Position numbers and translations under genes: made by a program
Source of the DNA: Candidatus Uhrbacteria bacterium
GTDB taxonomy: Bacteria; Patescibacteriota; Patescibacteriia; UBA9934
Assembly (NCBI GenBank): GCA_943354605.1
Contig: CALRCK010000001.1
Coordinates: 148,936-212,935, forward strand
Direction of reading: 5' to 3'
DNA length: 64,000 nt
Notes under the pieces: generated by a model
Told to the model about the DNA's origin: nothing
What the model saw: the letters and a program-made list of their open reading frames with translations, nothing else
The model's database searches: none
In this document: in pieces, positions 1-64,000 of the stretch
How positions within the stretch are numbered: position 1 is the stretch's first letter
Layout of the letters: every line of letters starts with the position of its first letter

Positions 1-773
1 CGCGTGACCGCGTGAAGGAAGCGGGGGAGGACCGCGCCGAGGCTCTTGCAACGCTCCGCTCCGCACTCGTCACATTCTCCAAGATGCTCGCGCCATTCAT
101 GCCATTCTTGGCGGAAATGATGTACCGCGACGTGACTGGTTCCGCAGAATCGGACTCTGTGCATTTGCAGGAGTGGCCGGTAATGAAGAAAGGATTAGAT
201 CGATTGAAAGAGGGGGTTATGGTCATGGGCGAGCCTTCCGATAGGTTATCGTTACCAGGAAATGACGATCTGATTCTTCAAAGTATGGGCGAAGCCCGTG
301 CCATCGTCTCTCGCGCCATGGAAAAGCGCGACAATGCTGGTCGTTCAGTGAAACAGGCACTTGGGTCGATGACAATCACAACGCCGTCTGGCGCAATCGA
401 CGCGGGAATCCTCGAGGTGATTCTCGACGAAGTGAATGTGAAGACGGCAACCGTGGTGAAAGGTGCCGAGCTCGCGGTTGATGTCGATACCAATCTCACG
501 CCAGAACTTATTCGCGAGGGAATTGCCCGCGAAGTGACTCGCCGCGTGAACGGCATGCGTAAGGATGCTGGACTGACGATCGCCGACCGTATCGACCTTC
601 ACATGGATTCGGCCTCGGACGAGGTGAAGATGATGTTCGAGGAGCATGCAGAGGCCATTAAGGCCGACACGCTCGCGTCCTCGATCTTCCTCGGCCCAAT
701 TCCCGAAGGCGCGACGCAGGTTTCGTTCCGTGTTGCGGAACAGGACATCGTCATCGGGTTCGTTCGCGCGTAA
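1..773 (+). CDS. ileS: isoleucyl-tRNA synthetase, C-terminal fragment (5' end lies outside the window)
   Basis: The translation '...LAPFMPFLAEMMYRDVTG...' matches the C-terminal anticodon-binding region of class I IleRS. The frame is open to position 1. Confidence 0.7.
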   Translation, partial: RDRVKEAGEDRAEALATLRSALVTFSKMLAPFMPFLAEMMYRDVTGSAESDSVHLQEWPVMKKGLDRLKEGVMVMGEPSDRLSLPGNDDLILQSMGEARAIVSRAMEKRDNAGRSVKQALGSMTITTPSGAIDAGILEVILDEVNVKTATVVKGAELAVDVDTNLTPELIREGIAREVTRRVNGMRKDAGLTIADRIDLHMDSASDEVKMMFEEHAEAIKADTLASSIFLGPIPEGATQVSFRVAEQDIVIGFVRA

Positions 774-971
774 TATTTCACCCAACACAGCATCCCCAAA
801 ATCGGGGATGCTGTGTTTTATATTTTGGCTAATATTAGTTTTTTTACTTGACAAAAGTCACTTTTTGTGGCACAGTAGACATATGGCAAGTCGTACCTGG
901 CAAAGGTTCGGCGCCTCAGCTCTCGCCACCGTGCGAGAGTTTTGGTTTTTTAGGCCTGCTATACTTTCGTT

Positions 972-1823
972 ATGTCCCTTGATCCGCTGACTAGTATTAT
1001 CATTTCCCCAAAGAACGACGTGGAGTCGCTCACCATTGTTTCGCTTGCGGAAGCGTTGCATATTCCGTGCATTGTTTCGGCACAGCCGCACGGCGCAACG
1101 CTCGATGCGGAGCCGAATCTCGTCGATAGAATTCGTGAAACCAATCCGGTTGCGCACGATATTGTCATCGTAGAAATGCCCAATGTTTCCACGGAAGACA
1201 AGCTGCGTGAGCTTGGGTTTGACGTGCACGTCGTCGATCATCACCGCTACGAATCGCTTGATCGCATGAAAAAGGAAAGTTCGCTAGAGCAGATTCGTGT
1301 GCTGTTCGATATGGACGACACGACGCTTCGGATTGCGGGATTTGATCCGGTGCTCATTCGTGGCGTTGGGCTGATCGACCGTGGCTTTGTGTGGGAACTC
1401 GCAAAAGAGAATGTTCCGGAAGCTGATCGGAAGCGGATGATTGCGCATTATCGTGAGCAAAACGCGATACTCGATCCTGACCAGGCAAAGGAGGAGAAAG
1501 CGGCGATGAGTGCATGGAAAAAACGGGAAGAGATCGACGGGGTGATTGTGGTAACCATTCCCAATCCTGCACTGCGGATTCGTGAGGCGATTTCGTTCCT
1601 TGCAGCGCAAGATTTTTCCGAAGCGCCAGTAACGGTTATTTATCAACCGGGCCGCATCGTGTACATCCAAGAAACACCAACGGCGCTCGCATTGCAGCAA
1701 ACGTTTGGCGGATTCACGTTTGGACAGAATTTGTGTTGGGGAAAGCCGATAGATGCGGACGGAAATTTACCAACAGTGGACGAAGTGATTGCTGCACATC
1801 GCTTGGCGCTTCTCACGAACTAG
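972..1823 (+). CDS. hypothetical protein
   Basis: 283-aa ORF with no recognisable motif beyond a 'VVDHHRY' segment. Coding-like composition. Confidence 0.4.
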   Translation: MSLDPLTSIIISPKNDVESLTIVSLAEALHIPCIVSAQPHGATLDAEPNLVDRIRETNPVAHDIVIVEMPNVSTEDKLRELGFDVHVVDHHRYESLDRMKKESSLEQIRVLFDMDDTTLRIAGFDPVLIRGVGLIDRGFVWELAKENVPEADRKRMIAHYREQNAILDPDQAKEEKAAMSAWKKREEIDGVIVVTIPNPALRIREAISFLAAQDFSEAPVTVIYQPGRIVYIQETPTALALQQTFGGFTFGQNLCWGKPIDADGNLPTVDEVIAAHRLALLTN

Positions 1824-1824
1824 T

Positions 1825-2994
1825 ATGGATTTTCTCGCGAAGCCAGAGCACCGATCCACGCGATCGGTTCAGACTCTTATCGATGCAATACTTACAGAAT
1901 CTCGGCTACGCGACGCTCGAGATCGGTTCGGCGCGATCGCACAAGGTATTCCATCGCTCTCAGCGTTACCGACCACGCCGCAAACTGCACCGCGCCATTG
2001 CGAAGGACCGTTTGTTTCAGATCACATCGTTCGAACGTTTGCTGCAATCGATGCTATCGCGAGTGGTGAATCGATGCGAGATTGTGAGGATATCGCAACG
2101 GATCCTATACTCTCCCTCGCACTACTCGATGCAGAGGAGGCGATTCGTGATTTTCCCGACGTGTTTCGCGCGTTTGCCGTCATGCACAATATTGCGAAGC
2201 CGGATCGGTTGTTGTTGATCGCTGAGCCTGGATCGGCGGGGGAGAAGGAGGGGTTTGTGCAATCGAATCGGCGAGCAGATGAATACACGACATCATCGGA
2301 ACTTCATCGTTACGATAAAATGCGACGTGCACATGGTGCCGATAATGCATCGTGGTTTGCGCAGTCCGGAATTATCGCAACATACGACGACGCCGATCGT
2401 GCGGTGATTGCTCCTCAGTACGCCGAGGTTCGCGCGGCGATTATTCACCACTTGGGACTCGAGCATGCGTACGAAAAGTTCATTGCGGAGCTGTGTTGGA
2501 GCCACGACGACGTTGAGGAATTTTTCGTTACACCAGGGAATGAATCGGAGTTTGGTGTGTTTGCGGCGCGTGCAGGAAAAGCAGGACTGAACGTTGAAAA
2601 GTTTTTGGATGCGCTACTTGCCATCGCGTTATTGGACCACGATATCGGTCGAATAGGTCTTATTCGACCTATTCCGTTGCCAGTCTTCCGCGCATTCGCG
2701 TTTGCAGAACACGCGGCAATGCCGGAACGGTTTGCAACACGCGAGGCGCGACAGGCTCATGCGCGAAAGCTTCGGATCAAAGCAATTCTTGGGGATTCCG
2801 GCCTTGCTCCGGAAGCGATATTTACACTATTGAACACGCCGATCGGCCCCGAGCGTGGCACGGTGATGGAGCACGTGTATCAGGTGATTCGCGGAGAATC
2901 GAAGGGGGAAGTGTTTGGTGCCCACGCAGATCATATTCGTGACTGCGCGCTTCGTGCACAGAAGCTGCTCGCAGCTGAGGGGCTTTCAGTATAA
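1825..2994 (+). CDS. hypothetical protein (possibly a degenerate HD-like domain)
   Basis: Long ORF. I chose the ATG at 1825, just after the upstream stop. A 'VMHNIAKPD' segment is vaguely HD-like but not convincing. Confidence 0.4.
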   Translation: MDFLAKPEHRSTRSVQTLIDAILTESRLRDARDRFGAIAQGIPSLSALPTTPQTAPRHCEGPFVSDHIVRTFAAIDAIASGESMRDCEDIATDPILSLALLDAEEAIRDFPDVFRAFAVMHNIAKPDRLLLIAEPGSAGEKEGFVQSNRRADEYTTSSELHRYDKMRRAHGADNASWFAQSGIIATYDDADRAVIAPQYAEVRAAIIHHLGLEHAYEKFIAELCWSHDDVEEFFVTPGNESEFGVFAARAGKAGLNVEKFLDALLAIALLDHDIGRIGLIRPIPLPVFRAFAFAEHAAMPERFATREARQAHARKLRIKAILGDSGLAPEAIFTLLNTPIGPERGTVMEHVYQVIRGESKGEVFGAHADHIRDCALRAQKLLAAEGLSV

Positions 2995-3147
2995 GATTTG
3001 TTCAGATTCGATGAGACCCCCAGTTATTCTGAGCGAAGCGAAGAATCTCTCGTAGGTTATCAGAGTGATCCCTGCGGAGATGCTTACCCCTCCGGGGCAC
3101 AAGTCGCCCGTGCTCAGCATGACGGAAGTGAAAAGTGCCCAGAATGT

Positions 3148-3705
3148 ATGATCGCATACTTAGACGGAACAATTACGGGATTAGAATCCGACGGCGTCCT
3201 TTTGGAGGTGAGTGGCGTGGGATACCGTGTTTTTGTCGCGCGACAGAAATGTGAAGTTGGCGACAGAACTCGCTTTTGGATCAGCGAGATTATTCGTGAG
3301 GACAAACACGATTTGTATGGATTCTCCGATCGTTCAGATCAGGCGTTGTTTGAGCAATTCATGGGCGTGTCTGGCGTTGGGCCAAAACTTGCGCAGAAAA
3401 TTCTCGCCGCAGGAAGTGCGGAAGACATTATTCGCCACATTCATACGGACGATGTGGCATTCCTTAACGCGATTTCTGGCGTTGGGAAGAAAACCGCGCA
3501 GAAGATCATTCTCGATTTGAAGGGCGTGCTTGTTTTGGAAGATAGGTCGAATGAGACCAATACGACCTATTCGGAGGTCGCCGACGCCCTTGAAAGTCTC
3601 GGCTACTCAAAGGCGGATATTTCCGGAATTGCAAAAGATATTACTGGCGAAACCACAGAATCTCGCGTAAAATCGGCATTAAAGCTTTTGTCTCGCCACG
3701 TATGA
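3148..3705 (+). CDS. ruvA: Holliday junction DNA helicase RuvA
   Basis: 'MIAYLDGTI...GVGYRVFV...LYGF...LFEQFMGVSGVGPKLAQKIL' is a typical RuvA N-terminal/HhH arrangement. I chose the internal ATG at 3148. Confidence 0.85.
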   Translation: MIAYLDGTITGLESDGVLLEVSGVGYRVFVARQKCEVGDRTRFWISEIIREDKHDLYGFSDRSDQALFEQFMGVSGVGPKLAQKILAAGSAEDIIRHIHTDDVAFLNAISGVGKKTAQKIILDLKGVLVLEDRSNETNTTYSEVADALESLGYSKADISGIAKDITGETTESRVKSALKLLSRHV

Positions 3706-4673
3706 CGACGGAATACTCGCCGCAAGAATGGGATGCGTTGGTTGCGCGCTTTGCTCCAGTAAGCGGGGCTTTTTTGCAGTCGTTTGCGTGGGGGGAGTTT
3801 CAAAAGAGCCAGGGAAGGGAAGTTCGGCGGTTGGCTGAGAGCAACGGAGATCGATTCATGATTGCGCAGGCGATGAAACTCAAGGCTCCGCTCGGCATTT
3901 CCTATTGGCTCGTGCCGAAGGGCCCTATTGGTGATGCGGCCTCGGAGTTCGTGCGTAAGGCGTTGATTGCTGAACTTGGAGCAGGATCGGATTACATTCG
4001 CACGGAATCGATCGCGCGATTGCCGAAATCGATTGCAGCAAAAGAAACGCATCCAAAAACCACGCGGATTCTGGATCTCACGAAAGGCTACGAAGCGGTG
4101 TTTGGCGAGTTCAATGCTCGCGTTCGATACAACACACGGCTTGGAACAAAGAAGGGCGTGGTTTGTGAGTTCGTTGGTCTTGATCGGTTCGACGAGTTTG
4201 TCGACCTGATGAAACAGACTGCAGAACGCGACGCATTCTCGATCCACGAGATTGCGTATTATAAATCCATGATCGAATCACTCGGCGCTGAGCCATCGTG
4301 TCACGCAAAGCTCGCGATTGCGTCGAAGGACGGGATTCCTCTTGCTGCAACACTTACCATCGATTCCTTTGGCACGCGAACGTATCTTCATGGTGCTTCG
4401 GGTAATCAAATGCGCGAACTCAAGGCAACGCATGTCCTTCAAGATTTCGTCATTCACGACGCTATCGACGCCGGAATGATTCGCTACGACTTCTGGGGGA
4501 TTGCGCCTGAAGGATCGTCCGCAAACCACCCCTGGGCCGGCATCACCGAATTCAAAAAAGCCTTCGGTGGCTCCATTTACGCCACCGCCGGCACCTTTGA
4601 TATTCCCGTGAACATTCCGAAATATTGGATGTACCGTGTTGCGAGATTTACGCGATCACTGATCGGAAAATAG
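3702..4673 (+). CDS. FemAB-family peptidoglycan interpeptide-bridge aminoacyltransferase
   Basis: '...YDFWGIAP...GITEFKKAFGG' and the overall FemAB/FemX organisation. The start overlaps the ruvA stop. Confidence 0.75.
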   Translation: MTTEYSPQEWDALVARFAPVSGAFLQSFAWGEFQKSQGREVRRLAESNGDRFMIAQAMKLKAPLGISYWLVPKGPIGDAASEFVRKALIAELGAGSDYIRTESIARLPKSIAAKETHPKTTRILDLTKGYEAVFGEFNARVRYNTRLGTKKGVVCEFVGLDRFDEFVDLMKQTAERDAFSIHEIAYYKSMIESLGAEPSCHAKLAIASKDGIPLAATLTIDSFGTRTYLHGASGNQMRELKATHVLQDFVIHDAIDAGMIRYDFWGIAPEGSSANHPWAGITEFKKAFGGSIYATAGTFDIPVNIPKYWMYRVARFTRSLIGK

Positions 4674-4759
4674 ATTACGCGAGGAGCCCTATCACCAAAA
4701 TCAGCGTAATCGACACTCCCGCGAACACGAGGACTAGGGTGAGGGCGAATTTCATAGGG

Positions 4760-5464
4760 TTACCATGTTGTTTTTCTCGTCGCGCTACGCGCTTCGTCAA
4801 AGAGGTGATTTTGTGGATTCTGGGCCCATTCGACCGCATCGCCATCAATGTATTTCAACTTTCCTGACGGCGTGACTTTGAAATTTGTACAGTTTGTATC
4901 AGGACCAAAGTTTAGAGCGCGGCATTCGTCTAAAAATACGGAGACATCAGTTCCTTTTTTGGGGTATTCTCCGAAGATAAACTCCACACCAAGAATAGTT
5001 TTTTCGTTTTCTTGGAAGAGATGATTTTTAGGGAAGGATTCGGATGCGTTTAGCTGAGCGAGGCGGTTCGCCACGTCCGGAAGCGACGAGTCGAAGTCTT
5101 CAAAAAGGAGGTAGAAGGCATCTTCGACCTTCTTCGCTTTTCGTTCTTTGCCATCTGAGAGGAGAAGATAAAAGATGTCGGTTTTCGTTTGGTCTGGAAG
5201 AATAAAATATGGCTCGCGGTATGAAAGTTTGCTGAGACGAGCAATCTGCCTGTTGTACATTTCATTTTCCGGAGTTTGTGCATAGCGGCCTCGAGAGCGT
5301 TCGTAATGAACTTTTCTGAGCTTCGAGATGTCTTCGTCCCCGATTCCAAGAAAGGCTCGGGTGTGTGTTGTTTTCAAAATTCTCAGAAGCGTTTCCTCGG
5401 CGTATTCTTGGCTAAAAGTTCGCTCTGATGTTTGTGCGTCGAATGATTCAATGGTCATATTCAC
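4760..5464 (-). CDS. hypothetical protein
   Basis: 234-aa ORF with coding-like composition and no confident family assignment. Confidence 0.4.
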   Translation of the reverse strand: MNMTIESFDAQTSERTFSQEYAEETLLRILKTTHTRAFLGIGDEDISKLRKVHYERSRGRYAQTPENEMYNRQIARLSKLSYREPYFILPDQTKTDIFYLLLSDGKERKAKKVEDAFYLLFEDFDSSLPDVANRLAQLNASESFPKNHLFQENEKTILGVEFIFGEYPKKGTDVSVFLDECRALNFGPDTNCTNFKVTPSGKLKYIDGDAVEWAQNPQNHLFDEARSATRKTTW

Positions 5465-6726
5465 GGCAACATGCTGAATTTTTCTTGGTGAATGTGGTGG
5501 TGGGGAACGTTGAGGGCGAAGAGTTGGTCGCGCATCGCTTTCACCATACCACCTGGGCCACAGAGGAACACGTCGGTTTTTGCAGGATCGAGACCGGTGA
5601 GTGCCGATGCTGCGGTGAGGAAGCCTTTTTCTTTGCTATTCCAAACAGCGATTTTGAGGTTTGGTTTGCGTTTCGCGAGCGTAGCAAGATCGCGTTCAAC
5701 AGCGTTTTCGGTATCGTCGGAAATTGCGTAGTACAGCGTGGCGTTGTAGTCGTCGGGAAGCGATTCTGCAAAGGCGAGGAACGGCGTAATCCCAATGCCG
5801 CCAGCAATCCAGCACTGCGTTTTGCCGCCGCTGGTGTATGTGAAGCTTCCGTAGGGCCCCTCAACCATTGCTTCGTCGCCAACAACAAGATTGTGGAGTG
5901 TGTTCGTAAAGTCGCCGAGTTTTTTCGTCACAAACCGAATCGAGCCGTTCGGTCCAGATGCTGCAATCGAGAACGGATGCTCCTCAGCTTTTACGCCGTT
6001 ACTCATGTAGGTGATGTACGCAAACTGTCCTGGTTTGATGTCGAATCCACGATCTTTCGGCGTAAGCGTCACATCAACAAATTTCTCGTTGATGACGTTT
6101 ACGCTTTTGACGACATATGGTGTTCGATGGACAAAGAGACGGTTGAATAGGACGCGATAGACGATGGCGCAAACGCCAAGCGCAAGGAAAATCACGAACA
6201 AAAGCTTCAATAACGGCATGGTTTGAATATCGCCACCAATCATGACGCCGTGGATTGCGCCAAGGATGAACGCGAGGGCAAGGTATTGATGGACCTTTTT
6301 CCAAATGTGATACGGTAGGCGAACGTAGTAGGTACAAATAATGCACACGGTCATGATGATGAGGCTGAACACGCCAAGGTTCTTTGCAAGATCGCCGACC
6401 GGAAGAAGAAAGATCGCGGTGTCCTTGAGGGAGAATTCGATGAATTGCCATGCGAGAAAGAGGGGGTGGAGTACCAGCGCCATGAGGGCGAGGGTGCCGA
6501 TGGTTTGATGGAAGCGATACGACTGACCAAGGTCGCCAAAGATTTTTTCTTGCAGTGGAATGCGAATCGCAAGAAGAATCGCCAGAGTAAACGCCGAAAA
6601 ACCAAACACGCCGAGGATTCGTCCAAGGTAGGGGATTGAGGCAACTGGCGGCTCGGCAACGAGCCAGAGGGCAAGGGGAAGCGCAAGAAAAAGCGAGACG
6701 GGAATTGTGCCCTTAGGAAGCCGCAT
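5461..6726 (-). CDS. ferric reductase-like transmembrane protein with FAD/NAD(P)-binding oxidoreductase domain
   Basis: Multi-helix His-containing membrane domain followed by 'HPFSI', 'GPYG' and 'GGIGITP' FNR-like motifs. I chose the start at 'MRLPKG' (6726) rather than 6816, because the upstream codons run through palindromic operator-like DNA. Confidence 0.65.
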   Translation of the reverse strand: MRLPKGTIPVSLFLALPLALWLVAEPPVASIPYLGRILGVFGFSAFTLAILLAIRIPLQEKIFGDLGQSYRFHQTIGTLALMALVLHPLFLAWQFIEFSLKDTAIFLLPVGDLAKNLGVFSLIIMTVCIICTYYVRLPYHIWKKVHQYLALAFILGAIHGVMIGGDIQTMPLLKLLFVIFLALGVCAIVYRVLFNRLFVHRTPYVVKSVNVINEKFVDVTLTPKDRGFDIKPGQFAYITYMSNGVKAEEHPFSIAASGPNGSIRFVTKKLGDFTNTLHNLVVGDEAMVEGPYGSFTYTSGGKTQCWIAGGIGITPFLAFAESLPDDYNATLYYAISDDTENAVERDLATLAKRKPNLKIAVWNSKEKGFLTAASALTGLDPAKTDVFLCGPGGMVKAMRDQLFALNVPHHHIHQEKFSMLP

Positions 6727-6776
6727 AGATGTCGGAATGATAGCTGATTTTATCGGCGAAGCTAAGCTTCGCCAAA

Positions 6777-6856
6777 ACAAAGTCCGACTTTGATTCATCG
6801 AATTTATAAAATACATGGCGTTTTTAGAAAGAGTTTAGGTCAAAGTCGGACTTTGA
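6777..6856 (-). promoter_or_regulatory. Pair of 15-17 bp palindromes (cAAAGTCcGACTTTg at 6777-6793 and its reverse complement at 6840-6856) bracketing a TATAAA box upstream of the ferric-reductase gene
   Basis: Seen directly in the sequence. The centre-to-centre spacing is about 63 bp, and the intervening minus strand reads 'TATTTTATAAAT'. Confidence 0.45.
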
Positions 6857-6870
6857 CCTAAACGAGAACG

Positions 6871-6892
6871 CCCCGGCCTGCGTGGCCGGGGG
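6871..6892 (-). terminator. GC hairpin (ccccggcc-tgcgt-ggccgggg) downstream of tdk
   Basis: Perfect 8-bp GC stem just 3' of the tdk stop on the minus strand. The U-tract is weak. Confidence 0.35.
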
Positions 6893-6912
6893 TTCGTGGG
6901 GTCGCGCCTTGA

Positions 6913-7500
6913 TCACTCCGCTGGAGTTCCTTCCGGAATCCAGTGGAGGATGCAACGAGCGTCGTAGTTTTCCTTTTCACCGACCAGCACGACCTCGGTG
7001 TCTCTCGTGAGGCGCTGCGAGAAGCTGGCCGTCTGTCCGCACACCGTGCAGATCGCGGTAAGCACCGTGATGCTGTCGGCGACCGCCAGGAGCGCAGGTC
7101 CGGGGCCGGGGAAAGGGTCCCCGGCGAAGGTCTGGTTCAGGATGACGAGGATCACGCGTCGCCCGGTCTGGCGGAGCCACCGAACGAAACCGACAAGCTC
7201 GTCATCGAAGAATTGCGCTTCGTCGATCCCGACGACCTCGATGTCGTCCGTGATGAGCTCTCGCATCTGGGCGACCGTGTGAACCGGATTCGCCATGAAC
7301 CTGCCGCCGCAGTGGCTCGCGATTCGCACCGGATCGTAGCGTCCGGAATCGTTGGCGTGCTTGAACACGATCAGCTTCTGCTTGGCGTATTGCGCACGAC
7401 GCAGGCGCCGAATGAGCTCTTCCGTCTTGCCGCTGAACATGCAGCCGGTGATGGCGTCGATCGAACCTGTAATCTGGCGGGTGTGAGATGCTGCGGTCAT
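6913..7500 (-). CDS. tdk: thymidine kinase
   Basis: 'ITGCMFSGKTEELIRR' P-loop and a C-terminal Cys cluster 'CTVCGQ...ARC'. The gene is conspicuously GC-rich relative to its flanks. Confidence 0.85.
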   Translation of the reverse strand: MTAASHTRQITGSIDAITGCMFSGKTEELIRRLRRAQYAKQKLIVFKHANDSGRYDPVRIASHCGGRFMANPVHTVAQMRELITDDIEVVGIDEAQFFDDELVGFVRWLRQTGRRVILVILNQTFAGDPFPGPGPALLAVADSITVLTAICTVCGQTASFSQRLTRDTEVVLVGEKENYDARCILHWIPEGTPAE

Positions 7501-7639
7501 GAACGGTCTCCTGGTGACCGATGCATTTTAGACGATTTGCGAGTGCGGAAAATGTTGTGCCGTGGATAACTCATTGTTGTGCACAGTCTATGCATTATGT
7601 TGAACACATTTTGTCCACACGGCGTGATAAAATGGGGTC

Positions 7640-8776
7640 ATGAGAATAGGTATCGATGCAAGATTCTACGGCCCGCGTGTTGGAGGCGGCGGCCTCGGCC
7701 GTTACACCGCAGAATTGGTGACGGCACTGCAGGACGTGGATAAGGAAAATGAGTACGTGCTTTTTTTACGCAAGGAAAACTTTCACGAGTGTGCCATTAC
7801 CAACGGAAACTTCACCAAACGCATGGTGGATGTTCCGTGGTATTCGTTTGCAGAACAGCGCGAAATGCCACGCGAAATTGCGTTGGCCAAGGTGAATCTC
7901 ATGCACTATCCGCATTGGAACGTGCCGATATTTTCCCGCGTGCCGTTTGTGGTGACGATTCACGACCTCATCTTGCTCGAAGATCCTGCGTCGTCGCGCG
8001 CAACCACGCGAAATGCCTTTCTGCACGGCATCAAGAGCATCGGCTACCGCATTGCGCTTGAAGCAGCGATTCATCGCAGCAAGCACATCGTCGCGATTTC
8101 CGAATACACCAAGCGATCCATTCTTGAGCACTTCCGGGTGCCTGGAGGAAAGATTTCCGTGGTGTACAACGGGGTTCGTCCGCCAGTAGGCGCCGAAAAG
8201 GCGACGCTTGCAGCGCTTGGTGTGCAACAGCCGTATGTGTTGTCTGTTGGCAATGCGTATCCGCACAAAAATCTCGAAACCACACTTCTTGCCTTCCGAA
8301 AACTTTGTGCCTCCGACGAGCGAACCATGCTTGTGCTCGCGGGAAAGCGCGATATGTTTGTGGAAAAGCTCGAGGCGTTTGCGCTGGAGATTGGCATTCC
8401 GTCGTCGCGGATTCGATTCGTGAACACGCCGACAGACGCGGTGCTTGCGCGGCTCTATCACGATGCTGCCCTCCTCGTGATTGCATCTCGCATTGAAGGG
8501 TTTGGCATTCCACCACTTGAGGCGCTTGCGCTGGGCATTCCTGTTGCCGCAAGCCACGCGTCGTCGTTACCCGAAGTGCTTGGAGACACGGTGCGATATT
8601 TTGACACTGACGATGAAGACGCCCTTGCCCGACTGATGTTCGACGCAGTCCATCAGCCAAGCGCATGGCATGGCCTGAAAGCTGCCGGTATTCGCCAAGC
8701 CGAGAAGTTCTCGTGGAAAAAGACGGCGCTTGCGATGAGAGATATCTATCGAAATTTTGCTGACCGACGACTGTGA
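7640..8776 (+). CDS. glycosyltransferase family 4 (GT1/GT4 fold)
   Basis: 'MRIGIDARFYG...' N-terminus and a C-terminal 'EGFGIPPLEALALGIPV' donor-binding motif. Confidence 0.8.
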   Translation: MRIGIDARFYGPRVGGGGLGRYTAELVTALQDVDKENEYVLFLRKENFHECAITNGNFTKRMVDVPWYSFAEQREMPREIALAKVNLMHYPHWNVPIFSRVPFVVTIHDLILLEDPASSRATTRNAFLHGIKSIGYRIALEAAIHRSKHIVAISEYTKRSILEHFRVPGGKISVVYNGVRPPVGAEKATLAALGVQQPYVLSVGNAYPHKNLETTLLAFRKLCASDERTMLVLAGKRDMFVEKLEAFALEIGIPSSRIRFVNTPTDAVLARLYHDAALLVIASRIEGFGIPPLEALALGIPVAASHASSLPEVLGDTVRYFDTDDEDALARLMFDAVHQPSAWHGLKAAGIRQAEKFSWKKTALAMRDIYRNFADRRL

Positions 8777-11382
8777 AGCTGAACCGCGACAATCTGCCGC
8801 AGTACGATGACGCTCTTCCTGAGCGATTTTCTGATATTCAACGGAACGACGACGCAAAGAAACTCCACATTCATCAGGGTGTGGGGGAGCCTTCGCCGTA
8901 TATTGTGAAACTTTCTCGCGACGACGCAGCTTTGCGTGCACCAATGAGCGTTGCGGAGGAAATTGAGGCACTTGCAAAGAGCTTGATTATCGATGGAGAT
9001 GATGAGCAGATTTCATTGGAATCGAACCAGGAACATGAGGATCTCGGCATCGATTTTGCGGACATTTCGGGACAACTTCGAGAGTTCGACACGGTCATGC
9101 CACGATCCGAAGCTCCACGAGTAAAACAGACCGCTGCAAAATCTGTTGCGCCGAGCATTTCTTTGGACGATGCGCTTGCGGCATTCATCGAGTCTCCAGT
9201 ATCACTTGAGGCTTTGGTGCCAATAACACCAGTTGTCGAGGAGGCGCCGCTCGAATCCATCGCGCAAGAGCAATTCACCCCTGATGCGCCATCGTCGCCG
9301 TGGGTTGTGACATCGCCGATGGTGGTTCGCGAGGCGCGCCAAGCGTATCATGCACCGTCGTCCACCATGCGGAAGGTGTTGCGTTTTGAATGGGGCTTCT
9401 TGCAACATGCGCCGGTTCGGGCGCTTGCGGCCTTCGTGATGCTGTCGTTTGTGGTGGTGTTGCCGCTGCACGCAATGCAGACGCTTTCCGGCACCGCACA
9501 TCAGGTGGGAGCCGTAAAAGATATCGGTATTGCGGCATTGGATGACGTTTCACGCGCAACATCGGCATTGAGCGCCCGCGACTTTGGCGCGGCGCAAACT
9601 GATTTCTCGGCCGCAGCAGAGAAGTTCGCGAATGCGCAGGACTCGTTGAACGATTTACATGCCGGCGTTGTGGCAATGGTGAACGTTATCCCGCAGACGG
9701 ACCGAACATACGAATCGGTGCGTGGTTTGGTGACGGCTGGTCAGGAGTTGTCACAAACGGCTTCCATTATGACGCAGGCGGGAAGCGGAATTACGTCGCA
9801 GTCTTCAACGGACGTTGTCACAAAACTCAATCTTCTTGGAGCGTATATCGAGAACGCCCTTCCGCATGCATTGGCTGCACAGGCGGCGCTCGCAAAAGTG
9901 GATTCGGCGGTTGTTCCGGCGCAATACACGGAAAAAATCGCAAAGCTTCAGTCGGAAACTCCAGCAATTGCCGCATCAATGCAGGAGTTCTTGAAGTTTG
10001 TGCATACCTTAACGTTCCTGCTTGGTGGCGAGAGCACAATGCGATACCTCGCGCTTTTCCAAAACAACACCGAGCTTCGGCCAACGGGCGGATTCGTGGG
10101 GAGCTTTGCGGAAGTAGACATGGACAACGGTGCTATTGCAAACATGCGACTTCCTGGCGGTGGAACATACGACGTCCAAGGCCAGCTCGACGCGTTTGTG
10201 GCGGCGCCGCAGCCGCTGTCGTTGATTAATCCTCGATGGGAGTTCCAGGACGGAAATTGGTTCCCGGATTTCCCAACGTCTGCAAAAAAGATGCAGTGGT
10301 TTTACGAGCATGCGGGTGGACCAACCACGGACGGTGTCGTGTCGGTGAACGCGACATTCATTGAAAAGCTCCTCGATATTGTTGGGCCGATTGAGATGCC
10401 AGAGTACGGGCTCACGATTGATTCTGAGAATTTCCTCTTTGCAACAGAGAAGGCAGTTGAGGTTGATGCAGATAAAACAAAGAACACCCCAAAGGCGATT
10501 CTTGGCGACATGGCACCGAAACTCATCGAAAGGATGAAGACTGCCGATGCAAAGGAACTGGTGAAGATTGTGATGTTGATCGAGCAAGGGCTGATTGAGC
10601 GAGATATTCAGGTGTATTTCCGAGATAACGACGCGCAGAAGGCAATGCAGGACTTGGGTTTTACCGGAAATGTTGAACAGACAGCGGGTGACTACCTGAT
10701 GGTTGTTGATACGAATGTTGGCGGCGGCAAAACCGACGCGGTGATCGATCAGGCGGTGAATGTTGACGTGAATATTTCCGAATCCGGAACTATTGTGGAC
10801 GACCTTACGCTGACAAAAACGCATCATGGCATGGCGAACGCGTTGTTCAGTGGAAAGAATAACGTTGATTATGTGCGGTTTTACGTGCCGGAGGGAAGCG
10901 TGTTGCTTTCTGCGGATGGATTTGAGCCGCCAGCGAAGAGCCTTTTTGAGCCGTCGGATGTGCCGTTGAACATGGACGACGACCTTTCGATTGTGATGAG
11001 CGGCCAAACGCGCGATGCAATTTCTGGCATGGATATTTGGAATGAGTTTGGAAAGACGGTGTTTGGCGGTTGGGTACAGACGGCGCCGGGCGAAACACAA
11101 GTTATTCATGTGTCGTACCGTATTCCGCAAGTGCTCTTCTCCGCCGATTCGGACACATCGTTCTTTGCTCGCGTGCGTCGGCAGCTCGGATTCGACAATC
11201 ATGACGGGTATTCAATGCTTGCTCAGAAGCAGTCTGGCGTCGTGTCTCGAACAACAACGGTGCATCTAAATTATCCATCGACGTTCAAGACGTATTGGAC
11301 GAATGTTGCTGCGGAAGACACGGATACGGCAACGTTCGATAACCTACGCGATGCATTCTCTGGTTGGATTTTGCATCGGTAA
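8773..11382 (+). CDS. DUF4012-domain membrane protein
   Basis: Central 'YLALFQNNTELRPTGGFVGSFAEVDMDNG' segment typical of DUF4012. N-terminal TM helix. Lies between glycosyltransferase genes. Confidence 0.65.
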   Translation: MKLNRDNLPQYDDALPERFSDIQRNDDAKKLHIHQGVGEPSPYIVKLSRDDAALRAPMSVAEEIEALAKSLIIDGDDEQISLESNQEHEDLGIDFADISGQLREFDTVMPRSEAPRVKQTAAKSVAPSISLDDALAAFIESPVSLEALVPITPVVEEAPLESIAQEQFTPDAPSSPWVVTSPMVVREARQAYHAPSSTMRKVLRFEWGFLQHAPVRALAAFVMLSFVVVLPLHAMQTLSGTAHQVGAVKDIGIAALDDVSRATSALSARDFGAAQTDFSAAAEKFANAQDSLNDLHAGVVAMVNVIPQTDRTYESVRGLVTAGQELSQTASIMTQAGSGITSQSSTDVVTKLNLLGAYIENALPHALAAQAALAKVDSAVVPAQYTEKIAKLQSETPAIAASMQEFLKFVHTLTFLLGGESTMRYLALFQNNTELRPTGGFVGSFAEVDMDNGAIANMRLPGGGTYDVQGQLDAFVAAPQPLSLINPRWEFQDGNWFPDFPTSAKKMQWFYEHAGGPTTDGVVSVNATFIEKLLDIVGPIEMPEYGLTIDSENFLFATEKAVEVDADKTKNTPKAILGDMAPKLIERMKTADAKELVKIVMLIEQGLIERDIQVYFRDNDAQKAMQDLGFTGNVEQTAGDYLMVVDTNVGGGKTDAVIDQAVNVDVNISESGTIVDDLTLTKTHHGMANALFSGKNNVDYVRFYVPEGSVLLSADGFEPPAKSLFEPSDVPLNMDDDLSIVMSGQTRDAISGMDIWNEFGKTVFGGWVQTAPGETQVIHVSYRIPQVLFSADSDTSFFARVRRQLGFDNHDGYSMLAQKQSGVVSRTTTVHLNYPSTFKTYWTNVAAEDTDTATFDNLRDAFSGWILHR

Positions 11383-11385
11383 CCT

Positions 11386-13290
11386 ATGCTCACCAAACGC
11401 CGCCACACGCATCATGCGGAAGCTCGGAATCCAAAGCATTCCGCAGAGCAAATCGATGCCGATATTGACGCGGGTCTTTCGGCGATTTATGGCGACGATC
11501 GCGACGACTTAAAGATTGTGACGAAGGGTGGATCTCGACTCACGCGATTTTTGATTCGTGCGATCGTGCTCCTCACGGCGGCGTGTGCGCTGACGCTTGG
11601 TGGATATGTGGTGTATTCACGTTACTTCGGCCCAGAACAGCAAGGGAAGCCGCTTGCGATGTCGTTCGTTGCTCCAGACGAACTGCAGAGTGGTGCGAAA
11701 ACAACCATTGAGTTCGATTACGCAAATCAAACGTCGTACCCACTGACGAATGTAGAGATCGATATGAATCTTCCTGCCGGATTCGTGTTGCAGTCGTCGA
11801 CGCCGACCGTGACGAGCGCGGAAGACATGGTGTTCGATTTGGGGACGATCGCGGGAAAGAGCGACGGAAAAATTCTCATTGAGGGCATTTGGAATGCGGA
11901 TGTACCAAGCACCACGGGAATTCAGGCACTTGCGGCCTATCAGCCGGCGAATTTTAACGCACAGTTTCATGACATTGTGACGAAAACGATCGCGACGAAC
12001 ACGAGCACGACCGTGATCATCATCGACGCTCCGGAAACAGCGAATGTTGGAGAAACCGTGACGTACACTGTCCACGTGCAAAACGCGGGATCGGAAACAT
12101 TGGTCGCTCCGCAAGTAAAATTGACGCTGCCGACGGGATTCTTTGTGCAAACCAGTGTGCCACCATTGGCTGCCGGCGGGGCGTCAACCTACACGCTTCC
12201 GGATATTCCACCGTCTACACCAACGACAGATTCGGTGGCGAGCGATCCGACGGCTGTTCCCGCGCCGGCTGCTCTTGGAGAGTCCACAATTGTGGTGGTC
12301 GGTGCGTTTGCGTCTGATGCCTCTGGAACACAAACGCTTACGGCGGTGAGTGGTATTGCTGGGTCTCGGTTTTCTCCACAAACCACAACAACAGCGCTGA
12401 CGGACGTGAAGGGGAGCGCGCTGTCGCTCTTGATGGTTGGGAATGGATCACCGGGTACGGTTGTTGCTGATCCAGGCTCGTTATTCCGGATTGCGCTTCG
12501 TATTGAGAATACGAGTGATGCCGCGATTACCGACGCAACAGCGCTTCTCGATTTTACCGCCGAAGATAATTTACCGATTGATTGGAGTACTGCGGTACTT
12601 GCTGGAGGAAAAATTACTGCGAAAGGTGTTGCTTTTGACGCAAAATCTCTTGGGAGTATTGCTGCTGGGGATCATAAAACACTCGATCTTGCGTTTCCGC
12701 TGAAAGTGGATCTTTCTGCGGTAAGCAGTAGTTTTTCTGTTGCGTTTCGTGCAACGCGCGGTGCAATAACCGTCCAGGCGTCGCCGTTAACCGTCCAGTT
12801 GAATTCCGATGCGGCGGTGTTGAGCGCTTTGCGATATTTTGACGATGATGGTGCACCGCTCGGAAGTGGTCCGTTGCCGCCAGTGGTTGGAAGCACAACA
12901 CATTATCGGGCAACGTGGACGATTGCGAGTGGGTTGCATGGATTAGATGATATTACGGTTTCCGCCACACTTCCTGAAGGCGTAGTGTGGGACGATTTCT
13001 CCACGGCAACGAGCGGATCGATGTCGTACGACTCGGGAACCCGAACGGTTCGTTGGACGATGTCGAGTATTCCATCCGGATCTGCGGCAGTGACGGCGCG
13101 ATTCAGTGTATCGATCACCCCAACGGTCGCCGATGTTGGTCTTGCAAAGACGTTGGTTGGAAAGACGGTACTGAACGCAAAAGACGATATAACAGGATCG
13201 GTCCTCGAACGATCCGCTGATGCTGTGACCACCGAATGCGAAGGTGATGTGTTGGCAACGGGGAAGGGAGCAGTAAAGGCGGGGGTGTAA
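11386..13290 (+). CDS. membrane-anchored surface protein with repeated Ig-like/DUF11-like segments
   Basis: Basic N-terminus, one TM helix, then a T/S/V/A-rich repetitive ectodomain. Confidence 0.45.
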   Translation: MLTKRRHTHHAEARNPKHSAEQIDADIDAGLSAIYGDDRDDLKIVTKGGSRLTRFLIRAIVLLTAACALTLGGYVVYSRYFGPEQQGKPLAMSFVAPDELQSGAKTTIEFDYANQTSYPLTNVEIDMNLPAGFVLQSSTPTVTSAEDMVFDLGTIAGKSDGKILIEGIWNADVPSTTGIQALAAYQPANFNAQFHDIVTKTIATNTSTTVIIIDAPETANVGETVTYTVHVQNAGSETLVAPQVKLTLPTGFFVQTSVPPLAAGGASTYTLPDIPPSTPTTDSVASDPTAVPAPAALGESTIVVVGAFASDASGTQTLTAVSGIAGSRFSPQTTTTALTDVKGSALSLLMVGNGSPGTVVADPGSLFRIALRIENTSDAAITDATALLDFTAEDNLPIDWSTAVLAGGKITAKGVAFDAKSLGSIAAGDHKTLDLAFPLKVDLSAVSSSFSVAFRATRGAITVQASPLTVQLNSDAAVLSALRYFDDDGAPLGSGPLPPVVGSTTHYRATWTIASGLHGLDDITVSATLPEGVVWDDFSTATSGSMSYDSGTRTVRWTMSSIPSGSAAVTARFSVSITPTVADVGLAKTLVGKTVLNAKDDITGSVLERSADAVTTECEGDVLATGKGAVKAGV

Positions 13291-13386
13291 CCGAAGTGAT
13301 CTGATCTTGGACAGGTTGTGACAGGGGAGAGCAAAAATGTTGTGGGAAGTGTACGCGTATGGTGTGTGTTTTTTTGGTTCCTGCAA

Positions 13387-13463
13387 GTGTAAAGAGGTCT
13401 TTACATACCCTTCTCCACTTTTATTGGGCTTTTTGATCAGAAAAGTGTAAAGACCTCTTTACA
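13387..13463. repeat. Two copies of an 18-bp palindrome (TGTAAAGAggTCTTTACA / TGTAAAGAccTCTTTACA) in inverted orientation, about 58 bp apart, in a convergent intergenic region
   Basis: Seen directly. Each unit is an 8-bp-arm palindrome, and together they can form a ~20-bp stem. Confidence 0.5.
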
Positions 13464-13539
13464 CTCGCAGATGAGGAATATGAGCACGCCCCGCCGCCGA
13501 TGATTCTGCTTTTTCGTTCCACTCACATTTTTCAAAGGA

Positions 13540-14694
13540 TCAGTGTTTTGTTGCGATCTCTCGCAGCGTTTGGAGGATAATCGATCCGGTCTTTTCCCAG
13601 GAAAACTGTTGTGCGCGTTCCGTGCCTCGAGCCCTGAGGATGCCTTGGAGCTTTGGACCGTGAGGTTCGTCGAGAAGTTGATGGAGCGCTTGGACAATGT
13701 CGGTGATATTGAGGGGATCAACGTAGAGCGCGGCGTTGCCGGCAACATCGGGAAGCGAAGATGTGATGCTCGTCATGACCGGAGTTCCGCATGCCATTGC
13801 CTCAAGAACAGGCAGGCCGAAGCCTTCGTAGAATGAGGGGAAGAGGAGTGTTTTTGCACCCCGGATCAGTGCAGCTTTATGCTTTTCCGGAACGTACGCT
13901 ACTTCGCGAATGTCGTCGCGATATGCTGACGCGGCAAGTGCGGCGTCGATGTGTCGCGTTTTCCATCCTTTTGCGCCGGCAAGCACGAGTGGGATTGCTT
14001 TTCCACCATGGTCGCGGAACATGGTGTATGCCGTAATGACACTGTCGATATTTTTTCGCGGTTCGCGAGTGGCGAGGGCAAGAAGATATGGCTGGTTTAG
14101 ATCGTATGCCGCTCGGTACGATTTATCCGACGGCTGTTCGCGTGGGCCGTACACGCTGTGATCAACACCAAGGTTGGCAACGGTGACTCGATCTGGGAGG
14201 ACGTTATAGTACTCAATAGCGTCGTTTTTACTGTGTTCTGAGACTGCGATGACGCGCTTCGCTTCCCGAAACACGCGGCTTTCATTCGTCACCAGAGCGC
14301 GAAGATGGTCTTTGAGCGTGAAAAAGTTTGGAACCGTGCGCAGTGTCGCGTCGTGGAAGATGACGGCGTACGGAAGTGTTGTTTTCAAAAGATGTGCATT
14401 TGGAAAGAGCCAAACGTCCGGAGTTTGTGGGAGGAACCGTTCCATGGTTGGCCCATGGGGAATCGCCCAAAGCGCGCTGGCGATTTTGTTTGGGATGGTC
14501 ACCGGCGAGAGGACAATATTTGGCTCCCGAAACGCCGGAAGGTTCATGAGTGTTTCTTCTGTTCCGGTCGCAAAAAGCAGAAACGTATCATTTGGGGCTT
14601 GCGCGGCCATGGTTCGCACGAGTGACTCTGTCACAATGCCCACTCCAGTTTTGTGGGGCGCAGTCAGTGATCGAATGTCTATAGCGAACTTCAT
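13540..14694 (-). CDS. glycosyltransferase family 4
   Basis: 'MKFAIDIRSL...' and a C-terminal 'EGFGLPVLEAMACGTPV' motif. Confidence 0.8.
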   Translation of the reverse strand: MKFAIDIRSLTAPHKTGVGIVTESLVRTMAAQAPNDTFLLFATGTEETLMNLPAFREPNIVLSPVTIPNKIASALWAIPHGPTMERFLPQTPDVWLFPNAHLLKTTLPYAVIFHDATLRTVPNFFTLKDHLRALVTNESRVFREAKRVIAVSEHSKNDAIEYYNVLPDRVTVANLGVDHSVYGPREQPSDKSYRAAYDLNQPYLLALATREPRKNIDSVITAYTMFRDHGGKAIPLVLAGAKGWKTRHIDAALAASAYRDDIREVAYVPEKHKAALIRGAKTLLFPSFYEGFGLPVLEAMACGTPVMTSITSSLPDVAGNAALYVDPLNITDIVQALHQLLDEPHGPKLQGILRARGTERAQQFSWEKTGSIILQTLREIATKH

Positions 14695-15797
14695 GATCGG
14701 CTCGCGTTTTTTTCTTCCCAGGTTTTTGTGACGGCGTCGTGCATGGCTTTCCGGAAATTCGAGAGTGAGAACTGCTCCGCGTACGCTTTAATCGCCGAAG
14801 GATTGAATGTGCTCTCCTTAAAATGCAGAACCGTGTCTGCAAGCGCTTCCCAACTTTGCTCTTCAAAGAATGTTCCGGTAACGCCTTCAACCACCGTTTC
14901 GGTTGCACCACCTTTGTTGAAGGCAATCACCGGACGGCCGGCAGCCATGGATTCCACGGCGGTCATTCCAAAATCTTCTTCATGCGGATGAATGAATGCG
15001 ATCGCATTTGCAAAAAGCCGTGCGCGTTCGTCGTCGGTGATGCGTCCAACAAACGTAATATTCTCGTTTGCCATGGCACGAAGATTCGCTTCTTCCGGGC
15101 CACTGCCAAAAACAACGAGCGGCATGCCGAGGCGATTGAATGCTTCAACGACGAGATCGTAGCGCTTGTACGATACAAGTCGGCCACCAATGAGAAATGC
15201 GGTTTTTGGTGCGGCGCTGATGGAAAATTCTTCCGTGTTTACTGGCGGGTGAATAACAATACTGTCCTTACCGTAATATTTTTTGATGCGCTGACGGACG
15301 GTTTCGGAATTCGCCACAAAAAGGTCCACGCGGTCTGCTGCGAGCTTATCCCAGCTTCGAAGAATGCTCTGGAGAATGGGAAGAAACGCCTTGACGAATC
15401 CCGGAGCGCGAAGTTCGTCTACATAACTTGTTGCGTCGCTCCACAGGTACCGCGTCGGTGTATGGCAGTAGCAAACGTGAATGGCCTTCGCATTCGTCAC
15501 AACACCCTTCGCAAAACTGCTCGCGCTGGAAACAACAACGTCGTACTCATTCAGCGGATAGTGTTCGGTGGCAACCGGCATGAGGGGCAGGAGCCAACGC
15601 ATTCGCCGAATCGCGCCAGGGATTTTTTGAAGAAACGACGTGCGAATATCTTTGTGGCCAAAGACGGGGTCCATTGCGGATGCGTCGTAGAGAAGGGTGT
15701 ATGTTGGTGCAAGTGGCCAAAGGCTTTGCAGCACCTCAAGGACCCGCTCCGCTCCACCAAGTTGCGTCAGATGATCGTGGACAAGAGCAACCCGCAT
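14691..15797 (-). CDS. glycosyltransferase family 4
   Basis: 'MRVALVHDHL...' and 'EDFGMTAVESMAAGRPVIA'. Confidence 0.8.
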   Translation of the reverse strand: MRVALVHDHLTQLGGAERVLEVLQSLWPLAPTYTLLYDASAMDPVFGHKDIRTSFLQKIPGAIRRMRWLLPLMPVATEHYPLNEYDVVVSSASSFAKGVVTNAKAIHVCYCHTPTRYLWSDATSYVDELRAPGFVKAFLPILQSILRSWDKLAADRVDLFVANSETVRQRIKKYYGKDSIVIHPPVNTEEFSISAAPKTAFLIGGRLVSYKRYDLVVEAFNRLGMPLVVFGSGPEEANLRAMANENITFVGRITDDERARLFANAIAFIHPHEEDFGMTAVESMAAGRPVIAFNKGGATETVVEGVTGTFFEEQSWEALADTVLHFKESTFNPSAIKAYAEQFSLSNFRKAMHDAVTKTWEEKNASRS

Positions 15798-15814
15798 AAT
15801 AATGCATCAAGAGG

Positions 15815-17215
15815 TTAGTAGGCGCCGCTTCGAAAAAGGACTGCCAGTGGAGTTTTCATAACGATCACCAGGTCCAGCCAGGGGCTCCAGTTCTCAATAT
15901 AGTACATATCTAGTCGGACTTCGTCGTCGAAGTCAAGCGATGCCCGGCCACTCACTTGAGCCATGCCGGTAATACCCGGTTTGATGGTGAGAACCTTGCG
16001 CTGGTGCGGTTTGTACATCGCAACCTCTTCTGGAAGGTGCGGACGGGGCCCCACAAGACTCATACTGCCCATGAGCACCGAATAAAACTGCGGAATTTCA
16101 TCTAAACTCCAATTGCGAATGAATTTGCCAACGCGGGTAACGCGGGGATCGTTCTGCAGCTTAAAGAGAGGCGTGCCTTCGCGTTCGTTGCCGTAGGTTT
16201 TGAGGAATTCAGGATCGGATCGGAGTGCGTGGGCGCCTTGGACCATCGATCGGAATTTCAAGAAGGAAAACTCTTTGCCGCTTTGGCCAACCCGAGGACG
16301 GGAAAAAAAGATCGATCCCGGGTTCTCGATGACGATGGCGAGCGCGATGAGAATTTGCAGTGGGAATGTGAGAATGATGAGTATAGTGGAAGCGATGATA
16401 TCGAAAATGCGCTTATAGATTGCGCCCCATCCGTCTAATGGAGTTTTCGGTACTTCGATGACCGGTTGTTCGGCGAATGTGTGCATGATTGGCCGAAGCG
16501 TGCTGCCGGCAAAGAGATCGGCGCTATACAGGAATGTGCAGTGTTCAATGTCGGTAAAGACTTTGATGGCGGTAACGTCAACGCGAGACGCATCAGGATC
16601 TGCAAGGACGATGGCGTCGAGTTCGTCGTTCTTTTTGAGCTCAAGGAGCCGCTCGCGGCTCTCCGAAGTGAATTGTGCAATGTGGGAAACCACGCGGTAG
16701 CCAACGCTTGGGTGGGTTTCGAAGAACCGCTTGAGTTCGTTTCCACTCTTTGTTTTCCCAATGATAACGACGGAATGGACGCCGATGCCGAATCGGCGAA
16801 GGGATCGCTGGAGCATTCGGAGAAGAATGCGAATGGTGAGCACGAAGACGATCGCCAAAATCCATGCGGCGAGCACGATGAATCGGGATTCGAAGAGCGC
16901 ACGGGAGAAGAAAGCAACGGCGAGAATAATCGCGATACTCGTGGAAACGCCAGTGACGACGCGGGTCATTTCGGACGCGATCCGACGCGGGTGAATAACG
17001 TACAGACCAGACATCGCAAAAATCGCCATGGTGATGAGCGCCATGGGGAGAATAACGCCGACGTATTGTTCGAACGACAGCGCGAAGAGAATCGGTTTGA
17101 TGGAGGTGAAAAGGGAGGTAAAGCGAAGGGAATATGCCGCCATTGCTGCAGAAACGAGTGCAAGATAATCGAGAGGGATGAGGAGTGACGCAAATGCTAA
17201 ATCTGCTCGCTTCAT
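15815..17215 (-). CDS. polyprenyl-phosphate glycosyl-1-phosphate transferase (WbaP/EpsB-like bacterial sugar transferase)
   Basis: C-terminal 'FFSRPRVGQSGKEFSFLKFRSM...LDEIPQFYSVLMGSMSLVGPRP' bacterial sugar transferase domain with N-terminal TM helices. I chose the start at 'MKRADL'. Confidence 0.8.
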   Translation of the reverse strand: MKRADLAFASLLIPLDYLALVSAAMAAYSLRFTSLFTSIKPILFALSFEQYVGVILPMALITMAIFAMSGLYVIHPRRIASEMTRVVTGVSTSIAIILAVAFFSRALFESRFIVLAAWILAIVFVLTIRILLRMLQRSLRRFGIGVHSVVIIGKTKSGNELKRFFETHPSVGYRVVSHIAQFTSESRERLLELKKNDELDAIVLADPDASRVDVTAIKVFTDIEHCTFLYSADLFAGSTLRPIMHTFAEQPVIEVPKTPLDGWGAIYKRIFDIIASTILIILTFPLQILIALAIVIENPGSIFFSRPRVGQSGKEFSFLKFRSMVQGAHALRSDPEFLKTYGNEREGTPLFKLQNDPRVTRVGKFIRNWSLDEIPQFYSVLMGSMSLVGPRPHLPEEVAMYKPHQRKVLTIKPGITGMAQVSGRASLDFDDEVRLDMYYIENWSPWLDLVIVMKTPLAVLFRSGAY

Positions 17216-17295
17216 ATGCGAGTAGTTTACACCAGAAACGAAAATCACGACCGTCTGGCCGTGATTCTCGATAATGCTTTCCGTTGGGGGATACT

Positions 17296-17721
17296 GGTAA
17301 GCCGAATTTTGTCATAGCGCGAATCTTCCACCACGAAGACTGTTGCCGGGACGATCATCTCTCTGTGCGAGCGACCAATCTTGCTCTTGCACCAGCGTGG
17401 GTTTGCCACACGTTCATGTTGCCATGACGTGAGCGATGAAGCATGTGCCTTGCGGCAACACACACCATCGCACTTTTCACTTTTGATCAGACCGAAGCCT
17501 GACTTGTATGGTCTCTGTGGTACTTTCCCTCGGTTTAAGCATCGTCATTCAGGGCGATGGTGCGCCGATTCTGAATCGTCATGCTGTATGCCGGGTCGCC
17601 GTTAGCGACACACTGTTTCGTCTGCGATTGCTCGCAAACGGGTGTTCGGACTTTCCTCTCTGCGCAGCCCCAGTGGAGCCACGCCGAGCGACCGCCTTAT
17701 ATCCCCAGCGGAAGGCAAGAA
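17296..17721 (-). ncRNA. rnpB: RNase P RNA (bacterial type A-like)
   Basis: The minus strand carries 'AGGAAAGUCCGAAcACCC' (P4 5' strand) and 'ACAAAAUUCGGCUUACC' (P4 3' strand), with compensatory GG→AA / CC→UU pairing. It also has 'GUGAAAAGUGCG' and possible P1 pairing CCGCUGGGGAUA/UAUCCCCCAACGG. It fills an otherwise gene-free 500-bp gap. The ends are approximate. Confidence 0.6.
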
Positions 17722-17846
17722 TAGCAGAAAAAGACTGAAAAGTAAACTTGGCAAAATAAAGCTGTTTTTTTAAACGACAGACGGCGCCCCACGTTGAGGC
17801 GCCGCTGCGTAGTGTTCTCGAGCCGAAGCCCGGAACGAAGGTCACG

Positions 17847-18470
17847 TCACGGGAAGTTCGGCCACCACGTCTCGAAGGCGTTCGGAGCGTTGAAGGTCGC
17901 GGCGTTCGGGCGTTCGCGCTTGAGGCGCTCGGCGTAGGCCGCGGCGATCTCGATGCACTCGGCGGAGAGGCCACACTTCGAGGAGACGTGGCTCAGCGCC
18001 AAGTCTTTCACCTCGGGGACGAGGCTCGCCGTGCAGATCGTCAGCATCGCCTTCACCTTCTGGATCACCATCTCGGCCGCTTCGCTGGGGAAGCAGAGCG
18101 GGACGAGCTGTTCGGCGTTCTTCGTACCCTGACACACCTCTGTGCCCATCGCTGCCGCTTTTCGCCGAGCCTGGATGCTGCTCGCCGTGGGCTGGCGGGA
18201 GAGCCACATGCTGACCACGAGCAGGGCGAGCCGCTTGTCCTCCGGGAAGTCGGAGTTGCCGCACAGCTCACGGAGCTCCAAGACGGTGATGCTGTCGGGG
18301 AGCCGGTTCGGGAGAACCTGCTTCCGACGCGGGGCGGGCGACGGGGGGCCGCCCTTGAGCTTGCCGCTATTGCCCTTGGGCGTGGAGTCCGGCTCGCTGG
18401 CCCACCCTTTGTCGAGGGTGGCACGACGGCCGGTGCCGGAGGGTGAAGCGAAAGGGGAGTCGAAGAACAT
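17847..18470 (-). CDS. hypothetical protein (inside a GC-rich island)
   Basis: 207-aa ORF preceded by a TTGACG-N18-TATACT promoter-like sequence and followed by hairpins. No family recognised. Confidence 0.4.
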   Translation of the reverse strand: MFFDSPFASPSGTGRRATLDKGWASEPDSTPKGNSGKLKGGPPSPAPRRKQVLPNRLPDSITVLELRELCGNSDFPEDKRLALLVVSMWLSRQPTASSIQARRKAAAMGTEVCQGTKNAEQLVPLCFPSEAAEMVIQKVKAMLTICTASLVPEVKDLALSHVSSKCGLSAECIEIAAAYAERLKRERPNAATFNAPNAFETWWPNFP

Positions 18471-18535
18471 GGAGAGACCTCTGTAGTGTCTGACGTGGGG
18501 TTGCCACCACCGGCGATTCCGGGGGAGCGGGGGAA

Positions 18536-18565
18536 AGTATATGCCACTTTTTTGGCAAACGTCAA
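18536..18565 (-). promoter_or_regulatory. sigma70-like promoter (TTGACG-N18-TATACT) for the 17847..18470 gene
   Basis: Read on the minus strand as 'TTGACGtttgccaaaaaagtggcaTATACT'. Confidence 0.4.
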
Positions 18566-18584
18566 TAAATTTTCCTAAAAGTAG

Positions 18585-18663
18585 TGCGATAAAAATCGAA
18601 TCCCTCCGATCTACGCGTGAGATCGGAGGGTCCGTGGGTGCGGCGGCTGATGAGCCGCCGCAC
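18585..18663 (-). terminator. Two tandem perfect hairpins (18602-18630 and 18638-18663) followed by a U-run on the minus strand, forming a terminator for the 18706..19122 gene
   Basis: ccctccgatc-N9-gatcggaggg and gtgcggcggc-tgatga-gccgccgcac, followed on the minus strand by 'AUUCGAUUUUUAUC'. Confidence 0.5.
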
Positions 18664-18705
18664 CGGGTTGTGGAGCCGAACGGCGAGCGAAGCTCGGTCG
18701 CCTGG

Positions 18706-19122
18706 TTAGTTCGTGTCCTCGTCGTCTTCCGGCGGCCGAGGTTGGTTCTTCAGGCGGACCGGTTTCTCCTCGGCAGGACGCTTCTTGCGGATCTCACGAG
18801 CCTTGAGCTTCGGCGCCACGGCGTAGATGCTCCGCGCCTCGGCCATGACTTCGTCGATGATCTGGTGCGTGCCGTTGGGCAGCGCCTCCGGGCACTGCCC
18901 GATCGTGAGGATCACTTCCACGAGGCGACGGCGCGCGGCTTCGAGGGCCTTGCGCTGTTCACCGGGTTGCGTCCGCTGCTTCATGCTGCGGATGCGCTGA
19001 TGATGCGCGGTGGCACGACGCTCCAGCCGGGAGATGGGATCTGCCTTGGAGCTGTTCCCGCGCGGGATGCGGCGGACGTGGTGCTGCGGGTTGTGGCGAG
19101 GGGTGATGTTGACGAGGTTCAA
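18706..19122 (-). CDS. hypothetical basic protein (inside a GC-rich island)
   Basis: 138-aa ORF, Arg/Lys-rich, no family recognised. Confidence 0.35.
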   Translation of the reverse strand: MNLVNITPRHNPQHHVRRIPRGNSSKADPISRLERRATAHHQRIRSMKQRTQPGEQRKALEAARRRLVEVILTIGQCPEALPNGTHQIIDEVMAEARSIYAVAPKLKAREIRKKRPAEEKPVRLKNQPRPPEDDEDTN

Positions 19123-19223
19123 GAGCGTGCTCCTGGTTCGGTTTGCCTAACGCCGCCCCGGGATGGGAACGGTCGCGAAAGAGTGTCATACTTTTGAGGT
19201 TTCGTCAACGACAAAAACGTGTA

Positions 19224-19342
19224 GGGGTTTCTCATTTGTGACAATTTTCGGTGCGTATCAAGCAAATCTCGCGAGGCGTACTTTATGTGTACGTTGAGCG
19301 AGTTTGCGATGATGCAAGCCGAAAATTGGCCAAATGAGGAAG
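19224..19342 (-). mobile_element. ~120-bp MITE-like element with terminal inverted repeats (copy A, reverse orientation)
   Basis: Aligns end to end with the copies at 30424-30544 and 41096-41215. Its TIRs are 'cttcctcatttggccaattttcg' and 'cgaaaattgtcacaaatgagaaaccc'. Confidence 0.7.
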
Positions 19343-19447
19343 ACCGAACGAAAACCCCCAGGATCATCGATTTTCGATAACCCTGGGGGTCGGTCGAGGC
19401 GTTTCGTCGCCTCGACCCGTTGCGAGCCGCACTGGAACGTACCGAAC

Positions 19448-20077
19448 CTAGTGGTGCCCGCCGCCTCCGCCGCTCGGTTTGGGTGCAGCGTGGCCACCCT
19501 TCCCGCCGCTCAGCGCGAAGGCGCCGAAAGCGAAGAAGATTCCCCAGCACGCCTCTTTGGTGAGGAGGTGGTTGAGGCCCCAATACATCAGGCTTTCCGG
19601 GATGGCCCAGAACACCAGGTGCACCAGGGAGCCGACCACCCAGCCGAAGGGGTGCTGGGAGAACGGACACCCGCTCATCTTCTGCGGGATCGAGATCACA
19701 TCGCCACCGAAGTGGCAGAGGCTGTCCCAGATGCCGTAGAAGAAGTTCGCGAAGCCGATCAGGACGTACCAGACGACTCCCAGGTATCCGCTGTGGAAGT
19801 CGATGGTGTTCGCGGGGTTGTGGAGGTACGCGCTGCCGACCACTGCCACGATGACGAACGTCGCGAGCACTTTGTGGTGCCAGGCGAAGCCGACGAGGAG
19901 GAACGGGAGGCGGACGATCCACCAGATGATGCGGAAGGGGAGAGAGAAGAGCCAGAACAGGGACGTGAGCACGAGAAACTCCGGGAACGAGAAGAAATGG
20001 AAGGTTAAGAAGGGCTCCAGAGGAAACAACGAGTGTTGCGCCTTCTGGTGCCGGCCGATGCTCCGCGTGGGGAACAT
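19448..20077 (-). CDS. polytopic membrane protein, hypothetical
   Basis: Several hydrophobic helices. I chose the start at 'MFPTRS' to avoid overlap with the next gene. Gly/His-rich C-terminus. Confidence 0.4.
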   Translation of the reverse strand: MFPTRSIGRHQKAQHSLFPLEPFLTFHFFSFPEFLVLTSLFWLFSLPFRIIWWIVRLPFLLVGFAWHHKVLATFVIVAVVGSAYLHNPANTIDFHSGYLGVVWYVLIGFANFFYGIWDSLCHFGGDVISIPQKMSGCPFSQHPFGWVVGSLVHLVFWAIPESLMYWGLNHLLTKEACWGIFFAFGAFALSGGKGGHAAPKPSGGGGGHH

Positions 20078-20108
20078 CGGCCAGTGTCGTTGCTGTCGCG
20101 GGAGGCGA

Positions 20109-20507
20109 TCAGCGGGGGTCGAGGATGAGCGGCCGGCGGGAGCTTGCCAGGCGGCGACGGGCCGGACCGGTCGTGGCGTCATCGATGCTGACGCGGACGA
20201 TCTCCAACAGCTCCCTGGCTTCGAACACCATCCACACACCCGTGCCACCCAGCATCAGGACGATGCAGAGGCCGAGGAGCTCTCCCTGCTCGAAGAGGCG
20301 GAGCTCCGGGTGGCGGATACTACAGATCACCAGCGGGGAGATCGCGACCGCCGCGGCGGTGATGCTCGCCCAGCAGAAGAAGCGGGTCCGGCCGCCGACG
20401 AAGAGGTTGAGGAGTGTGAGGGGAAGGGATTGGAGAACCATGAGAGCACCGGGGAACGGGTGGAAGGTAACGCGATGTATCATAGCAGAAAAACACCCTT
20501 TTGTCAA
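20109..20507 (-). CDS. small membrane protein, hypothetical
   Basis: 132-aa ORF with three predicted helices. The start may instead be at 20483. Confidence 0.35.
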   Translation of the reverse strand: MTKGCFSAMIHRVTFHPFPGALMVLQSLPLTLLNLFVGGRTRFFCWASITAAAVAISPLVICSIRHPELRLFEQGELLGLCIVLMLGGTGVWMVFEARELLEIVRVSIDDATTGPARRRLASSRRPLILDPR

Positions 20508-20519
20508 TGCAAAAAGGCG
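20482..20519 (-). terminator. rho-independent terminator downstream of trpS
   Basis: The minus strand reads 'cgccuuuuugcauugacaaaagggug' as a hairpin followed by 'UUUUUCUGC'. Confidence 0.5.
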
Positions 20520-20552
20520 TTTTTTGTGGCTAATCTTAGCCGGTTTTGTTGT

Positions 20553-21533
20553 TTATAACACTAGCCCCATGTGTGCTTTTGTGAGCTGGATTTTGGTGTT
20601 TGCCTGCGCCGCCGCTTTTTCTGCTCCTTTGGCCAAAATCGCGATGAGCGCGAATTCGTCCACGAGCAATTCAGTCATTTTCTGCTGGATTGGGGAGAGA
20701 AAATCGATCAGCGCGGTTGCGGTGGCGTCTTTGAACGCTTTGTTTCCTTGGCTATCGAATTCTGCTGCGATGTCTGTGATTGATCGGCCGGTGGCGAGCG
20801 AATGAATGGTGAGGAGGTTCTTGAGCCCAGGCCGCGAGTCGTCAGCGGTGATGCCCGGCAGGGAATCGGTGACGGCTGAGCGAATCTTTTTCGCGATGGT
20901 ATCGGCGTCGTCGGTCATCGAAATGTAGTTCTTTGCACTTGCCGCGCTTTTGCTCATTTTCTTCTCCGGATTATCGAGCCCGAGAATGCGCGCGCCTTCG
21001 GATCGGATGATCGGCTTTGGCACCACAAACGTCTCACCAAAATCGCGGTTGAATCGCTCGGCAAGGTCGCGCGTCAGCTCAACGTGTTGCTTCTGATCCT
21101 CACCGACCGGAACAACGTCGGCGTCATGCAAAAGAATATCGGCTGCCATCAAAATGGGGTAGGTAAAGAGACCAACAGAAACGTTTTCCTTTTTTGCCGT
21201 CGCCTTGTCTTTATATTGCGTCATGCGTTCAAGCTCACTCATACGGCCAACGGTCTGCAACAACCATCCCAGCTCGGCATGAGCAGGGACTTGAGACTGT
21301 TGAAAGAGCACAGTCTTCTCTGGATCGATCCCAGCTGCAAGGTACGCCGCGGCAAGGAAGAGAATGTTCTTCCGAAGTTGTGCAGGATCCTGAGGAACCG
21401 TGATGGCGTGCAAATCCACGATCATCATTGTCAGGTCATAGGTTTTCTGCATTTCGACTGCTGGAAGCAGTGCGCCAAAGAGGTTCCCGATGTGCAAAGT
21501 ATTCGTAGGTTGAATTCCGGTGAGTGCTCGCAT
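20553..21533 (-). CDS. trpS: tryptophanyl-tRNA synthetase
   Basis: 'TGIQPTNTLHIGNLFGAL' (HIGH region) and 'KMSKSAASAKNYI' (KMSKS). I chose the start at 'MRALTG'. Confidence 0.85.
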   Translation of the reverse strand: MRALTGIQPTNTLHIGNLFGALLPAVEMQKTYDLTMMIVDLHAITVPQDPAQLRKNILFLAAAYLAAGIDPEKTVLFQQSQVPAHAELGWLLQTVGRMSELERMTQYKDKATAKKENVSVGLFTYPILMAADILLHDADVVPVGEDQKQHVELTRDLAERFNRDFGETFVVPKPIIRSEGARILGLDNPEKKMSKSAASAKNYISMTDDADTIAKKIRSAVTDSLPGITADDSRPGLKNLLTIHSLATGRSITDIAAEFDSQGNKAFKDATATALIDFLSPIQQKMTELLVDEFALIAILAKGAEKAAAQANTKIQLTKAHMGLVL

Positions 21534-21629
21534 ATGCGTTGCAGTGTAGCAGAGGAGAGAGGTAGTCGGTAAGGCGTATTGGGGGTAAAAGTTTGAAAAT
21601 TTGGCCAAAATCTGCTACAATCCTCGCTT

Positions 21630-23015
21630 ATGAATACACGCCTTTTTTCCGGGTTTCTCCTTGCCTTGATTATCGCAAGCCTCGCCCCTGCTCATGTTTT
21701 TGCGTCATCGGCCTGGCCGGCAAGTGCCGGAACGGACATTGGTTTGGTTTCACTTGCGGCAACGGTGCCAGCGTTTGATGCTTCGGGTGTGGCATATGAT
21801 TCCGTGCTTGGAAAACTCATCGGTATTGGCGACGATGGCGACATCATTACGATGAATACCGACGGTTCTGGTGTGACGGCATACACCGTATCAGGGGATC
21901 CCGAAGATGTGGCAATTGCCGCTGAGGGCTCAAATGTCATTTACCTTTCCGACGAAAACGCCGGAACTGTTTCGGCATTCGATCTTGCGACGGGTGCACT
22001 CACTGGAAAATCGTGGACAGTGTCGTCGTACATCACCACGGCGACAAGGCAGGGTATTGAGGCCATGACATTTGTGCCGAATGGATATCATCCCTATGCC
22101 GACAGTACGTCCGGCGGATTGTTTTATGTTGGATCGCAATACAACGGCGATATCGCGGTGCTCGACATCGATACATCCACCAGCGGATCCGTTTCCCTCA
22201 TCGATACCATCGCGACTGGTCGCACCGATCTTTCTGGATTGAATTGGAATAGCGATACGCAAATGCTCTATGCCGCGTACGATGGCTATGACCTTCTTGC
22301 GGAACTGAAGTCCGATGGAACGCTCGTGCATGAATATGCGATGCCAACAGGAATTGATCAGGAAGGAGTAACGGTTATTCCAAACTGTGCTGCTGGAAGC
22401 GCCGATGTGTATGTTGCCGACGACGGCGCACCGAATGTTTGGAAATACACGGGCTACCCAATTGATACAGATACCGTCTACGCCGATGCTGACGGGGATG
22501 GTCTTGGAGATCCTTCGTTAACGGCATCGGTCTGTGTTGGTGGGTCGTTTGCGGGATATGTCTCCAACAGTGACGACACGAATGACACCATTCCAAACGC
22601 GGGCATCGAAATTGGCGGCGACGGAAAGGATAATGATGGTGATGGCGTCGTCGATGAATACAACATGATCGCGTCAAACGGCGCACACCCATATTATTCA
22701 ACGTTGAGCGCGGCAGATACGTCGGCGTATGGTTCAACAATGACCAGTGTGCGCATTGTGCAAAAAACTGGAGCACTGCTCGTGACATTAGGCGACGCAT
22801 CCGTCTATTCGTACACCGTATGGTCTGGTGGATGGCGTGGTCGCCCTTGGATGACAGCAGTAAGCGTGAAAAACTCGGCATACATCCTCGTCTCTTATAA
22901 TTTCTCGTCTCGCCGTATTTATAATGCGTACGACGGAAGTCTTGTCGCTTCGGGTCGTGGATTCATGACAAAAACGAACGCCCAGGTTTGGGCGGCGAGT
23001 GTGCTTGGTCTTTAG
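21630..23015 (+). CDS. secreted protein with signal peptide and Ca-binding-like 'DADGDGLGD'/'DGKDNDGDGVVDEY' motifs
   Basis: N-terminal 'MNTRLFSGFLLALIIASLAPAHVFA' signal peptide. Aspartate-rich repeats resembling thrombospondin-type-3/dockerin-like Ca sites. Confidence 0.5.
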   Translation: MNTRLFSGFLLALIIASLAPAHVFASSAWPASAGTDIGLVSLAATVPAFDASGVAYDSVLGKLIGIGDDGDIITMNTDGSGVTAYTVSGDPEDVAIAAEGSNVIYLSDENAGTVSAFDLATGALTGKSWTVSSYITTATRQGIEAMTFVPNGYHPYADSTSGGLFYVGSQYNGDIAVLDIDTSTSGSVSLIDTIATGRTDLSGLNWNSDTQMLYAAYDGYDLLAELKSDGTLVHEYAMPTGIDQEGVTVIPNCAAGSADVYVADDGAPNVWKYTGYPIDTDTVYADADGDGLGDPSLTASVCVGGSFAGYVSNSDDTNDTIPNAGIEIGGDGKDNDGDGVVDEYNMIASNGAHPYYSTLSAADTSAYGSTMTSVRIVQKTGALLVTLGDASVYSYTVWSGGWRGRPWMTAVSVKNSAYILVSYNFSSRRIYNAYDGSLVASGRGFMTKTNAQVWAASVLGL

Positions 23016-23049
23016 CAGAAAATGGAGTACAGTGCGCCCTGTTCGCCCT

Positions 23050-23136
23050 GCGGATGTGGCGGAATTGGTATACGCGTAGGTCTCAGAAGCCTATGCCCTT
23101 ACAGGCTTGAGGGTTCGAGTCCCTCCATCCGCACCA
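23050..23136 (+). tRNA. tRNA-Leu (anticodon CAG), type II with long variable arm, CCA encoded
   Basis: Manual fold: acceptor gcggatg/catccgc, anticodon stem taggt/gccta, loop cuCAGaa, T-arm gaggg-ttcgagt-ccctc, 3' ACCA. Confidence 0.8.
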
Positions 23137-23266
23137 CAAAAACATCGTAATTTCCCCCAAGACGTTGTCACAAAGTTCCGCATCGCCTCACCGTACCGCG
23201 AAGTACGCCTCGGCGATTGCTCGCTTTGTTCCTAGTCTTGAGAAAAATTACGGTGTTTTTGTCTTT

Positions 23267-25021
23267 TTAAAAGCTCACTTTTGTTTTGCGGTACCAACCT
23301 TCCACGTTGGCGAAGCGGTCGGATGGAGTGGTGACGTTGGCGACCGTTGTTCCGTAAAGCTTTGGACTGAGCGCGTATAAGTACTGTGGTTGGTACAGCA
23401 TGATGGCTGGCTGTTCTTCGGCAAACGTACTTGCAAGAAGTTGTCCGGCCTCCACGGCTTTTGCAGGGTCGGCACTCGTTCGTGCGGTTTCGATAGCAGT
23501 ATCAACTTTTCGGTTTGCGAATCCGCTGAGGTTCAGGCCCGGGTATGTGCTCTGCGATGAATGCCAGAAGGGGTAAAGGTCTGGGTATGCGCCGTATCGT
23601 TCACCGGCAAGCAGCGCGTCAAAATTGTGATTTTTTACGACTTCGTTTTGGAGTGTGGCTTGGTCGACGACTGCGATACTGACATTTGCGCCAATCGCTG
23701 CCCATTCGCGCTGCAGTTCATTGGCGGCGGCGATAAGATCTGGTGAATCGAGTGTTGTGAGGGTGAATGCAAGCTCGGATCCGGATTTTGTGCGAACCGT
23801 TGCACCGTCTGCCATGCTCCAGCCCTTACTTTCAAGGAGACCCTTCGCGCCTTCAATATCGGCGGTCGGGATTGTGGCGGCGCTATCAAATCCAGGCATA
23901 CCTGGAAGAAGTGGGGAAGCGAGTGGTGTTGCGTACGATCCTGTTGACGCCTGTGCAACGAGTGTACGATCCGTGGCAAGAACAAGGGCTTGGCGAACGT
24001 TGTCGTCGGCAAGCACTGCGGACTGCTTTTGATTAAAGAATGTTGCGGTGAATTGTGAGAGCAACGGTGAGCCGAGCGCGATCACACCGTCGTGAGCAAG
24101 GCTTTGTGCGTCCTGCGCAGCAAGCACTGAAGCGCCCTCCACGTTTTTGTTTCGCACGGCGTCAGTAAGCTCTTGGAACCCGTTGTAGAACTTTAACGTG
24201 ATGTCGTTGAGATACACCGTACCGCGATAAAAGTGGGGATTTCGTTCAACGGTGTAGCTTCGGAGTGCGCCTTTGTTGTCTTTGACGAGTTTAGAAAACA
24301 TGAACGGGCCGCTGCCGACTGGCTTGATATTGAGTTGGGCGAGTGGAGCATTTTGTGGTGCAACTTCTTCCCAAAGATGGGCTGGAAGAATGCCAACGGT
24401 GAGCGCAGCAAGGAACGGAGCAAATGGTTCGTCCAACGTGAACACGACGGTGTGTTCGTCTGGTGCTTCCACGGTAGATCCGCTAAAACTCACGGAAAGC
24501 GGGCTATGGTATTCGGGGTTTTGGATTGCGTCGATAGTAAAGAGAACATCGGCGCTCGTCACAAGTTCGCCGTCGTGCCACAGTGCATTGTTGCGAAGCG
24601 TGAACGTGTACGTTTTTTGGTCGTCGGAAACGGTGTAGTTTTCTGCGAGGTCTGGAACAAGACCATGATCCCCATCAAACCGCATGAGGCCTGAGAACAT
24701 GAGGCGGGTGAGGTCGCTGTCTACGTCGCTTCCAATGGCGTAGAGAGGATTAATGTATTGCGGTGAGCCAAGTGCACCTTCGGTATATGATCCGCCAACT
24801 GCAGGAAGGAGCGTTTCATTGGAAAGCCAAAATCGAACGCCGAGGAGCCCGCCGGAAAGCGCACAGACGATGAGCGCACCAGTAAAGAGCTTCCGTTCTT
24901 TTATGGAAAGAAAACGTGGAAGTTCTTTCCATTGCTTCCATGTAGGAAATCGATTGCCACGAAGACCAACGAGCTGCCGAACGGCGACAGTGTTTGCTGA
25001 CGGGGATTGGCGCATTTGCAC
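23267..25021 (-). CDS. ABC transporter substrate-binding protein, family 5 (oligopeptide/dipeptide-binding)
   Basis: Length, an N-terminal TM/signal segment, and overall SBP_bac_5-like composition with a YxxxxW-rich core. Confidence 0.7.
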   Translation of the reverse strand: MQMRQSPSANTVAVRQLVGLRGNRFPTWKQWKELPRFLSIKERKLFTGALIVCALSGGLLGVRFWLSNETLLPAVGGSYTEGALGSPQYINPLYAIGSDVDSDLTRLMFSGLMRFDGDHGLVPDLAENYTVSDDQKTYTFTLRNNALWHDGELVTSADVLFTIDAIQNPEYHSPLSVSFSGSTVEAPDEHTVVFTLDEPFAPFLAALTVGILPAHLWEEVAPQNAPLAQLNIKPVGSGPFMFSKLVKDNKGALRSYTVERNPHFYRGTVYLNDITLKFYNGFQELTDAVRNKNVEGASVLAAQDAQSLAHDGVIALGSPLLSQFTATFFNQKQSAVLADDNVRQALVLATDRTLVAQASTGSYATPLASPLLPGMPGFDSAATIPTADIEGAKGLLESKGWSMADGATVRTKSGSELAFTLTTLDSPDLIAAANELQREWAAIGANVSIAVVDQATLQNEVVKNHNFDALLAGERYGAYPDLYPFWHSSQSTYPGLNLSGFANRKVDTAIETARTSADPAKAVEAGQLLASTFAEEQPAIMLYQPQYLYALSPKLYGTTVANVTTPSDRFANVEGWYRKTKVSF

Positions 25022-25102
25022 AAAAGAGCGGATCGAGGCGATCCAGCGAGAGCACTTTGCACGAAGAGAGGAAAGAGGAGACGAAATAGTGGATGTGGAC
25101 TA

Positions 25103-25318
25103 TTAGAACGAGAACAGGCTGTTTGCGAGGGCTACTCCAAAGAAGAGCACGGCAAGAACAACCGTAGCGATGTGAAGCTTCTTTTCGATGCCGCGACGGG
25201 TGCGGTAGAAATCTCCGCTACCGCCAAAGGCTAATCCAACGCTTGCTCCGCGTGCCTGGAGAAGGATTGCTGTGGTTAAGAGAATCGCGAGAACAACCTG
25301 AACAATATCGAGAATCAT
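25103..25318 (-). CDS. secG: preprotein translocase subunit SecG
   Basis: 'MILDIVQVVLAILLTTAILLQARGASVGLAFGGSG...RG.EK.L...T' pattern. I chose the internal start at 25318. Confidence 0.65.
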   Translation of the reverse strand: MILDIVQVVLAILLTTAILLQARGASVGLAFGGSGDFYRTRRGIEKKLHIATVVLAVLFFGVALANSLFSF

Positions 25319-25393
25319 AGTGCGAAAAGCATACCAAATTGGGCCTGTGCCGTAAAGATCGACCCACAATATTATGATATCATTCAGTCAAAT

Positions 25394-26170
25394 ATGGAGG
25401 AGATCGAGGAAATCAATATGCTTCCTACGCAGACCCCGCCGCCGACGAAGCGCCGGTGGTCTCCGGCTCGGATGCTGGGTGCGGTTGGCTTCGTCCTGGT
25501 CCTTTTTTGTGTTTTAGGGTTTTCCTGGAGGGTGTTCTCGTTTTATCGTGACATTCGGAACGGATCAATCAATCCCGCATTGGCATACACCACAACGAAT
25601 TTTACTCGTGCAGTGACCGCATTTGCGGCAAAGGCTGCGGCAAATACCGATGCTGCTTCATTGATCGGGACGAGCGACCCCTCACTGGGAAACAAGAATG
25701 CGAAGATCACCGTCGTGGAATTCGCTGACTTTGGTTGCCCGTATTCGCAAGAAGTCGCCCCAATCGTTCGTGCAATCGCAAAACAATATTCCAGCGACGT
25801 TCGGGTGGTTTTTCGAAACTTTCCCATCGAGGAACTTCATCCTGGTGCAACGATCGCTGCGCAGGCTGGGGGTTGTGCGGCAGAGCAGGGGAATTTTTGG
25901 GAGTATCATGATGCAGTGTTCGCAAGTAAGGAACCGCTTGGTGTGGACATGCTGAGCGGGATTGCGGACACGATTGGTCTGGATGCGGATCAATTCGCGC
26001 GCTGTCTTGATTCCGATTACTACGCTGCCGACGTCACCACTGACGGAACCGATGGCGCTGCGGCAGGCGTAACGGGCACTCCAACATTTTTCTTTAATGG
26101 TCAGAAAGTAGAGGGATCAATTCCTTTTACGATCTTTACCCAAATTCTCGATGCCATGCGTCAAACGTAG
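25394..26170 (+). CDS. DsbA-family thiol:disulfide oxidoreductase, membrane-anchored
   Basis: TM anchor plus 'FADFGCPYSQEV' CxxC thioredoxin-fold motif. Confidence 0.7.
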   Translation: MEEIEEINMLPTQTPPPTKRRWSPARMLGAVGFVLVLFCVLGFSWRVFSFYRDIRNGSINPALAYTTTNFTRAVTAFAAKAAANTDAASLIGTSDPSLGNKNAKITVVEFADFGCPYSQEVAPIVRAIAKQYSSDVRVVFRNFPIEELHPGATIAAQAGGCAAEQGNFWEYHDAVFASKEPLGVDMLSGIADTIGLDADQFARCLDSDYYAADVTTDGTDGAAAGVTGTPTFFFNGQKVEGSIPFTIFTQILDAMRQT

Positions 26171-27578
26171 TTTTCTCGCCTTCGCCGTTGTGGCGCTCCT
26201 CACCTTTTTCCCAAAGGTGTCGTTTGCGTCGACGACGACGTGTGAATGTTTTTGTGGATCATCTGGCACCGGCGCAGTAGACGCCGATCAGATGACGAAT
26301 AGTGCCTGTCAGCAAACGTGTATCGATACAAATACCCAATTTGTTGGATGCTTCTCTGATCCTCAACAATATCCTGATCGAAATCCAAAGTGCTGGACGC
26401 AAGATCAGTGTGATGCCTGGAGTGGATACAGCGGCGCAACACTGATTGGCGCATCGTGGGCCGGTGGAGACATGCCGTACGACTGCGCAAAGACAAAAAC
26501 CAGTAGCTTACCCCAGAAGTATTGTTACGCAGACGATGCACCATACACGCTGAACGTAGCGATCGGGAACGTGAAGGAGGTCGCGAATCTCCCAACATAC
26601 ATTAATGATATTTATGTATGGCTGTTGCCTGCGGCCTCGCTGGTCGCGGTCGTTATGATGATGATCGGTGGACTGCAATACGTCATGTCGCGTGGAAAGA
26701 GTAAGTATATTGAAAAGGCGAAAACGCGCATCACCAATGCGATCACTGGACTGGTGATGTTGTTGAGTATCTTTGTGCTCTTGAACCTGATCGATCCTCG
26801 TCTTACCGCGCTGAACGCGTTACGGATTCCAATGATTAAGGAGGTGACAATCCTTGATGTGGAGTCGTCCTGTGAACGTCTGACTGATACCGATGTTGGT
26901 TATGATGTGACGTTGAAAACGGGTACCGAAGCGTGTGGCGGAACGGGGACGGTTTCTGGAGCTCCGGTGGAGGGGACGATCGGGTCGTGGAAGGAGGGCG
27001 ATGTGTGTAATTACACAAAATGTACGGGTGCCGATGCTGGAAAGGTTTGTATACGAGATGGCTCGACGAATTCTTGTAAATCTTGCGCAGAAATTCCGAG
27101 CCCGTCAGAATCGAATTGTAAATCGGCGGAAAAGTTTAATGCGGGGTCCGGTGATACGCAAGAATATTGTGAATATGATTCAACACTGAATAGCTGCGTT
27201 ACTGCTGGAACGAATCTTGATACGATGCCGGGTTTTTATTGTGGCGCATTAAAAACTGCCGCAATGGATCCAAAAAAGGATAAAACAAAATGGAAGGGAT
27301 GCGCTGTATATGAGGATCTAGATGCTTGGTATACTGTTGAGCAGGTGGGAGTTGGTGGAAGAAAGTTGTTTCCTACAACGCTGAATACAGCTCAAGGCTC
27401 ATCACTGCTCAAGACAATTTGTAACGATGATAAATGTGAAATTGCAAAGGCCGTCGGCGCTTCAACGTGTAATTACAATATTGGTTCAAAAGATCCCGGA
27501 TATATTAAGGAATTTTTAAGCCTATATTTTTCCTCGGTCTCTCTTGAAACGACCGGATATTTCTGCCACACCTTTTAA
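26151..27578 (+). CDS. Cys-rich secreted/membrane protein, hypothetical
   Basis: Signal peptide 'MPCVKRSFLAFAVVALLTFFPKVSFA', a Cys-rich N-domain, two hydrophobic helices (pilin/TrbC-like 'GGLQYVMSRG...NAITGLVML'), and a Cys-rich C-domain. Confidence 0.45.
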   Translation: MPCVKRSFLAFAVVALLTFFPKVSFASTTTCECFCGSSGTGAVDADQMTNSACQQTCIDTNTQFVGCFSDPQQYPDRNPKCWTQDQCDAWSGYSGATLIGASWAGGDMPYDCAKTKTSSLPQKYCYADDAPYTLNVAIGNVKEVANLPTYINDIYVWLLPAASLVAVVMMMIGGLQYVMSRGKSKYIEKAKTRITNAITGLVMLLSIFVLLNLIDPRLTALNALRIPMIKEVTILDVESSCERLTDTDVGYDVTLKTGTEACGGTGTVSGAPVEGTIGSWKEGDVCNYTKCTGADAGKVCIRDGSTNSCKSCAEIPSPSESNCKSAEKFNAGSGDTQEYCEYDSTLNSCVTAGTNLDTMPGFYCGALKTAAMDPKKDKTKWKGCAVYEDLDAWYTVEQVGVGGRKLFPTTLNTAQGSSLLKTICNDDKCEIAKAVGASTCNYNIGSKDPGYIKEFLSLYFSSVSLETTGYFCHTF

Positions 27579-27633
27579 CGTTTCATCAAACACAAAACTC
27601 CGGCTCATTTCTGAGCCGGAGTTTTGATGTGAC

Positions 27634-28014
27634 TTACGCCTTTTTTACGACGAGTTCGCGGAGCTTGCGGCCGAAGTCTTTCATGAAGTTCAGCTTGCGC
27701 TTTCGAACTTTGTAGCGCTTTACTACTTCGATCTTTACGATAACTGGTGAAGATGTTGGGAAGATCTTTTCTACGCCGAATCCGTTGCTTTCCTTGCGGA
27801 CCACGAAGGACTTTGAGGCGCCAGCACCACGGGTGGACGTGACCAAACCTTCGAAGATCTGGATACGTTCGCGTGGTTCGCCTTTTGCGTTCACGTCTTG
27901 AATTTTCTCGTGAATACGGATCACCATGCCTGTTTCCACAACGGTTGGGGCAACTGCCACAACTTCTGCTGCTGGAGCGGTAGTGATTTCTACTGTTTCG
28001 GTGGTGTCGGTCAT
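27634..28014 (-). CDS. rplS: 50S ribosomal protein L19
   Basis: 'IQIFEGLVTSTRGAGASKSFVVRKESNGFGVEKIFPTSSPVIVKIEVV'. I chose the start at 'MTDTTET' (28014) rather than the upstream ATG at 28185. Confidence 0.8.
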   Translation of the reverse strand: MTDTTETVEITTAPAAEVVAVAPTVVETGMVIRIHEKIQDVNAKGEPRERIQIFEGLVTSTRGAGASKSFVVRKESNGFGVEKIFPTSSPVIVKIEVVKRYKVRKRKLNFMKDFGRKLRELVVKKA

Positions 28015-28067
28015 AGATCGATAGTTCCTAAAAGATGGGCGAAGTGTAGCGGAAAAGCAGTTGAGGG

Positions 28068-28622
28068 TCAAGAATTTTTGGGGAGAGCTGCAATAATAGC
28101 TGCCGCAACATCGGTGGCGGGAATGTGGGTGGTGTCGATGGTAAAGTCGAAATTTTCGCTGTTTTGCAGGGAAATCCCGTACCATTTCTGGTATCTTGCT
28201 ATGGTGTTTGCTAGGCGTTCGTCCATAATTTGCCGTGCCTGTTCTGATGAGGAATACTCCGGCTCATCGTCTCGGCCTTCCTCTGAGCTTCTGGCTTTGA
28301 AGATGCGTTCTGCGGCAATATCGGGGTCTACCGTAAGCTGAACTTTGAACGCGTTCGGGATGAAATACCATGAAAGCCACCCGTCGATAATGAAATTATC
28401 CTCTGTTTCCCCAAGTTTTGTTTGGAATTCGTCTACTTCGCGGTCCGAAGCGATATCGTCCAAACCGAGCGCATTCAGCTCGTCGATCGTAATTCCCTTA
28501 CTCAACGCCATCTTTCCGCGCAAATCACCCATGGAATAGGACTTTAAGCCGAGTTTTTCGGCAAGAAGGTTCTTAATGGTGGTTTTGCCGGCACCAGATA
28601 ATCCAGAGAGGGCGATGATCAT
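28068..28622 (-). CDS. cytidylate kinase-like P-loop nucleoside monophosphate kinase
   Basis: 'IIALSGLSGAGKTT' Walker A and a cmk-like overall layout. Confidence 0.55.
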   Translation of the reverse strand: MIIALSGLSGAGKTTIKNLLAEKLGLKSYSMGDLRGKMALSKGITIDELNALGLDDIASDREVDEFQTKLGETEDNFIIDGWLSWYFIPNAFKVQLTVDPDIAAERIFKARSSEEGRDDEPEYSSSEQARQIMDERLANTIARYQKWYGISLQNSENFDFTIDTTHIPATDVAAAIIAALPKNS

Positions 28623-28623
28623 A

Positions 28624-29556
28624 CTATTTGTTTATTCTTTGAAGGTGAGGCTCTGAAAGTTTTGTGAGTGCAAGCTCGAGTTCTGGTGGTAATGGGGCTT
28701 CAAACGTCTTTTGTTCCCCATTTGGGAGATTAATGCCAAGTGATCGGGCATGAAGGAATAATCTACCAAGAGGAATCGTTTTTACGCCGCGAATTGTGTA
28801 CAGCTCGTCGCCGGCAACTGGGTGACAAAGGGCAAAGAAGTGAGCGCGGATCTGGTGTGTGCGGCCTGTTTCAATACGAACATCCAAAAGTGTAGCGCTT
28901 GCATAGCGGTGTAGAACGTCGAAATGGGTGATGGCATCTTTGCCTTCTTGCGAGTTTGGTCGTGCTGCCATTCGGGCGTTCGATTGCGAACGGGCAATGG
29001 GGAAGGTGATGGTGTCAGAATCCTCGGTGACATTGCCCATCACGAGTGCGGTGTAGCGTTTTTCGGTGAGGCGTTGCGCGAACTGTGCTTTGAGATGAGC
29101 AAATGCTTCTGGAGTTTTTGCGACAATAACCACGCCGGACGCCAGCTTGTCTAAGCGATGCACAATGCCGGCGCGCGCTTTGTCGTCGCCAACGGCATCC
29201 AGGCCCGGGATGTGGGCGCGAAGAAGATCGAGGAGGGTCGGTTCGGTGCTTGTGGTGGTTGGGTGAACGAGGAGGCCAGCGGGCTTGTTTACCACAAGAA
29301 CATCGGCGTCTTCGTAGAGAATGTTCAGAGGCGCTGGCGGTTTTGCGTTCGGATCGATGACTGGAGCTTTTGGCTCGGCAATTTCGATATTCGAAGCCGA
29401 AGAAACCAATTCGTGGGCATTTGCCTCCGCGCCGTTTACGAGCACGCGGCCGTCGGCGATGATCTTTTGGGCCTTTGAACGGCTCAATCCAAGGACTTCC
29501 GCGAGTGCGATGTCGAGACGTTTTGGTTCAATGCCTGGAATTTCGATGGTTTTCAT
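28624..29556 (-). CDS. RluA-family 23S rRNA pseudouridine synthase (RluD-like) with N-terminal S4 domain
   Basis: 'HRLDKLASGVVIVAKT' catalytic motif, with an S4-like N-terminus. Confidence 0.8.
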   Translation of the reverse strand: MKTIEIPGIEPKRLDIALAEVLGLSRSKAQKIIADGRVLVNGAEANAHELVSSASNIEIAEPKAPVIDPNAKPPAPLNILYEDADVLVVNKPAGLLVHPTTTSTEPTLLDLLRAHIPGLDAVGDDKARAGIVHRLDKLASGVVIVAKTPEAFAHLKAQFAQRLTEKRYTALVMGNVTEDSDTITFPIARSQSNARMAARPNSQEGKDAITHFDVLHRYASATLLDVRIETGRTHQIRAHFFALCHPVAGDELYTIRGVKTIPLGRLFLHARSLGINLPNGEQKTFEAPLPPELELALTKLSEPHLQRINK

Positions 29557-29687
29557 GGGCGGAGTATGGCATGGATCAGCCTTTTTTGAAAGCGTTATAC
29601 TTGAGGGAAAGCTCTAGCCGGAGTAGAATTACTGGCATCGAATCGATGAAAAACTATTACGTTTGCCGGATGCTAGGAGCGCCGAGG

Positions 29688-29735
29688 ACCGAAGCGAGGC
29701 GTACTTCATGTGTACGTTGAGCGAGGACCGGAGGC
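29688..29735 (-). repeat. Core-only degenerate copy of the MITE-like element (copy B)
   Basis: 'gcgaggcgtacttcatgtgtacgttgagcgag' matches the palindromic core of copies A/C/D but has no TIRs. Confidence 0.5.
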
Positions 29736-29770
29736 ACGACAACGCAGCCGACAAACTTGGATAGTTTTTC

Positions 29771-29847
29771 TGGGCTCATAGCTCAGTTGGTTAGAGCGCC
29801 GAGCTTATACCTCGGTGGTCCCTGGTTCGAGTCCAGGTGAGCCTACC
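29771..29847 (+). tRNA. tRNA-Ile (anticodon TAT/UAU), CCA encoded
   Basis: Manual fold: gggctca|ta|gctc|agttggtta|gagc|g|ccgag|cuUAUac|ctcgg|tggtc|cctgg-ttcgagt-ccagg|tgagcct|a|cca. Confidence 0.75.
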
Positions 29848-30020
29848 AGAATTCTATGTACTTCATTCCACCTCTTCTTCTTTTTCTCGGCGTGGTGTTT
29901 AGCATCATGGGCCGACAGCACCATAACCACGAATTTGTCGGGTTGGGGTATATTTTCTTTCTTGCAGCATTTGCTGCGGGGACCGTGTTGTTTCTTGCGC
30001 TCTCTGCGCTGTAGTAATTT

Positions 30021-30419
30021 ATGATGACGGCAAATCCTCATACCGCGGTGTTTTTTCTCTCCCTTTCGTGGTTTGTGATCTATTGGATTTTGGGAGGCGT
30101 GGTATTTGCGTTGATTGCGGCAGCAAACGCAATGCACATGCGGAAGGCCCGGTTTAGTTGTTTGTTTACGATCGGCGCCGCGGCCGCGGCACTTGGCGCC
30201 GCGTACACTGGTGTCGTGCTTTCTCGTCCGCAAGGGCTCCGATGTCCAGACGAACTCGTTTCTCGAGGGACGCTCCAGGGCGCGGAACATTTCAATATTC
30301 AATCGATCCTCGTGTGCGATTTCCGTGCCGTCCTCATCGCTGGTAGTTTGTTTTTCGGTCTCCTTCTTGCTGCCGGCATGGTGGCGATGCTTCTTTCCCG
30401 AACCGAAAAGCAGCGATAA
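30021..30419 (+). CDS. small membrane protein, hypothetical
   Basis: 132-aa ORF with three or four hydrophobic helices. Confidence 0.4.
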   Translation: MMTANPHTAVFFLSLSWFVIYWILGGVVFALIAAANAMHMRKARFSCLFTIGAAAAALGAAYTGVVLSRPQGLRCPDELVSRGTLQGAEHFNIQSILVCDFRAVLIAGSLFFGLLLAAGMVAMLLSRTEKQR

Positions 30420-30423
30420 GGAG

Positions 30424-30544
30424 GACTTTCTCATTTGGTCTATTTTCGACTCAGATCATCGGAAACTCGCTCAACGTACAGATGAAGTATGTCTCGCGAG
30501 CTTTCCTCGGTCTTCATCGAAACTAGACCAAATGAGAAAGTCCT
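30424..30544 (+). mobile_element. ~120-bp MITE-like element with ~27-bp terminal inverted repeats (copy C)
   Basis: 'ggactttctcatttggtctattttcga ... tcgaaactagaccaaatgagaaagtcc', with a palindromic core 'aaactcgctcaacgtacagatgaagtatgtctcgcgagcttt'. Starts 4 bp after the stop of the upstream ORF. Confidence 0.75.
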
Positions 30545-30573
30545 CGCATATTCAAGTATCGAGAAAACAAAAC

Positions 30574-30598
30574 ACCGTCCGCGATGGACGGTGTTTTG
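30574..30598 (-). terminator. bidirectional hairpin terminator (caccgtcc-gcgatg-gacggtg flanked by A/T runs) 3' of tRNA-Val(GAC)
   Basis: Seen directly as 'caaaacaccgtccgcgatggacggtgttttgtg'. Confidence 0.55.
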
Positions 30599-30675
30599 TG
30601 GTGCGCGCACGTGGACTCGAACCACGGACCTTCACAATGTCAATGTGACGCTCTAACCAACTGAGCTATGCGCGC
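30599..30675 (-). tRNA. tRNA-Val (anticodon GAC), CCA encoded
   Basis: The minus strand reads gcgcgca|ta|gctc|agttggtta|gagc|g|tcaca|uuGACau|tgtga|aggtc|cgtgg-ttcgagt-ccacg|tgcgcgc|a|cca. Confidence 0.8.
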
Positions 30676-30727
30676 AAAATGTGTGCATAGGATAGTGGCG
30701 AATGGCGTCGACTGTCAACCGCTGACA

Positions 30728-32155
30728 TTATCCATTCTGCGTGGCGAGATATCGGGCAAAATCCAGTGCTGCAGCGCGGGAGGAAAGATGGCCTTCCAGT
30801 TGAGCGCTGCGGATTTTGTCGAGGATTCCTCGGAGATGTGCGCCGGGGGAGAAGTTGAGGGCGAGGAGGTCGCGGCCGCGGACGAGTTCGTCTGGTGCGG
30901 GATTGTTCAGCCAACGATTGCGCTCGTTTCGAAGATCAACAAGATTCTCGCGAGCGATACCATGTTCGTGCTTTGCACTTGCGGTGGCATCAAGAAGCGC
31001 GAGAAGTTCTGCGCCGCGTTGGCCGCGAACAAGGCGCTCGCGTTCGGCGGGGGAGAGTGCTGCTGCGTGTCCTTGGGTAAGAGTGACGGTTTTGTTCAGC
31101 ATCCAGCCCGCGTCCGTATGGTCGAAATGTAGGCGATGATCGTCGACGGCATGAAGATGAAGACGGGTGACGATGTCGCGAAGCGTTCCCATGGCGCGAT
31201 CCTCAAGCAGCGTGAGGAGGCCGGCAAGGTACAGCGTCGCGCTCTTTTTTGCGGTGCCGTAGGCGCGAGCAATGTCGTGATGCTCAAGAATATCAAAGAG
31301 ACGGTTGGTTTTTTGCCAACCGGTTTCACCGTCGTCATGGATGGTTGCGCCGTGATGAAGAAGCTCTGGAACAAGGGACTCTAACGCGCCGCTGTCTTTG
31401 AGTAATGCGAGTGCGTATTTGGGATTGTATGCGAGCGCCATCAAAACATCATGGCCAAGCCGTACGCGAGGAATGACGTATTGATTGTTGCCGTCGTCAT
31501 CGTGATCGGTGCGATGAACCGATGCGTGATGGCGAGGAATGGCGTTCCACAACGCGTGATCGAACGTTAGCCCGTGCTGACTCGCTAAGCGAATTGCGCG
31601 AGACACGAGTGCGGGTTCTTGGGACAGGTGAAGCTCTGGATGATGAAGGGTGCGAAGAGTTTTGCGAGTGATGAGGTCGTGTAATCCACCGTGAGGGTCG
31701 TGAAGAACCCCATCTTTCAATGAATACGCCATCGAGTTGATGGAGAAATCACGAGCGGCAAGGTCGTCATGGAGCGAACGTTCGTGTGCGGGAATTCGCG
31801 TTGCCGTTCCAGAATGATCGAGCGCTCGAATATGCGGCACAGAAACGGAGATTGTTTCGTTCGTGCCGCGAGGGGTGACGTGCCAGTGACCGTTGGTGTG
31901 CTGGGTAACGGCACCGTTGGCGTTGAGGAATGTGTTGAGGACTGGCGGTGCAACGTCGCGAACGAGGACATGAGCGCGATGTGGCACAACGCCAAGAACC
32001 GCGTCGCGAACCGTGCCGCCCACAAGATACGGATCCGCGGCAGGAATATCGCGAACAAGCTTAAACAATAGCCCGAGTGGAGCGGTATCGGCAATATACG
32101 CGCCGACTCTTCGATGAGCCGGCATAGCGCGAGTTGAGTACCAGAGCGAGTCCAT
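30728..32155 (-). CDS. cca: CCA-adding tRNA nucleotidyltransferase / poly(A) polymerase family with HD domain
   Basis: 'YLVGGTVRDAVLG...RDFSINSMAY' Pol-beta-like head domain, followed by a His/Asp-rich HD-like region. Confidence 0.7.
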   Translation of the reverse strand: MDSLWYSTRAMPAHRRVGAYIADTAPLGLLFKLVRDIPAADPYLVGGTVRDAVLGVVPHRAHVLVRDVAPPVLNTFLNANGAVTQHTNGHWHVTPRGTNETISVSVPHIRALDHSGTATRIPAHERSLHDDLAARDFSINSMAYSLKDGVLHDPHGGLHDLITRKTLRTLHHPELHLSQEPALVSRAIRLASQHGLTFDHALWNAIPRHHASVHRTDHDDDGNNQYVIPRVRLGHDVLMALAYNPKYALALLKDSGALESLVPELLHHGATIHDDGETGWQKTNRLFDILEHHDIARAYGTAKKSATLYLAGLLTLLEDRAMGTLRDIVTRLHLHAVDDHRLHFDHTDAGWMLNKTVTLTQGHAAALSPAERERLVRGQRGAELLALLDATASAKHEHGIARENLVDLRNERNRWLNNPAPDELVRGRDLLALNFSPGAHLRGILDKIRSAQLEGHLSSRAAALDFARYLATQNG

Positions 32156-32169
32156 GACGATATTGTAAC

Positions 32170-32436
32170 ATGGCTCGTTCCGTCATTTCGAGCGTCAGCG
32201 AGAAATCTTGTACGCATTCTTGCTCCGTTTACTCATTTCGCATGATACGATTTCCGCATATGCAGCCTATCGAATCTGAATGCCCGCTCTGCGGCGGCAA
32301 AGAAACGTGGACCGGTGCAACGGAACAGCGAAAGAATCTCACGTATTTTGAAATGAAGTGCATGAACTGCGGGTCGGTGGGGTTTGAGTGGAGCAAAGAA
32401 TGGACGGCCGCTGTGCCAAAAGTCGAATTGGAATAG
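32170..32436 (+). CDS. small zinc-ribbon protein, hypothetical
   Basis: 'CPLCGG...CMNCGS' two CxxC pairs. The true start is probably internal. Confidence 0.3.
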   Translation: MARSVISSVSEKSCTHSCSVYSFRMIRFPHMQPIESECPLCGGKETWTGATEQRKNLTYFEMKCMNCGSVGFEWSKEWTAAVPKVELE

Positions 32437-32496
32437 GCTTTGAAATTGAAGAGACCGCGCGAGCGATCCCTCCACTAGGGTTCGAACTCGACGCGG

Positions 32497-32745
32497 TCAG
32501 CAGACGATGATCTCCGTGTACGTGCCGTCGGGATTCCTGAAACAGAGTACCCGACCTTCTTGCTTTCCATGGACCACAGTCCCGAGAAGGTCGGAAGCGC
32601 GGCGCAGGGTTTCTGATCGTGAAGTTGCGCCGATGAGCTCGGTAGTTGCGTCGAGCTCGTCCACCATCCGTTGTGTGGCATCGATTTGGAGTCGGATTCT
32701 GGGGCTTGTACTCATTGTTGTGCAATCTCCTGTGGGGTCGGGCAC
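32497..32745 (-). CDS. hypothetical small protein
   Basis: 82-aa ORF with coding-like composition. Confidence 0.3.
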   Translation of the reverse strand: MPDPTGDCTTMSTSPRIRLQIDATQRMVDELDATTELIGATSRSETLRRASDLLGTVVHGKQEGRVLCFRNPDGTYTEIIVC

Positions 32746-32805
32746 ATCGTCCGCCGGGTGGCGAGACGAAGTGCTAGAGTATGTGAAAATTATTGAAAAG
32801 TAAAG

Positions 32806-33945
32806 CTATTTTTGGCGCAAACTTGTTTTGAGGTGCGAAATAATACCGCGTTCAGCGGAGACGATGTCGGCTTGAGTAAGGGAAAGATGCGCAAATTCGC
32901 GGGTGCCGGTGGCGCGGAATGGGGCGCCAAGGAGAAGAGCATCGAACGGGCGTTGAGCAAACAGCTGGCCGGCGATGGTTCCGGTTTGGGTTTCAAAAAG
33001 GATGAGAGCAACTTTGGCAGAAGGGGAGGTGAGGAGAAGCTCGTCGGCAATGTCGCGCAATGCGTCGTCGCCTGCACCGGCGGTAACAAAATCCTGTTTA
33101 GTGATGAGCGTCCACACAAGACCAATCGATTCGTCAGCCTTGAGTCGAGCAAGTGCGCGGCCCCACAGTCTAAGTGTCTCCACCGACCGCGTTCGATAGA
33201 GATGTTCAACGATCGCTTCACGATTGGCATTTTTCTCCATGAGCTTTTGAGCAATCTCGAGCGTCTTTGGCGAGACGTTTGGTGCGCGGAAGCTCTTTGT
33301 TTTGCTCATCATGCCGGTGAGGAGTGTTGTTGCAACGTCGGGCGTAACGATAGACGCATCAAGGTGCATAAAAAGATTAAAGCAGACTTCGGACACGCTT
33401 GTAGCCGTCAGGTCCACAATATTGATGGTACCAAAGTGTTCGTTTTCTGGGCCGTGGTCGATAACGATGGTTGGCGTTTTCAAAAAGAAATCGGCGTAGG
33501 TTGGAAAGAGTGCGCCGAGACTTGAACGATCCGGCGTGCCGATTGCAATAACGAGATCGAATCGATAATCATCGCTTGCAATACGAACATCGCTTGGCTG
33601 CCATGCGCCAGTTTTTGGCGTGATGGTGACGACGAGATCGTTACCATCCACGGCGTAGGTTAGTCCATCAACTTTTGCGCGATTCAGGTCGACGCGAAGG
33701 GTGAGAGCGTTGATGTTTCCAAGGTCGCCGATAACGTTTTGCGCCGTCGAAAGAAATGTGAGTGCCTCTGGTGCGCGTCCGCCGCTTGTGACAATCGGAC
33801 AAGGAACGCCAAGGGTTTTGCAGAGCGTAACGATGCTAAACGCGGCGGTAAAGTCGTCCACGGTTGGTTCGGATCGAAGCACAACCACCGGACGCTTGGC
33901 GCGCTTGAGTGCCTCGTGAAATTGCTGGAAGAGCGCCAGGGACAT
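32806..33945 (-). CDS. DHH-family phosphoesterase (NrnA-like nanoRNase/pAp phosphatase)
   Basis: 'IVIDHGPENEHFG' DHH-like motif and a DHHA1-like C-terminus. I chose the start at 'MSLALFQQ' (33945). Confidence 0.55.
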   Translation of the reverse strand: MSLALFQQFHEALKRAKRPVVVLRSEPTVDDFTAAFSIVTLCKTLGVPCPIVTSGGRAPEALTFLSTAQNVIGDLGNINALTLRVDLNRAKVDGLTYAVDGNDLVVTITPKTGAWQPSDVRIASDDYRFDLVIAIGTPDRSSLGALFPTYADFFLKTPTIVIDHGPENEHFGTINIVDLTATSVSEVCFNLFMHLDASIVTPDVATTLLTGMMSKTKSFRAPNVSPKTLEIAQKLMEKNANREAIVEHLYRTRSVETLRLWGRALARLKADESIGLVWTLITKQDFVTAGAGDDALRDIADELLLTSPSAKVALILFETQTGTIAGQLFAQRPFDALLLGAPFRATGTREFAHLSLTQADIVSAERGIISHLKTSLRQK

Positions 33946-34112
33946 GCAGAAGATGAAGAAAGTGTGAGGAACTAGCCTATCGGCTGCGGAGGTTATGGTC
34001 AAGGTTTTTAGTGTACGAAGTGTGGGTATTCGCCCAATGTTGGCCGAAAACAATCCACGGCCCAGACTCCCAAGGGGATCCAGGCCGTGGCGTGCGTCGG
34101 CGTATGAACAAC

Positions 34113-34595
34113 TCACTCCACTGACTGTGCTTTTCCTCGAATGCACGGTGTTTGCCCGCAGCACGGACCTTGGTAGGCGTCGAGCACGCGTCGAATGGTC
34201 CTAGTTTTCTCGCCGGAAGGGACGCCGGCTGGACAACTCTGGACGAGGATTTCGAGGAGCTCCTTGGTTCCGCAGCGTTCCTGACATCCGCGTTGATCCT
34301 GCGCTCCTTGGATGACCCGTGCCGTGAACGCGGTGGCGAATGCCGGGTTCAGGGCGCCGCTCATGATTCGTTCCGAGATCCGTGCTGCGCATGAAGCGAT
34401 GGTGCCAGAGCCCGGTTCGCCGAGAAGGGGCTCGAGATGCTCCACAGGGATCATGTTCAGAACGAGGTCTGCAGCGATCAGAGCAGCGATTTTTTCTAGG
34501 GCAGGAGAGGTGTTGGGCGGCGTCTTGGCAGCTGTCATTGTCGTTATCCGAAGCGAAGAAAGCCAGTTGGACCACGAATCTACCCCAAAATCCAC
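34113..34595 (-). CDS. hypothetical Cys-rich protein (doubtful)
   Basis: 160-aa ORF in a GC-rich 675-bp gap between the DHH and valS genes. Could be spurious. Confidence 0.2.
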   Translation of the reverse strand: MDFGVDSWSNWLSSLRITTMTAAKTPPNTSPALEKIAALIAADLVLNMIPVEHLEPLLGEPGSGTIASCAARISERIMSGALNPAFATAFTARVIQGAQDQRGCQERCGTKELLEILVQSCPAGVPSGEKTRTIRRVLDAYQGPCCGQTPCIRGKAQSVE

Positions 34596-34620
34596 TTTTC
34601 GTCTACACTTGCCTTCATCT

Positions 34621-37272
34621 ATGGCAAACGAAATGGCAAAGGCGTACGAGGCGAAGCTTGTGGAGGATGGAATCTACGAATCTTGGCTAAGCTCAGGCTT
34701 TTTTACGCCAGAGAACCTGCCGAATGTTACGGATTCTACCGAAGCCTTCACCATTGTCATGCCGCCGCCAAACGTTACCGGTGTTCTTCACCTTGGCCAC
34801 GCCCTGGAAAATTCCCTCATGGATGCAATGGTTCGCTACCAGCGCCTTTTGGGAAAGAAAGCGCTACTCGTTCCGGGCACCGACCACGCCGCTATCGCCA
34901 CACAAGCTCGAGTAGAGAAAAATCTCATGGCTGGCGGAATGAAACATCCTCGGCAGGAGCTTGGCCGCGAAGCGCTTGTGGAGAAGATTCGCGAATTTGC
35001 GGAGGAATCAAAGGCGACCATTTTGAAGCAGGTAAAGAAATTGGGAACCAGCGCGGACTGGAGCCGTTTGGCGTATACATTCGACGCGAAGCGTAATACT
35101 GCAGTGAATGAATTGTTTGCGCGAATGTACAACGACGGTTTGATCTATCGTGGATTTCGCGTGGTGAATTGGTCGGTGAAGGGCCAGTCCACATGTTCTG
35201 ACGACGAGATCGAGACGATCGAGCGCGAATCCGTCCTTTATACGTTTAAGTACAGCAAAGATTTCCCAATCGCGATTTCGACGACACGACCGGAAACGAA
35301 GGTTGGTGATACTGCTGTTGCAGTGCACCCAACCGACGATCGCTATAAAGCATTTATCGGAAAGACGTTTGATGTTGATTTCGCGGGGGCGAAGCTCTCG
35401 ATCAAAGTGATTGCGAGCGATGCGGTTGATCCGTCGTTTGGAACCGGTGCGCTCGGCGTGACTCCTGCGCATAGCGCAATCGACTTCGGTATGTACGAAG
35501 TGCAGAAAGCAAAACAGGATCCTATTGCAATCAAACAGGTGATTGGTGCGGACGGGAAGATGACCGCCGATGCGGGGTCTGTTGCTGGCATGAGCTTCGA
35601 AGCGGCGCGCGAATCGATCGTTGCGTGGTTGAAAGAACAAGGACTTCTCGAAAAAGAAGACAAGGTTGTTCAGAACGTCGGCACGTCCGATCGGTATGGC
35701 GACGTGATCGAAGCCATTCCGATGACACAGTGGTGGCTGGATGTGAATAGAGAAATTCCGGGGCGCGGCAAAACATTGCGTGACTTGATGCGTGAAGCGG
35801 TGACGACTGGAATTGGGGGAGACTCGAGTCAGAAGGTGTCGATCACGCCAGATCGATTTACAAAACTCTATCTCGATCGCGTGGAAAACCTCCGCGACTG
35901 GTGCCTTTCGCGTCAGCTGTGGTGGGGTCATCGTATTCCTGCGTGGTACCGCGGGGAAGAGCTTGTTGTTGGCGTAAGGCCAGAAGGGGACGGTTGGGTT
36001 CAGGACGAAGACACGCTCGACACGTGGTTCAGTTCCGGAAGCTGGACATTCTCGACGCTTGGCTGGCCAGAACAGACTGCGGACCTCAAGACCTTCCATC
36101 CAACGAACTGGATTCAGATGGGGTACGAGATTTTGTATCTCTGGTTGATGCGCATGATTTTGATGAGCTCCTACGCGCTCAATCAAATCCCGTTTACGGA
36201 CACCTACATTCATGGAATCCTCCGCGACAAGGACGGAAAGAAGTTCTCAAAGTCGTCTGGCAACGGAATCGATCCTATTGAAGTCATCGAAGCATACGGC
36301 TGCGACGCACTGCGTATTTCGGTGCTTTCTGGCAACACGCCAGGAAACGATTCGCGCTATTACACAGAGAAAGTGGAAGCTGCACGCAACCTTGTGAACA
36401 AGCTGTGGAACATTTCGCGATTTATCATCGGAAACGCCGGAGGAGCACGACACGTAGACGCCCCCTCCGACTCCCCCATAAATGGGGGAGAGGCGTCGTT
36501 GACTCTCGCGGATCGATGGATTCTTGCGCGATTCAGCGAGACGGCGAAGAAGGTTGGATCGTTGATCGACCGTTACGACTTCTCGTTGGCCATCGAAGTG
36601 TTGCGCGACTTCACGTGGAACGACTTTGCCGATTGGTACCTCGAGATTGCGAAGATCGAAGGCGAGAAGAGCGACGTGCTCCTCTACATTCTCGAGCGTT
36701 TGCTCATCCTTTGGCACCCATTCGCGCCATTCGTGACAGAGGAAATCTACAAGAGCTTCGATTCTGGAATGATCATCGTTGCGAAGTGGCCAAGGGATTT
36801 GGATGGAAAATGGAAAATGGAAAATGGAAAATTGTTTGAGGAGCTCAAAGAAACAATCATCGCAATTCGAAACTATTTGTCCGAACACAAGACATTACCG
36901 AAGGATGTGGAATCGATCACGATAGTGAACACTGGTGCTTTGGCGGGGATGGAGTCGATTATTGGCGGATTGACCAAAGTGAAATCGATCCGATCGAGTG
37001 ATGAGCGTCCGGAATCGATTACGCCAATTGTCGTCGGTGCGGCGCAAATCTTTGTTCAGTTGCCAGCTGTCGATGCCGCATCGGAGAAGATCCGTATTGA
37101 ATCCGAGATCGCCGACGCGACAACATTCATCGCAGCTCAGGAATCAAAGCTCGCGAATGAAGATTTTGTGAAGCGTGCGCCGGAGAAGGTGATTGCGCTG
37201 GAGCGACAAAAGCTTGCCGATCTTCAGGAAAAACTCGCCGCGCTCCAAAAAGAGCACGCAGCGTTTCTATAA
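34621..37272 (+). CDS. valS: valyl-tRNA synthetase
   Basis: 'PPPNVTGVLHLGHALENSLMD' (HIGH), 'KMSKSSGNGIDP' (KMSKS), and a C-terminal coiled coil. Confidence 0.9.
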   Translation: MANEMAKAYEAKLVEDGIYESWLSSGFFTPENLPNVTDSTEAFTIVMPPPNVTGVLHLGHALENSLMDAMVRYQRLLGKKALLVPGTDHAAIATQARVEKNLMAGGMKHPRQELGREALVEKIREFAEESKATILKQVKKLGTSADWSRLAYTFDAKRNTAVNELFARMYNDGLIYRGFRVVNWSVKGQSTCSDDEIETIERESVLYTFKYSKDFPIAISTTRPETKVGDTAVAVHPTDDRYKAFIGKTFDVDFAGAKLSIKVIASDAVDPSFGTGALGVTPAHSAIDFGMYEVQKAKQDPIAIKQVIGADGKMTADAGSVAGMSFEAARESIVAWLKEQGLLEKEDKVVQNVGTSDRYGDVIEAIPMTQWWLDVNREIPGRGKTLRDLMREAVTTGIGGDSSQKVSITPDRFTKLYLDRVENLRDWCLSRQLWWGHRIPAWYRGEELVVGVRPEGDGWVQDEDTLDTWFSSGSWTFSTLGWPEQTADLKTFHPTNWIQMGYEILYLWLMRMILMSSYALNQIPFTDTYIHGILRDKDGKKFSKSSGNGIDPIEVIEAYGCDALRISVLSGNTPGNDSRYYTEKVEAARNLVNKLWNISRFIIGNAGGARHVDAPSDSPINGGEASLTLADRWILARFSETAKKVGSLIDRYDFSLAIEVLRDFTWNDFADWYLEIAKIEGEKSDVLLYILERLLILWHPFAPFVTEEIYKSFDSGMIIVAKWPRDLDGKWKMENGKLFEELKETIIAIRNYLSEHKTLPKDVESITIVNTGALAGMESIIGGLTKVKSIRSSDERPESITPIVVGAAQIFVQLPAVDAASEKIRIESEIADATTFIAAQESKLANEDFVKRAPEKVIALERQKLADLQEKLAALQKEHAAFL

Positions 37273-37319
37273 ACGCGGGGTTTCTGCTAGAATTGAAGTA
37301 AGAATCACTCAAGAATCAT

Positions 37320-37520
37320 ATGGTTTCTCTCGCGGTAAAGATTCGAAAAGGGCAAGGATCACAAACCGTCTCACTTGAGATGAGTTCACGTTCGTTTGAA
37401 CGCTTTGCGGCAGCTTTCGGGCTTTTTCGCAAAGAGTTTCTTCAGAGCTTAGCTCGCTCTCAGCGAGATATCCGCGAAGGACGTGTGAGAACGATTACAT
37501 CCTTCAAAGAACTGGAGTAG
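37320..37520 (+). CDS. putative antitoxin of a RelE/ParE toxin-antitoxin pair
   Basis: 66-aa ORF ending 4 nt upstream of the toxin gene. Small and charged. Confidence 0.45.
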   Translation: MVSLAVKIRKGQGSQTVSLEMSSRSFERFAAAFGLFRKEFLQSLARSQRDIREGRVRTITSFKELE

Positions 37521-37524
37521 ATGT

Positions 37525-37797
37525 ATGTGGACGATTCGCGTATCGGAAGAATTTGTAAAACAGTATAAAGCATTGCCAATTCTTATTCGTAAGCGCATTC
37601 AAAGGCAAGAAGACTTGTTTCAAGAAAATCCATTTCATCCATCGCTTCATACCGAAAAACTTGAGCCGAAGAAAGACCAAGTGTGGAGTATTCGTGTTGA
37701 TCGTCGATACCGTATTCTTTTCCAGTTTCAGGATTCCAATACGGTAATATTCGTTGCAGTTGGTCCGCATGATTGGATTTATACGTCTGCGATGTAA
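37525..37797 (+). CDS. RelE/ParE-family type II toxin
   Basis: 'MWTIRVSEEFVKQYKALP...LHTEKLEP...VWSIRVDRRYRILFQF.DSN.VIFVAVGPH' is a typical RelE/ParE fold signature. Confidence 0.6.
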   Translation: MWTIRVSEEFVKQYKALPILIRKRIQRQEDLFQENPFHPSLHTEKLEPKKDQVWSIRVDRRYRILFQFQDSNTVIFVAVGPHDWIYTSAM

Positions 37798-37799
37798 TT

Positions 37800-38171
37800 A
37801 TGGTATTTTCCCTCGGCGCACATCTCATTTTTGTCTCAGACGTAGAAGCGTCGAAAGCTTTTTATCGGGACATTCTTGGGTTTGCGCTTGTTGAGGAGAA
37901 TCCGCACTTTACCGAATATACGTTGCCCGGCGGGCGGCTGTACGTTGAGGAAAAGAATCCCAGCCGGGCAAAAGGTTTTGAGAATATTCATATCGGCGGT
38001 CCAACAGGAATCGTGCTCGCGGTTGACGATATTCGCGCCGCGATCGACGAGTTGCGACGCGCAGGCGTGACGATTCTCGTAGAGCCTATCCAACAGACAT
38101 GGGGCGGATGGAATGCCATTATTGCTGATGTGGATGGCAACCAACTTATTCTCGATGAAGATCATGCGTAA
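37800..38171 (+). CDS. VOC-family (glyoxalase/bleomycin-resistance fold) protein
   Basis: 'AHLIFVSDVEASKAFYRDILGF' and paired beta-alpha-beta-beta-beta modules. Confidence 0.6.
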   Translation: MVFSLGAHLIFVSDVEASKAFYRDILGFALVEENPHFTEYTLPGGRLYVEEKNPSRAKGFENIHIGGPTGIVLAVDDIRAAIDELRRAGVTILVEPIQQTWGGWNAIIADVDGNQLILDEDHA

Positions 38172-39387
38172 TTCTATGAACGTCATTACCGATGAACACA
38201 AAATTGATCGTCTCCTTACGCGCGGTGTCGCCGCCGTGTATCCAACTGCAGAAAAGTTGCGTGAACAGCTTATGAGCGGGCGGCGATTGCGTATTTACCA
38301 TGGCGTCGATCCTACGGCGCCGTACTTGCATATCGGCCACGCAGTGCAGTTCCGCAAGCTTCGCGAATTCCAGAATCTTGGTCATGAGGTGATTTTGTTG
38401 CTCGGATCGTTTACTGCGATGATTGGTGATCCAACGGATAAGCTCGCAACACGAAAGCAGCTCACCAAACAGGAAGTGCTCAACAACGCCGCAACGTACA
38501 AAAAGCAGGCGTCGAAGATTCTCAAGTTCTCTGGCGACAACGCCGTGAAGCTGATGTTTAATGATAAATGGTTGGCAAAGATGACGTTTGCAAACGTTGT
38601 CGATCTTGCAAGTCACTTCACCGTTCAGCAGATGATGGAGCGCGACATGTTTGCGAAGCGCGAGGCTGAGCAGAAGCCAATTTATCTTCATGAATTCTTC
38701 TACCCGCTGATGCAGGGCTACGATTCTGTGGCGATGGATGTGGATGTCGAGCTTGGTGGAAATGACCAAACCTTCAACATGCTTGCGGGCCGCACGTTGA
38801 TGCGAGAGATGAAGCAGAAGGAGAAATTCGTCGTTGCAACGTCGCTCCTCACGAACAGCGAAGGAAAGAAGATGAGCAAGAGTGAGGGCGGCATCATCGG
38901 TCTCACTGATGCGCCGGAAGATATGTTTGGAAAGATCATGGCAATGGACGACAGCATGATCGTTCCATACTTCACGCTTGCAACTGATCTTGAAGATGAG
39001 GAAATCGCCGCTGTTGAATCCGCGATTGCTGGCGGCATGAACCCGCGTGATGCAAAGATGCGCTTGGCCGAAACGGTGGTGGAGACGTACCACAACAAGA
39101 GCAAAGCGAAGGCGGCGAAGAAGCATTTCTTGCAAGTGTTCAGCAACAAAGAAATGCCAGATGTTATTCCAGAACTACAACTGAGCGGTCGAACGCTGAC
39201 CATCGTTGAAGTGTTGGTTGAGGCTGGATTCGCGCCATCGAAGGGCGAGGCAAAGCGGCTTATCGAACAGGGTGGTGTAAAGATCGGATCCGGAGTTGTC
39301 GGCGATCCGATGTTGCAGGTTTCGCCTCGTACTGATGAAGTGATAGTCCAAAAGGGCAAGCGATTCTTCGTGAAACTTCTTCCATAA
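38164..39387 (+). CDS. tyrS: tyrosyl-tRNA synthetase
   Basis: 'PTAPYLHIGHAVQFRKL' (HIGH), 'KMSKSEGG' (KMSKS), and a C-terminal S4 domain. The start may be at 38176 instead. Confidence 0.9.
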   Translation: MRNSMNVITDEHKIDRLLTRGVAAVYPTAEKLREQLMSGRRLRIYHGVDPTAPYLHIGHAVQFRKLREFQNLGHEVILLLGSFTAMIGDPTDKLATRKQLTKQEVLNNAATYKKQASKILKFSGDNAVKLMFNDKWLAKMTFANVVDLASHFTVQQMMERDMFAKREAEQKPIYLHEFFYPLMQGYDSVAMDVDVELGGNDQTFNMLAGRTLMREMKQKEKFVVATSLLTNSEGKKMSKSEGGIIGLTDAPEDMFGKIMAMDDSMIVPYFTLATDLEDEEIAAVESAIAGGMNPRDAKMRLAETVVETYHNKSKAKAAKKHFLQVFSNKEMPDVIPELQLSGRTLTIVEVLVEAGFAPSKGEAKRLIEQGGVKIGSGVVGDPMLQVSPRTDEVIVQKGKRFFVKLLP

Positions 39388-39388
39388 T

Positions 39389-41095
39389 ATGACCGCACGA
39401 AGTGTTGCACGGAAAGAGGTGTTTACCGCGCTCAAAAAGGCGTTGGGAAAAACATTCACCCTCACGGCGGACATGATTGTGTCGCCGCCAAAGCCGGGAT
39501 TCGGCGACTTGTGCTTTCCGTGTTTTACGTTGGCAAAGGGTATGAGTCGCAACCCGGCCGAGATCGCCACAGAACTTGCGGCAAAGATTGGGCCGTCGAA
39601 GATGATCAAGAAAATTACGTCCGCTGGGCCGTATGTGAACTTCACGTTTGACGACGAAGCGTTTGGTGCGCACGTGCTTGATGATGTCGCAAAGGCCAAG
39701 AAGCGATACGGTCGAGGCACCACAGGGAAGGGGAAGCGTGTGCTTGTAGAATACGCACAGCCAAATACACACAAAGAATTCCACGTTGGCCATTTGCGCA
39801 ACGCTATCTATGGTCAGTCGATCGTGAACCTTGTTTCGGCGAATGGATACGACACGATTGCTGCGGCGTATATTGGCGACATTGGGGCACACGTCGCAAA
39901 GGCGATTTGGGGATTCAAAAAGTTCTACGGCGAAGAGGCTGTTGCAAAGGAAAATCGCGCAAAGGTTCTTGGCGATGCGTACACGAAGGCGACACAATAT
40001 ATCGACGACCATCCAGACGCGAAGGAGGAGATTTCCGATATTCAACGAAAGCTCGAGGCTGAAGAGCAGCCTTGGCTTGGATTGTGGAAGGAAACGCGGG
40101 AGTGGAGTTTGGACGAGTTCCGAAAGGTGTTCGCCGAGCTCGGCGTGAAGCCGGGCGTATGGTACTTCGAAAGCGAAGTAGAGAAGCCGGGGAAAGAGCT
40201 TGTTCGGAAAATGCTGACCGATGGAATCGCAAAGAAGAGCGAGGGCGCGACGATTGTTGATCTTGCCGACGAAAATCTTGGTGTGTTCCTTGTATTAAAG
40301 ACCGATGGGTCGTCGTTGTACGCAACAAAAGATCTTGCGCTCGCGCTACAGAAAGATCGCGATTACGCCCCGGACCGGCAGATTTTTGTCATCGATGTGC
40401 GACAGTCGCTGTACATGAAGCAGCTGTTCGCAACATTGAAGCGCCTCGATTTCCATAAGGAGCTTGTGCATGTTGGCTACGAAATGGTGACATTGCCCGA
40501 TGGTGCGATGTCGTCGCGAAAGGGGAATATTGTTCGCTACGACGAGCTTCGCGATGCGATGTTCCAGACACTCGTGGATTCCACGAAGCTTCGTCATCCA
40601 GAATGGAAGGAAAAGGCGGTGAACACGAATGCGTTAACTCTTGCACTCGCGGCAATGAAATTCATGATGCTTCGCCAAGACCCGGGGAAAATTTTGGTCT
40701 TCGACATGGAAGAGGCCATGGCGACGGATGGATTCACGGGGCCGTATATTTTGTACACGATCGCTCGCATCAACAGTTTGCACGGAAAGACGAAGGTTTC
40801 CGCATTCCCGTTGGCATCGGCATTAACGGATCCCCAAGAGGTTCAGCTGTTGCGCAAAGTGTCGGAGTATCCCGACATTGTTGCACAGGCCGGAACGGAG
40901 ATGCGTCCATCGTTGGTGTGTTTGTACGCGTTTGAACTTGCGCAGATGTTCTCACGGTACTACGCCGAAGTGCACATGATTGACGAAGATCAACCATCGT
41001 TGACTGCCGCGAGACTCGGATTAGCGGATATTGTGAGCTCGACTTTAACGAACGCGATGGAGCTTCTGAATATTCAGGTTGTGAAGTCGATGTAG
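39389..41095 (+). CDS. argS: arginyl-tRNA synthetase
   Basis: 'EYAQPNTHKEFHVGHLRNAIYGQSI' and a C-terminal DALR-like anticodon-binding domain. Confidence 0.9.
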   Translation: MTARSVARKEVFTALKKALGKTFTLTADMIVSPPKPGFGDLCFPCFTLAKGMSRNPAEIATELAAKIGPSKMIKKITSAGPYVNFTFDDEAFGAHVLDDVAKAKKRYGRGTTGKGKRVLVEYAQPNTHKEFHVGHLRNAIYGQSIVNLVSANGYDTIAAAYIGDIGAHVAKAIWGFKKFYGEEAVAKENRAKVLGDAYTKATQYIDDHPDAKEEISDIQRKLEAEEQPWLGLWKETREWSLDEFRKVFAELGVKPGVWYFESEVEKPGKELVRKMLTDGIAKKSEGATIVDLADENLGVFLVLKTDGSSLYATKDLALALQKDRDYAPDRQIFVIDVRQSLYMKQLFATLKRLDFHKELVHVGYEMVTLPDGAMSSRKGNIVRYDELRDAMFQTLVDSTKLRHPEWKEKAVNTNALTLALAAMKFMMLRQDPGKILVFDMEEAMATDGFTGPYILYTIARINSLHGKTKVSAFPLASALTDPQEVQLLRKVSEYPDIVAQAGTEMRPSLVCLYAFELAQMFSRYYAEVHMIDEDQPSLTAARLGLADIVSSTLTNAMELLNIQVVKSM

Positions 41096-41215
41096 GACTT
41101 CCTCATTTGGTCTATTTTCGATTTGCGCCATCGCAAACTCGCTCAACGTACACATGAAGTACGTCTCGCGAGCTTTGCTCGTCGCGCATCGAAACTAGCC
41201 TCAAATGAGAAACTC
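41096..41215 (+). mobile_element. ~120-bp MITE-like element with TIRs (copy D)
   Basis: Begins at the base after the argS stop with 'ggacttcctcatttggtctattttcga ... tcgaaactagcctcaaatgagaaactcc'. The core is near-identical to copy C. Confidence 0.75.
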
Positions 41216-41256
41216 CTATAATCTAGCCTATAATCAGTTATTATCTTGAAATCTTT

Positions 41257-41631
41257 ATGGCAAAAGGAACAGGTCCGGAAACGATCATTGCGCACGGAGT
41301 GCGGCTGGAAGGTGATTTGCATGCAGAAGGCGATATCGTGATTGAAGGCGAGGTGCACGGCACCGTCAAAACAAAGGGCGATCTTCGTATCGGCGATCAG
41401 GCTCTTGTGGAGGCGAACATTGAGGCAACGAATGCGGTGGTGAGCGGAGAAATTCGCGGGAACATTGTGGTTCATGGAAAGCTCGAGCTGTTCCCGTCGT
41501 CAAAAATGACCGGCGATGTCACAACAGAAGTTCTTGCGATCGGCCCCGGCGCGCAGGTGAACGGCAATATCAGCATGGGTGGCGAAGTCGTGAAGGGAAA
41601 GAAGCGTGCTGAGGCGGTTGATGAATCCTAA
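41257..41631 (+). CDS. bactofilin (CcmA-like polymer-forming cytoskeletal protein)
   Basis: Repetitive beta-helical 'GDLHAEGDIVIEGEVHGTVKTKGDLRIG...' DUF583 pattern. Confidence 0.8.
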   Translation: MAKGTGPETIIAHGVRLEGDLHAEGDIVIEGEVHGTVKTKGDLRIGDQALVEANIEATNAVVSGEIRGNIVVHGKLELFPSSKMTGDVTTEVLAIGPGAQVNGNISMGGEVVKGKKRAEAVDES

Positions 41632-41633
41632 GT

Positions 41634-42368
41634 GTGTATTGCTACGTGTACGACGAAGCGCTCCAAGACCGACGGTTTGAGCGAGAGCTCGCCCAAATTG
41701 AAACGCGCTTAACGGACTTGGGTATTGCCGGCAAGATTGCTCGCTTGGCCTTGTTTCGCGAACCGATCGAGTTGATTCGCGACGAAATTCGCGGGGGAGT
41801 GACGACTGTGGTTGCGGTAGGGAACGACATGACGCTTCGGCGGGTGATTGACGCTGTGCAAGATCGAAAAACCGTCGTGGCATTGCTTCCCGTTGGCCCA
41901 CAAGGCGGCATGGCCGAACTTTTGGGCATGCCAAGCGGCGTTGCGGCATGCGATGTGCTCAGTGCTCGAATCGTTGAAGAGCTCGATGTCGGCGAAGTGA
42001 ACGGCAAGCGATTCGTGCAGTCCGTCCACATCGACGGAACAGATTTCTCTATCCATCACGGCAAACAGTATGTCATTACGCCAATGCGCAAAGCTTCCAT
42101 CGAGGTGAGAAACTTCGCTGCACCCGACGACGCCGGTATGATCAGTCCGATCGATGGCCGACTTTCTCTTATTCTTCGTCTTCCAAAGTTTTCATTATTC
42201 AAAGGCAAGGCCGACGTTGGCGTGATTCCGTTCGAAGAAATGTTCGTTGCTTGCGAAAATCACATTACCGCCACAGTGGACGGGGATCAGCTTCTAGGAA
42301 AAGATTTTTCCTTCCGTGTTATCCCGAAAGCGCTCCGATTGGTTACGGGGAAATCGAGGAAGTTTTAG
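41634..42368 (+). CDS. diacylglycerol-kinase-catalytic-domain lipid kinase (YegS/BmrU-like)
   Basis: 'VVAVGNDMTLRRVIDAV' corresponds to the GGDGT region of DAGK_cat. Confidence 0.6.
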   Translation: MYCYVYDEALQDRRFERELAQIETRLTDLGIAGKIARLALFREPIELIRDEIRGGVTTVVAVGNDMTLRRVIDAVQDRKTVVALLPVGPQGGMAELLGMPSGVAACDVLSARIVEELDVGEVNGKRFVQSVHIDGTDFSIHHGKQYVITPMRKASIEVRNFAAPDDAGMISPIDGRLSLILRLPKFSLFKGKADVGVIPFEEMFVACENHITATVDGDQLLGKDFSFRVIPKALRLVTGKSRKF

Positions 42369-42798
42369 TGTTTTGCAGGTACTCCTTTGAGAAATACACA
42401 ATCGACGCAACAAACATCGTGGTCGAGGTAAACGCGGAGAACATGCAATACTGGCAAATAGCGTGGATGACGAAGAATTGCAGATAGACGAACCAGGCGG
42501 AGAAGAGAAAACCGAAGGTTGTGGCGATGGCGATGAAGCGGAGGAGATCGAATTTTTTGGTTTCGAGAATAATGTACACGGAAAGGAAGATTGCCAGGTA
42601 GTAGAGCGCGCCAAGGAGGGCAACGGGAACACCCATGATTGATGAGTATTCGCTTTTTGTGACGAGATCGCATCCGTGAGTGATAGTGCAGGGAAGGGTG
42701 AATTGCGTGTAGTGCTGGATGGTGAGGTACGCCGCATCGAAGAATCCGACGATACTCACGCCAAGAACGGTGAAGGGATACCAGCGAGATGCGGACAT
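42343..42798 (-). CDS. vitamin K epoxide reductase (VKOR) family membrane protein
   Basis: Four TM helices, a 'TITHGCDLV' loop Cys pair, and a 'CQYC' active-site CxxC. Confidence 0.7.
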   Translation of the reverse strand: MSASRWYPFTVLGVSIVGFFDAAYLTIQHYTQFTLPCTITHGCDLVTKSEYSSIMGVPVALLGALYYLAIFLSVYIILETKKFDLLRFIAIATTFGFLFSAWFVYLQFFVIHAICQYCMFSAFTSTTMFVASIVYFSKEYLQNTKTSSISP

Positions 42799-42801
42799 AG
42801 T

Positions 42802-43512
42802 TTATTGCGCTGCTTCCGAGCTCGCGGAAGATGCTGGCGGGGTTTCTGTGTCGTGGATTGGCGGAAGTGCGGCGTCGATGAGCGCCTTAAACGGCTCGAG
42901 ACCTTGTGGGCTCTTAATTTCCATGCCGTTCAAGAAAAACGTTGGGGTTGCGTTGATATTCGCTGCATTGCCACCGTTCATGTCGTCTTTAATGGCGCTG
43001 AGAACGGCGTCGCTGGTAAGATCGGTTTTGAATTTTTCAACATCGAGACCAAGCGACGTTGCGTACCCAAGAAAAAGACCTGTTGGATCAGCTTCGGCGC
43101 TCCACGTTTTCTGGTTGCCGAACAGTACATCGTGCATCAAGAAAAACTTTCCCTGGATTCCTGCAGCTTCTGCGGCTTGAGCAGCGAGTTGAGCATTCGG
43201 ATGAATCGTTGTGAGTGGATAGTTACGATAGACGATTTTCAGCTTGTCGCCGTACGCTTCCTCAAGACCTTTCACGACTGGGAAATACGCACCACATGCC
43301 GGGCACTGGAAGTCGCTGTACTCCACGAGCACGACAGAAGCGTCCTTGTTGCCAACAAACCAATCGCTGTCGTTCACTGGAACGCTGAGGGTCTGTGGAT
43401 CATTTGCGTGGTCCTGTGCGTTGCCAATCCATGCCATGCCCGCAACCACCACAACGATGCCGGCAAGAATCGTGGTGATGCGCCCAACAAGCCCAAATTT
43501 CATGTTTGCCAT
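42802..43512 (-). CDS. DsbA-family thiol-disulfide oxidoreductase
   Basis: 'SDFQCPACGAYFPV' CxxC motif with an N-terminal membrane anchor. Sits immediately downstream of the VKOR gene. Confidence 0.75.
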   Translation of the reverse strand: MANMKFGLVGRITTILAGIVVVVAGMAWIGNAQDHANDPQTLSVPVNDSDWFVGNKDASVVLVEYSDFQCPACGAYFPVVKGLEEAYGDKLKIVYRNYPLTTIHPNAQLAAQAAEAAGIQGKFFLMHDVLFGNQKTWSAEADPTGLFLGYATSLGLDVEKFKTDLTSDAVLSAIKDDMNGGNAANINATPTFFLNGMEIKSPQGLEPFKALIDAALPPIHDTETPPASSASSEAAQ

Positions 43513-43577
43513 AGTGCGATAAGGGTATCAAAGAACAGGGAAACGAAAAAGAAGTCCGTTCAGGACTTCTTCATCGA

Positions 43578-43653
43578 TGGTGGACCGTATCGGGATCGAA
43601 CCGATGACCTTCTGACTGCCAGCCAGACGCTCTACCAGCTGAGCTAACGGCCC
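43578..43653 (-). tRNA. tRNA-Ala (anticodon GGC), G3:U70, CCA encoded
   Basis: The minus strand reads gggccgt|ta|gctc|agctggta|gagc|g|tctgg|cuGGCag|tcaga|aggtc|atcgg-ttcgatc-ccgat|acggtcc|a|cca. Confidence 0.8.
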
Positions 43654-43664
43654 AAAGGATGTCC

Positions 43665-43741
43665 TGGTGGACGCCGGGGGATTCGAACCCTCGACCCTCT
43701 CGGTGTAAACGAGATGCTCTAACCAGCTGAGCTAGGCGTCC
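43665..43741 (-). tRNA. tRNA-Val (anticodon TAC), CCA encoded
   Basis: The minus strand reads ggacgcc|ta|gctc|agctggtta|gagc|a|tctcg|uuUACac|cgaga|gggtc|gaggg-ttcgaat-ccccc|ggcgtcc|a|cca. Confidence 0.8.
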
Positions 43742-43823
43742 AAATATCCTATCGCCGAGCAATAGTACCGGAAGGCTTGAATCTTTTCAATCTTGAGGTT
43801 ATGCTTCTGCCCGTTCCTTTGGT

Positions 43824-45446
43824 CTATTTGCGCGGATGGTGAAATGGTAGACACGCCAGCTTGAGGGGCTGGTGGCCGCAAGGTCGTGGAGGTTCGAGTC
43901 CTCTTCCGCGCACCAATACAGAACTCAACGGCTTTTTCAAAGCCAGAAGGTGGGACGCGCGAAGCGCGTCCCACTGATTTCCCCCCATTTTTCCAAACGA
44001 ATTTGGAGCACCGCCTTCGGCGGTGCGCACTGTTTTTTCGCCAAGAAGCAGGTTCGAGCCAAAGATTTCTTTGGCAACGACCTTTTTCGCAAAAGGGTTG
44101 CTATCCCGTGCGATTCTACTTAGATTTTGAGCGTCTTTTATCCACTCCTTCATCGGTTCGAGCCAATCATTTTGCTTTTGTAGAAGTGAAGATATTTTCT
44201 CTTCCAGCGACTTCTTTGTAAATAACAACTTTGATTTTTCAGCACGATATATTTCTTGTTCAATAACTTGGTCTAAATAGCCGTCAAGAAGTCGCTGGAG
44301 CTTCGCTTCAATATTTTTGATTTCTTTTTTCACTTCTTCTACAAAAGCAGAATTAGACTGGGCAGATTTTTTGTGGTCTTGCAGAGCAAGACGATTTAGT
44401 TCTTCCGCCCAGTCTGGTGGCAAAGAAACTGATTTGATAAGTGATGATAGCTGTTTGTCTAATTCCTCTTGGCGAATACAAGGTTCGGGACATTTTATAT
44501 TTTTGTTTTTCTTTGAACAATGGTAGTAAGTGTAATTATGCACATTTCCATTTTTCTGTTTCTTAACCTTGTATTCGCCAGTTATCATCATTCCGCATGA
44601 GGCGCAAGAAATTAGTCCACAAAAAGGTTGAGGTTCATTTTTAGATTTTCTGTCAGGTACACCGCGAAGTTTCAAAATTTCTTGCGCCTTATCAAACAGT
44701 TTCTTTGACACAATTGGCTCGTACTTTCCCTCATGGCGTTCACCGCCATATTTGAACAAACCGATGTAAAAAGGATTGGAAAGAATAAAAGACGCTCTAG
44801 TTTTGGAGATTATCTTTCCGCCTCTCGAAACGATTCCATTTTTCGCCAAAAAGTTTGAGATGTCTTCTAATCTACTTTCACCTTTCGCGTATTTCTCAAA
44901 AGCCAAGCGAATGACGCGAGATTTTTTCTTGTCCACTACGACAGATTTTGTGCGAGAGTCGTTGATATACCCCACTGGCGCTTGGCTTGGATAATCGCCA
45001 TTACGAACTTTTTGGCGAAGCCCTCGTTTCGTGTTTTCGGAAAGAGAATCTACATAGTATTTGCTTTGCCCAAAGGCGATGTTGAGCATAAATTTTCCTT
45101 GTGAAGTGTTTTCACACCAAAAAGTTGGAAATTTCAATATCGCCAAATGCCCGCAATCCAAAAGATAAATTATTCGTCCACCGTCCACAGAATTGCGCGC
45201 CAAGCGATCCGGATGCCAAGCAAGGATAGCATTTGCATCGCCGTTTTCAATACGCGAAATCATTTTATTAAACACTGGACGACCAGGAATTTTAGCCGAT
45301 TGTTTTTCAATCAATTCTTCGGCGATATGCAAACCCTCTTGCTTGGCATACGCGCGCAATTCGGTGAGTTGGGCGTCAATAGATAAAACCTGCTTGTCCT
45401 CAACATCGGTGGACTTGCGGGCATACAAAAAGAATTTTTGTTCCAT
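43824..45446 (-). CDS. large serine recombinase (resolvase/invertase N-domain + recombinase domain + zinc ribbon)
   Basis: 'FFLYARKSTDVEDKQVLSIDAQ' catalytic Ser region, 'LAWHPDRLARN', and 'CGLISCASCGMMI...YYHCSKK' Cys cluster. I chose the start at 'MEQKFF' (45446). The frame stays open through IR1-L and antisense across tRNA-Leu, so the natural C-terminus is uncertain. Confidence 0.75.
   Translation of the reverse strand: MEQKFFLYARKSTDVEDKQVLSIDAQLTELRAYAKQEGLHIAEELIEKQSAKIPGRPVFNKMISRIENGDANAILAWHPDRLARNSVDGGRIIYLLDCGHLAILKFPTFWCENTSQGKFMLNIAFGQSKYYVDSLSENTKRGLRQKVRNGDYPSQAPVGYINDSRTKSVVVDKKKSRVIRLAFEKYAKGESRLEDISNFLAKNGIVSRGGKIISKTRASFILSNPFYIGLFKYGGERHEGKYEPIVSKKLFDKAQEILKLRGVPDRKSKNEPQPFCGLISCASCGMMITGEYKVKKQKNGNVHNYTYYHCSKKNKNIKCPEPCIRQEELDKQLSSLIKSVSLPPDWAEELNRLALQDHKKSAQSNSAFVEEVKKEIKNIEAKLQRLLDGYLDQVIEQEIYRAEKSKLLFTKKSLEEKISSLLQKQNDWLEPMKEWIKDAQNLSRIARDSNPFAKKVVAKEIFGSNLLLGEKTVRTAEGGAPNSFGKMGGNQWDALRASHLLALKKPLSSVLVRGRGLEPPRPCGHQPLKLACLPFHHPRK
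43830..43915 (+). tRNA. tRNA-Leu (anticodon GAG), type II, CCA encoded. Its 3' end is the junction of an inserted element.
   Basis: gcgcgga|tg|gtg|aaatggtaga|cac|g|ccagc|uuGAGgg|gctgg|long variable arm|gaggttcgagtcctc|ttccgcgc|a|cca. Confidence 0.8.
43909..44057 (+). repeat. IR1-L: ~150-bp inverted repeat (left copy) containing three GC hairpins, including gcaccgcc-UUCG-ggcggtgc
   Basis: Nearly identical, in reverse complement, to 45514-45661. Confidence 0.8.
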
Positions 45447-45513
45447 AGAGGGATTATAGCAAAAATTCTTTTTGTTGGGCAAATCCTTTTTTGAATTTGT
45501 ATCGCACGGGATT

Positions 45514-45661
45514 TCGAACCTGCTTCTTGGCGAAAAAACAGTGCGCGTCGCCGAAGGCGACGCTCCGAATTCGTTTGGAAAAATGGGGGGAAATCAGTGG
45601 GACGCGCTTCGCGCGTCCCACCTTCTGGCTTTGAAAAAGCCGTTGAGTTCTGTATTGGTGC
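45514..45661 (-). repeat. IR1-R: inverted copy of IR1
   Basis: Reverse complement of 43909-44057, with one point difference plus two compensatory base-pair swaps in the UUCG hairpin. Confidence 0.8.
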
Positions 45662-45970
45662 CTTTACTATACCAAGTTAGAACCTATTTTCAAAATAAAA
45701 TATCATAGTGTTTCCCGCGCGCTAAAGCGCCACCACGCGAAGCGTGGTGCTTCTGCTGAAGCAGAAGTGCGGGAAAACGCTCTGCACTCCGCCACAATGT
45801 TTTGGGGGCAAAGGAGGCGGAGTGCAGAAATGCGGAACGCGAGCGAAATTTTGCGAAATGCTGGGGGTTTGGGGGAAAGTATTTCGCAAAATTCGCTTCG
45901 CGTGCTTCCTGATTTTTTGGCGACAGAATTGCGGGGTAAAATTGTTCAAATTCGGATTTTTTGATATAAT
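45656..45970 (+). repeat. IR2-L: ~313-bp perfect inverted repeat (left copy) ending in an inward-facing promoter
   Basis: Exact reverse-complement match to 48518-48830. Contains hairpins ccacgcg/cgcgtgg, cttctgc/gcagaag and ctgcactccgcc/ggcggagtgcag. Confidence 0.85.
45942..45970 (+). promoter_or_regulatory. sigma70-like promoter TTGTTC-N17-TATAAT driving the HD-hydrolase gene (inside IR2-L)
   Basis: Perfect -10 and a 17-nt spacer, with the ATG 13 nt downstream. Confidence 0.55.
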
Positions 45971-45982
45971 GTTTTTGATATT

Positions 45983-46576
45983 ATGAAGTTTACTATCAAA
46001 GTTATTAATGCGATTAGCCAAGCAGCGATTTGGCATAAAGACCAAGTTCGCAAGGACTTTGAAGAAACGCCTTATATTGCGCATCCATTTTCTGTAATGC
46101 TGACCCTTTTGGAATTTACAAATGATGAAGATGTTTTAATCGCTTCATTATTCCATGATGTTTTAGAAGATGTAAATCTAAAACTTGCTGAAATTATAGA
46201 AAAAGAATATGGCTCCAAGGTTATAAAAATTGTAAAAGCATTGAGCGAAGACAAAGATCCTGAAAAACAAACTGATGCCAAAGCCACATGGCGCTCGAGA
46301 AAATTAGGATATTTAGAACATCTTAAACTTGCTCCGAAGGAGGTCCTTTTGATAAGCTGTGCGGACAAGCTAGACAATTACCATACGCTTGCCAACACCA
46401 TCGAAAATTACGGCTTCAATATAGCATTAAAAAATTTTAATGCTCCGCTCAAAGATCAATTATGGTTTGCTGATGAAATAATAGAAATTTTCAAGAACCG
46501 TCTACATGGTCATCCACTGGTCAATCGTCTTTCGCAAATAATCAATCACATCAAAATCCTATCAAATACTCATTAA
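45983..46576 (+). CDS. small alarmone hydrolase (SpoT/RelA-like HD-domain (p)ppGpp hydrolase, SAH)
   Basis: 'PYIAHPFSV...LFHDVLEDV...VKALSEDKD...RKLGYLEHL...CADKLDNYHTL' parallels the RelA/SpoT HD hydrolase motifs (HPL.V, HDVVED, VTK, RKM, KLADRLHN). AT-rich codon usage. Confidence 0.65.
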   Translation: MKFTIKVINAISQAAIWHKDQVRKDFEETPYIAHPFSVMLTLLEFTNDEDVLIASLFHDVLEDVNLKLAEIIEKEYGSKVIKIVKALSEDKDPEKQTDAKATWRSRKLGYLEHLKLAPKEVLLISCADKLDNYHTLANTIENYGFNIALKNFNAPLKDQLWFADEIIEIFKNRLHGHPLVNRLSQIINHIKILSNTH

Positions 46577-46887
46577 TTAATTTCAGAATCTAATTTTTCT
46601 TTAGCCTTTGCAAAATCCACCATTGTTTTTTCCTCAGGCAAACTGCCATAATATAACCTTGTATATTCATCAATTATTTCTTGGCCTTCGCTTCCGTTTA
46701 GATCTTTCCCTTGTATGTCTTGGCGCCAATAAAGCTCAACAAATTTTTGATAATCAAACGGTTCCTTATTGTAAGGATTTTCATTAATTAACTTATCCAA
46801 GCTCGCTTTTTTTTCTTCTCTAATTTTCTTATAAATCATATTCTGGTCTTCTGGGGATATAAAGTTTGTTTTTTCATTCATAGACAT
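46573..46887 (-). CDS. hypothetical protein (last gene of the zeta-like operon)
   Basis: 104-aa Lys/Glu-rich ORF in AT-rich cargo. Confidence 0.35.
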   Translation of the reverse strand: MSMNEKTNFISPEDQNMIYKKIREEKKASLDKLINENPYNKEPFDYQKFVELYWRQDIQGKDLNGSEGQEIIDEYTRLYYGSLPEEKTMVDFAKAKEKLDSEIN

Positions 46888-46916
46888 AATTAGTATTCTT
46901 AAATTTAATTATAATA

Positions 46917-48332
46917 TTATTGCGCTTTACTATCAAGAGCCACGCCGATAGTTTTACCTAAATATTGTCGTAAAGTTTCTGCTGTTTTTTCTGCAAATTG
47001 TTGTGATTTTTCATCGAAATATGTCGCTGTAAAATTTTGTATGTATTCTTCTGTGATTACAGTATTGTTGATCCTTTCTATCTCTTCTTCCGGTTCTTCA
47101 ATTGATTGGCCGGCTAAATTCTCTCTACCCTCAATAATTCTAACTTTTCCAGCTTCTTCATCCCACACGGCGACTTCAACGGATTGTCTTAATTCCTTGT
47201 CATAAGCCATTAAAACATATCCATTGACTAACTGCGGATTATCATCTAAAGATTTATGTTGGACCTCACGATTTCCTCTAATCCCTCGAAATCCCTGCGC
47301 CACACCATCAAAGGCTATGTTTGGATCGGCGCCTCCCTTTTCACGTTCCAAAACTCTTACAGCGGAAAGCTCGAGCGGAACATCAATATCCATAATTGCA
47401 ATCTTACGGCCAGTTTCCTTAGCACTTTCAATCATTTCTTCTATGTCCGCATGCTCATTCATTAATTTATCGAAAACTACCGATGTATCTGCGCTAGATA
47501 CTTCTTTTTTAACAGCTCTTCCCAACATGGTACTTTCAGCATGAACTTGAGTAGACGATAAATTGCCTTTTTCTTTGAGCGGTCCCTTGAAAACATCTGG
47601 CGCCAATGAGCCGCTTGGTTGTCCTTTTTCATCTAAAATGCCTTTAAACATCTCATGCCCCCTGCGAAGAGCGGTTGTTTTACCTGCCCCGGGAGATCCG
47701 CGTAAAGCAAAAATTGTTGGGGGAGGAATTCTAGGGTTTTCTCTTTCGAGCCTCCTAGATAAATCCAAGGCCTGTTGAGTGTTTTCTCTTTTCAATCGTT
47801 CGTGTAATGACCGTCTACCATCCCAATTTTCAGGATTATCGTAGATTGTGCTTCTTTCTTTCTTAGACAATCCTGTCGTATCAACAAGGCAAAAAACCTT
47901 AGATGTATCTATATTTGGGTCTCTTGATAATAATTCAATGTTTTTATCATAACCTTCTTCACTTCTATGGCCTTCTTGGCTTGATGTAGGTTCTCCCGCG
48001 TCCGTTATTTCTCTAATTTTCCCCACTTCTTCGCCTGCAAGTTGCGTAGCTTCTGTTTGTATTTCATTCAGTTTTCCATCAAGCCCTTGTTCCTGCCGAA
48101 CGGCTGATAACATATCGGGAGATACACTCATGCTTTGAGATGATAACTCAATTCTCTGTTGCGCTTCCGGCAAAACATTGGCTGTTTGTTCAGCAATATT
48201 TTTTTCGGCGGAAACAGCGAATTGTTCTACCTGTTTGTTGCTGACCTCCGCCTCAACGGCTTCTTCCGGTGACCTGATTTCTGTTTCTGCTGTTTCTATT
48301 TTAGCTTGGGGTGAAAAACGTTCTGTTTTCAT
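46917..48332 (-). CDS. zeta-toxin-family P-loop kinase with long acidic N-terminal extension
   Basis: 'PTIFALRGSPGAGKTTAL' Walker A, followed by 'LAPDVFKGPL' (zeta/PezT-like Asp region) and 'IAIMDIDVPLELS'. The N-terminal ~190 aa are acidic and low-complexity. Confidence 0.55.
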   Translation of the reverse strand: MKTERFSPQAKIETAETEIRSPEEAVEAEVSNKQVEQFAVSAEKNIAEQTANVLPEAQQRIELSSQSMSVSPDMLSAVRQEQGLDGKLNEIQTEATQLAGEEVGKIREITDAGEPTSSQEGHRSEEGYDKNIELLSRDPNIDTSKVFCLVDTTGLSKKERSTIYDNPENWDGRRSLHERLKRENTQQALDLSRRLERENPRIPPPTIFALRGSPGAGKTTALRRGHEMFKGILDEKGQPSGSLAPDVFKGPLKEKGNLSSTQVHAESTMLGRAVKKEVSSADTSVVFDKLMNEHADIEEMIESAKETGRKIAIMDIDVPLELSAVRVLEREKGGADPNIAFDGVAQGFRGIRGNREVQHKSLDDNPQLVNGYVLMAYDKELRQSVEVAVWDEEAGKVRIIEGRENLAGQSIEEPEEEIERINNTVITEEYIQNFTATYFDEKSQQFAEKTAETLRQYLGKTIGVALDSKAQ

Positions 48333-48499
48333 AGTTGCTTTAATGATTTTCTAAGCTCGTCCAATTTTTTCTCTTTGAGCGTGTCTAAAAAATCGGCGAC
48401 GATATCATCGCGCTTTTTCTTAAGCACGGAAAATTTGGCTGCAAATTCCGTCACTATTTTCTCAATTTCTTTTTTCTTTTGTAAATTTTTATTGGTCAT
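48329..48499 (-). CDS. 56-aa helical ORF translationally coupled (ATGA overlap) to the zeta-like kinase; candidate epsilon-like antitoxin
   Basis: Not in the supplied ORF track (<60 aa). Translated by hand it reads 'MTNKNLQKKKEIEKIVTEFAAKFSVLKKKRDDIVADFLDTLKEKKLDELRKSLKQL*'. Its stop overlaps the kinase ATG. Confidence 0.35.
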   Translation of the reverse strand: MTNKNLQKKKEIEKIVTEFAAKFSVLKKKRDDIVADFLDTLKEKKLDELRKSLKQL

Positions 48500-48517
48500 A
48501 TTCTATATATTGAGTCT

Positions 48518-48830
48518 ATTATATCAAAAAATCCGAATTTGAACAATTTTACCCCGCAATTCTGTCGCCAAAAAATCAGGAAGCACGCGAAGCGAATTTT
48601 GCGAAATACTTTCCCCCAAACCCCCAGCATTTCGCAAAATTTCGCTCGCGTTCCGCATTTCTGCACTCCGCCTCCTTTGCCCCCAAAACATTGTGGCGGA
48701 GTGCAGAGCGTTTTCCCGCACTTCTGCTTCAGCAGAAGCACCACGCTTCGCGTGGTGGCGCTTTAGCGCGCGGGAAACACTATGATATTTTATTTTGAAA
48801 ATAGGTTCTAACTTGGTATAGTAAAGGCAC
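48518..48830 (-). repeat. IR2-R: inverted copy of IR2 carrying the mirror promoter (ATTATA...GAACAA on the plus strand at 48518-48546) reading leftwards
   Basis: Exact reverse complement of 45656-45970. Confidence 0.85.
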
Positions 48831-48835
48831 CATCG

Positions 48836-48865
48836 AAAACGAAGCCTGACCGGGCTTCGTTTTTG
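48836..48865. terminator. bidirectional hairpin terminator just outside IR2-R
   Basis: 'aaaacgaagcc-tgaccg-ggcttcgtttt' flanked by A-run and T-run. Confidence 0.5.
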
Positions 48866-48886
48866 TTTGTGATAAAATAACCGTAT

Positions 48887-49120
48887 ATGTTTCAGCGAAT
48901 TCTTATTGGCCTCTTCATTACTGCGATGGGGTGGATGATGGTGTGGAAAACGCGGTGGTTTGAAGACATGCTCGGGCCAGTGGCGTGGGCGGAACAGCAT
49001 TTGGGCACCACAAACTTTTTTTACAAGCTTTTGGGAACCGCGGTGATGATTCTTGGCTTCATCGTAACGTTGAACTTGTTTGATATCATCATTGGCAGTT
49101 TTGTTCGCTCTATTTTCTAA
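48887..49120 (+). CDS. small membrane protein, hypothetical
   Basis: 77-aa ORF with two hydrophobic helices. Confidence 0.3.
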   Translation: MFQRILIGLFITAMGWMMVWKTRWFEDMLGPVAWAEQHLGTTNFFYKLLGTAVMILGFIVTLNLFDIIIGSFVRSIF

Positions 49121-49123
49121 TCC

Positions 49124-49669
49124 ATGGCTGGTAGCGCTTTACTCGATGCAAACGTGATCCTTGAGATTGCGAACCTCCGCCCCGGGTATCGTGTGGCGGA
49201 TTTTGGCGCCGGCGGCTCCGGACATTTAGTGTTGCCGGCTGCGCGATTCCTTGCAGACGACGGCGTGGTGTACGCGGTAGATATTCATCCCGAAGCGCTG
49301 TCCATGTTGCGCGGCCATCGATCGCTGCATTCGCTCTTGAATTTGTATCCTGTCCGAGGAGACATCGAACGATTTGGTGGAATTGCCCACATTGAACAGG
49401 GTTCACTTGATCGCATTTTCCTCATCAACACCTTGTGGTCGGCACGTCGCAGGGCATCAATCGTCGCCGAGGCTCGTCGTTTGCTCGCGCCGGAGGGTCA
49501 GATTATCGTTGTGGATTGGGAGCCGCAAACCCGCCATGTGGTAGCACCGAATGTCGCCGATCGCGTTGCGCCGTACGCGGTTGATCGTCTCTTTTCCGAA
49601 GGCGGATGCCAGGAATGCGGCAAGTTCCGCGCAAGCCGCGATCATTGGGGGAGAATTTACAGTCATTAG
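49124..49669 (+). CDS. class I SAM-dependent methyltransferase
   Basis: 'VADFGAGGSG' motif I and 'VVYAVDI' motif II. Confidence 0.6.
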   Translation: MAGSALLDANVILEIANLRPGYRVADFGAGGSGHLVLPAARFLADDGVVYAVDIHPEALSMLRGHRSLHSLLNLYPVRGDIERFGGIAHIEQGSLDRIFLINTLWSARRRASIVAEARRLLAPEGQIIVVDWEPQTRHVVAPNVADRVAPYAVDRLFSEGGCQECGKFRASRDHWGRIYSH

Positions 49670-49693
49670 CTTTTCGGCTACCATCGTGCCCAT

Positions 49694-50110
49694 ATGAATT
49701 TCCTCTCACCACTTTGGAGCTTGAGCTTTTGGTTCGATTTGACGCCAACACGCATGGCCGCAGCATTCGAAGCAGGCTTCTTCGCCTTCTTCGCTCTGGC
49801 GATTATTGCAGGATCGGTGATTCGTATGATGATCCGCAACGGAAAATACGATCGGTATCGAGCGATTGTGCTGAAGAAGGTCGCGACCCTTTGTTCGCTT
49901 TCTGGCGCAGTCGGATTGGTATGGTTCTTCCTTACGTTTGAAGAGATTCAATTCTTCGGTTCCCGTTTTTGGTTCTTCATTTGGGTTGTTGCCGTTCTCG
50001 CCGGTGTTGTTTCTATTGTGCGTTACGTGAAAACCGAAGTTCCAGCATTGCAGCACCGCGAACAGTCGCGAGCAGATGTGAATAAATATTTGCCGAAACG
50101 AGCCCGGTAA
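49694..50110 (+). CDS. membrane protein, hypothetical
   Basis: 138-aa ORF with four hydrophobic helices. Confidence 0.35.
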   Translation: MNFLSPLWSLSFWFDLTPTRMAAAFEAGFFAFFALAIIAGSVIRMMIRNGKYDRYRAIVLKKVATLCSLSGAVGLVWFFLTFEEIQFFGSRFWFFIWVVAVLAGVVSIVRYVKTEVPALQHREQSRADVNKYLPKRAR

Positions 50111-50115
50111 TCGTT

Positions 50116-50466
50116 ATGGTCGATAAGAGGAGGATTTTCGGAAACGCAGCGGAGGCCGACGCCGCTGCGTTTTTGAAATCCAAGAAAATGAAAATCCTCG
50201 AAACGCAGTATCGGAATCGTTTCGGTGAGATCGACGTCATCGCGAAGGACGGAGAGGAATTCGTCATGATCGAAGTGAAAGCCCGCAACAATCACGAATT
50301 CGGCTACCCCGAAGAATCAGTCACCCGATCGAAGCTTCGCAAGATTGCGATCGTCGCCGAACACTTTATGAGTGACCACCCAAAGTCCGAATGGCGCATC
50401 GACGTGATCGCGATTGAATACGATCACGTTCCTCCCCGAATCACGCATATTATCGGGGTGGGGTAG
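50116..50466 (+). CDS. YraN-family (UPF0102) endonuclease-like protein
   Basis: 'AEADAAAFLKSKKMKILETQYRNRFGEIDVIAKDGEEFVMIEVKAR' matches the YraN signature. Confidence 0.7.
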   Translation: MVDKRRIFGNAAEADAAAFLKSKKMKILETQYRNRFGEIDVIAKDGEEFVMIEVKARNNHEFGYPEESVTRSKLRKIAIVAEHFMSDHPKSEWRIDVIAIEYDHVPPRITHIIGVG

Positions 50467-50468
50467 AA

Positions 50469-51035
50469 TTGAGGGATATGCAAAAGGAGTTCATTCCGCC
50501 GCAGGAAAAGCCCGAAGCGCGTATTGCGACGGTTGCGGACGCGGCGGACATCGCTCGGATTCAGCATGAGTCGTGGCTTGCGACGTATCCGAGTGAGAAG
50601 GCGGGGATCACTCGCGAGGATATTGCGGAACACTTGGGAATCGTTGATGATCGTGCGCAACGATGTGCGAATCGTTTAAACCTCGAGGCGAAAGATATCG
50701 ATTTCATTGGAGCAACGTATGTTCTTGAGATCGGTGGTCGTGTTGTGGGATTTTGTAAGGTGGCTCGTGGAATGCATACAGGACATGTTGATGCGTTGTA
50801 TTTGGATCCGGCATTTGCGCAAAAGGGATTCGGCGGGGAGCTGTTTCAAAAAGGGTTGCAGTGGCTTGGCGACGAGGCGCCGATTGATTTGGAAGTTGCG
50901 AGCTATAACGATCGCGCTATTCACTTTTATGAGCGATTTGGTTTCCGAAAACAGGACAAGGCTAAGCCCCTAGAACTTCTCGGTGGAAAATTTCTCCCAC
51001 TGACACTTATGGTTCGGGATGTTGTGGAGAAATGA
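50469..51035 (+). CDS. GNAT-family N-acetyltransferase
   Basis: 'VVGFCKVARG...QKGFGGELF...FYERFGF' resembles acetyl-CoA-binding motifs A/B. Confidence 0.65.
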   Translation: MRDMQKEFIPPQEKPEARIATVADAADIARIQHESWLATYPSEKAGITREDIAEHLGIVDDRAQRCANRLNLEAKDIDFIGATYVLEIGGRVVGFCKVARGMHTGHVDALYLDPAFAQKGFGGELFQKGLQWLGDEAPIDLEVASYNDRAIHFYERFGFRKQDKAKPLELLGGKFLPLTLMVRDVVEK

Positions 51036-51101
51036 GATGACGGGGAGGAATATTGTTGGTAGGATAGTCTCAATCCCCACGAATTATTCTTAACGTCATC
51101 T

Positions 51102-51368
51102 ATGCTCAACAAAAATGATATTCAGATCCTTCGTGACATGTTTCGAGAAAATAATGAGGTCTTTGGTTCTCAATTGAAGCGTGAAATGCGAGATGAAATA
51201 CACGCAATCGTGAACGGAGCGGTTTTCGCATCCGAAGAGCGTCTCAGTAAGAAAATCGATACACTTCGTGACGATATTCTCGATCTTGTGAATGAAGAAA
51301 TTCTCCCCCAAATCGATCAATGCCAGCGCGATATCGTTCAGTTAAAGATCGCGACGAATATTGCGTAG
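51102..51368 (+). CDS. hypothetical coiled-coil protein
   Basis: 88-aa ORF. Confidence 0.3.
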   Translation: MLNKNDIQILRDMFRENNEVFGSQLKREMRDEIHAIVNGAVFASEERLSKKIDTLRDDILDLVNEEILPQIDQCQRDIVQLKIATNIA

Positions 51369-51455
51369 TCGATAGTATCGTGGTACCTTATTTCCATGTT
51401 GAAACCTGGCCGCAATGCCAGGTTTCACTGCTAAAAAACTGAAGAACAATCTTTT

Positions 51456-52679
51456 ATGGCAAGTGCAATCGAGTTAGCAATCCGTCAGATCTGTGACGAA
51501 AAGGGCCTTTCGTATGAGAGTGTGATGACCACGATCGAATCCGCGTTGGCGGCGGCGTATCGCAAGGATTTTGGTGATAAGTATCACAACCTCGAGGCGA
51601 AGTTCGATACTGAAACGGGCCTTGCCCGAATTTTCGACGTGAAAACGGTGGTTGCAGACATCACTCCAGAGGAAATGGAAGAAGTGAAGAAGCTTGAGGC
51701 TGAGGAATCGGCTCGACGCGAAGCGATGAAGGCGCTTGGTGACTTTATGCCACCAACAGAAACGCCGGTGGACGAGATTGCGCCAAAGTTCAACCCAAAG
51801 ACTGACATTATGCTTTCCGATGCACAGCTCATGAAGATGGGCGCAAAGGTGGGCGACGTGTTGCGTACCGAACTTCCACAGGCGGTGGAATTCGGCAGAA
51901 TGGCGGCCATGACGGCAAAGCAAGTTATTACGCAGAAGCTTCGTGAAGCCGAGCGTGAAATCATTTTCAATGAATTTAAGGGCGTTGAGGGCGACGTGAT
52001 TGTCGGAACGGTACAACGTCGTGAAGGCCGCATTATTTTGGTGGACATTGGCCGCACCGCAGGAATTATTAAGCCAGAAGACGCCATGCCGACGGAGCGC
52101 TATCGCTCTGGAGACCGTTTGAAGTTTTACGTCCGCGAAGTGTCGCTCGGTTCACGTGGTGCGCAGATTTTATTGTCTCGGACCAGCGAAGAGCTTGTGA
52201 AAAAGTTGTTCATGGTGGAAATTCCAGAAGTTGCTGAAGGAACCGTCGTCATTAAGGCGATTGCTCGTGAAGCTGGCGCGCGAACGAAGATCGCTGTGGC
52301 ATCCACGGACGCAGGAATCGATCCGATTGGTGCATGTATCGGTCAGCGTGGAAGCCGTATTCAGACGATTACTGGTGAGCTCTCCGGCGAAAAGATCGAC
52401 ATCGTGCAATGGAGCGAGAATCCTCGCGAACTCATTACGCACGCACTGTCTCCAGCAAAGGTGCTCGAAGTGAATCTTGATGAGGCAGAACACGCGGCGA
52501 TTGTCGTCGTTCCAAGCGATCAGTTGTCGCTCGCGATTGGTCGCGGTGGTCAGAACGTGCGTTTGGCTGCAAAGCTGACGGGCTGGAAAGTGAACATTCA
52601 GGAACGTCGGCCAGATGGGGAAGTCGCGCCAGTGGAAAATGTGGAGGCTGTTGCTGAAACTCCAGTAGTCGCAGAGTAA
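51456..52679 (+). CDS. nusA: transcription termination/antitermination factor NusA
   Basis: N-terminal domain, an S1 region 'GDVIVGTVQRREGRIILVDIG', and tandem KH domains 'GACIGQRGSRIQ' / 'LAIGRGGQNVRLA'. Confidence 0.85.
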   Translation: MASAIELAIRQICDEKGLSYESVMTTIESALAAAYRKDFGDKYHNLEAKFDTETGLARIFDVKTVVADITPEEMEEVKKLEAEESARREAMKALGDFMPPTETPVDEIAPKFNPKTDIMLSDAQLMKMGAKVGDVLRTELPQAVEFGRMAAMTAKQVITQKLREAEREIIFNEFKGVEGDVIVGTVQRREGRIILVDIGRTAGIIKPEDAMPTERYRSGDRLKFYVREVSLGSRGAQILLSRTSEELVKKLFMVEIPEVAEGTVVIKAIAREAGARTKIAVASTDAGIDPIGACIGQRGSRIQTITGELSGEKIDIVQWSENPRELITHALSPAKVLEVNLDEAEHAAIVVVPSDQLSLAIGRGGQNVRLAAKLTGWKVNIQERRPDGEVAPVENVEAVAETPVVAE

Positions 52680-52680
52680 T

Positions 52681-53403
52681 ATGGCGTCTTTCTTCTTTAC
52701 GATTCTCTACCAGCCGCTCTACAACCTTCTTGTTTTCATCTACGACATCGCGCCATGGGGCGGGCTTGGATTGTCGATTATCGTCATGACCGTGTTGGTA
52801 AAGAGTTTGGTGTTGCCACTCACGTATAAGTCCATGAAGGCGCAGAAGGAGCTGCAAGAGATCCAGCCAAAGATTGCCGAGATTAAGGAAAAGTATAAGG
52901 ACGACAAAGAAACGATGGCGAAGGAGCTCATGAGTGTATACAAGGTGCACAATGTGAACCCATTTGCATCGTGCTTGCCAACCATCGTGCAGTTGTTCGT
53001 GTTCATTGCGCTGTATCGCGCGCTTTCGGCCGGTATTCATACGATCGATCCATCGATTTTGTACGATTTCGTTTCTAATCCTGGAACGATGTCACCAATC
53101 TTCTTGGGTATGGATTTGAGCAAGGTGTCTATCCCGCTCGCGGTGTTGTCGGCGGTATGTCAGTACTTCCAGGCAAAGCAGATGATTACTCGTCGTCCAC
53201 CAGCAGTGGCCCGCGGAACTAGCCCCGCGCTTGATGAAGACATGACCGCAACGATGAACAAGATGATGGTGTACATGTTGCCGGTGATGATGTTGATTTT
53301 GGGTGTAACGACCTTGGTGGGTGGTGCAACACTCTACATTTTTGTGAGCACTGCGTTCACCTACACGATGTACGCCCTGTTCCTGAGTCCGAAGAAGAGC
53401 TAG
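52681..53403 (+). CDS. yidC: membrane protein insertase YidC (short form)
   Basis: 'LYNLLVFIY...GLSIIVMTVLVKSLVLPLTYKSMKAQKELQEIQPKIAEIKEKYK...MAKELMSVYKVHNVNPFASCLP'. Confidence 0.8.
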   Translation: MASFFFTILYQPLYNLLVFIYDIAPWGGLGLSIIVMTVLVKSLVLPLTYKSMKAQKELQEIQPKIAEIKEKYKDDKETMAKELMSVYKVHNVNPFASCLPTIVQLFVFIALYRALSAGIHTIDPSILYDFVSNPGTMSPIFLGMDLSKVSIPLAVLSAVCQYFQAKQMITRRPPAVARGTSPALDEDMTATMNKMMVYMLPVMMLILGVTTLVGGATLYIFVSTAFTYTMYALFLSPKKS

Positions 53404-53428
53404 GGCGGGTAGGGTACAATTCCACAGT

Positions 53429-54445
53429 ATGGCCAAAGGTTTTTCGTGGCGCGTTTTTGGGGTCGTTGCAAGCGGCGTTGTTGGTGTAGGCCTTTTGTAC
53501 GCGCTTCTTGCAAAAGAGGGCTGGGCGAATGTGCTCCAAAACATGAGCACGTTTGGCGCATGGCCGTTCATTGGTCTTGTGGCGATTTCGATGCTGAACT
53601 TTACACTGTATAGCATTCGCTGGACCATCATTCTGCATCGGCAAGTCACAGAAAAGAAACAGAAACTTTCGGTGTGGCGCATGTATTGGCACCGCATGAC
53701 GGGTTACGCGGTTGGGTATTTAACGCCGCTGAACCAAGCGGGCGGTGAGCCGGTTCGTGTAGCGCTGTTGATGGCGGATGGTGTGTCAGGAAAGAGCGCG
53801 GTGGCATCGGCAACGCTCGATATCGCCTTTGAGCTCTGTTCGTATGTGGTGTTCATCGCGCTTGGCGTGATTTTCGCCTTGGTTGAGCATCAGGGTGGCG
53901 CAGGAACGTTGTGGATTATGGCTATTGGGCTGGCGATTGCATTTAGCGTGTTGCTCTCGTTCTTTGCGGCACTTGGCCGAGGAACGCCGATGGCAAAGCC
54001 TCTGTTTCATGTGTTGCGACTGGACCGCGTGAAACGATTCCGTGGTATCGAACATTGGTTAGAGGAAACGGAAGATTTAATGCGCGGTTTTTTTGCGGGT
54101 GGGGGCTGGGTGGTGTTTGGCATTTCGGCATTATCGATGGCGATGGTGGCATTTCGAGTGGTGGAGACCCTCTACATCGCTTGGGGATTCGGTGTAACGT
54201 TGAACTTCGCGCAAGCATTTCTTGCAAGTTCGCTCCCTGGCCTTGCGCTCATTCTTCCGGTGCCGGGTGGACTCGGAATATTTGAGGGTGGGTTTACTGC
54301 CGTATTCGCCGCATTAAACGTACCGATGGACCCTTTGGCATTTGCCTTGATGATTCGTTTGCGCGACGCGGTGTTTATCGCATTTGGCGTATTCCATATG
54401 ATTCGCACCGGTTCTGGTTGGGTGCTGAAAAAGGTGAAGGCATAA
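53429..54445 (+). CDS. flippase-like / lysylphosphatidylglycerol-synthase-TM-domain family membrane protein
   Basis: Eight predicted helices and a UPF0104-like overall layout. Confidence 0.5.
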   Translation: MAKGFSWRVFGVVASGVVGVGLLYALLAKEGWANVLQNMSTFGAWPFIGLVAISMLNFTLYSIRWTIILHRQVTEKKQKLSVWRMYWHRMTGYAVGYLTPLNQAGGEPVRVALLMADGVSGKSAVASATLDIAFELCSYVVFIALGVIFALVEHQGGAGTLWIMAIGLAIAFSVLLSFFAALGRGTPMAKPLFHVLRLDRVKRFRGIEHWLEETEDLMRGFFAGGGWVVFGISALSMAMVAFRVVETLYIAWGFGVTLNFAQAFLASSLPGLALILPVPGGLGIFEGGFTAVFAALNVPMDPLAFALMIRLRDAVFIAFGVFHMIRTGSGWVLKKVKA

Positions 54446-54448
54446 CGT

Positions 54449-55402
54449 ATGCCAACATCCCTCGAGCAATCGTTGTTTCGGACGCTCGCGTACTTTGTCT
54501 ATTTTCAGTTTCCGTTAACGGCGTTCGAGCTTTGGAAATGGTGCGATGCTCCGAGCGTCACACTGTTGGATGTTGAAGAAGCGTTGGCGAATTCCTCCTG
54601 GCTTCGTTCGCGCGGATGCATGGAGGACCAAGGATTCTTTGCGCTTGGCAACGCCGCGGCTTGGCGAACAGAGCGACTATCTCGAGTAACCGACGCGCTT
54701 CGGAAATCCCGACGGGCATCACGGTTTGTAAAATTCGCATCGCGGTTGCCATGGGTGAAGATGGTTGCGGTGTGTAATTCATTGGCGTTTTCCTTTACGA
54801 ATCACGAAAGCGATATTGATTTGTTTGTTGTGACGGGGCGGGGAGCGATTTGGTCTACGCGATTGATTCTTGCGGGTGCTCTCGCGCTGTTGCGTGCGCG
54901 ACCAGGTGAACGCGCAAAAGATCCCCTGTGTTTAAGCTTTTTTGTTGCCGATGATCGGCTGGATTTGTCGTCGGTGAAGATTGGATCAAAAGATCCGTAT
55001 TTCACATTCTGGATTGCGACGTTGGCGCCAGTATTGGATCGCGGGGACATCCTGGCAAAGTTGCGTGGAGCAAATGGTTGGATGCGGCCGGAGATTCCTC
55101 GAGCACTGAGCGTTCGTAGAGCACAAGCCTACGTTGCGCCGGCAGTACGACCGCTTCCGAATGTTGTGAGAGGCGAGCGTATGGCGGAGCGAATGCAGCG
55201 TGCCCGATTCCCGGCGGCACTTCGGACAATGATGAATGCAGACACGCGCGTTGTTGTGAGCGATGGCATGCTAAAATTTCATCATAATGATCGTCGGCAA
55301 GATATTCTTTCGTCGTATGAAGCGCTTCTTTCCCAACTGGACGACGGTGTTCCTGTCCATAACGATCTTTCTTCTCCCGTGGCAAACGCGGTGGATGTAT
55401 AG
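54449..55402 (+). CDS. hypothetical protein
   Basis: 317-aa ORF with no family recognised. Confidence 0.35.
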   Translation: MPTSLEQSLFRTLAYFVYFQFPLTAFELWKWCDAPSVTLLDVEEALANSSWLRSRGCMEDQGFFALGNAAAWRTERLSRVTDALRKSRRASRFVKFASRLPWVKMVAVCNSLAFSFTNHESDIDLFVVTGRGAIWSTRLILAGALALLRARPGERAKDPLCLSFFVADDRLDLSSVKIGSKDPYFTFWIATLAPVLDRGDILAKLRGANGWMRPEIPRALSVRRAQAYVAPAVRPLPNVVRGERMAERMQRARFPAALRTMMNADTRVVVSDGMLKFHHNDRRQDILSSYEALLSQLDDGVPVHNDLSSPVANAVDV

Positions 55403-56663
55403 CGAGGTTTCGATTGCCGGAGCGCACACGGAGTTTGGAGTGATGAGTGTGTACGCCGTTGAACTTCTTCTTGCTGCGGCGCTTATTGGCGGAAGTATTC
55501 TTGATCGAAAATGGTGGAAGATTGATGAACAGCGTCAGCTTCCGGTTCGTCTTGGTGCGATCGTGGTCGTCGTTGCCGTTCTTGGAACTGCGTTTGCTGA
55601 TCGGTCGGCGTTTTCATTATCGGCGGCAACGCATCTTGGGCTTGCGTATGCGTTGTTTGTTGCGATTCTCATCGACCGTGTCAGCGTAAAACATCTGTTA
55701 TTCGCCTTTGCCGCATCATTGATCGCGCCGCTTGTCCTTGGATGCATTCAAGTATTTGGCGGTTCGTCGTCGGCGAATTCCTGGCTCGGGCTTGCGTATC
55801 GCGATGCTGCTCAGTTGGGCGATGCGGTGTTCACAGTGAACGGCGAGCGCGTACTTCGCGCCTACGGAAGTTTTCCGCATCCGAACGTATTTGGCGGATT
55901 CCTTGGTGTTGGATTGTTCGCGTGGTGGGCCTTTATGGCTCAGGTGAAGTCCCTCCCCCCATTTATGGGGGGAGTTGGAGGGGGGCTTTTTCGTCGAAAG
56001 ATGATGCTTATTACGAGTATCGGCACGGTCGTTTTGATCGTTGGGATGCTTCTCACTGGATCACGTTCGGCGTTCCTTGGGCTGTTCGTGGGCCTTGCAT
56101 TGGTATTTGTCGTCAAATCGATTCCATCAATGAAGGTTGCGCGTCCGGCTGCCGCGATTCTTGGAATTGTCGCAGTCCTTGGCTCGCTTTTCGCGTCGTT
56201 TTATCTGACCGATTTGGCGTCGAGTATTCGTGGCGGGGGAGTGAATGAAGAACGATCACTCACGGAACGCATCGCGCTGTACGAGGATTTTGTTCCGTTT
56301 ATGGCCGCCACGAATCCGGTTATCGGCCACGGTATCGGTTCGTATGTTCTGTCGCTTTCTGATGCCGATCCGGGAAAGAGTGTGTTCGATTATCAGCCGG
56401 TGCATAATGTATTTCTGTTGATTCTTGCTGAACTTGGGCTTCTCGGACTTGCCGCGATGGTGTGTTGGGGTGTGAGTGTTGTGTGGATGAATGTTTCCCG
56501 ATTTCCGCATCGCGACGCGCTGTACGCATTCGGGATGGGTAATGTGGTGTTCATGATTTGTTTCTTCGATCACTACTTGTGGTCGTCGTGGTCTGGTCTT
56601 GCGCTAATCGCCTTTGCGATGGGCATGATGGTGCGATTGGGGGAGGAGAAGGAGTATTCTTAG
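55317..56663 (+). CDS. O-antigen ligase/polymerase-like polytopic membrane protein
   Basis: More than 10 TM helices with a Wzy_C-like loop. I chose the start at 'MKRFFPNW'. It overlaps the upstream ORF. Confidence 0.5.
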   Translation: MKRFFPNWTTVFLSITIFLLPWQTRWMYSEVSIAGAHTEFGVMSVYAVELLLAAALIGGSILDRKWWKIDEQRQLPVRLGAIVVVVAVLGTAFADRSAFSLSAATHLGLAYALFVAILIDRVSVKHLLFAFAASLIAPLVLGCIQVFGGSSSANSWLGLAYRDAAQLGDAVFTVNGERVLRAYGSFPHPNVFGGFLGVGLFAWWAFMAQVKSLPPFMGGVGGGLFRRKMMLITSIGTVVLIVGMLLTGSRSAFLGLFVGLALVFVVKSIPSMKVARPAAAILGIVAVLGSLFASFYLTDLASSIRGGGVNEERSLTERIALYEDFVPFMAATNPVIGHGIGSYVLSLSDADPGKSVFDYQPVHNVFLLILAELGLLGLAAMVCWGVSVVWMNVSRFPHRDALYAFGMGNVVFMICFFDHYLWSSWSGLALIAFAMGMMVRLGEEKEYS

Positions 56664-56726
56664 CACTCTTGACCCATGACTGCTAATTTCGTATCATTGA
56701 GCCGTAAGAATTTCACATTTTTCTCT

Positions 56727-57014
56727 ATGAAACTTCGCCCACTTGGAGGTCATATTATTGTTGAGCCACAGGAAAGAGAAACAAAAACGGCTTCGGGAAT
56801 TTACCTTCCGGACGCGGGTGAAAAGCGCCAGGGGCAGGGAATTGTCGTGGCCGTTGGTCCAGGAAAGATTGAGAAAGGTGAGCGGCAAGCTGTCGAGGTG
56901 AAGGTTGGAGATGCTGTCGTCTTTAAGCAATACGCCCCAGACGAAGTGAAGCTGGAAAATAAAACATTCTTGATCGTTTCCGTAGACGACGTAACCGCGG
57001 TGATCGAGGCATAG
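56727..57014 (+). CDS. groES: co-chaperonin GroES
   Basis: 'MKLRPLGGHIIVEP...TASGIYLPD...GIVVAVGPG'. Confidence 0.9.
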   Translation: MKLRPLGGHIIVEPQERETKTASGIYLPDAGEKRQGQGIVVAVGPGKIEKGERQAVEVKVGDAVVFKQYAPDEVKLENKTFLIVSVDDVTAVIEA

Positions 57015-57054
57015 CGTTGCTACTGCCCACTTCCTACTTACTATTGCCTAATAT

Positions 57055-58677
57055 ATGTCAAAGACGATTGTTTTTAGCGACGACGCACGAAAGAAAATGA
57101 AGGACGGTGCAGATCAGTTGGCAAACGCGGTGAAGGTGACGATGGGCCCACGCGGCCGAACGGTGATTATCGATCGTGGGTTTGGTTCGCCGATGGTGAC
57201 AAAGGACGGCGTGTCTGTGGCAAAGGAAGTTGAGCTTGCCGACAAGCTTGAAAATCTTGGCGCCACACTCGTGAAAGAAGCTGCGAGCAAGACGAATGAC
57301 GTTGCTGGCGATGGGACGACTACCGCTGTTGTTCTTGCGCAATCAATCATTTCCGAAGGCCTGCGCGTGGTTTCTGCTGGCGTAAACTCGCAAGCGCTTC
57401 GTCGTGGCATCGAAAAAGGCGTTGAGGCGATTGTGAAAAAAATTGCAGAGATCTCGACTCCGGTTCATGGCAACGCCATCGAGCAAGTCGCATCTATTTC
57501 CGCGAACGATCCTGAAATCGGTAAGATGATTGCGGAGGCCATGAAGAAAGTGAGTGAGAACGGCGTGATTACGGTTGAAGAAGGCCAGTCCTTCGGGATC
57601 GAAGTCGATGTCGTCGAAGGCATGCAGTTTGATAAAGGCTACGTGTCGCCATATATGGTGACGAGCTCCGAGCGCATGGAAGCCGTGTACAACGATGTTC
57701 CTGTGCTCGTGACCAGTGAAAAAATCAGTAGCATGCAAACGTTGATGCCGATCTTGGAAAAACTTCTTGGCACTGGTCGAAAAGACCTCGTGATTATTGC
57801 GGAAGATGTCGATGGGGAAGCGATGACGGCACTTGTGCTGAACAAACTTCGCGGTGCGTTGAACGTGTTGGCAATTAAAGCCCCAGCGTACGGCGATCGC
57901 CGAAAGGCCATGCTTGAGGACATTGCCATCGTGACTGGTGCGAAGTTCATTGCTCCAGAAACGGGAATGAAGTTCGAGACACTCGAGCTTTCGGATCTTG
58001 GCCACGCACGTCGCGTTATTTCTACAAAGGACACAACAACGATCGTTGAAGGTGCTGGCGACAAGGTGGCGATTGCTGAACGCGTGATGAATATCAAAGC
58101 ACAGCTCGAAAATTCCGACTCCGACTTTGACAAAGAAAAGTTCCGCGAGCGCATGGCGAAGATTTCCGGCGGCGTAGCTGTGATCAAGGTTGGTGCAGCA
58201 AGCGAAGTGGAGATGAAAGAGAAGAAGCACCGCATTGAAGACGCTGTGGCTGCAACAAAAGCAGCCATCGAAGAGGGAATTGTCGCTGGTGGTGGCGTGG
58301 CGTTGATTCGTGCAAAAGCGGTACTTGCCGATCTCGTTGTGAGCGCAGAAGAAAAGATTGGTGTCGATATTTTGAGTCGTGCCGTTGAATCTCCACTTCG
58401 TCAGATCGCGGAGAACGCTGGACATGAAGGCGGCGTCATCGTGGAACGCGTGAAGGCGATGACGGGAAATAACGGTTGGGACGCGGCTGAGGACAAAGAC
58501 GTGGACATGGTTGCGGTCGGCATCATCGACCCAGCGAAAGTCACCCGATCTGCGCTGCAGAACGCAGCATCGGTGGCGGTCATGATTCTCACCACCGAAG
58601 CAGCGATCACTGAAGTTCCGAAGGCTGAAAAAGAAAGTGCTGGTGGCGCTGGCGGAGGCATGGGCGACATGTATTAA
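57055..58677 (+). CDS. groEL: chaperonin GroEL
   Basis: Full-length Cpn60 with a C-terminal 'GGAGGGMGDMY'. Confidence 0.95.
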   Translation: MSKTIVFSDDARKKMKDGADQLANAVKVTMGPRGRTVIIDRGFGSPMVTKDGVSVAKEVELADKLENLGATLVKEAASKTNDVAGDGTTTAVVLAQSIISEGLRVVSAGVNSQALRRGIEKGVEAIVKKIAEISTPVHGNAIEQVASISANDPEIGKMIAEAMKKVSENGVITVEEGQSFGIEVDVVEGMQFDKGYVSPYMVTSSERMEAVYNDVPVLVTSEKISSMQTLMPILEKLLGTGRKDLVIIAEDVDGEAMTALVLNKLRGALNVLAIKAPAYGDRRKAMLEDIAIVTGAKFIAPETGMKFETLELSDLGHARRVISTKDTTTIVEGAGDKVAIAERVMNIKAQLENSDSDFDKEKFRERMAKISGGVAVIKVGAASEVEMKEKKHRIEDAVAATKAAIEEGIVAGGGVALIRAKAVLADLVVSAEEKIGVDILSRAVESPLRQIAENAGHEGGVIVERVKAMTGNNGWDAAEDKDVDMVAVGIIDPAKVTRSALQNAASVAVMILTTEAAITEVPKAEKESAGGAGGGMGDMY

Positions 58678-58683
58678 ATTGTA

Positions 58684-58748
58684 GAGACGGCCCGGTGGGC
58701 CGTCTCAAACAACCCACAAAACGGATCCGTTTATTCGGATCCGTTTTG
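58684..58748 (+). terminator. two hairpins after groEL (gagacggcccggtgggccgtctc; aaaacggatccg-tttatt-cggatccgtttt)
   Basis: Seen directly. The second hairpin is followed by 'GUG'. Confidence 0.45.
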
Positions 58749-59279
58749 TGCTATCCTCGATGTGTACGGTGTGCGAGGGGGAATGATCGTCGATAGGTTA
58801 GGGTTCGGAGGAACGCGGGGAATTCGGAAACGGGGAAACAGAGACGGTCGAGAGGTTTTACGAGGAGTAATCCTCGACGCAGCTGCTGCTGCGATTCAAT
58901 CTGGGTAACCGCGAAGGGGAACCTCTGCGGAAATGGTGGTAGCCAACGCACATCAGCCGTGATTCCTACGGGCACGGTCCCTTGATTGGATGAAAAACCA
59001 GACCAACAGCTAAGGCGACCTGATGGTCATAAATCGAGCGAGCTGATGAAGTTCGTTTTCCGAAAGGACGGCTGGGGAGCCGGATGCCGAAGCTTTGGGC
59101 GCGGGGCTGACGGGCCAAAAGCCCGAACAGACAACAGCGCGGTACTCTCCACACCACCCTTACGAGAAGCACTTTCGGCCATACGCGGCTGGAGGTGCTT
59201 CTTCATTAAAAACCGACGAGCCCGACCTCTTGCGAAGCCGGGCTCTCGTGGGGTTCTGACCGGCGCGGTTGCGCTTGGG

Positions 59280-59807
59280 TCAGTTCTCGTTGCTGGCGAC
59301 CGTCGGCACCGGCACGTTGACGATCTGCCCGATCGCCAACTTGTTCACGTCGATGTCCGGGTTCGCCTTCTCCATGTCCAGCCGGTTGATCCCGTACAGC
59401 TTGCCGATGCTGGCCAGGTGCTCGCCGGCTTTCACCTTGTGCTGCCGCATGCCGCCGGTGTTGGCCGGGGTCTGCGTGGCGGTCGCGGGCTGCGGCGGCT
59501 GCGGGTTCGGGGTGGTGGTGCCGTGGCCGTTGTAGGCGATGAGGCACACGACCACGAACGCCACGGACATGGCCGAGAAGGCGAGGTTGATCGGCGCCTT
59601 GCGGTTCCAGGCCACGAAGCCGAAGAGGATCGATCCCCCCTTCCGCTTGGCCCAGCCGTAAAGCGCGCTGACGCCGCTGCCGAAGGCCTGCGTCGACTCG
59701 ACGAAGCTGCGGGCGTCGCGGTGGACGCCCATGTTCTCGAGATCGCTGTCCGACAGGCGGTCGGGGTTGGAGGGGGTGGGGGACGGGGGGAGGACGGGTT
59801 CGTCCAT
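59280..59807 (-). CDS. LysM-domain protein with N-terminal TM anchor (GC-rich gene)
   Basis: C-terminal 'HKVKAGEHLASIGKLYGINRLDMEKANPDIDVNKLAIGQIVNVP' is a canonical LysM. I chose the start at 'MDEPVL'. Confidence 0.65.
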   Translation of the reverse strand: MDEPVLPPSPTPSNPDRLSDSDLENMGVHRDARSFVESTQAFGSGVSALYGWAKRKGGSILFGFVAWNRKAPINLAFSAMSVAFVVVCLIAYNGHGTTTPNPQPPQPATATQTPANTGGMRQHKVKAGEHLASIGKLYGINRLDMEKANPDIDVNKLAIGQIVNVPVPTVASNEN

Positions 59808-59933
59808 GAGGGACTCCAAGGGCCGAGAAAGTGAGTGGCCACTGCAATTCTACCTCATTTTCAGCCAAAAGTCCACTTTATAGCTATTCTCGGCTCGGTT
59901 TGGTATCGTGTGGGTATTCTTGACCCCTATTTT

Positions 59934-60314
59934 ATGGACGATATGAACGATGGGAGCACTCAGGGTTCGGCAAAACAGGCGGAGGTAGTTCCGCCAGGAA
60001 GGGGCGCATCGAACGATCGGTTGATGGCGGCACTCGGGTACGTTGGTGCGCTGTGTCTTATTCCGCTGATCTTCGCTCGCCAGTCTCCGTTCGCTCAGGA
60101 ACATGCCAAACAAGGACTCGTGCTTTCGTTGATTGCCATTGTGGTAAAGGTTTTTGCGCCTGGCTTATGGCATATCCCGTTCGGTGGCTTGCTGGTGATG
60201 GTGGCGGGTTTTGCGATCTTTATCACGGCGATCATGGGGTTGGTTAAGGCATTACAGGGCGAGAAGTTTGAAATCCCGTATATCAGTGATTGGGCACGAA
60301 AGATTCACTTCTAG
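59934..60314 (+). CDS. DUF4870-like small membrane protein
   Basis: 'RLMAALGYVGALCLIPLIFARQSPFAQEHAKQGLVLSL' pattern. Confidence 0.5.
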   Translation: MDDMNDGSTQGSAKQAEVVPPGRGASNDRLMAALGYVGALCLIPLIFARQSPFAQEHAKQGLVLSLIAIVVKVFAPGLWHIPFGGLLVMVAGFAIFITAIMGLVKALQGEKFEIPYISDWARKIHF

Positions 60315-60323
60315 GATCGGTGC

Positions 60324-61436
60324 ATGTCGCTGTTAGACGACAAACTCAAAAATCTTGCTGAGCGCCATGGCCTTGCGGTTGTGGCGCTTGGGCTTGAGGC
60401 ATCTCGCGCTCGAGCCATCGAGCTTGAGGCCGACATGAGTGATCCTGGATTTTGGAGCGACCAGGAAAAGGCGCGAAAAGTTGCGCAAGAAGCATCGGAT
60501 CTCAAGAAGGAAGTAGAGGCGTGGGACGACATCGGCAAGCAGATCTCGGAGGTTCGCGATGTTGTTGCGATGGCGGAATCGGAAGGATCGGCAGAGGATA
60601 AACACGAAGCTGAGCGGCTTGTTGCGGATCTCGAGGAACGCTTTACCGCCATGGAGTTCCAGATGCTGTTTTCCGGCGAGTACGACAGGCGCAATGCGAT
60701 CCTTTCCATTCATGCTGGTGCTGGTGGTACCGATGCAAACGACTGGGTAGCGATGCTTTTGCGCATGTTCATGCGTTTTGCTGAGCGAAAAGGATTTACT
60801 GTGGATATTCTCGACGAATCGCGTGGGGAAGAAGCGGGGTATAAGAGTGTCACGATTGCGGTGCGCGGTCGGTATGGATACGGATTTCTCCGATCGGAGG
60901 CTGGCGTACATCGTCTTGTTCGCATCTCGCCGTTCGACGGAGAAAAGATGCGACACACCACATTCGCGCTCGTGGAAGTGCTCCCGGAGTTTGATGCGAT
61001 GGATGCCGCGACTGTTGAGCTTGATATGGACGACGTGCGTATCGACACGTTCCTGTCGTCCGGCAAAGGCGGACAGTCGGTGAACACCACGTACAGCGCC
61101 GTTCGCGTGACGCATTTGCCGACCGGAATCTCGGTGAGCTGTCAGAACGAGCGTTCGCAGTTGCAAAACAAAGAAACCGCGTTAAACGTCCTCAAAGCAA
61201 AGCTCTTCCAGCTCATGGTAACAGCGCGCGCAGAGAAGCTTTCGGATATTAAGGGTGAACACAAAACAGCGGCGTGGGGCAACCAAATTCGCAGTTACGT
61301 GCTGCATCCGTATAAAATGGTGAAAGATCATCGTACCGACGTCGAAACATCAGATACGGACGCCGTGCTCGATGGAGAACTCCTTCCGTACATTGAGGCA
61401 TACTTACGCAACGACGCGGCGAAAAGAAATGAGTAA
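60324..61436 (+). CDS. prfB: peptide chain release factor 2 (no programmed frameshift needed)
   Basis: 'SPF' (RISPFD) and 'GGQSVNTT' (GGQ) motifs. A single uninterrupted frame. Confidence 0.85.
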   Translation: MSLLDDKLKNLAERHGLAVVALGLEASRARAIELEADMSDPGFWSDQEKARKVAQEASDLKKEVEAWDDIGKQISEVRDVVAMAESEGSAEDKHEAERLVADLEERFTAMEFQMLFSGEYDRRNAILSIHAGAGGTDANDWVAMLLRMFMRFAERKGFTVDILDESRGEEAGYKSVTIAVRGRYGYGFLRSEAGVHRLVRISPFDGEKMRHTTFALVEVLPEFDAMDAATVELDMDDVRIDTFLSSGKGGQSVNTTYSAVRVTHLPTGISVSCQNERSQLQNKETALNVLKAKLFQLMVTARAEKLSDIKGEHKTAAWGNQIRSYVLHPYKMVKDHRTDVETSDTDAVLDGELLPYIEAYLRNDAAKRNE

Positions 61437-61442
61437 AACCAT

Positions 61443-62366
61443 ATGCAAATATCATCACTCGTGACTGGTGGGTCGGGATTTATTGGTTCCCATCTTGTGG
61501 ATGCGCTTGTTCATCGTGGCGATCGTGTTGTTGTTGTTGACTGGGTGGAGCCAACCGCGGATCGGCGTAATTCCAAAGCGGAATATATCCTTTGCGATAT
61601 TCGCGATCGGAAACTTGAGCACATTGTTGCCAACGCCGCACCAAACATTGTCTTCCATCTTGCTGCGCATATTGATGATCGTGCGTCTGTTCTTGATCCC
61701 ATCATGAACGCCGAGCACAACGAGCTTGGTTCCATTAATGTTTTTGCATCAGCCTTTGCGGCAAAGGTGCAGAGCATCGTTTTTGCCTCAAGTTGTGCGG
61801 TGTACGGCATGCCTGAATCTGTTCCCGTTTCTGAGTTCGCACGTTGTCGGCCACGAACCCCATACGGCATTTCAAAATTCGCCGCAGAAACTTATCTGGA
61901 TTCGTACGCCCTTTGCGACGACATACATACCGTCTCGTTGCGATTCGCTAATGTGTACGGACCCAGACAATATGGCAACACAGAGGCGGGCGCGATTGCG
62001 ATTTTTACGGAGAAGCTGTTGCGCGGAGAATCGCCATTTTTGAATGGCGACGGATCAACAACGCGAGATTATGTTTTTGTGCACGATGTTGTTGCAGCGT
62101 TGATTGCAGCATCGGCCAGCGCGGTATCTGGCGTGTACAACGTGGGAACCGGGCGAGAAATACCAACAAAAGCGTTGTATGAAATGATCGCTGGCGAAAT
62201 TGCTACCGATATTCGGCCAACACCACGGCCCGAGGTGAAGGATGCGGTGATGCGGATGAGTCTTGATATCACAGCGATTCGTGAAGCGATGTTTTGGCGC
62301 CCTACTGTGGAACTTGAAGAGGGAATCCGAGAAACAATCGCGTGGTACCGAAAATTTTTAGCGTGA
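61443..62366 (+). CDS. NAD-dependent epimerase/dehydratase (UDP-sugar 4-epimerase-like)
   Basis: 'VTGGSGFIGSHLVDAL' Rossmann motif and a 'Y...K' catalytic pair region. Confidence 0.8.
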   Translation: MQISSLVTGGSGFIGSHLVDALVHRGDRVVVVDWVEPTADRRNSKAEYILCDIRDRKLEHIVANAAPNIVFHLAAHIDDRASVLDPIMNAEHNELGSINVFASAFAAKVQSIVFASSCAVYGMPESVPVSEFARCRPRTPYGISKFAAETYLDSYALCDDIHTVSLRFANVYGPRQYGNTEAGAIAIFTEKLLRGESPFLNGDGSTTRDYVFVHDVVAALIAASASAVSGVYNVGTGREIPTKALYEMIAGEIATDIRPTPRPEVKDAVMRMSLDITAIREAMFWRPTVELEEGIRETIAWYRKFLA

Positions 62367-62396
62367 AATCGCAAAAGAAAGCCTGATCCAAATGTC

Positions 62397-63212
62397 ATGA
62401 AAAAATCCTACGGCCAGCATTTTCTTCACGACAAAAACATCATTGCGAAGATCGTTGCAACGGTGTCGATGGAACCCGGCGAGCTTCTCGTTGAGGTTGG
62501 GCCAGGTGCTGGCGCGTTGACGCTCCCCCTCCTTACGAAGGCGCTCGACGAGCCTGGAGCGGGGCGAGGAGAGTGGGTCGGGGGGAGGTGCATCTTGATC
62601 GAAGCCGACCGCGATCTCGTTCCATCCCTTCACGATCGATTCCCTCAGGCCGAGATCGTGCAGGCTGATGCCGCAATGGTGGACTACGATGCGATTACTC
62701 AAGGTCGGCCGTGGGTGTTTGTGAGCAACCTTCCATACAACGCTGGAAATGCCATTCTCGAGAAGATTTTCACGTCGAAGAATCCACCACGCCAACTCGT
62801 GGTGATGGTTCAGAAAGAGGTGGGGGAGCGCATGATGGCAAAAGCGGGGGAAATGAGCGTCCTTTCGGTTGCAACGCAGCTGTATTGCGACGTCGAAAGA
62901 CTTTTCATTGTAAAGCCCGGAGCCTTCGTCCCTCCACCAAAGGTCGATTCAGTGGTGTTGCGCATGACGACGAAAACCTCCCCCCATTCATGGGGGGATC
63001 GAGGGGGGCTTGAGGCTATCATCGCCCTTGCAAAACTCGGCTTTGCTCACCGTCGAAAACAGCTTCGCCAGACTCTCGCTCAAGCTGGCGTTTCCGATCT
63101 CGCTGTTATCGACGCAGCAATCGAAACCATCGGCCACCCAAAAACCGTCCGTCCGCAGGAGCTGAAGACTGAGGATTGGGTGAAGTTTTTTTCTGCGCTG
63201 AATCTCTCATAG
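62397..63212 (+). CDS. rsmA: 16S rRNA (adenine1518/1519-N6)-dimethyltransferase RsmA/KsgA
   Basis: 'YGQHFLHDKNII...VEVGPGAGALT...FVSNLPYNAG'. Confidence 0.85.
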   Translation: MKKSYGQHFLHDKNIIAKIVATVSMEPGELLVEVGPGAGALTLPLLTKALDEPGAGRGEWVGGRCILIEADRDLVPSLHDRFPQAEIVQADAAMVDYDAITQGRPWVFVSNLPYNAGNAILEKIFTSKNPPRQLVVMVQKEVGERMMAKAGEMSVLSVATQLYCDVERLFIVKPGAFVPPPKVDSVVLRMTTKTSPHSWGDRGGLEAIIALAKLGFAHRRKQLRQTLAQAGVSDLAVIDAAIETIGHPKTVRPQELKTEDWVKFFSALNLS

Positions 63213-63243
63213 GCGAGACTTCGCTCACTCACCAACGGGTCCT

Positions 63244-63269
63244 GTCACGTCAGTCGCGACTGACGTGAC
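63244..63269. repeat. 26-bp perfect palindrome gtcacgtcagtcg|cgactgacgtgac downstream of rsmA
   Basis: Seen directly. Possible GC hairpin terminator lacking a U-tract, or a protein-binding site. Confidence 0.5.
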
Positions 63270-63485
63270 CTGTCGCCTCGGACCCCGTTACAGTGCTCAC
63301 CGCGCACTCGACGTCTTCGGTAATCATCATCGGTATTCTGTGCTCGTTGCGCTCCGTGCGGGGGCCTCCCTCGGCGCCACCCGTTGAATCGTTCGTTTCG
63401 TCGCTGAACACCTTCATGTTCCTGTGCATACACCATCCGTGTTCACCCTGTATCGATGATATACTTGCCCTACGATATTGCGCGT

Positions 63486-64000
63486 ATGGCGGAGGGAGAA
63501 AGAATTATCATCACGCGAAAAAAAGCCATCCTGAACCGTGAACAAAAAACGGGATTGGGTATGGTGGTTGGCTTTGGATCGCTCGCACTCATTTTTGGAG
63601 TGTTTTTCTTGTGGAAGCATATCGCTTCTCCATTTGTCATTTCCTACGTTGGTCCGAAGTTTTTAACTGGTGATGAAAAACAGCAGCAGGAAATGGAAAC
63701 GCTGAAAAAGCAGGACACTGACGCTGATGGCTTGGACGACTATAGTGAACTGTATATCTACAAAACGAGCCCGTATTTGAAGGACTCCGACAGTGACGGC
63801 ACGGAGGACAAGGCGGAGATTGCTCACGGTGATGATCCGAACTGCGCGCCAAATATGCCATGTGCAGCTGCCGCGGCAGACGCCGTGAATCCTGCAACGC
63901 TCCAGGGAACGTTCGCGGAGAAGGTTGCTGCAGAAGCTGGTGCTACTCCAGCTCCAGAAGCACCGGCAACGTCGGTGGACATTGAGGCGACGTTGGCGTC
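63486..64000 (+). CDS. membrane-anchored protein with Ca-binding-like 'DTDADGLDDYSE' / 'DSDSDGTEDKAE' repeats (3' end outside the window)
   Basis: Hand-translated open frame from the ATG at 63486 to the window end. It is absent from the ORF track because it has no stop. It has a TM helix 'MVVGFGSLALIFGVFFLW'. Confidence 0.4.
   Translation, partial: MAEGERIIITRKKAILNREQKTGLGMVVGFGSLALIFGVFFLWKHIASPFVISYVGPKFLTGDEKQQQEMETLKKQDTDADGLDDYSELYIYKTSPYLKDSDSDGTEDKAEIAHGDDPNCAPNMPCAAAAADAVNPATLQGTFAEKVAAEAGATPAPEAPATSVDIEATLA

Follow-up and report, generated by a model that had tools for sequence, protein, structure and literature searches.

What is the palindromic repeat of ~120 bp that follows a stop codon at positions 30424-30544 of this DNA, and by what route did it arrive there? 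The whole stretch of 64,000 nucleotides (the window) came from a Uhrbacteria-like member of the Patescibacteria, as both protein homologues and pattern scans pointed to Patescibacteria/Candidatus Uhrbacteria MAGs. The original prediction described a MITE-like element with terminal inverted repeats (TIRs) of ~27 bp and listed full-length copies at 19224-19342, 30424-30544 and 41096-41215. All three copies were found, and the TIR and core sequences had been quoted correctly. The window was found to carry five copies (A-E) of a hairpin-forming repeat of ~125 nt.

Ten type-1 copies served to build a covariance model, which was searched over the window without filters and gave refined ends that were slightly wider than those first described. 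In the following, the strand on which the tip of the hairpin reads GA-GRCGUAC...GUACGUU-GA is called the favoured strand. The type-1 copies A (19222-19347, favoured strand +, 129.7 bits), C (30421-30545, favoured strand -, 128.5 bits) and D (41093-41218, favoured strand -, 138.5 bits) scored 128-138 bits and were 84-86% identical when aligned end to end. Copy E (23137-23261, favoured strand -, 43.2 bits, E 3e-9), which belongs to a diverged subfamily with the loop UUCGCG, and the B-type copy B (29649-29769, favoured strand +, 39.9 bits) were diverged full-length members that had the core in common with type 1 and different arms. After these five copies, the next matches reached at most 17 bits. 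Copy B was first seen as a core-only match near 29.7 kb, which proved to be the centre of a hairpin of ~121 nt. The length of the element was ~118-126 nt, occasionally up to ~150 nt. No conserved ORF was found in the element; a small ORF starting at the ATG in the loop was ruled out, since this ATG was not kept among the copies.

Each of copies A, C and D folded as one long hairpin with -48 to -72 kcal/mol and z scores of -7 to -12, as had been proposed from the sequence. An 18-nt core word occurred 4 times in the window when 0.07 occurrences were expected after shuffling, and an arm word occurred 4 times when 0.01 were expected. The similarity between copies stopped at the ends of the element, the flanks were unrelated, and dozens of copies were present in other genomes. 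The probability that the copies reflect chance similarity or a segmental duplication is therefore negligible, in agreement with the earlier view that this is an element.

Copy A was located between convergent genes, 24 nt past the stop codon of the ORF at 18541-19197, and ended ~5-10 nt short of a terminator hairpin that belongs to the convergent gene. Copy E touched the 3' end of tRNA-Leu(cag) (23050-23136, +) with the 3' end of its favoured strand, leaving 0 nt in between, and its 5' end was 5 nt from the stop codon of an SBP_bac_5 gene (23267-25021); A/T runs at both feet gave this copy the shape of a two-way terminator. Copy B occupied the leader of tRNA-Ile(tat) (29772-29848, +), on the same strand as the tRNA and with a 2-nt gap to it, and its arms carried the direct repeat GAGGACCGRAG. 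A match between this repeat of the B-type arms and the strand of the 23S sarcin-ricin loop covered only ~8-10 nt and was treated as a coincidence. Copies C and D had been placed directly after the stop codons of a membrane ORF and argS, and this was correct: the 3' end of the favoured strand of copy C lay 1 nt away from a TAA (30417-30419) that terminates a DUF3995-like 132-aa ORF (30021-30419), and the first three plus-strand bases of copy D were themselves the argS stop codon TAG (41093-41095). On its other side, the 5' end of copy C followed tRNA-Val(gac) (30599-30675, -) and a terminator hairpin at ~30565-30595, 53 nt past the 3' end of the tRNA. Copy D was 38 nt upstream of the bactofilin start, and its favoured strand was antisense to both argS and bactofilin.

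Genome, metagenome and viral collections were scanned for exact pattern matches and the fetched loci were then searched with a covariance model, which together revealed at least 23 further copies in loci from related Patescibacteria MAGs and metagenomes. Loci L001, L002, L009 and L012 came from a Hainich groundwater Patescibacteria MAG, L003 from an Uhrbacteria MAG and L004 from a close relative of the window genome. With the covariance model, these loci yielded many more copies whose cores depart from the exact pattern; an 8-kb stretch of L002 contained three copies, L001 two to three and L003 two, a density that is biased upward because the fetched loci were chosen for holding a copy. Hairpins of the family were also found after a LemA-like gene on a contig of 61% GC (L011), after a ComEA-like gene on an AT-rich contig (L007), just beyond the 3' end of a 23S rRNA gene (L013) and on two phage-like contigs (L022 and L023, the latter being MT838758.1). 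In L011, L007, L022 and L023, the same tip was carried on unrelated arms. The genes beside copies in L002, L009 and L022 encoded QueA, a VirD4-like ATPase, and phage tail and holin proteins, and a search of the phage collection matched only unannotated gut phage scaffolds. Six pattern matches (L006, L008, L015, L017, L020 and L021) were rejected as chance matches that formed no hairpin.

Comparison of all members showed that only a tip of ~25 nt was constant in every one of them, including those on contigs outside Patescibacteria. The consensus of the tip was GA-GRCGUAC-loop-GUACGUU-GA, in which a helix is followed by a tandem G·A internal loop, a 7-bp stem and a loop that varied in sequence and in length (5-7 nt). 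The two outer pairs of the tip stem were either G·U or A-U. In copy C, the tip module was at 30466-30500 on the minus strand and read CUCGC-GA-GACAUAC-UUCAUCU-GUACGUU-GA-GCGAG, with one A·C mismatch in the apical stem. The tip stem also covaried, as seen for GGCGCAC/GUGCGUU in L003b and GCCGUAC/GUACGGU in L019B. The arms were conserved inside the type-1 subfamily, even between genera, but had no common sequence across type 1, B-type, E, L007, L011, L013 and L022, and what was kept between these groups was their complementarity and length. In the type-1 alignment, 94.5% of the cells were paired, compared to 29-41% in slid controls, and 23 of the 49 pairs showed double changes, a value that none of 500 shuffles reached. 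The four B-type copies had compensatory changes in 18 of 40 pairs. Judged from these alignments, a conserved centre with free arms is the reverse of the pattern in a MITE or a REPIN.

The two strands of the element were not equivalent. The favoured strand folded more stably than its complement in 24 of 24 copies, with a margin of 3-23 kcal/mol. Within the window, the two strands gave -66.4 and -48.3 kcal/mol for copy A, -63.5 and -53.1 for copy E (z -8.6), -71.6 and -67.6 for copy C, and -64.8 and -51.3 for copy D. Over the 24 copies, 97 G·U pairs were counted on the favoured strand and 30 on the other, but the type-1 excess fell mostly at a few shared positions and in the tip, so that the independent events number far fewer than 97. 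When DNA folding parameters were used, the polarity had the same direction in all four copies so folded, and the single-stranded form could thus be RNA or DNA. A mutational skew was ruled out as the cause of the polarity, since the GC skew was uniform at ~+0.1 across the window, indicating one replichore, while the favoured strand was + for A and B and - for C, D and E and followed the orientation of the tip rather than the chromosome strand. No replication-strand bias was seen among the copies in the window (2 versus 3). Copies D, L001a, L001b and L011 were antisense to both neighbours and kept the polarity, which makes it unlikely that a local transcript upholds it. The polarity more likely stems from the process by which new copies are made.

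A second asymmetry was found in how the copies were placed against their neighbours. With the 3' end of the favoured strand defined as the head and the opposite end as the tail, the head was nearer to a gene boundary than the tail in all 22 copies for which both neighbours were readable. Heads were typically -3 to +5 nt from the boundary, while tails were 5-155 nt away with a median near 30. The boundary at the head was a stop codon for D, C, L001a, L001b, L002c, L003b and L011, the 3' end of a tRNA for E and L012t1, and the 5' end of a tRNA for B, L012B, L018, L019a and L026B. In each of the eight cases in which a copy contacted a stop codon (≤2 nt), it did so with its head. The rule held regardless of whether the neighbour was read toward or away from the element, which argues for a cause at the DNA level, either directional insertion or a one-sided loss of adjacent DNA, rather than selection on a transcript. 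At C, D and L026a, the length of the spacer on the tail side was unchanged compared to the empty site, and this favours directional insertion. No target motif was common to the flanks of 28 copies. A hidden conserved 5' extension was considered as an explanation for the polar spacing and rejected, as no common motif emerged and an ATCGAT-like word was present in only a few flanks.

To follow the gain and loss of copies, we compared the window to five syntenic relatives, four of which were found via an RluD-like protein whose amino acid identity to the window was 90% in L018 (~75% identity at the nucleotide level), 77% in L019, 67% in L024 and 65% in L026; the fifth, L004, was found via the pattern scan and was 85-92% identical in amino acid sequence. 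At the site orthologous to that of copy A, L018 was empty and the junctions showed no repeat: L018 read ...AAAAAGTG^AAACCGAAAACCCCC, compared to ...AAAACGTG[element]GAACGAAAACCCCC in the window. Copy E was absent from L018, L019, L024 and L026, and L018 had a 33-nt terminator hairpin at this spot. Copy B was absent from L018, which had 8 nt in its place, and from L024, while B-type copies were present at the same tRNA-Ile(tat) locus in L019 and L026. Copy C was absent from L019, where a type-1 copy instead preceded tRNA-Val(gac) with a gap of 4 nt. Such a sense-strand copy, separated from tRNA-Val(gac) by 3-4 nt on the upstream side, was present in both L018 and L019, and the arrangement of this region in L018 differed again from that in L019. 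The spacer between DsbA and SecG was empty in the window and L024 and contained an insertion in both L019 and L026, with opposite orientations and different offsets. In L026, the promoter-like hexamers of SecG were intact beside the insertion, which was flanked by the unrelated sequences CACAT and AGGGT.

The site of copy D could be reconstructed from L004. Excising 41093-41218 left ATG|TAATC, identical to the ATGTAATCG of L004, and copy D was located between the ATG and the ancestral TAA. The spacer between argS and bactofilin in L004 had its own copy, 25 nt further on and inverted relative to D. Over 21 kb of synteny, L024 had no copies at all, and L019 had two short remnants in which the arms were kept and the centre was lost. 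A Logan contig with an exact ArgS match ended within copy D, which is the expected behaviour of a repeat that disrupts assembly. The empty sites in L018 (copies A, B and E) and in L019 (copy C), together with relatives that have copies elsewhere, bear out the mobility assumed in the original prediction, and the family is mobile, or at least turns over rapidly. Target-site duplications, which that prediction had suggested looking for, were not found in any filled/empty pair for A, B, E, C and the L026 insertion; at ~75% nucleotide identity these junctions were not exact to the base, and a duplication of 1-2 nt could be hidden in the palindromic TA ends of some copies. A duplication of a TA target was rejected on the basis of the copy A site and the reconstruction of the argS stop codon.

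We also searched for an enzyme that could move the element. None of the ~46 ORFs in the window encoded a transposase, an HUH/Y1 enzyme or a reverse transcriptase according to Pfam, no integron integrase was present in the window, and the cognate insertion sequence (IS) with matching TIRs that had been suggested as a search target was not among these ORFs. Most of them were housekeeping genes, including those for aminoacyl-tRNA synthetases, glycosyltransferases, NusA, YidC, GroEL and RF-1. A low-GC island of 4.9 kb at 43.9-48.8 kb, beside tRNA-Leu(gag) and absent from L004, contained long inverted repeats and encoded a large serine recombinase (the sole recombinase in the window), an HD protein and a zeta-toxin-like kinase. 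The inverted repeats of the island were unrelated to the hairpins, and the island was rejected as a cognate IS. Any mobilising partner of the family is thus a conjecture. In a search against Rfam 15 at the gathering threshold only tRNAs and one rRNA fragment passed, and relaxed thresholds added only generic hairpin (miRNA precursor) models far below their cut-offs. Searches with blastn against 5,426 complete E. coli genomes and against plasmids gave no match, and literature searches found neither a Patescibacteria repeat of this kind nor the core sequence, consistent with the earlier statement that the sequence was not recognised as a named repeat family.

Upstream of copy B and tRNA-Ile(tat), a promoter-like site (TTGAGG-17-TAGAAT, 29601-29629, +) was recognized as a consensus match, and L018, which is without copy B, had the counterpart TTGAGA-17-TATGCT with the same spacing. 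Based on this consensus match, copy B would be transcribed on its favoured strand within the pre-tRNA leader, where it ends 2 nt short of the RNase P site. In three genomes, the leader of tRNA-Ile has retained a B-type hairpin that shows compensatory changes, a pattern that would fit a locally selected RNA function as well as a selfish element. In L012, the order on the tRNA strand was tRNA-Leu(caa), type-1 copy, B-type copy and tRNA-Val(cac), and 0-1 nt separated the tRNAs from the adjoining copies. The T-run that directly follows the G+C-rich stem of an intrinsic terminator was found at the end of copies B and E only, and E stands where L018 has its terminator. The proposal that copies act as terminators gained no support for type 1, as A, C and D had no T-run and no type-1 copy in the scanned region was flagged as a terminator. 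No outward promoter was found in the type-1 arms by inspection and by a scan of 18.5-31 kb; a promoter consensus match inside copy E was probably due to chance. In co-directional spacers, ~6 copies were sense and ~5 antisense to the neighbouring transcription, and this mixed orientation gives no direct support for an RNA role of the resident copies.

How does the family compare to known repeat systems? MITEs are short (<500 bp) and non-coding, share their TIRs with a parent IS and are flanked by direct repeats of the target, and in type II MITEs the conservation is confined to the TIRs (PMC10969869). As in the hairpin family, MITEs such as Correia/CREE, RUP and the QMITEs are small, non-coding, intergenic and polymorphic and form a hairpin when transcribed, and QMITE2 likewise prefers 3' UTRs (PMC10969869). 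With ~118-126 nt and five copies in the window, the hairpin family agrees with MITEs in size, non-coding nature and copy number, whereas the two features that define a MITE, TIRs of a parent IS (searched for in the window) and direct repeats of the target, were both absent. The term MITE-like thus holds for a dispersed, non-coding, mobile hairpin but not for the manner of insertion, which leaves no visible duplication, nor for the arms, which are not the defining part.

REPINs were the next system to be compared. The IS200/IS605-type mechanism leaves no target duplication. REPINs, which depend on the Y1 enzyme RAYT, are likewise non-autonomous single hairpins of ~100 nt that are intergenic and present in high copy number, with common compensatory changes and a conserved length, and they have been proposed to move as single-stranded intermediates in an IS200/IS605-like manner (PMC3116915, PMC3337134). 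However, REPINs conserve their two terminal REP units while the middle merely pairs, and in the hairpin family the ends vary and the middle is conserved. REPIN systems also have a single-copy RAYT gene flanked by the repeats. Neither a RAYT gene (among the ~46 window ORFs) nor a GTAG-type REP was found, and the blastn search showed no similarity to any E. coli sequence, the REPs of this species included. ERIC is known only from Gammaproteobacteria and is not known to show strand polarity or polar placement; ERIC insertions in Yersinia have been reported with a TA duplication. The hairpin family had no sequence similarity to ERIC in the blastn search of E. coli genomes. As summarized in a review, ERIC/IRU is also an imperfect palindrome of ~125 nt with a conserved central inverted repeat, occurs in either orientation in transcribed intergenic DNA near gene ends, varies widely in copy number between relatives and has reported effects on mRNA stability (Hulton et al. 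1991, via PMC10969869). The hairpin family would be most like REPINs in how it works and is most like ERIC in appearance.

Two more distant systems were also considered. Mitochondrial hairpin elements also sit beside tRNA genes. In the published description of hairpin and double-hairpin elements from sponge and fungal mitochondria, whose hosts are unrelated, the elements are likewise mobile, invade short intergenic regions of compact genomes and are associated with no known transposase (PMC2800124). The attC sites of integrons carry RYYYAAC/GTTRRRY core sites at the foot, whereas the feet of the hairpin family read TAGGAC...GTCCTA and differ between subfamilies. The family thus fails the defining tests of the MITE, REPIN, ERIC, attC and Rfam families.

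The explanation that we consider probable is that the repeat represents a new family of non-autonomous hairpin elements that are moved through a single-stranded stage. Copying or movement of the element would pass through a single strand of one polarity (ssDNA or RNA), in which the tip would serve as the recognition site of the mobilising factor and the paired arms would bring the two ends together. This logic would be nearer to REPIN/RAYT or IS200/IS605-type single-strand transposition than to the DDE cut-and-paste of a MITE. Once inserted, the copies would be transcribed passively in 3' UTRs, intergenic spacers and tRNA leaders, where the very stable RNA hairpins may contribute to the stability or processing of transcripts; copies B and E, with their terminal U-runs, may act as transcription terminators as well. 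An IS-derived MITE, for which a DDE transposase elsewhere in the genome would cut and paste the element via its ~27-bp TIRs and duplicate a short target such as TA, appears improbable. The type-1 arms are well conserved even between genera, many copies start with TAG and end with CTA so that their palindromic ends could conceal a TA target, and the size, copy number, intergenic site and presence/absence polymorphism fit the definition (PMC10969869). Yet the empty site of copy A is without a TA and its junctions are without a repeat, and a TA duplication fails to restore the argS stop codon while simple excision of 41093-41218 does restore it. The unrelated flanks of the L026 insertion argue in the same direction, as does the window, which is without any IS. 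Furthermore, the other subfamilies have the centre and not the ends in common, the reverse of type II MITEs (PMC10969869), and neither strand polarity nor polar placement is expected from cut-and-paste at TIRs. A recombinase site of the attC or dif type, with ACGTAC-N7-GTACGT in the tip as the crossover site, is very improbable. Such a site could account for imperfect palindromes on the 57-141-nt scale of attC, for the frequent overlap with the stop codon of the preceding ORF, to which the better-folding strand is complementary, and for inner palindromic half-sites with diverged outer bases in the tip. It does not account for a spacer of 5-7 nt between the half-sites, a variation that would be intolerable for a crossover site, or for conservation at the tip where attC is conserved at the foot; RYYYAAC/GTTRRRY is absent from the foot of the hairpin, the neighbours are housekeeping genes (argS, queA) and tRNAs rather than cassette arrays, and the window has no integron integrase.

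It is also rather unlikely, on balance, that the hairpin is a structured RNA with a cellular function in processing, stability or termination, with its tip bound by a protein or an RNase and its spread being secondary. This explanation draws on the strong covariation of the pairing, on the interchange of G·U and A-U at two tip pairs with a tandem G·A loop that is constant on one strand only, and on a tip that is conserved across contigs of very different base composition and context. It also agrees with the B-type copies on the transcribed strand of the tRNA-Ile(tat) leader in three genomes and upstream of tRNA-Val(cac) in a fourth, and with the type-1 copies on the sense strand just upstream of tRNA-Val(gac) in L018 and L019. 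On the other hand, the positional turnover among close relatives was near-complete, with none in the syntenic L024, and about half of the informative copies (D, L001a, L001b, L011 and L012t1) were antisense to both neighbours with the polarity kept. Rfam 15 gave no match, the type-1 arms were without an evident promoter-like site in the region inspected and scanned, and the polarity was also obtained with DNA folding parameters. The favoured explanation, movement through a single-stranded stage, may have a broader form, which we put forward tentatively as a possibility that is less likely than its failure: the repeats would be part of a class of hairpins, present across bacteria and phages, that are mobilised as single strands, recognised by their tip and integrated directionally and flush without duplication, or else part of a proliferating class of structured RNAs. 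In this broader form, recognition of the tip would fall to a conserved host factor or an undiscovered enzyme, and one end would be set flush against the boundaries of genes, tRNAs and rRNAs.

The constant tip, the free arms, the strand polarity, the lack of a target duplication and the polar position are an unusual set of properties for a small bacterial repeat, and when combined they point to an insertion mechanism that has not been described for MITEs. Since the tip is found on diverse and phage-like contigs, a covariance model provides a handle for finding the mobilising enzyme. The genomes of Patescibacteria are tiny and tightly packed and are usually thought to be poor in repetitive DNA. 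In the present case, many short spacers are occupied by a hairpin repeat that also provides stop codons, lies within tRNA leaders and varies in position between relatives, and as such it affects genome assembly, the annotation of 3' ends and possibly the stability of transcripts.

The window contained a low-GC island of ~4.9 kb (43925-48854) that adjoined tRNA-Leu(gag). The GC content of the island was 39.7%, compared to ~52% in the rest of the window, and its GC skew was reversed. Its genes at 43824-45482, 45983-46576 and 46917-48332 encode a large serine recombinase, an HD-domain protein and a zeta-toxin/AAA-like protein, respectively, and two inverted repeats formed part of its structure, namely a 148-nt repeat with 97% identity between its halves (43910-44057 and 45514-45661) and a perfect 315-nt repeat (45656-45970 and 48518-48832). 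The close relative L004 lacked the island, which is therefore an element that integrated recently.

Single tRNA genes were flipped in place among the close relatives (the window and the syntenic contigs L018, L019, L024 and L026). The strand of tRNA-Leu(cag) at 23050-23136 varied relative to the SBP gene, the two being convergent in the window, L018 and L024 and co-directional in L019 and L026, and the strand of tRNA-Val(gac) at 30599-30675 likewise differed among relatives. A tRNA-Ile with the anticodon TAT (UAU) was found at 29772-29848 and was kept at the same locus in L018, L019, L024 and L026. The decoding of AUA by a UAU anticodon is uncommon among bacteria.

Two further repeats were found in the window. 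In the intergenic DNA that separates ORF 11386-13290 from ORF 13540-14694, two 25-34-nt units with TGTAAAGAGGTCTTTACA lay 58 nt apart (13372-13470); they were both direct and inverted repeats with 96% complementarity. The hairpin model, a covariance model built from type-1 copies of the ~125-nt hairpin repeat, matched these units weakly (17 bits), and they could be an operator or terminator pair. A 38-nt inverted repeat with 79% complementarity around ATAGGTCGAAT...ATTCGACCTAT (2635-2672 and 3542-3579) had its halves separated by about 870 nt, apparently within or bordering ORFs 1789-2994 and 2998-3705 (RuvA).

The hairpin repeat itself also occurred in altered forms. Shortened type-1 derivatives of 61-70 nt in L019 (1417-1486 and 14869-14929) had retained both arms and lost the conserved centre, as expected for a deletion inside a palindrome. 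B-type copies, which share the tip but have unrelated arms, carried GAGGACCGRAG once per arm (29684-29694 and 29723-29733 in the window; also at 9571 in L012, a locus from a Hainich groundwater Patescibacteria MAG) as a direct and not an inverted repeat. Over only 8-10 nt, this motif resembled GAGAGGACCG, which is the 3′ strand of the sarcin-ricin loop in 23S rRNA and was seen in the rRNA fragment on L013; the likeness is probably a coincidence.

On L013 (202-319, 341-585 and 765-1274), a member of the repeat family lay directly downstream of a 23S rRNA 3′ end. The contig also encoded a LAGLIDADG homing endonuclease, which suggests an intron-bearing rRNA operon; such operons are common in Patescibacteria. 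The Logan ERR5863123 short-read contig L005, which encodes an identical ArgS, ended at 3776, ~70 nt inside copy D, the repeat copy that starts with the argS stop codon. Thus, the hairpin repeat breaks up assemblies of this organism.

Follow-up and report, generated by a model that had tools for sequence, protein, structure and literature searches.

A tRNA-Leu insert with an inverted internal attachment site, probably one of a Patescibacteria-wide family of small elements driven by large serine recombinases

Within the window (the whole 64,000-nt stretch of DNA that was analyzed), an insert at 43910-48832 begins at the 3' end of a tRNA-Leu(GAG) gene and encompasses two modules, one encoding a recombinase and the other carrying cargo, which raises the question of what kind of element this is and how it came to occupy the site. 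The original prediction described two adjacent invertible cassettes delivered by site-specific integration into a tRNA 3' end. Such integration is supported by our analysis, with attL falling at the CAC of tRNA-Leu(GAG). The insert probably belongs, as one integrated copy, to a family of small integrative elements that spans the Patescibacteria and is driven by large serine recombinases (LSRs) of a distinct clade, with tRNA 3' ends as the target and an inverted internal attP. This element family is very common in Patescibacteria and apparently undescribed: as predicted, no IS, transposon or tRNA-island type with a matching architecture was detected in family libraries or in the literature, and no published description of the element was found in the literature.

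Organization of the insert

The order of parts along 43910-48832 is attL (tRNA-X), LSR module, X'-Y, cargo module and attR (Y'-host flank). The features, by position and strand, are:

43824-45446, minus strand: LSR gene, 540 aa from the ATG at 45446, with the Pfam domains Resolvase, Recombinase and Zn_ribbon_recom
43830-43915, plus strand: tRNA-Leu(GAG), the target gene (ARAGORN; Rfam tRNA, 53 bits)
43910-44057, plus strand: left arm of inverted repeat IR1 (X), containing the attachment site's right arm, three hairpins, an inward terminator-like hairpin and the tail of the minus-strand recombinase ORF
43911-43913, plus strand: core A, CAC inside GCACCA, crossover region of attL (junction comparison)
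45453-45482, minus strand: promoter-like site of the recombinase gene, with TTGCCC and TATAAT separated by 18 nt and its end 7 nt from the ATG (consensus scan only)
45514-45661, minus strand: right arm of IR1 (X'), an inverted copy of X with its own inward terminator-like hairpin at 45563-45545
45656-45661, minus strand: core B, TGGTGC, center of the intact internal attachment site, which reads Y'-X on the minus strand (junction triads)
45656-45970, plus strand: left arm of inverted repeat IR2 (Y); the outer ~45 nt make up the conserved left attachment-site arm and include a T-loop-like GGTTC, and the remainder consists of G+C-rich hairpins
45983-46576, plus strand: HD-domain protein, 197 aa, similar to the RelA/SpoT hydrolase domain (Pfam HD_4, E = 1e-14)
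46573-46887, minus strand: 104-aa ORF, candidate antitoxin by its position directly downstream of the toxin gene
46917-48332, minus strand: zeta-toxin-family kinase, 471 aa, XopAJ/AvrRxo1 type (Pfam Zeta_toxin, AAA_33)
48329-48499, minus strand: 56-aa ORF, first in the toxin operon (from the ORF list; annotated as a gene in other assemblies)
48518-48832, minus strand: right arm of IR2 (Y'), a perfect inverted copy of Y ending at core C
48828-48830, plus strand: core C, CAC inside GCACCA 48827-48832, crossover region of attR (junction comparison)
48834-48865, plus strand: host intrinsic terminator, right arm of attB (terminator-like site of 14 pairs and a T-run, directly after core C)

The GCACCA at the left junction represents the last six bases of tRNA-Leu(GAG), at 43910-43915 by ARAGORN and reading of the sequence, one base away from the predicted 43909-43914, whereas TGGTGC at 45656-45661 and the right GCACCA at 48827-48832 were found exactly where predicted. 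Core B is inverted with respect to cores A and C, so that the cores read plus, minus, plus along the insert. The terminator at 48834-48865 is the one that originally lay downstream of tRNA-Leu before the insertion.

Each module has its own long inverted repeats, as anticipated. The IR1 arms that bracket the recombinase, predicted at ~150 bp, are 148 nt long and 96.6% identical; four of their five mismatches form two compensatory pairs within one hairpin. The IR2 arms are 100% identical as predicted, but span 315 nt including the shared core rather than 313. No further copies of IR1 or IR2 were detected in the 64,000-nt window. The inward-facing terminator-like hairpin in X (44008-44026) is followed by a T-run, as is an inward-reading hairpin with 26-nt arms in Y (45837-45903), and X' folded as RNA gives z = -5.1. 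Given the order of the element parts around an inverted site, X with X' and Y with Y' form two pairs of long inverted repeats, which adjoin at the middle core.

The expectation that the cargo would be far lower in G+C than the host was borne out (0.37, against 0.51 in the flanks and 0.52 in the window); the recombinase module is at 0.40. The recombinase ORF is open from a TTG at 45482 (45482 to 43824, 552 aa), and its stop is reached only after antisense passage through the whole tRNA-Leu(GAG) gene, as originally noted, so that X and the antisense tRNA supply the codons from about residue 470 to the end. The product is identical to protein P0001, its tail has pLDDT below 50, and among its relatives the C-terminal tail changes with the adjoining sequence. 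All three domains expected of the protein were found in the Pfam search, which detected no DUF4368 domain. The conserved module lacks a gene for a recombination directionality factor, and excision therefore remains a proposal.

Both predicted cargo functions, a SpoT-like HD protein and a zeta-toxin kinase, were recovered, the toxin being more specifically XopAJ/AvrRxo1-like. The HD protein matches the N-terminal region of TIGR00691 (E = 1.5e-19, far under the full-length cut-off), and the toxin matches NCBIfam NF041405 (E = 1.9e-60, 204.8 bits, cut-off 300). Neither the 104-aa ORF, annotated as a gene in other assemblies, nor the 56-aa ORF has a significant family match in Pfam, NCBIfam or PADLOC. 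The region 45983-48499 might function as a toxin-antitoxin-like addiction or defense cassette accompanied by an HD hydrolase.

Related elements, attachment sites and orientation variants

The recombinase has thousands of relatives at 65-95% identity, almost all from Patescibacteria metagenome-assembled genomes (MAGs). At least 7963 of 8000 scored candidates are significant relatives; the best 120 of these 7963 are 65-100% identical to it, and the named ones among them are all from Patescibacteria. Relatives are encoded at 266 loci in genomes and at least 573 in metagenomes. Our census covered 166 copies. Short-read MAGs, which break at these repeats, supply most of the data. The 3' neighbor of the LSR module is the 3' end of a tRNA gene in 117 of the 166 copies and Y in 12, whereas the 5' neighbor is Y (a Y'-X junction upstream) in 86 and a tRNA in 11; 68 copies are complete standard units. 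The targets comprise 25 tRNA anticodon species, and the element is present in several copies per genome. Twenty-one closed elements with two inverted repeats carry unrelated cargo (1.4-5.3 kb; 1.7-5.8 kb between the outer ends of the Y arms), and repeat length varies from 148 to 439 nt across elements.

In the junction triads of 14 elements, attL, the internal attP and attR share CAC alone, in agreement with the statistics over 253 junctions, so that the common core is shorter than the predicted GCACCA. In the tRNA, this CAC covers positions 72-74: nucleotide 72, the discriminator base and the initial C of CCA. The T-arm and the 3' strand of the acceptor constitute the left arm of attB and attL, with GGTTC located 15 nt before CAC in tRNA-Leu(GAG). 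The same spacing (GGTTC-15 nt-CAC) is found in 112 of 128 tRNA-side arms, whereas Y' arms read GTTC-19 nt-CAC in 88 of 93 cases, which puts the T-loop-like motif of Y' at four bases more from the core than its tRNA counterpart. The attP and attB half-sites of LSRs carry the same motif at a shifted spacing; for the Listeria integrase, the offset is reportedly 5 bp, compared with 4 bp here. From motif and spacing alone, we infer that the Y' arm mimics a tRNA T-arm; in this Y subfamily, the GGTTC-bearing stretch also reads as a sigma-70 promoter. At related loci as well as in the window, Y' is followed directly by host terminators or the next tRNA gene, and X was never seen joined to an arbitrary flank among the 166 copies.

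The internal X'-Y site is the same Y'-X junction that would be expected if the whole element were excised. A conserved cluster, tLeu(taa)...GGGCAC/AAAAC...tLys, is empty at L086, L096 and L097 and filled at L070; an empty-site pattern search for the source organism returned 0 matches, contigs with the flanking gene all end at IR2, and no circular form of the element was found.

As the original prediction suggested, both modules occur in both orientations among the relatives. Flipped LSR modules account for about 10% of the 166-copy census, and L086 represents a complete isomer in the flipped state whose arms can be told apart. Accordingly oriented tails are seen in the proteins: about 22 of 120 homologs (~18%) carry the Y-encoded tail LLYQVRTYFQNK at the C-terminus in place of the tRNA-antisense G(F/L/I)EP tail. 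L015 and L114 have the cargo in opposite orientations, four loci have a tRNA-LSR-tRNA arrangement, and tandem arrays are found at L070, L078 and L085, the first two of which include R-less modules. The flips may result from recombinase action or from homologous recombination between the 148-315-nt repeats, and it is possible that the (Y,Y) and tRNA/tRNA forms also stem from other events, such as recombination between two resident elements.

Under the proposed mechanism, the LSR would join attP (Y'-X) to a tRNA 3' end, recognizing the T-arm through the GGTTC motif, which is located 4 bp more distally in the Y' arm. The host-side arm would require no sequence specificity, so that any tRNA ending in CAC, or an occupied tRNA-X junction, could serve as a target. 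Because each module is bounded by inverted cores, neither could be excised alone: the whole element would have to leave through attL x attR recombination. The excised circle would contain two inverted ~450-bp copies of Y' + core + X separating the LSR segment from the cargo segment. Integration via either attP copy would account for both orientations in which the LSR module is seen, whereas the attP left in the chromosome could react with a second tRNA gene to give tRNA-LSR-tRNA arrangements. The rest of each arm, a series of covarying terminator-like hairpins that face inward, may shield both modules, whichever way they are oriented, from transcription coming from the tRNA or the host.

Alternative explanations

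The perfect identity of IR2, at which other assemblies break, and the artefactual-looking 509-nt perfect fold-back that ends a related contig (L100) raise the possibility that metagenome assembly collapsed or folded back the repeats, an explanation that is scarcely credible. The insert is real, and independent assemblies support both inverted repeats: a separate MEGAHIT assembly (L081, L082) reproduces IR1, the X'-Y junction and the Y'-flank junction, one of its contigs spans both IR1 arms with their five differences, and L082 begins 141 nt inside the right arm of IR2 and continues into the host flank. Cargo-only contigs in two further assemblies have both ends inside IR2, and the layout recurs at more than 100 other loci from many studies, often with distinguishable arms. 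Since IR2 is perfect and other assemblies break there, the cargo orientation in the window rests on the assembler. The separate repeats of each module, the many ~1.7-2.0 kb contigs with the LSR module alone and the R-less modules in arrays would also fit two independent neighbors, namely, an IS-like transposon of the LSR type, ending in 148-nt inverted repeats, beside a separate repeat-flanked cargo element. We regard this as very unlikely: the inverted cores at the module ends preclude insertion or excision of a single module by conservative recombination, no X'-flank or tRNA-Y junction exists among the 166 copies, and the short contigs are accounted for by assembly breaks at the repeats.

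It is conceivable, albeit improbable, that the internal site survives as a passive relic and that the repeats serve only as insulators, in an ordinary LSR island shaped by RecA-dependent rearrangements between repeats or copies. The arms are indeed dominated by inward terminator-like sites and covarying hairpins: across 48 diverse X arms, 88.7% of the cells are paired, compared with 36-45% in slid controls, with 98 double-sided changes, and none of 500 shuffles reached the observed value. Furthermore, arms inside one element are 93-100% identical, those of different elements diverge widely, which points to gene conversion, and the X arms of L023 (very different from each other) and L003 belong to different subfamilies, as copy exchange predicts. 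To our knowledge, canonical LSRs, such as the phiC31 and Bxb1 integrases, do not recombine attP with attL or attR, and therefore, inversions and insertion at occupied sites require either relaxed site choice or RecA. However, a relic would be expected to decay or drift, whereas the repeat junction is always an exact Y'-CAC-X site with conserved arm motifs in 86 copies from distant lineages, and tRNA-LSR-tRNA is the exact product of the internal site and a second tRNA. A programmed double switch, in which a dedicated invertase flips the expression of two cassettes in the Hin/Gin manner and mobility is secondary, appears distinctly unlikely. The inverted cores that inversion requires, the occurrence of both modules in both orientations, and the change that a flip causes in the LSR C-terminal tail and in which outside promoter faces the gene are all compatible with such a switch. 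Conversely, the LSR and, in this element, the cargo have their promoter-like sites inside the modules, so that inversion has no evident regulatory output, and with symmetric arms that bear terminator-like hairpins on both sides, flipping changes little. The enzyme is a 540-aa LSR rather than a small invertase, the repeats are 148-439 nt rather than roughly 26-bp sites, integration through the second attP also yields a flipped LSR without inversion, and the occupation of 25 tRNA species with several copies per genome implies that mobility is primary. Thus, of the predicted pair of invertible cassettes, the two orientations stand, but a delivery as two separate switches of the Hin/Gin style does not: TGGTGC in the middle is the core of an intact, inverted attachment site.

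Comparison with known systems

An integrative element with an inverted internal attP, the reading we prefer, shares traits with several known systems. Large serine integrases (phiC31, Bxb1, A118/LI, SPbeta SprA) similarly contain Resolvase, Recombinase and zinc ribbon domains followed by long helices, and insert conservatively at a short non-palindromic core, with a motif shifted between the attP and attB arms. The present recombinase is at most 30% identical to phage or plasmid LSRs, and its PDB matches reach only E = 1e-8. In contrast to those integrases, the target here is the generic tRNA 3' end (25 anticodon species) instead of one gene, a second, inverted attP is kept inside with arms forming 148-439-nt inverted repeats, the ORF crosses the core, and no directionality factor is evident. 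Multi-targeting LSRs (TnpX of Tn4451, TndX of Tn5397, the DUF4368 clade) also use many sites per genome and occur in several copies, but target short AT-rich motifs, whereas the enzyme here lacks DUF4368 and targets a structured tRNA T-arm and acceptor end; Durrant et al., who describe the DUF4368 clade, mention neither tRNA targets nor inverted repeats (PMC10083194).

The best-scoring named NCBIfam family for the recombinase is CcrA/B/C (124 bits, cut-off 900). Staphylococcal cassette chromosomes likewise place small cargo cassettes at the 3' end of a conserved RNA-related gene and stack in tandem, but differ in that the element here has a single recombinase gene, a tRNA target in place of rlmH, and the inverted-repeat architecture. 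Hin, Gin and Cin are serine recombinases with inverted sites around a segment found in both orientations; they combine a small enzyme, roughly 26-bp sites, an enhancer with Fis, and a clear expression switch, none of which is evident here. The yeast 2-micron plasmid (Flp/FRT) and similar circles resemble the proposed excised form, with two site-bearing inverted repeats and two unique segments, one encoding the recombinase, although here the recombinase is of the serine rather than tyrosine type, there is no replication gene, the element is chromosomally integrated, and the circle is a putative one.

Tycheposons of Prochlorococcus are small tRNA-targeted cargo elements associated with inversions in a streamlined bacterium without classical mobile elements; they mostly encode a lineage-specific tyrosine recombinase, have partial-tRNA direct repeats and often carry replication genes (10.1101/2020.12.28.424599), whereas the repeated sequence here is just 3-6 nt, the recombinase is an LSR, and no replication module is present. 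Finally, an integrase of a Thermococcales plasmid, which is archaeal and of the tyrosine type, reportedly uses a tRNA-like site and can join two tRNA loci and invert chromosome segments, paralleling the four tRNA-LSR-tRNA loci described here (PMC5495485).

Junctions and inverted repeats at tRNA-Leu(GAG)

The element occupies 43910-48832 of the window (4.9 kb) and consists of a recombinase module and a cargo module, each bounded by its own long inverted repeat (IR1 and IR2, respectively). The tRNA gene was located with ARAGORN and the arms with a repeat finder.

Landmarks of the element in the window
43830-43915, forward strand: tRNA-Leu(GAG), last six bases GCACCA at 43910-43915 (core A, +)
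43910-44057: X, the IR1 arm adjoining the tRNA
45446-43824, reverse strand: large serine recombinase (LSR) gene
45514-45661: X', inverted copy of X (IR1, 148 nt, 97% complementary)
45656-45661: TGGTGC, the overlap of IR1 and IR2, exactly six bases (core B, -)
45656-45970: Y, the left IR2 arm
48518-48832: Y', inverted copy of Y (IR2, 315 nt, 100% complementary)
48827-48832: right-hand GCACCA (core C, +)
48834-48865: strong intrinsic terminator, immediately after the right core

The GCACCA repeat at the tRNA end had been recognized in the original prediction, albeit one base too far to the left (43909-43914). Neither IR1 nor IR2 has a further copy anywhere in the 64-kb window. Four of the five mismatches between the IR1 arms amount to two compensatory base-pair changes in a hairpin, GCACCGCC-TTC-GGCGGTGC (44008-44026), so that the mismatches are not random. 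The recombinase module has a G+C content of 0.40 and the cargo one of 0.37, versus 0.51-0.52 outside, the cargo value being in line with the low one previously estimated for that segment. The terminator is as expected directly 3' of a tRNA gene.

Independent assemblies of the same population reproduce IR1 and both the X'|Y and Y'|flank junctions, and their agreement indicates that the repeats are real, which answers the earlier concern about assembly artefacts. One MEGAHIT contig (L081) starts 141 nt inside IR2 and crosses X'|Y, the recombinase gene and IR1 to reach tRNA-Leu and the sequence beyond; a second contig (L082) begins with the same 141-mer, crosses the Y'|flank junction, and enters host genes. 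In contigs with cargo only, each end falls within IR2, after ~30 nt or 141 nt of it. IR2 is a perfect repeat within which the independent MEGAHIT and Logan assemblies are broken, so the orientation of the cargo in the window was chosen by the assembler. A search of the JGI metagenomes for the empty site of the source organism gave no matches, and look-ups of the flanking methyltransferase yielded only contigs stopping in IR2.

The middle junction, X'|Y, reads Y'|X on the other strand, which is the exact junction that excision between the outer cores would make. It is therefore an intact attP, inverted, and the outer two junctions, tRNA|X and Y'|flank, are attL and attR. The cores bounding the recombinase module are mutually inverted, as are those bounding the cargo module, and the outer pair alone is direct; hence, conservative recombination can invert a module but never excise it. 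Mobility of the modules on their own is contradicted by this polarity, and X'|flank and tRNA|Y junctions are absent among the 166 copies of the family examined. The predicted insertion at a tRNA 3' end of two modules with inverted repeats holds, but the proposed two independent Hin-like switches are unlikely. Switches of the Hin/Gin type rely on a small serine invertase, which has a C-terminal helix-turn-helix and acts at short inverted sites (roughly 26 bp); a single population contains both orientations, and expression is switched by the inversion. Here, the protein is a 540-aa LSR and the repeats are 148 and 315 nt long; a single element retaining an inverted attP fits better.

Excision would join tRNA-Leu directly to TCGAAAACGAAGCC and would release a circle in which two inverted copies of Y'+core+X, ~450 bp here, separate the recombinase from the cargo segment. 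Such a circle would resemble the 2-micron plasmid, with two inverted repeats and a recombination site in each, and its integration via the other attP copy would produce an isomer with both modules flipped. No circular contig was detected: IMG/VR contained no relative, and the metagenome contigs had no terminal direct repeat.

A family of elements at tRNA 3' ends

Pattern scans of species-representative genomes identified 266 loci, and those of JGI metagenomes at least 573. For a census of 166 copies, nhmmer models of X (first 70 nt) and Y' (last 49 nt) were combined with the positions of tRNA and recombinase genes.

Neighbours of the recombinase gene in 166 copies
3' side: tRNA, 117; Y, 12; contig end, 15; unclassified, 22
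5' side: tRNA, 11; Y, 86; contig end, 57; unclassified, 12

The full standard order, Y'|X-recombinase-X'|tRNA, was found in 68 copies, an intact inverted Y'|X site between the modules is present in 86 of the 166, and the occupied tRNAs represent 25 anticodon species. We inspected 12 of the 3'-side cases left unclassified by the script; in all 12, the partner of X is a tRNA-like 3' end or a divergent Y' arm, and never arbitrary sequence. IR1 ranges from 115 to 185 nt across copies. Where contigs reach far enough, a second inverted repeat pair surrounds the cargo, giving 21 closed elements with 1.4-5.3 kb of cargo; the IR2 arms, measured in 20 of these, are 152-439 nt long and 93-100% identical, and in locus L112, the script detected no IR2. 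Many contigs stop a few hundred bases upstream of the recombinase gene, which is the signature of assembly breaks at repeats. More than one copy is present in several genomes or contigs, in some cases at adjacent tRNA genes within a single cluster. One contig, L100, was considered as a circular or double-attP form and rejected: its right end (4004-4512) folds back perfectly onto 2130-2638 over 509 nt, which is probably an artefact that the inverted repeats of the element induced during assembly, and a warning for automated surveys of the family.

In 14 elements whose three junctions are all available, the sole sequence common to these is CAC, namely, the final base of the acceptor stem, the discriminator A and the first C of CCA, and it has the same orientation at tRNA|X and Y'|flank. 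Bases to the left of CAC go with the left arm and those to the right with the right arm, with 253 junctions in agreement, so the exchange must take place inside CAC; as this triplet is non-palindromic, polarity is fixed. The tRNA gene lacks an encoded CCA in several genomes, and the element provides the following C(A/T).

Left arms are always a tRNA 3' end or Y', and right arms are always X or unconserved host sequence. Conservation within the element is highest in the outer 45 nt of Y'. The motif (G)GTTC lies 19 nt before CAC in 88 of the 93 Y' arms, and the T-loop GGTTC lies 15 nt before CAC in 112 of the 128 tRNA arms. In structural work on the Listeria phage integrase, the zinc ribbon reportedly reads the same motif ~5 bp further out in attP than in attB, and the 4-bp offset between Y' and the tRNAs would fit this logic. 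The Y' arm may thus mimic the T-arm, in which case one enzyme could target nearly any tRNA. In the Y subfamily of the window, the same stretch of Y' doubles as a promoter-like TTGAAA-16-TGnTATAGT.

Within the window, one unoccupied tRNA gene, tRNA-Ile (anticodon TAT, 29772-29848), ends in TACCA, without the CAC core; the remaining four, with a CACCA end, appear suitable as targets. In several relatives, X adjoins not the intact tRNA but a second tRNA-like 3' end that lies 60-300 nt farther downstream.

Relatives with X at a second tRNA-like 3' end
L129, 3401-3600: near-complete tRNA-Ile copy, its T-arm preceded by an inserted G+C-rich hairpin
L141, 1989-2200: second tRNA-like 3' end
L091, 3891-4060: second tRNA-like 3' end
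L156, 1848-2220: duplication of the last ~24 nt of tRNA-Val

Arrangements other than the standard order were also found. In one tRNA cluster, attB is unoccupied at three loci (L086, L096 and L097; 17 bp between two genes) and filled at L070, where the order is tLeu(taa)|X R X'|Y C Y'|X2...Y2'|tLys (R, recombinase; C, cargo). Comparison of this array with the empty cluster suggests that new copies can insert at an occupied tRNA|X, pushing decaying older ones outward. Tandem insertion also accounts for the recombinase modules with Y on both sides (L032, L078 and L085). At four loci (L007, L023, L073 and L153), the recombinase module lies between two convergent tRNA genes. This form could result from a reaction of the internal attP with a second tRNA gene or, alternatively, from recombination between two resident copies, which is favoured where the X arms differ strongly, as in L023.

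Both module orientations are seen across different genomes. L086 contains a complete tRNA|X-recombinase-X'|Y unit with distinguishable arms and the recombinase reading away from the tRNA, and the census includes twelve more partial flipped cases. About 22 of 120 homologous proteins end with a Y-encoded tail, LLYQVRTYFQNK, and most others have a tRNA-antisense G(F/L/I)EP tail. In L015 and L114, Y'-X-recombinase is collinear and the cargo ends are swapped, with 92% identity in the reverse orientation; in this pair, the cargo has flipped independently of the recombinase module, through either the recombinase or RecA. Farther along L086 (10032-10474), Y gives way after only ~40 nt to the antisense of the interior of a second recombinase gene, which matches 9140-9549 as an inverted repeat at 85%; a rearranged second copy and a chimeric join are the two explanations considered.

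The arms are rich in hairpins. X contains three, two of which were measured in 48 X arms of less than 88% mutual identity: 88.7% of the hairpin cells are paired, compared with 36-45% for slid partner columns, double-sided changes number 98, and none of 500 shuffles matches the observed values. On the core-inward strand, many of the pairs are G-U. The third hairpin is followed by a T-run, and both X copies yield an inward-facing terminator-like call; the RNA fold of X' has a z score of -5.1. Y, read inward, also has large hairpins of high G+C content, with T-runs after them. The promoter-like sites are internal to the modules. In our reading, each arm combines half an attachment site with an inward-facing transcriptional insulator, and the symmetry of the inverted repeats would maintain the insulation of both modules whichever way they lie.

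An inward promoter at the inner end of IR2 was considered as a general feature and discarded, the TGATATAAT motif being specific to this element alone. Among Rfam families, the arms matched only NmsRb (a Neisseria sRNA), at 30-33 bits versus a gathering score of 52 (window 43947-44034; L086, 8170-8257), which we judged to be a hairpin-plus-terminator resemblance. The Y arms are traversed, in the direction of the core, by ORFs of 75-130 aa in the window (45722-46084, reverse strand; 48539-48766, forward strand) and in L089, L112, L129, L148, L104, L105 and L117. Blastp groups them across loci as 'families', but these probably represent conserved G+C-rich arm DNA, not genes.

The recombinase and its relation to known systems

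The recombinase ORF (45482 to 43824, reverse strand; 540 aa from the ATG at 45446) remains open antisense across the whole tRNA, as originally noticed, and the three domains anticipated for it were all found: the resolvase catalytic domain (PF00239, E = 7.6e-21, residues 18-163 of the 552-aa ORF) and, both over the cut-off, Recombinase (PF07508, E = 3.8e-16) and the zinc ribbon (PF13408, E = 6.2e-9). The hallmarks of LSRs are an N-terminal resolvase domain with a nucleophilic serine, a Recombinase domain, a zinc ribbon and a coiled-coil motif within the zinc ribbon or following it. In 60 homologues, the YxRxS motif (Y8, R10 and S12 in the 540-aa numbering) and C281, C284, C310 and C319 are invariant. 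Long helices are predicted at 344-392 and 397-427 (pLDDT ~70-88) within a poor overall AlphaFold model (mean pLDDT 59, pTM 0.31). By domain content, the enzyme is a bona fide LSR, distant from all named ones. It is at most 30% identical to proteins in phage and plasmid collections, and the best PDB matches are A118 integrase (E = 1e-8) and SPbeta SprA (E = 2.6e-7). Of 8000 candidates scored, 7963 are significant relatives; the best 120 of these are 65-100% identical, and every organism-named one is from Patescibacteria.

The best NCBIfam model is CcrB, at 124 bits versus a cut-off of 900, with CcrA at 82 (cut-off 700) and CcrC at 72 (cut-off 900), all too low for an SCC cassette chromosome recombinase. 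The score for IS607-family transposases (NF033518) is 29.5 bits versus a cut-off of 110, with the match confined to the catalytic domain; transposases of that family are small proteins whose DNA-binding domain is N-terminal. The Pfam scan found just the three domains; DUF4368, which is present in most members of the multi-targeting LSR clade (PMC10083194), is absent, which argues against membership in that clade or the TnpX-TndX group.

The LSR gene is the sole content of the conserved module, with 1446-1589 nt between the arms; we know of no universal signature of recombination directionality factors. The X-encoded part of the frame, considered as a functional domain, probably does not fold, given that the peptide tracks the hairpin covariation (WDALRASH, WACLRHAH, WAALCAAH) and that the modelled pLDDT is below 50 from residue 470. 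A 'long' subfamily has ~1540-1590 nt between the arms, compared with 1446-1469 here, and carries an additional ~75-nt hairpin, GCAGAAATGG...CCATTTCTGC, after the promoter-like site and before the start codon of the recombinase gene (L003, 7830-8000; L085, 9850-10000; L086, 8300-8455); the L086 hairpin has no Rfam match. In two metagenome loci (L101, 8150-10000; L131, 2353-4204), ~1.85 kb separates the recombinase gene from the upstream X arm and residues 80-519 alone are matched, which suggests an insertion into the 5' part of the gene.

We rate the element as a serine-integrase integrative element that retains an inverted attP. Canonical LSR islands have one target gene, a directionality factor, no long terminal inverted repeats and, once integrated, no intact attP. 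The element shares with them direct attL and attR and a short core also found in attB and attP. It differs in the inverted Y'|X site kept inside the integrated element, which creates two modules bounded by long inverted repeats (IR1 and IR2); in targeting not one gene but 25 tRNA anticodon species, with generic 3'-end recognition via apparent T-arm mimicry; and in arms that, we infer from their sequence, double as insulators. Like the tycheposons of Prochlorococcus, it targets tRNAs and carries cargo, but tycheposons mostly employ tyrosine recombinases and are flanked by direct repeats of partial tRNAs (10.1101/2020.12.28.424599), unlike the serine recombinase and the mere 3-6 nt repeated here. 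A full-text literature search, with most subscription-journal papers beyond its reach, found no description of the family or its architecture.

Natural transformation is the main DNA-entry route known for Patescibacteria. The geometry of the element could be an adaptation to this route, although we consider this improbable. As the 6-nt core is common to both inverted repeat pairs, an imported single strand could fold, X with X' and Y with Y', and the X'-core-Y stretch could act as a splint on which the ends meet, yielding a double-stranded Y'-core-X site or a ligatable circle; no pre-formed excised circle would be needed. This would resemble CTX-phage single-stranded DNA and integron attC sites, whose folding generates the recombination site, but for a serine recombinase. 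In a more modest version, the retained inverted attP may be the engine of tRNA-to-tRNA chromosomal inversion and cargo capture in CPR genomes.

Patescibacteria, with their tiny genomes, make up a large part of bacterial diversity and are regarded as poor in classical mobile elements. With thousands of copies, several per genome, and a cargo of toxins, restriction enzymes, transporters and surface proteins, the family may be a main vehicle of accessory-gene flow and genome rearrangement in CPR. The proposed mechanism, if true, implies a serine integrase that recognizes a structural gene class, tRNA 3' ends, by T-arm mimicry in its attachment site, and that keeps a live second site within the integrated element; to our knowledge, neither belongs to the textbook picture of serine integrases. 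The repeats explain why CPR assemblies often break beside tRNA genes, and the compact recombinase with defined sites, if active, would be of use for CPR genetics.

Cargo modules

The cargo in the window encodes the two proteins originally proposed: a 471-aa zeta-toxin kinase, putatively of the XopAJ/AvrRxo1 type (Pfam Zeta_toxin, 36.3 bits versus a cut-off of 22.3; NCBIfam XopAJ, E = 1.9e-60 but 204.8 bits versus a cut-off of 300, over profile positions 15-322 of 324) and, in divergent orientation, a 197-aa HD protein similar to the RelA/SpoT hydrolase domain. A 104-aa ORF directly downstream of the toxin gene is, by position alone, a candidate antitoxin; there is also a 56-aa ORF. PADLOC did not assign any of the genes to a defence system at a significant score.

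The cargo is not conserved and is unrelated between copies.

Cargo in other copies
HaeII-type restriction enzyme with a NOV_C protein
SocA/Panacea antitoxin
NYN nuclease
Vut_1 transporter with a methyltransferase
LemA, DUF2207 and RDD membrane proteins
ArsP permease
Pilin-like protein

The 5.2-kb cargo of locus L014 (2454-7477) includes a DDE transposase fragment and an aminotransferase-like ORF, and two of its adjacent ORFs jointly match one 351-aa ORF of L151, indicating that cargo modules accumulate further insertions and pseudogenes. Outside the element, the window contains a second toxin-antitoxin-like pair, located between genes for glyoxalase and valyl-tRNA synthetase and made up of a HigB/ParE-family toxin gene and a small ORF upstream of it (window ~37486-37758; L081, 8000-8272).

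Follow-up and report, generated by a model that had tools for sequence, protein, structure and literature searches.

Why should the two copies of a hairpin, carried by the two arms of one inverted repeat, differ in sequence in a way that leaves both of them paired? The question is raised by IR1, a long inverted repeat on either side of a recombinase gene body in a 64,000-nt stretch of a Candidatus Uhrbacteria contig (CALRCK010000001.1), hereafter the window. The repeat and its hairpins are as follows.

43910..44057, plus strand: IR1-L, which forms the P' arm of attL and overlaps the final ~50 codons (aa 464-512) of the minus-strand recombinase ORF
45514..45661, minus strand: IR1-R, a second P' arm, between the P-arm promoter and the recombinase gene, without the gene body
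43930..43944, plus strand: hairpin H1, ggcttt-ttc-aaagcc, from the fold; mirror copy at 45627-45641
43950..43974, plus strand: hairpin H2, 11-bp stem, gtgggacgcgc-gaa-gcgcgtcccac; mirror copy at 45597-45621
43993..44006, plus strand: hairpin H3, ccaaa-cgaa-tttgg, holding the fifth difference between copies (44004); mirror copy at 45565-45578
44008..44026, plus strand: left copy of hairpin H4, GCACCGCC-TTC-GGCGGTGC
44027..44038, plus strand: tail after left H4, gcacTGTTTTTT, with a T-run at 44033-44038; the mirror T-run is at 45533-45538, minus strand
45545..45563, minus strand: right copy of hairpin H4, GCGTCGCC-TTC-GGCGACGC, then gcacTGTTTTTT

The arms of IR1 are 148 nt long and 97% complementary, as near-identical as the initial annotation had described them, with the left start moved from 43909 to 43910. 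Compared in register, they differ at five positions: T/C at 44004 and AC/GT versus GT/AC in the stem of H4 (44010-11 with 44023-24). Four of the five are thus two compensated base pairs, and the claim that these stem changes preserve pairing is correct: both retain Watson-Crick pairing, and the minimum-energy structure of each copy includes H4. The hairpin itself had been misread as a 20-bp palindrome around a 4-bp centre with a UUCG tetraloop, from a string with one g too many. In both copies H4 is 19 nt, with an 8-bp stem (7 G-C pairs) and a 3-nt loop, UUC (or C-UUC-G if the last pair opens), and placing UUCG in the loop breaks the stem register. A real A-UUCG-U loop adjoins H4, in H3, which reads CCAAA-TTCG-TTTGG on the recombinase-sense strand. 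H2, reported earlier as a second hairpin in each copy, was found in both.

H4 sites among homologues fall in two positional classes, 5 nt apart, owing to which RNAalifold on all 54 same-length copies gave no single H4 consensus; we counted class 1 separately and scored all copies by a position-free hairpin count. In class 1 (16 distinct homologues), 97.7% of cells pair, against 36-57% in slid controls; both sides have changed at three of the eight pairs, and none of 500 shuffles reached the observed score. A perfect stem of at least 6 bp is present at the H4 site in 154 of 183 distinct IR1 copies, versus 10 of 183 shuffled ones. The arms take 25 different sequences across the family and vary even among relatives whose recombinases are 70-94% identical. 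The covariation check therefore agrees with the earlier proposal of selection on secondary structure, and conservation of pairing rather than sequence at H4 supports such selection as the probable constraint.

Compensatory changes occur at 6 of the 11 pairs of H2, and at least 9 perfect base pairs are found in 147 of the 183 copies; a scan of the IR1 copies for U-tracts gave no clear one after H2 on either strand. For H1, the share of paired cells is 97.2% in the tRNA sense, where U.G pairs are numerous, and 82.1% in the recombinase sense. H3, the conservation of which is weaker than that of the other hairpins, favors the recombinase sense, whereas H1 favors the tRNA sense; in its commonest sequence class, H3 can also pair in another way, all Watson-Crick but around a longer loop, so the apparent strand preference of H3 is weak. 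As judged from the homologues, we show that IR1 carries four hairpins in which pairing, not sequence, is conserved. The minimum-energy fold also contains a fifth hairpin, CTGTTTTTT-CGCC-AAGAAGCAG (44030-44051), which we rejected because its pairing is lost in relatives (GGCGAAAAA versus CAAAACAAA, and other variants); we treat that stretch as the U-tract. An Rfam scan returned only three tRNAs above threshold and no family for IR1. A match to NmsRb over 43947-44034 was below threshold (30.4 bits against 52) and was discarded. Wobble states at H4 showed no bias (GT 8, AC 12), and the H2 and H4 stems are almost purely Watson-Crick, so an RNA strand cannot be chosen from wobble pairs.

IR1 belongs to a larger arrangement, as follows.

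43824..45446, minus strand: large serine recombinase ORF, 540 aa from ATG, running through IR1-L and the core into tRNA antisense
43830..43915, plus strand: tRNA-Leu(gag) gene (ARAGORN, Rfam tRNA, junction alignment)
45453..45482, minus strand: promoter-like site, TTGCCC-18-TATAAT, directly upstream of the recombinase ATG, by consensus match only
45656..45661, minus strand: GCACCA, core of an internal, inverted, intact attP (P arm, core and P' arm)
45656..45970, minus strand: IR2-L, comprising the P arm of the internal attP and additional structured sequence; its 315 nt match the complement of 48518-48832 at 100%
45983..48499, both strands: cargo segment, with an HD-domain protein (plus), a 104-aa ORF (minus), a 471-aa Zeta-toxin/AAA_33-like protein (minus) and a 56-aa ORF (minus)
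48518..48832, plus strand: IR2-R, which forms the P arm of attR and has the core GCACCA at its end (48827-48832)
48834..48865, plus strand: the tRNA-Leu gene's own terminator, a 14-bp stem plus TTTTTG, on the B' side and now ~4.9 kb from the tRNA

We show at the sequence level that 43916-48832 is an island of ~4.9 kb at the 3' end of tRNA-Leu(gag), with IR1 as the P' arm of its attachment site; we show, too, that IR1 is the 3' coding end of the island's large serine recombinase gene. The B arm of the integration site is supplied by the 3' part of the tRNA gene, which ends in the six-base shared core, GCACCA (43910-43915). That core occurs three times: in attL (tRNA plus IR1-L), in the intact inverted attP (IR1-R plus IR2-L) and in attR (IR2-R plus the tRNA's own terminator). 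In a three-junction alignment, the left half of attP is that of attR, the right half is that of attL, and GCACCA is common to all. With the arms read by eye, the dyad would center on the CA of GG-CA-CC, and the minimal core common to the family is CAC. The motif GGTTC is set 4 nt farther out on the P side of the core than on the B side, which fits the attP/attB half-site offset rule of large serine recombinases. The inverted duplication of IR1 follows from the second attP that the element retains ahead of its recombinase gene. Both att arms are packed with hairpins, and IR2 contains a four-way junction. G+C is low in the cargo segment and island (0.33-0.44 versus ~0.52), and a Pfam domain search of the cargo found no replication or transfer genes.

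Related loci repeat this layout, with IR1 pairs and, where the flank allows, IR2 pairs. Both copies of IR1 are present in 132 related elements. Of these, 66 have a P arm next to the upstream copy and a tRNA next to the downstream one, and the abutting tRNAs have many different anticodons. We show that a second inverted attP ahead of the recombinase gene is the family norm. Four loci (L007, L023, L073 and L147) have tRNAs on both sides of the recombinase, and one contig (L032/L157) has P arms on both sides, as in a circle, although it is incomplete. Exact-protein look-ups of both genes flanking the island recovered neither an empty site nor a circular form, only island-bearing or repeat-broken contigs; an empty-site junction would read CGCGCACCA joined directly to TCGAAAACGAAGCC. 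Many contigs end inside IR1 or IR2, as the long inverted repeats interrupt short-read assembly at these loci. A literature search found no description of this element family.

The island shares its three-domain recombinase with phiC31, Bxb1, A118, TP901-1 and SPbeta SprA, and it shares with large serine recombinase systems a short common core with P/P' and B/B' arms and hybrid attL and attR sites. Unlike phiC31-type systems, the family inserts into a wide range of tRNA genes, at their 3' ends (around C72-A73-CCA); its attP is inside the recombinase's own 3' coding end, so that the C-terminal peptide would be exchanged upon integration; a second, inverted attP is retained; and the arms, of 148 and 315 nt, are full of covarying hairpins. 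Genomic islands and prophages that target tRNAs likewise insert at the 3' end and restore it, and they are low in G+C with small cargo, as here, including a toxin-like gene. They mostly use tyrosine integrases; in this island, a serine recombinase is used, identity with the tRNA is only ~6 bp, and the repeats are inverted rather than only direct.

These junctions bear on a suggestion in the initial annotation, that the H4 palindrome resembles a serine-recombinase crossover site; on this reading, the adjacent recombinase would bind or recombine there and would invert the segment between the IR1 copies. In favor of such a site, the palindrome is perfect and recurs in each arm of an inverted repeat flanking a recombinase gene, and relatives have the recombinase segment in either orientation with respect to a tRNA. 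The junctions, however, place the exchange at GCACCA at the tRNA 3' end, ~93 nt from H4, and the palindrome has an odd 3-nt center instead of a dinucleotide. Its arms change freely between relatives with closely similar recombinases, unlike a protein recognition site, which disfavors this reading further; we consider it highly improbable. A DNA invertase segment of the Hin/Gin type (an enzyme of ~190 aa acting on ~26-bp sites at the ends of short repeats) was also rejected: the recombinase has 540 aa with large-serine domains, and the repeats of 148 and 315 nt are att arms.

The recombinase contains the Pfam domains Resolvase (PF00239), Recombinase (PF07508) and Zn_ribbon_recom (PF13408), all over their cut-offs, and its relatives in the PDB are the A118 integrase and SPbeta SprA (coverage aa 50-416). 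R10 and S12 are invariant in 50 homologues. A first search returned more than 7,900 homologues, and all the named ones are Patescibacteria. The tail encoded by IR1 is absent from phage, plasmid and PDB relatives; phage and plasmid collections gave only relatives of <30% identity that end before it. Homologues end in tRNA-antisense peptides or in the P-arm peptide LLYQVRTYFQNK, and integration would swap the latter for a tRNA-antisense tail. IR1-R starts with TCGAACC (SNLLL), the same as in relatives.

The swap between copies changes G to D in the recombinase frame, as had been noticed, along with T to V (VRTAEGGAP versus VRVAEGDAP). IR1 copies are open and in frame in 204 of 207 cases, and codon-position entropy gives a third-position excess of 2-5 for the body of the gene, against 0.9-1.4 for the tail. 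The coding constraint on the tail thus appears to be one of frame only, with no sign of amino-acid-level constraint, in line with the earlier view that frame content is not what is conserved. The predicted structure of the tail (pLDDT 27-49) may lend this mild support, since the whole model is weak (mean pLDDT 61, with the catalytic domain also low).

A further possibility is that the compensated pairs serve no selected function and are by-products of template switching at hairpins, which corrects quasi-palindromes, combined with gene conversion between repeat copies and between elements. We compared between-copy differences per hairpin in each element, a count in which truncated copies inflate the number of "imperfect" hairpins. 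All five differences in the window lie within 21 of 148 nt, for which random placement gives ~5 × (21/148)^4 = 0.002 by our own calculation. The right-copy allele of H4 (GCGTCGCC...GGCGACGC plus CCG) is also that of the unrelated elements L011, L023 and L067, and two different perfect hairpin alleles within one element recur in several others (e.g., L003, L088, L105, L112 and L147). On this comparison, the five differences are a single 21-nt allele patch that is also present in other elements. Because the patch matches their allele, exchange of a pre-existing allele with a related element is, we infer, a more likely origin than a fresh double mutation in place; the two swaps between copies are therefore compensatory in their pairing, as first claimed, but did not probably arise where they stand. 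A third IR1 or P-arm copy that might have been the donor was looked for in the window, and none was found.

The imported patch is consistent with the by-product explanation, as are the mosaic distribution of hairpin modules among elements and the loop inversions: TTC flips to GAA between otherwise identical hairpin copies of one element in L026, L063 and L136, the same flip as in chloroplast small hairpin-loop inversions and quasi-palindrome correction. Loop inversion is a mutational side-effect only, and it leaves the conservation of the hairpin unexplained. In the absence of selection, a hairpin should decay or move, whereas H4 is kept at the same place, in its two positional classes, in those 154 of 183 copies with 25 unrelated arms, and the U-tract linked to it is kept through amino-acid replacements. 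We think it very unlikely that the hairpin lacks a selected function.

The linked U-tract may point to termination. H4 is the top terminator-like match in both copies, on the tRNA-sense strand, although the region holds 8 terminator-like sites versus 6.5 expected by chance. Read in the tRNA sense, H4 is followed by a U-tract (6 or more U per 8 nt, no further than 6 nt from the stem) in 132 of 154 copies, and no copy has one in the opposite sense; the remaining 22 copies, from a divergent clade, have the hairpin without the U-tract. Columns T131, T133 and T135 of the tail are invariant, and the A-run persists through GEK-to-QNK replacements. The strand that carries the U-tract is the one that would be read from the tRNA gene in attL or, in attP, from a predicted extended -10 promoter in the P arm.

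45666..45693, minus strand: P-arm promoter, TTGAAA-16-(TGn)TATAGT, by consensus match, directed across the core into IR1-R
48795..48822, plus strand: mirror copy of the P-arm promoter, TTGAAA-16-(TGn)TATAGT

This promoter is conserved in 82 of 97 distinct P arms and ends 3-5 nt before the core. We postulate, with somewhat better than even confidence, that H4 and its U-tract form a polar intrinsic terminator in the attachment-site arm, possibly aided by H2, that would insulate the recombinase gene and re-terminate the tRNA. The left copy would provide a new stop for the displaced tRNA gene and keep read-through transcripts of that gene from entering the recombinase gene in antisense. With the right copy, the IR1 stretch that separates the recombinase gene from the P-arm promoter would be a leader in which transcription terminates, leading to low expression. 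The same DNA would have to remain an open reading frame, and stem changes would therefore persist only as compensated pairs.

Intrinsic terminators resemble H4 in having a G+C-rich stem, which is 8 bp here, a short loop and a U-run downstream on one strand. Insulating terminators or hairpins at the ends of insertion sequences block outside transcription, and H4 likewise lies just inside the boundary, downstream of a strong external promoter (the tRNA gene). Unlike usual terminators, H4 is inside a translated frame on the opposite strand and is duplicated within a long inverted repeat, and its TTTTTT starts 7 nt after the stem, where textbook terminators have it closer. The opposed strand preferences of H1 and H3 also count against termination, and a terminator leaves the lengths of the duplicated arms (148 and 315 nt) and the retained spare attP unexplained. 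An RNA acting from one strand would normally tolerate G.U pairs, so the near-pure Watson-Crick stems of H2 and H4 may count against a one-strand RNA and indicate a DNA-level or two-strand constraint.

The hairpins could alternatively be the body of a regulatory small RNA or leader rather than a plain terminator. A transcript of ~130 nt from the P-arm promoter through IR1-R could base-pair with the recombinase mRNA at its 3' end, the part encoded by IR1-L, and the tRNA read-through transcript would be antisense to that mRNA in cis; recombinase levels would depend on such pairing or on attenuation in the leader, and the promoter would be repressed by recombinase occupying the internal attP. The conserved promoter just ahead of the core is consistent with this, as is H1, which pairs well only in the sense of that transcript; four covarying hairpins exceed what a terminator needs, and the geometry of the inverted repeat gives perfect complementarity. 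Yet there is no Rfam family, the loop flips between copies argue against specific loop-loop contacts, and this account overlaps the terminator, from which it is hard to tell apart by sequence alone. We regard it as possible but rather unlikely.

Palindromes acting as DNA hairpins or cruciforms would account for stems that are almost exclusively Watson-Crick and without strand bias. They might shape the recombination complex or, if uptake or transfer is single-stranded, fold single-stranded DNA (e.g., as second-strand priming sites). GAA loops closed by C-G, a DNA mini-hairpin motif of unusual stability, are frequent; the loop flips between the two copies of one element show that the arms interact at the DNA level, and hairpins fill both att arms, four-way junction included. 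Against this, large serine recombinases need only sites of ~40-50 bp and no accessory DNA structures, H4 is far from the core, the cargo encodes neither replication nor transfer functions, and a one-sided U-tract would have no role. We judge a DNA-level structure unlikely, and the polar terminator remains our preferred explanation of H4.

We also offer a bolder speculation, which we hold to be doubtful. If excised, the island would be a circle of two unique segments and two ~460-bp inverted repeats, each with a recombinase site and with the recombinase gene in one segment; such a circle is predicted here from the layout of the locus. The yeast 2-micron plasmid, with Flp/FRT in long inverted repeats, resembles it in layout only: the recombinase family differs, and no replication functions were found in the island. 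The element might be such a two-site integrating circle, in which the spare inverted attP, the hairpin-rich arms and the overlap of recombinase gene and crossover control direction and dosage without a separate directionality factor. The IR1 transcript would then be an antisense or leader RNA acting on the recombinase, and the spare attP would recombine with other tRNA genes, driving inversions between tRNA loci in Patescibacteria; no large serine recombinase is known to recombine attP with attP. Bolder still, the covarying structures in both arms, including the IR2 four-way junction, could be RNA partners of the recombinase.

What had looked like an RNA motif or a crossover site becomes a defined part of a mobile element, one of a very common family in Patescibacteria that takes the CCA end of many different tRNA genes as its target, and its recombinases are candidates for a tRNA-end-specific integration tool. 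If H4 is a terminator, a single stretch of DNA would keep the host tRNA gene functional and the element's own recombinase silent, acting simultaneously as a coding region, as an arm of the recombination site and as a signal for transcription. Rearrangements in the small genomes of Patescibacteria could arise from the spare site.

The inverted repeat IR1 was confirmed as two arms of 148 nt (43910-44057 and 45514-45661) that are 97% complementary. With both copies set in one orientation, five positions differ between them, all inside a stretch of 21 of the 148 nt (p ~0.002 under random placement, our own calculation).

Positions at which the IR1 copies differ
44004: T vs C
44010-11: AC vs GT
44023-24: GT vs AC, the complement of the change at 44010-11

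Hairpin H4 forms in both versions when the whole arm is folded to minimum energy (z = -6.4 and -5.2 for the two copies, relative to shuffled sequences), and the 11-bp hairpin of the initial annotation (H2) is present at 43950-43974 and 45597-45621. In the left copy, H4 reads GCACCGCC-TTC-GGCGGTGC (44008-44026); with 19 nt and a 3-nt loop, it is neither the cUUCGg tetraloop hairpin nor the 20-bp palindrome with a 4-bp center that had been described.

The open reading frame between the IR1 copies (45446 to 43824, minus strand) encodes a large serine recombinase with Resolvase, Recombinase, and Zn_ribbon_recom domains, the PDB relatives of which (A118 integrase and SPbeta SprA) cover amino acids 50 to 416. 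More than 7,900 homologues were found; among the best 120 (65 to 100% identity), every named one is from Patescibacteria. The IR1-encoded residues are present in homologues, whose C termini read ...KEIFGSNLLLGEKTVR-x7-NSFGKMGGNQWDALRASHLLALKKPLSSVLV and then continue either into a tRNA gene translated in antisense (GLEPP, GFEPS, GIEPT, and similar) or into xLLYQVRTYFQNK-stop. Both endings occur in the window: the recombinase runs into tRNA-Leu antisense, and a 78-codon ORF in IR1-R, the right copy, runs into ...PLLYQVRTYFQNKIS.

Judged from codon-position variability, protein sequence is not what is conserved in the IR1-encoded stretch. The ratio of entropy at third versus first and second codon positions is 2 to 5 in the gene body and 0.9 to 1.4 over amino acids 470 to 505 of the tail. 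The tail has low confidence in the predicted structure model, and no counterpart was found among phage, plasmid, and PDB relatives. The IR1 reading frame is kept (length a multiple of three and open in frame in 204 of 207 copies); stops interrupt the two remaining frames in 162 and 102 copies.

Hairpin pairing in IR1 is under selection. The proposal of selection on secondary structure held up: pairing is kept, changes are compensatory, and shuffled and slid controls fail. In the H4 class of the window (16 distinct sequences), 97.7% of cells are paired and three of eight pairs show double-sided changes (A-U, G-C, and C-G at one pair; C-G, U-A, and G-C at another). None of 500 shuffles reached its score, and slid controls were 36 to 57% paired. 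A second H4 class, GCGCGC-NN-GCGCGC, is offset by 5 nt. A perfect stem of 6 bp or longer occupies the H4 place in 154 of 183 distinct copies, compared with 10 of 183 shuffled copies (position-free count), and 25 different arm sequences occur there. H2 has compensatory changes at 6 of 11 pairs and a perfect stem of 9 bp or longer in 147 of the 183 copies and in no shuffle.

The H4 palindrome had also been likened to a serine-recombinase crossover site. Aligning the three junctions around GCACCA allowed attL, attP, and attR to be assigned.

Attachment-site junctions
attL, GCACCA 43910-15: tRNA-Leu to the left, IR1-L (left copy) to the right
attP, intact and inverted, GCACCA 45656-61: IR2-L (left copy of the second inverted repeat) to the left, IR1-R to the right
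attR, GCACCA 48827-32: IR2-R to the left, the tRNA's own terminator (48834-48865) to the right

Because all three share GCACCA, the exchange is placed at the tRNA 3' end, about 93 nt from H4, and not at the palindrome. GGTTC, from the tRNA T-loop region, also occurs in the P arm of the element, 4 nt further from the core. The segment 43916-48832 has a G+C content of 0.33 to 0.44 versus ~0.52 outside. The cargo may be a toxin-antitoxin or defense module: it encodes one HD-domain protein and one Zeta-toxin/AAA_33-like protein, besides two small ORFs.

Cargo genes
45983-46576 (+): HD_4-domain protein
46917-48332 (-): 471-aa protein, C-terminal half matching Zeta_toxin/AAA_33
Before and after the latter, kinase-like gene: small ORFs of 56 and 104 aa

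The hairpins differ in strand polarity. H2 and H4 are nearly all Watson-Crick, with no wobble bias; H1 (43930-43944) pairs at 97.2% in the tRNA sense versus 82.1% in the recombinase sense, and H3 (43993-44006) pairs better in the recombinase sense. H4 is the top terminator-like match in both IR1 copies. In the tRNA sense, GCAC-TGTTTTTT comes directly after it, and at least 6 U in 8 nt occur there in 132 of 154 copies, as against none in the recombinase sense. The A-run persists through a GEK-to-QNK replacement in the protein. The U-run begins 7 nt past the H4 stem, and a divergent clade is without it.

On the tRNA-sense strand, H4 always lies downstream of a strong start: the tRNA gene at attL and, at attP, a conserved predicted promoter in the P arm, TTGAAA-16-(TGn)TACAAT/TATAGT. 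A consensus match to this promoter is found in 82 of 97 distinct arms, ending 3 to 5 nt before the core.

Predicted P-arm promoters (TTGAAA/TTGGAA, 16 nt, TGn-TACAAT/TATAGT; near-consensus extended -10, firing across the crossover core)
45666-45693 (-)
48795-48822 (+)

Given this promoter, the conserved C-terminal peptide LLYQVRTYFQNK may simply be its antisense translation. From the polar U-tract and the strong start upstream on the same strand, we infer that H4 and its U-tract form a polar terminator. The left copy would give the tRNA gene, its own terminator now 4.9 kb away, a new point of termination and would protect the recombinase against antisense read-through. Through the right copy, IR1 would become a terminated leader that separates the recombinase gene from the P-arm promoter; that gene has a promoter-like site of its own (45482-45453).

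We retrieved 160 related loci (individual loci are designated L003, L011, and so on) and compared each with itself for repeats. An IR1 pair surrounds the recombinase in most of them, and, given a flank of sufficient length, an adjoining IR2 pair encloses variable cargo. IR1 invariably has its inner boundary at TCGAACC, within codons for SNLLL. Junction patterns were counted in 132 elements with both IR1 copies.

Sequences abutting the IR1 copies
Upstream P arm, downstream tRNA: 66 of 132 elements
Upstream contig end, downstream tRNA: 18 of 132
Upstream tRNA, downstream contig end, other sequence, or second tRNA: 11 of 132
P arm at both copies: two loci, L032 and L157, apparently one contig

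By these counts the window layout is the family norm. The abutted tRNAs include Arg, Val, Leu, Gly, Ile, Met, Lys, Glu, Tyr, Phe, Ala, and Thr, among others. In 4 of the 11 tRNA-upstream elements (L007, L023, L073, and L147), tRNAs abut both copies; L030, L041, L061, L141, and L156 also have one at the upstream copy. The recombinase module of some relatives lies between two different tRNA genes or opposite in orientation to the tRNA, and in both L023 and L147 one IR1 copy is of a clearly different sequence type from the other. These observations suggest rearrangement between tRNA loci or between elements.

The two compensatory swaps reported between the window's copies do preserve pairing, yet they probably arose earlier in the family. 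L011, L023, and L067 carry an allele identical to that of the right copy (GCGTCGCC...GGCGACGC plus CCG), and the allele of the left copy is the most common. Two different perfect hairpin alleles occur within one element elsewhere (e.g., L003, L088, L105, L112, and L147), and mosaicism between elements is visible in the IR1 sequences. On this evidence, a single exchanged patch best accounts for the five differences in the window; no donor copy was found in the 64,000-nt window. In L026, L063, and L136, the copies differ by a loop flip (TTC vs GAA) in H2. Such flips, small inversions bounded by the stem arms, occur within an element or between close relatives and are also seen in otherwise identical hairpins in L078 and between L043 and L024 (IR2 hairpin).

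A terminator explains neither the retention of a spare inverted attP nor such long arms. Possibly these features are kept for autorepression, with the recombinase binding at the promoter of its own gene, for integration in either orientation, or for recombination with other tRNA genes. IR2 contains a four-way junction, for which RNAalifold gave 30 pairs, 17 with compensatory changes (15 sequences).

Four-way junction (compact, cloverleaf-like; outer stem and three hairpins with 3- to 4-nt loops; begins where the attP-type recombinase tail has its stop codon)
45708-45781 (+)
48707-48780 (-): mirror copy

It recurs in the P arms of L003, L004, L020, L024, L031, L042, L043, L044, L048, L064, L085, L094, L101, and L129 and had no match in Rfam. 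Further IR2 hairpins lie beyond it, among them ctgcactccgcc...ggcggagtgcag and one long stem (45837-45903). Searches for these elements returned no Rfam family and no description in the literature. Weak extra complementarity (28 nt, 75%, including ATCCCGTGCGAT) links 45494-45521, just inside IR1-R, with 44094-44121, ~45 nt inside IR1-L; the IR1-R flank appears to derive from a recombinase 3' end that underwent an internal deletion. A separate repeat family unrelated to IR1 and IR2 (19222-19345, 29694-29725, 30421-30545, and 41094-41218; 60 to 125 nt, 72 to 97% identity, both orientations, one copy a 59-nt palindrome) adjoins tRNA-Ile, tRNA-Val, and the end of the arginyl-tRNA synthetase gene.

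Contig ends inside IR1 or IR2 are very frequent across independent assemblies. L161, L163, and L164 are contigs that break in IR1 or IR2, and contigs from other samples with the window's island are among such cases. Repeats of this type would be expected to break short-read assemblies, and elements bearing IR1 and IR2 are systematic assembly breakpoints in Patescibacteria MAGs.
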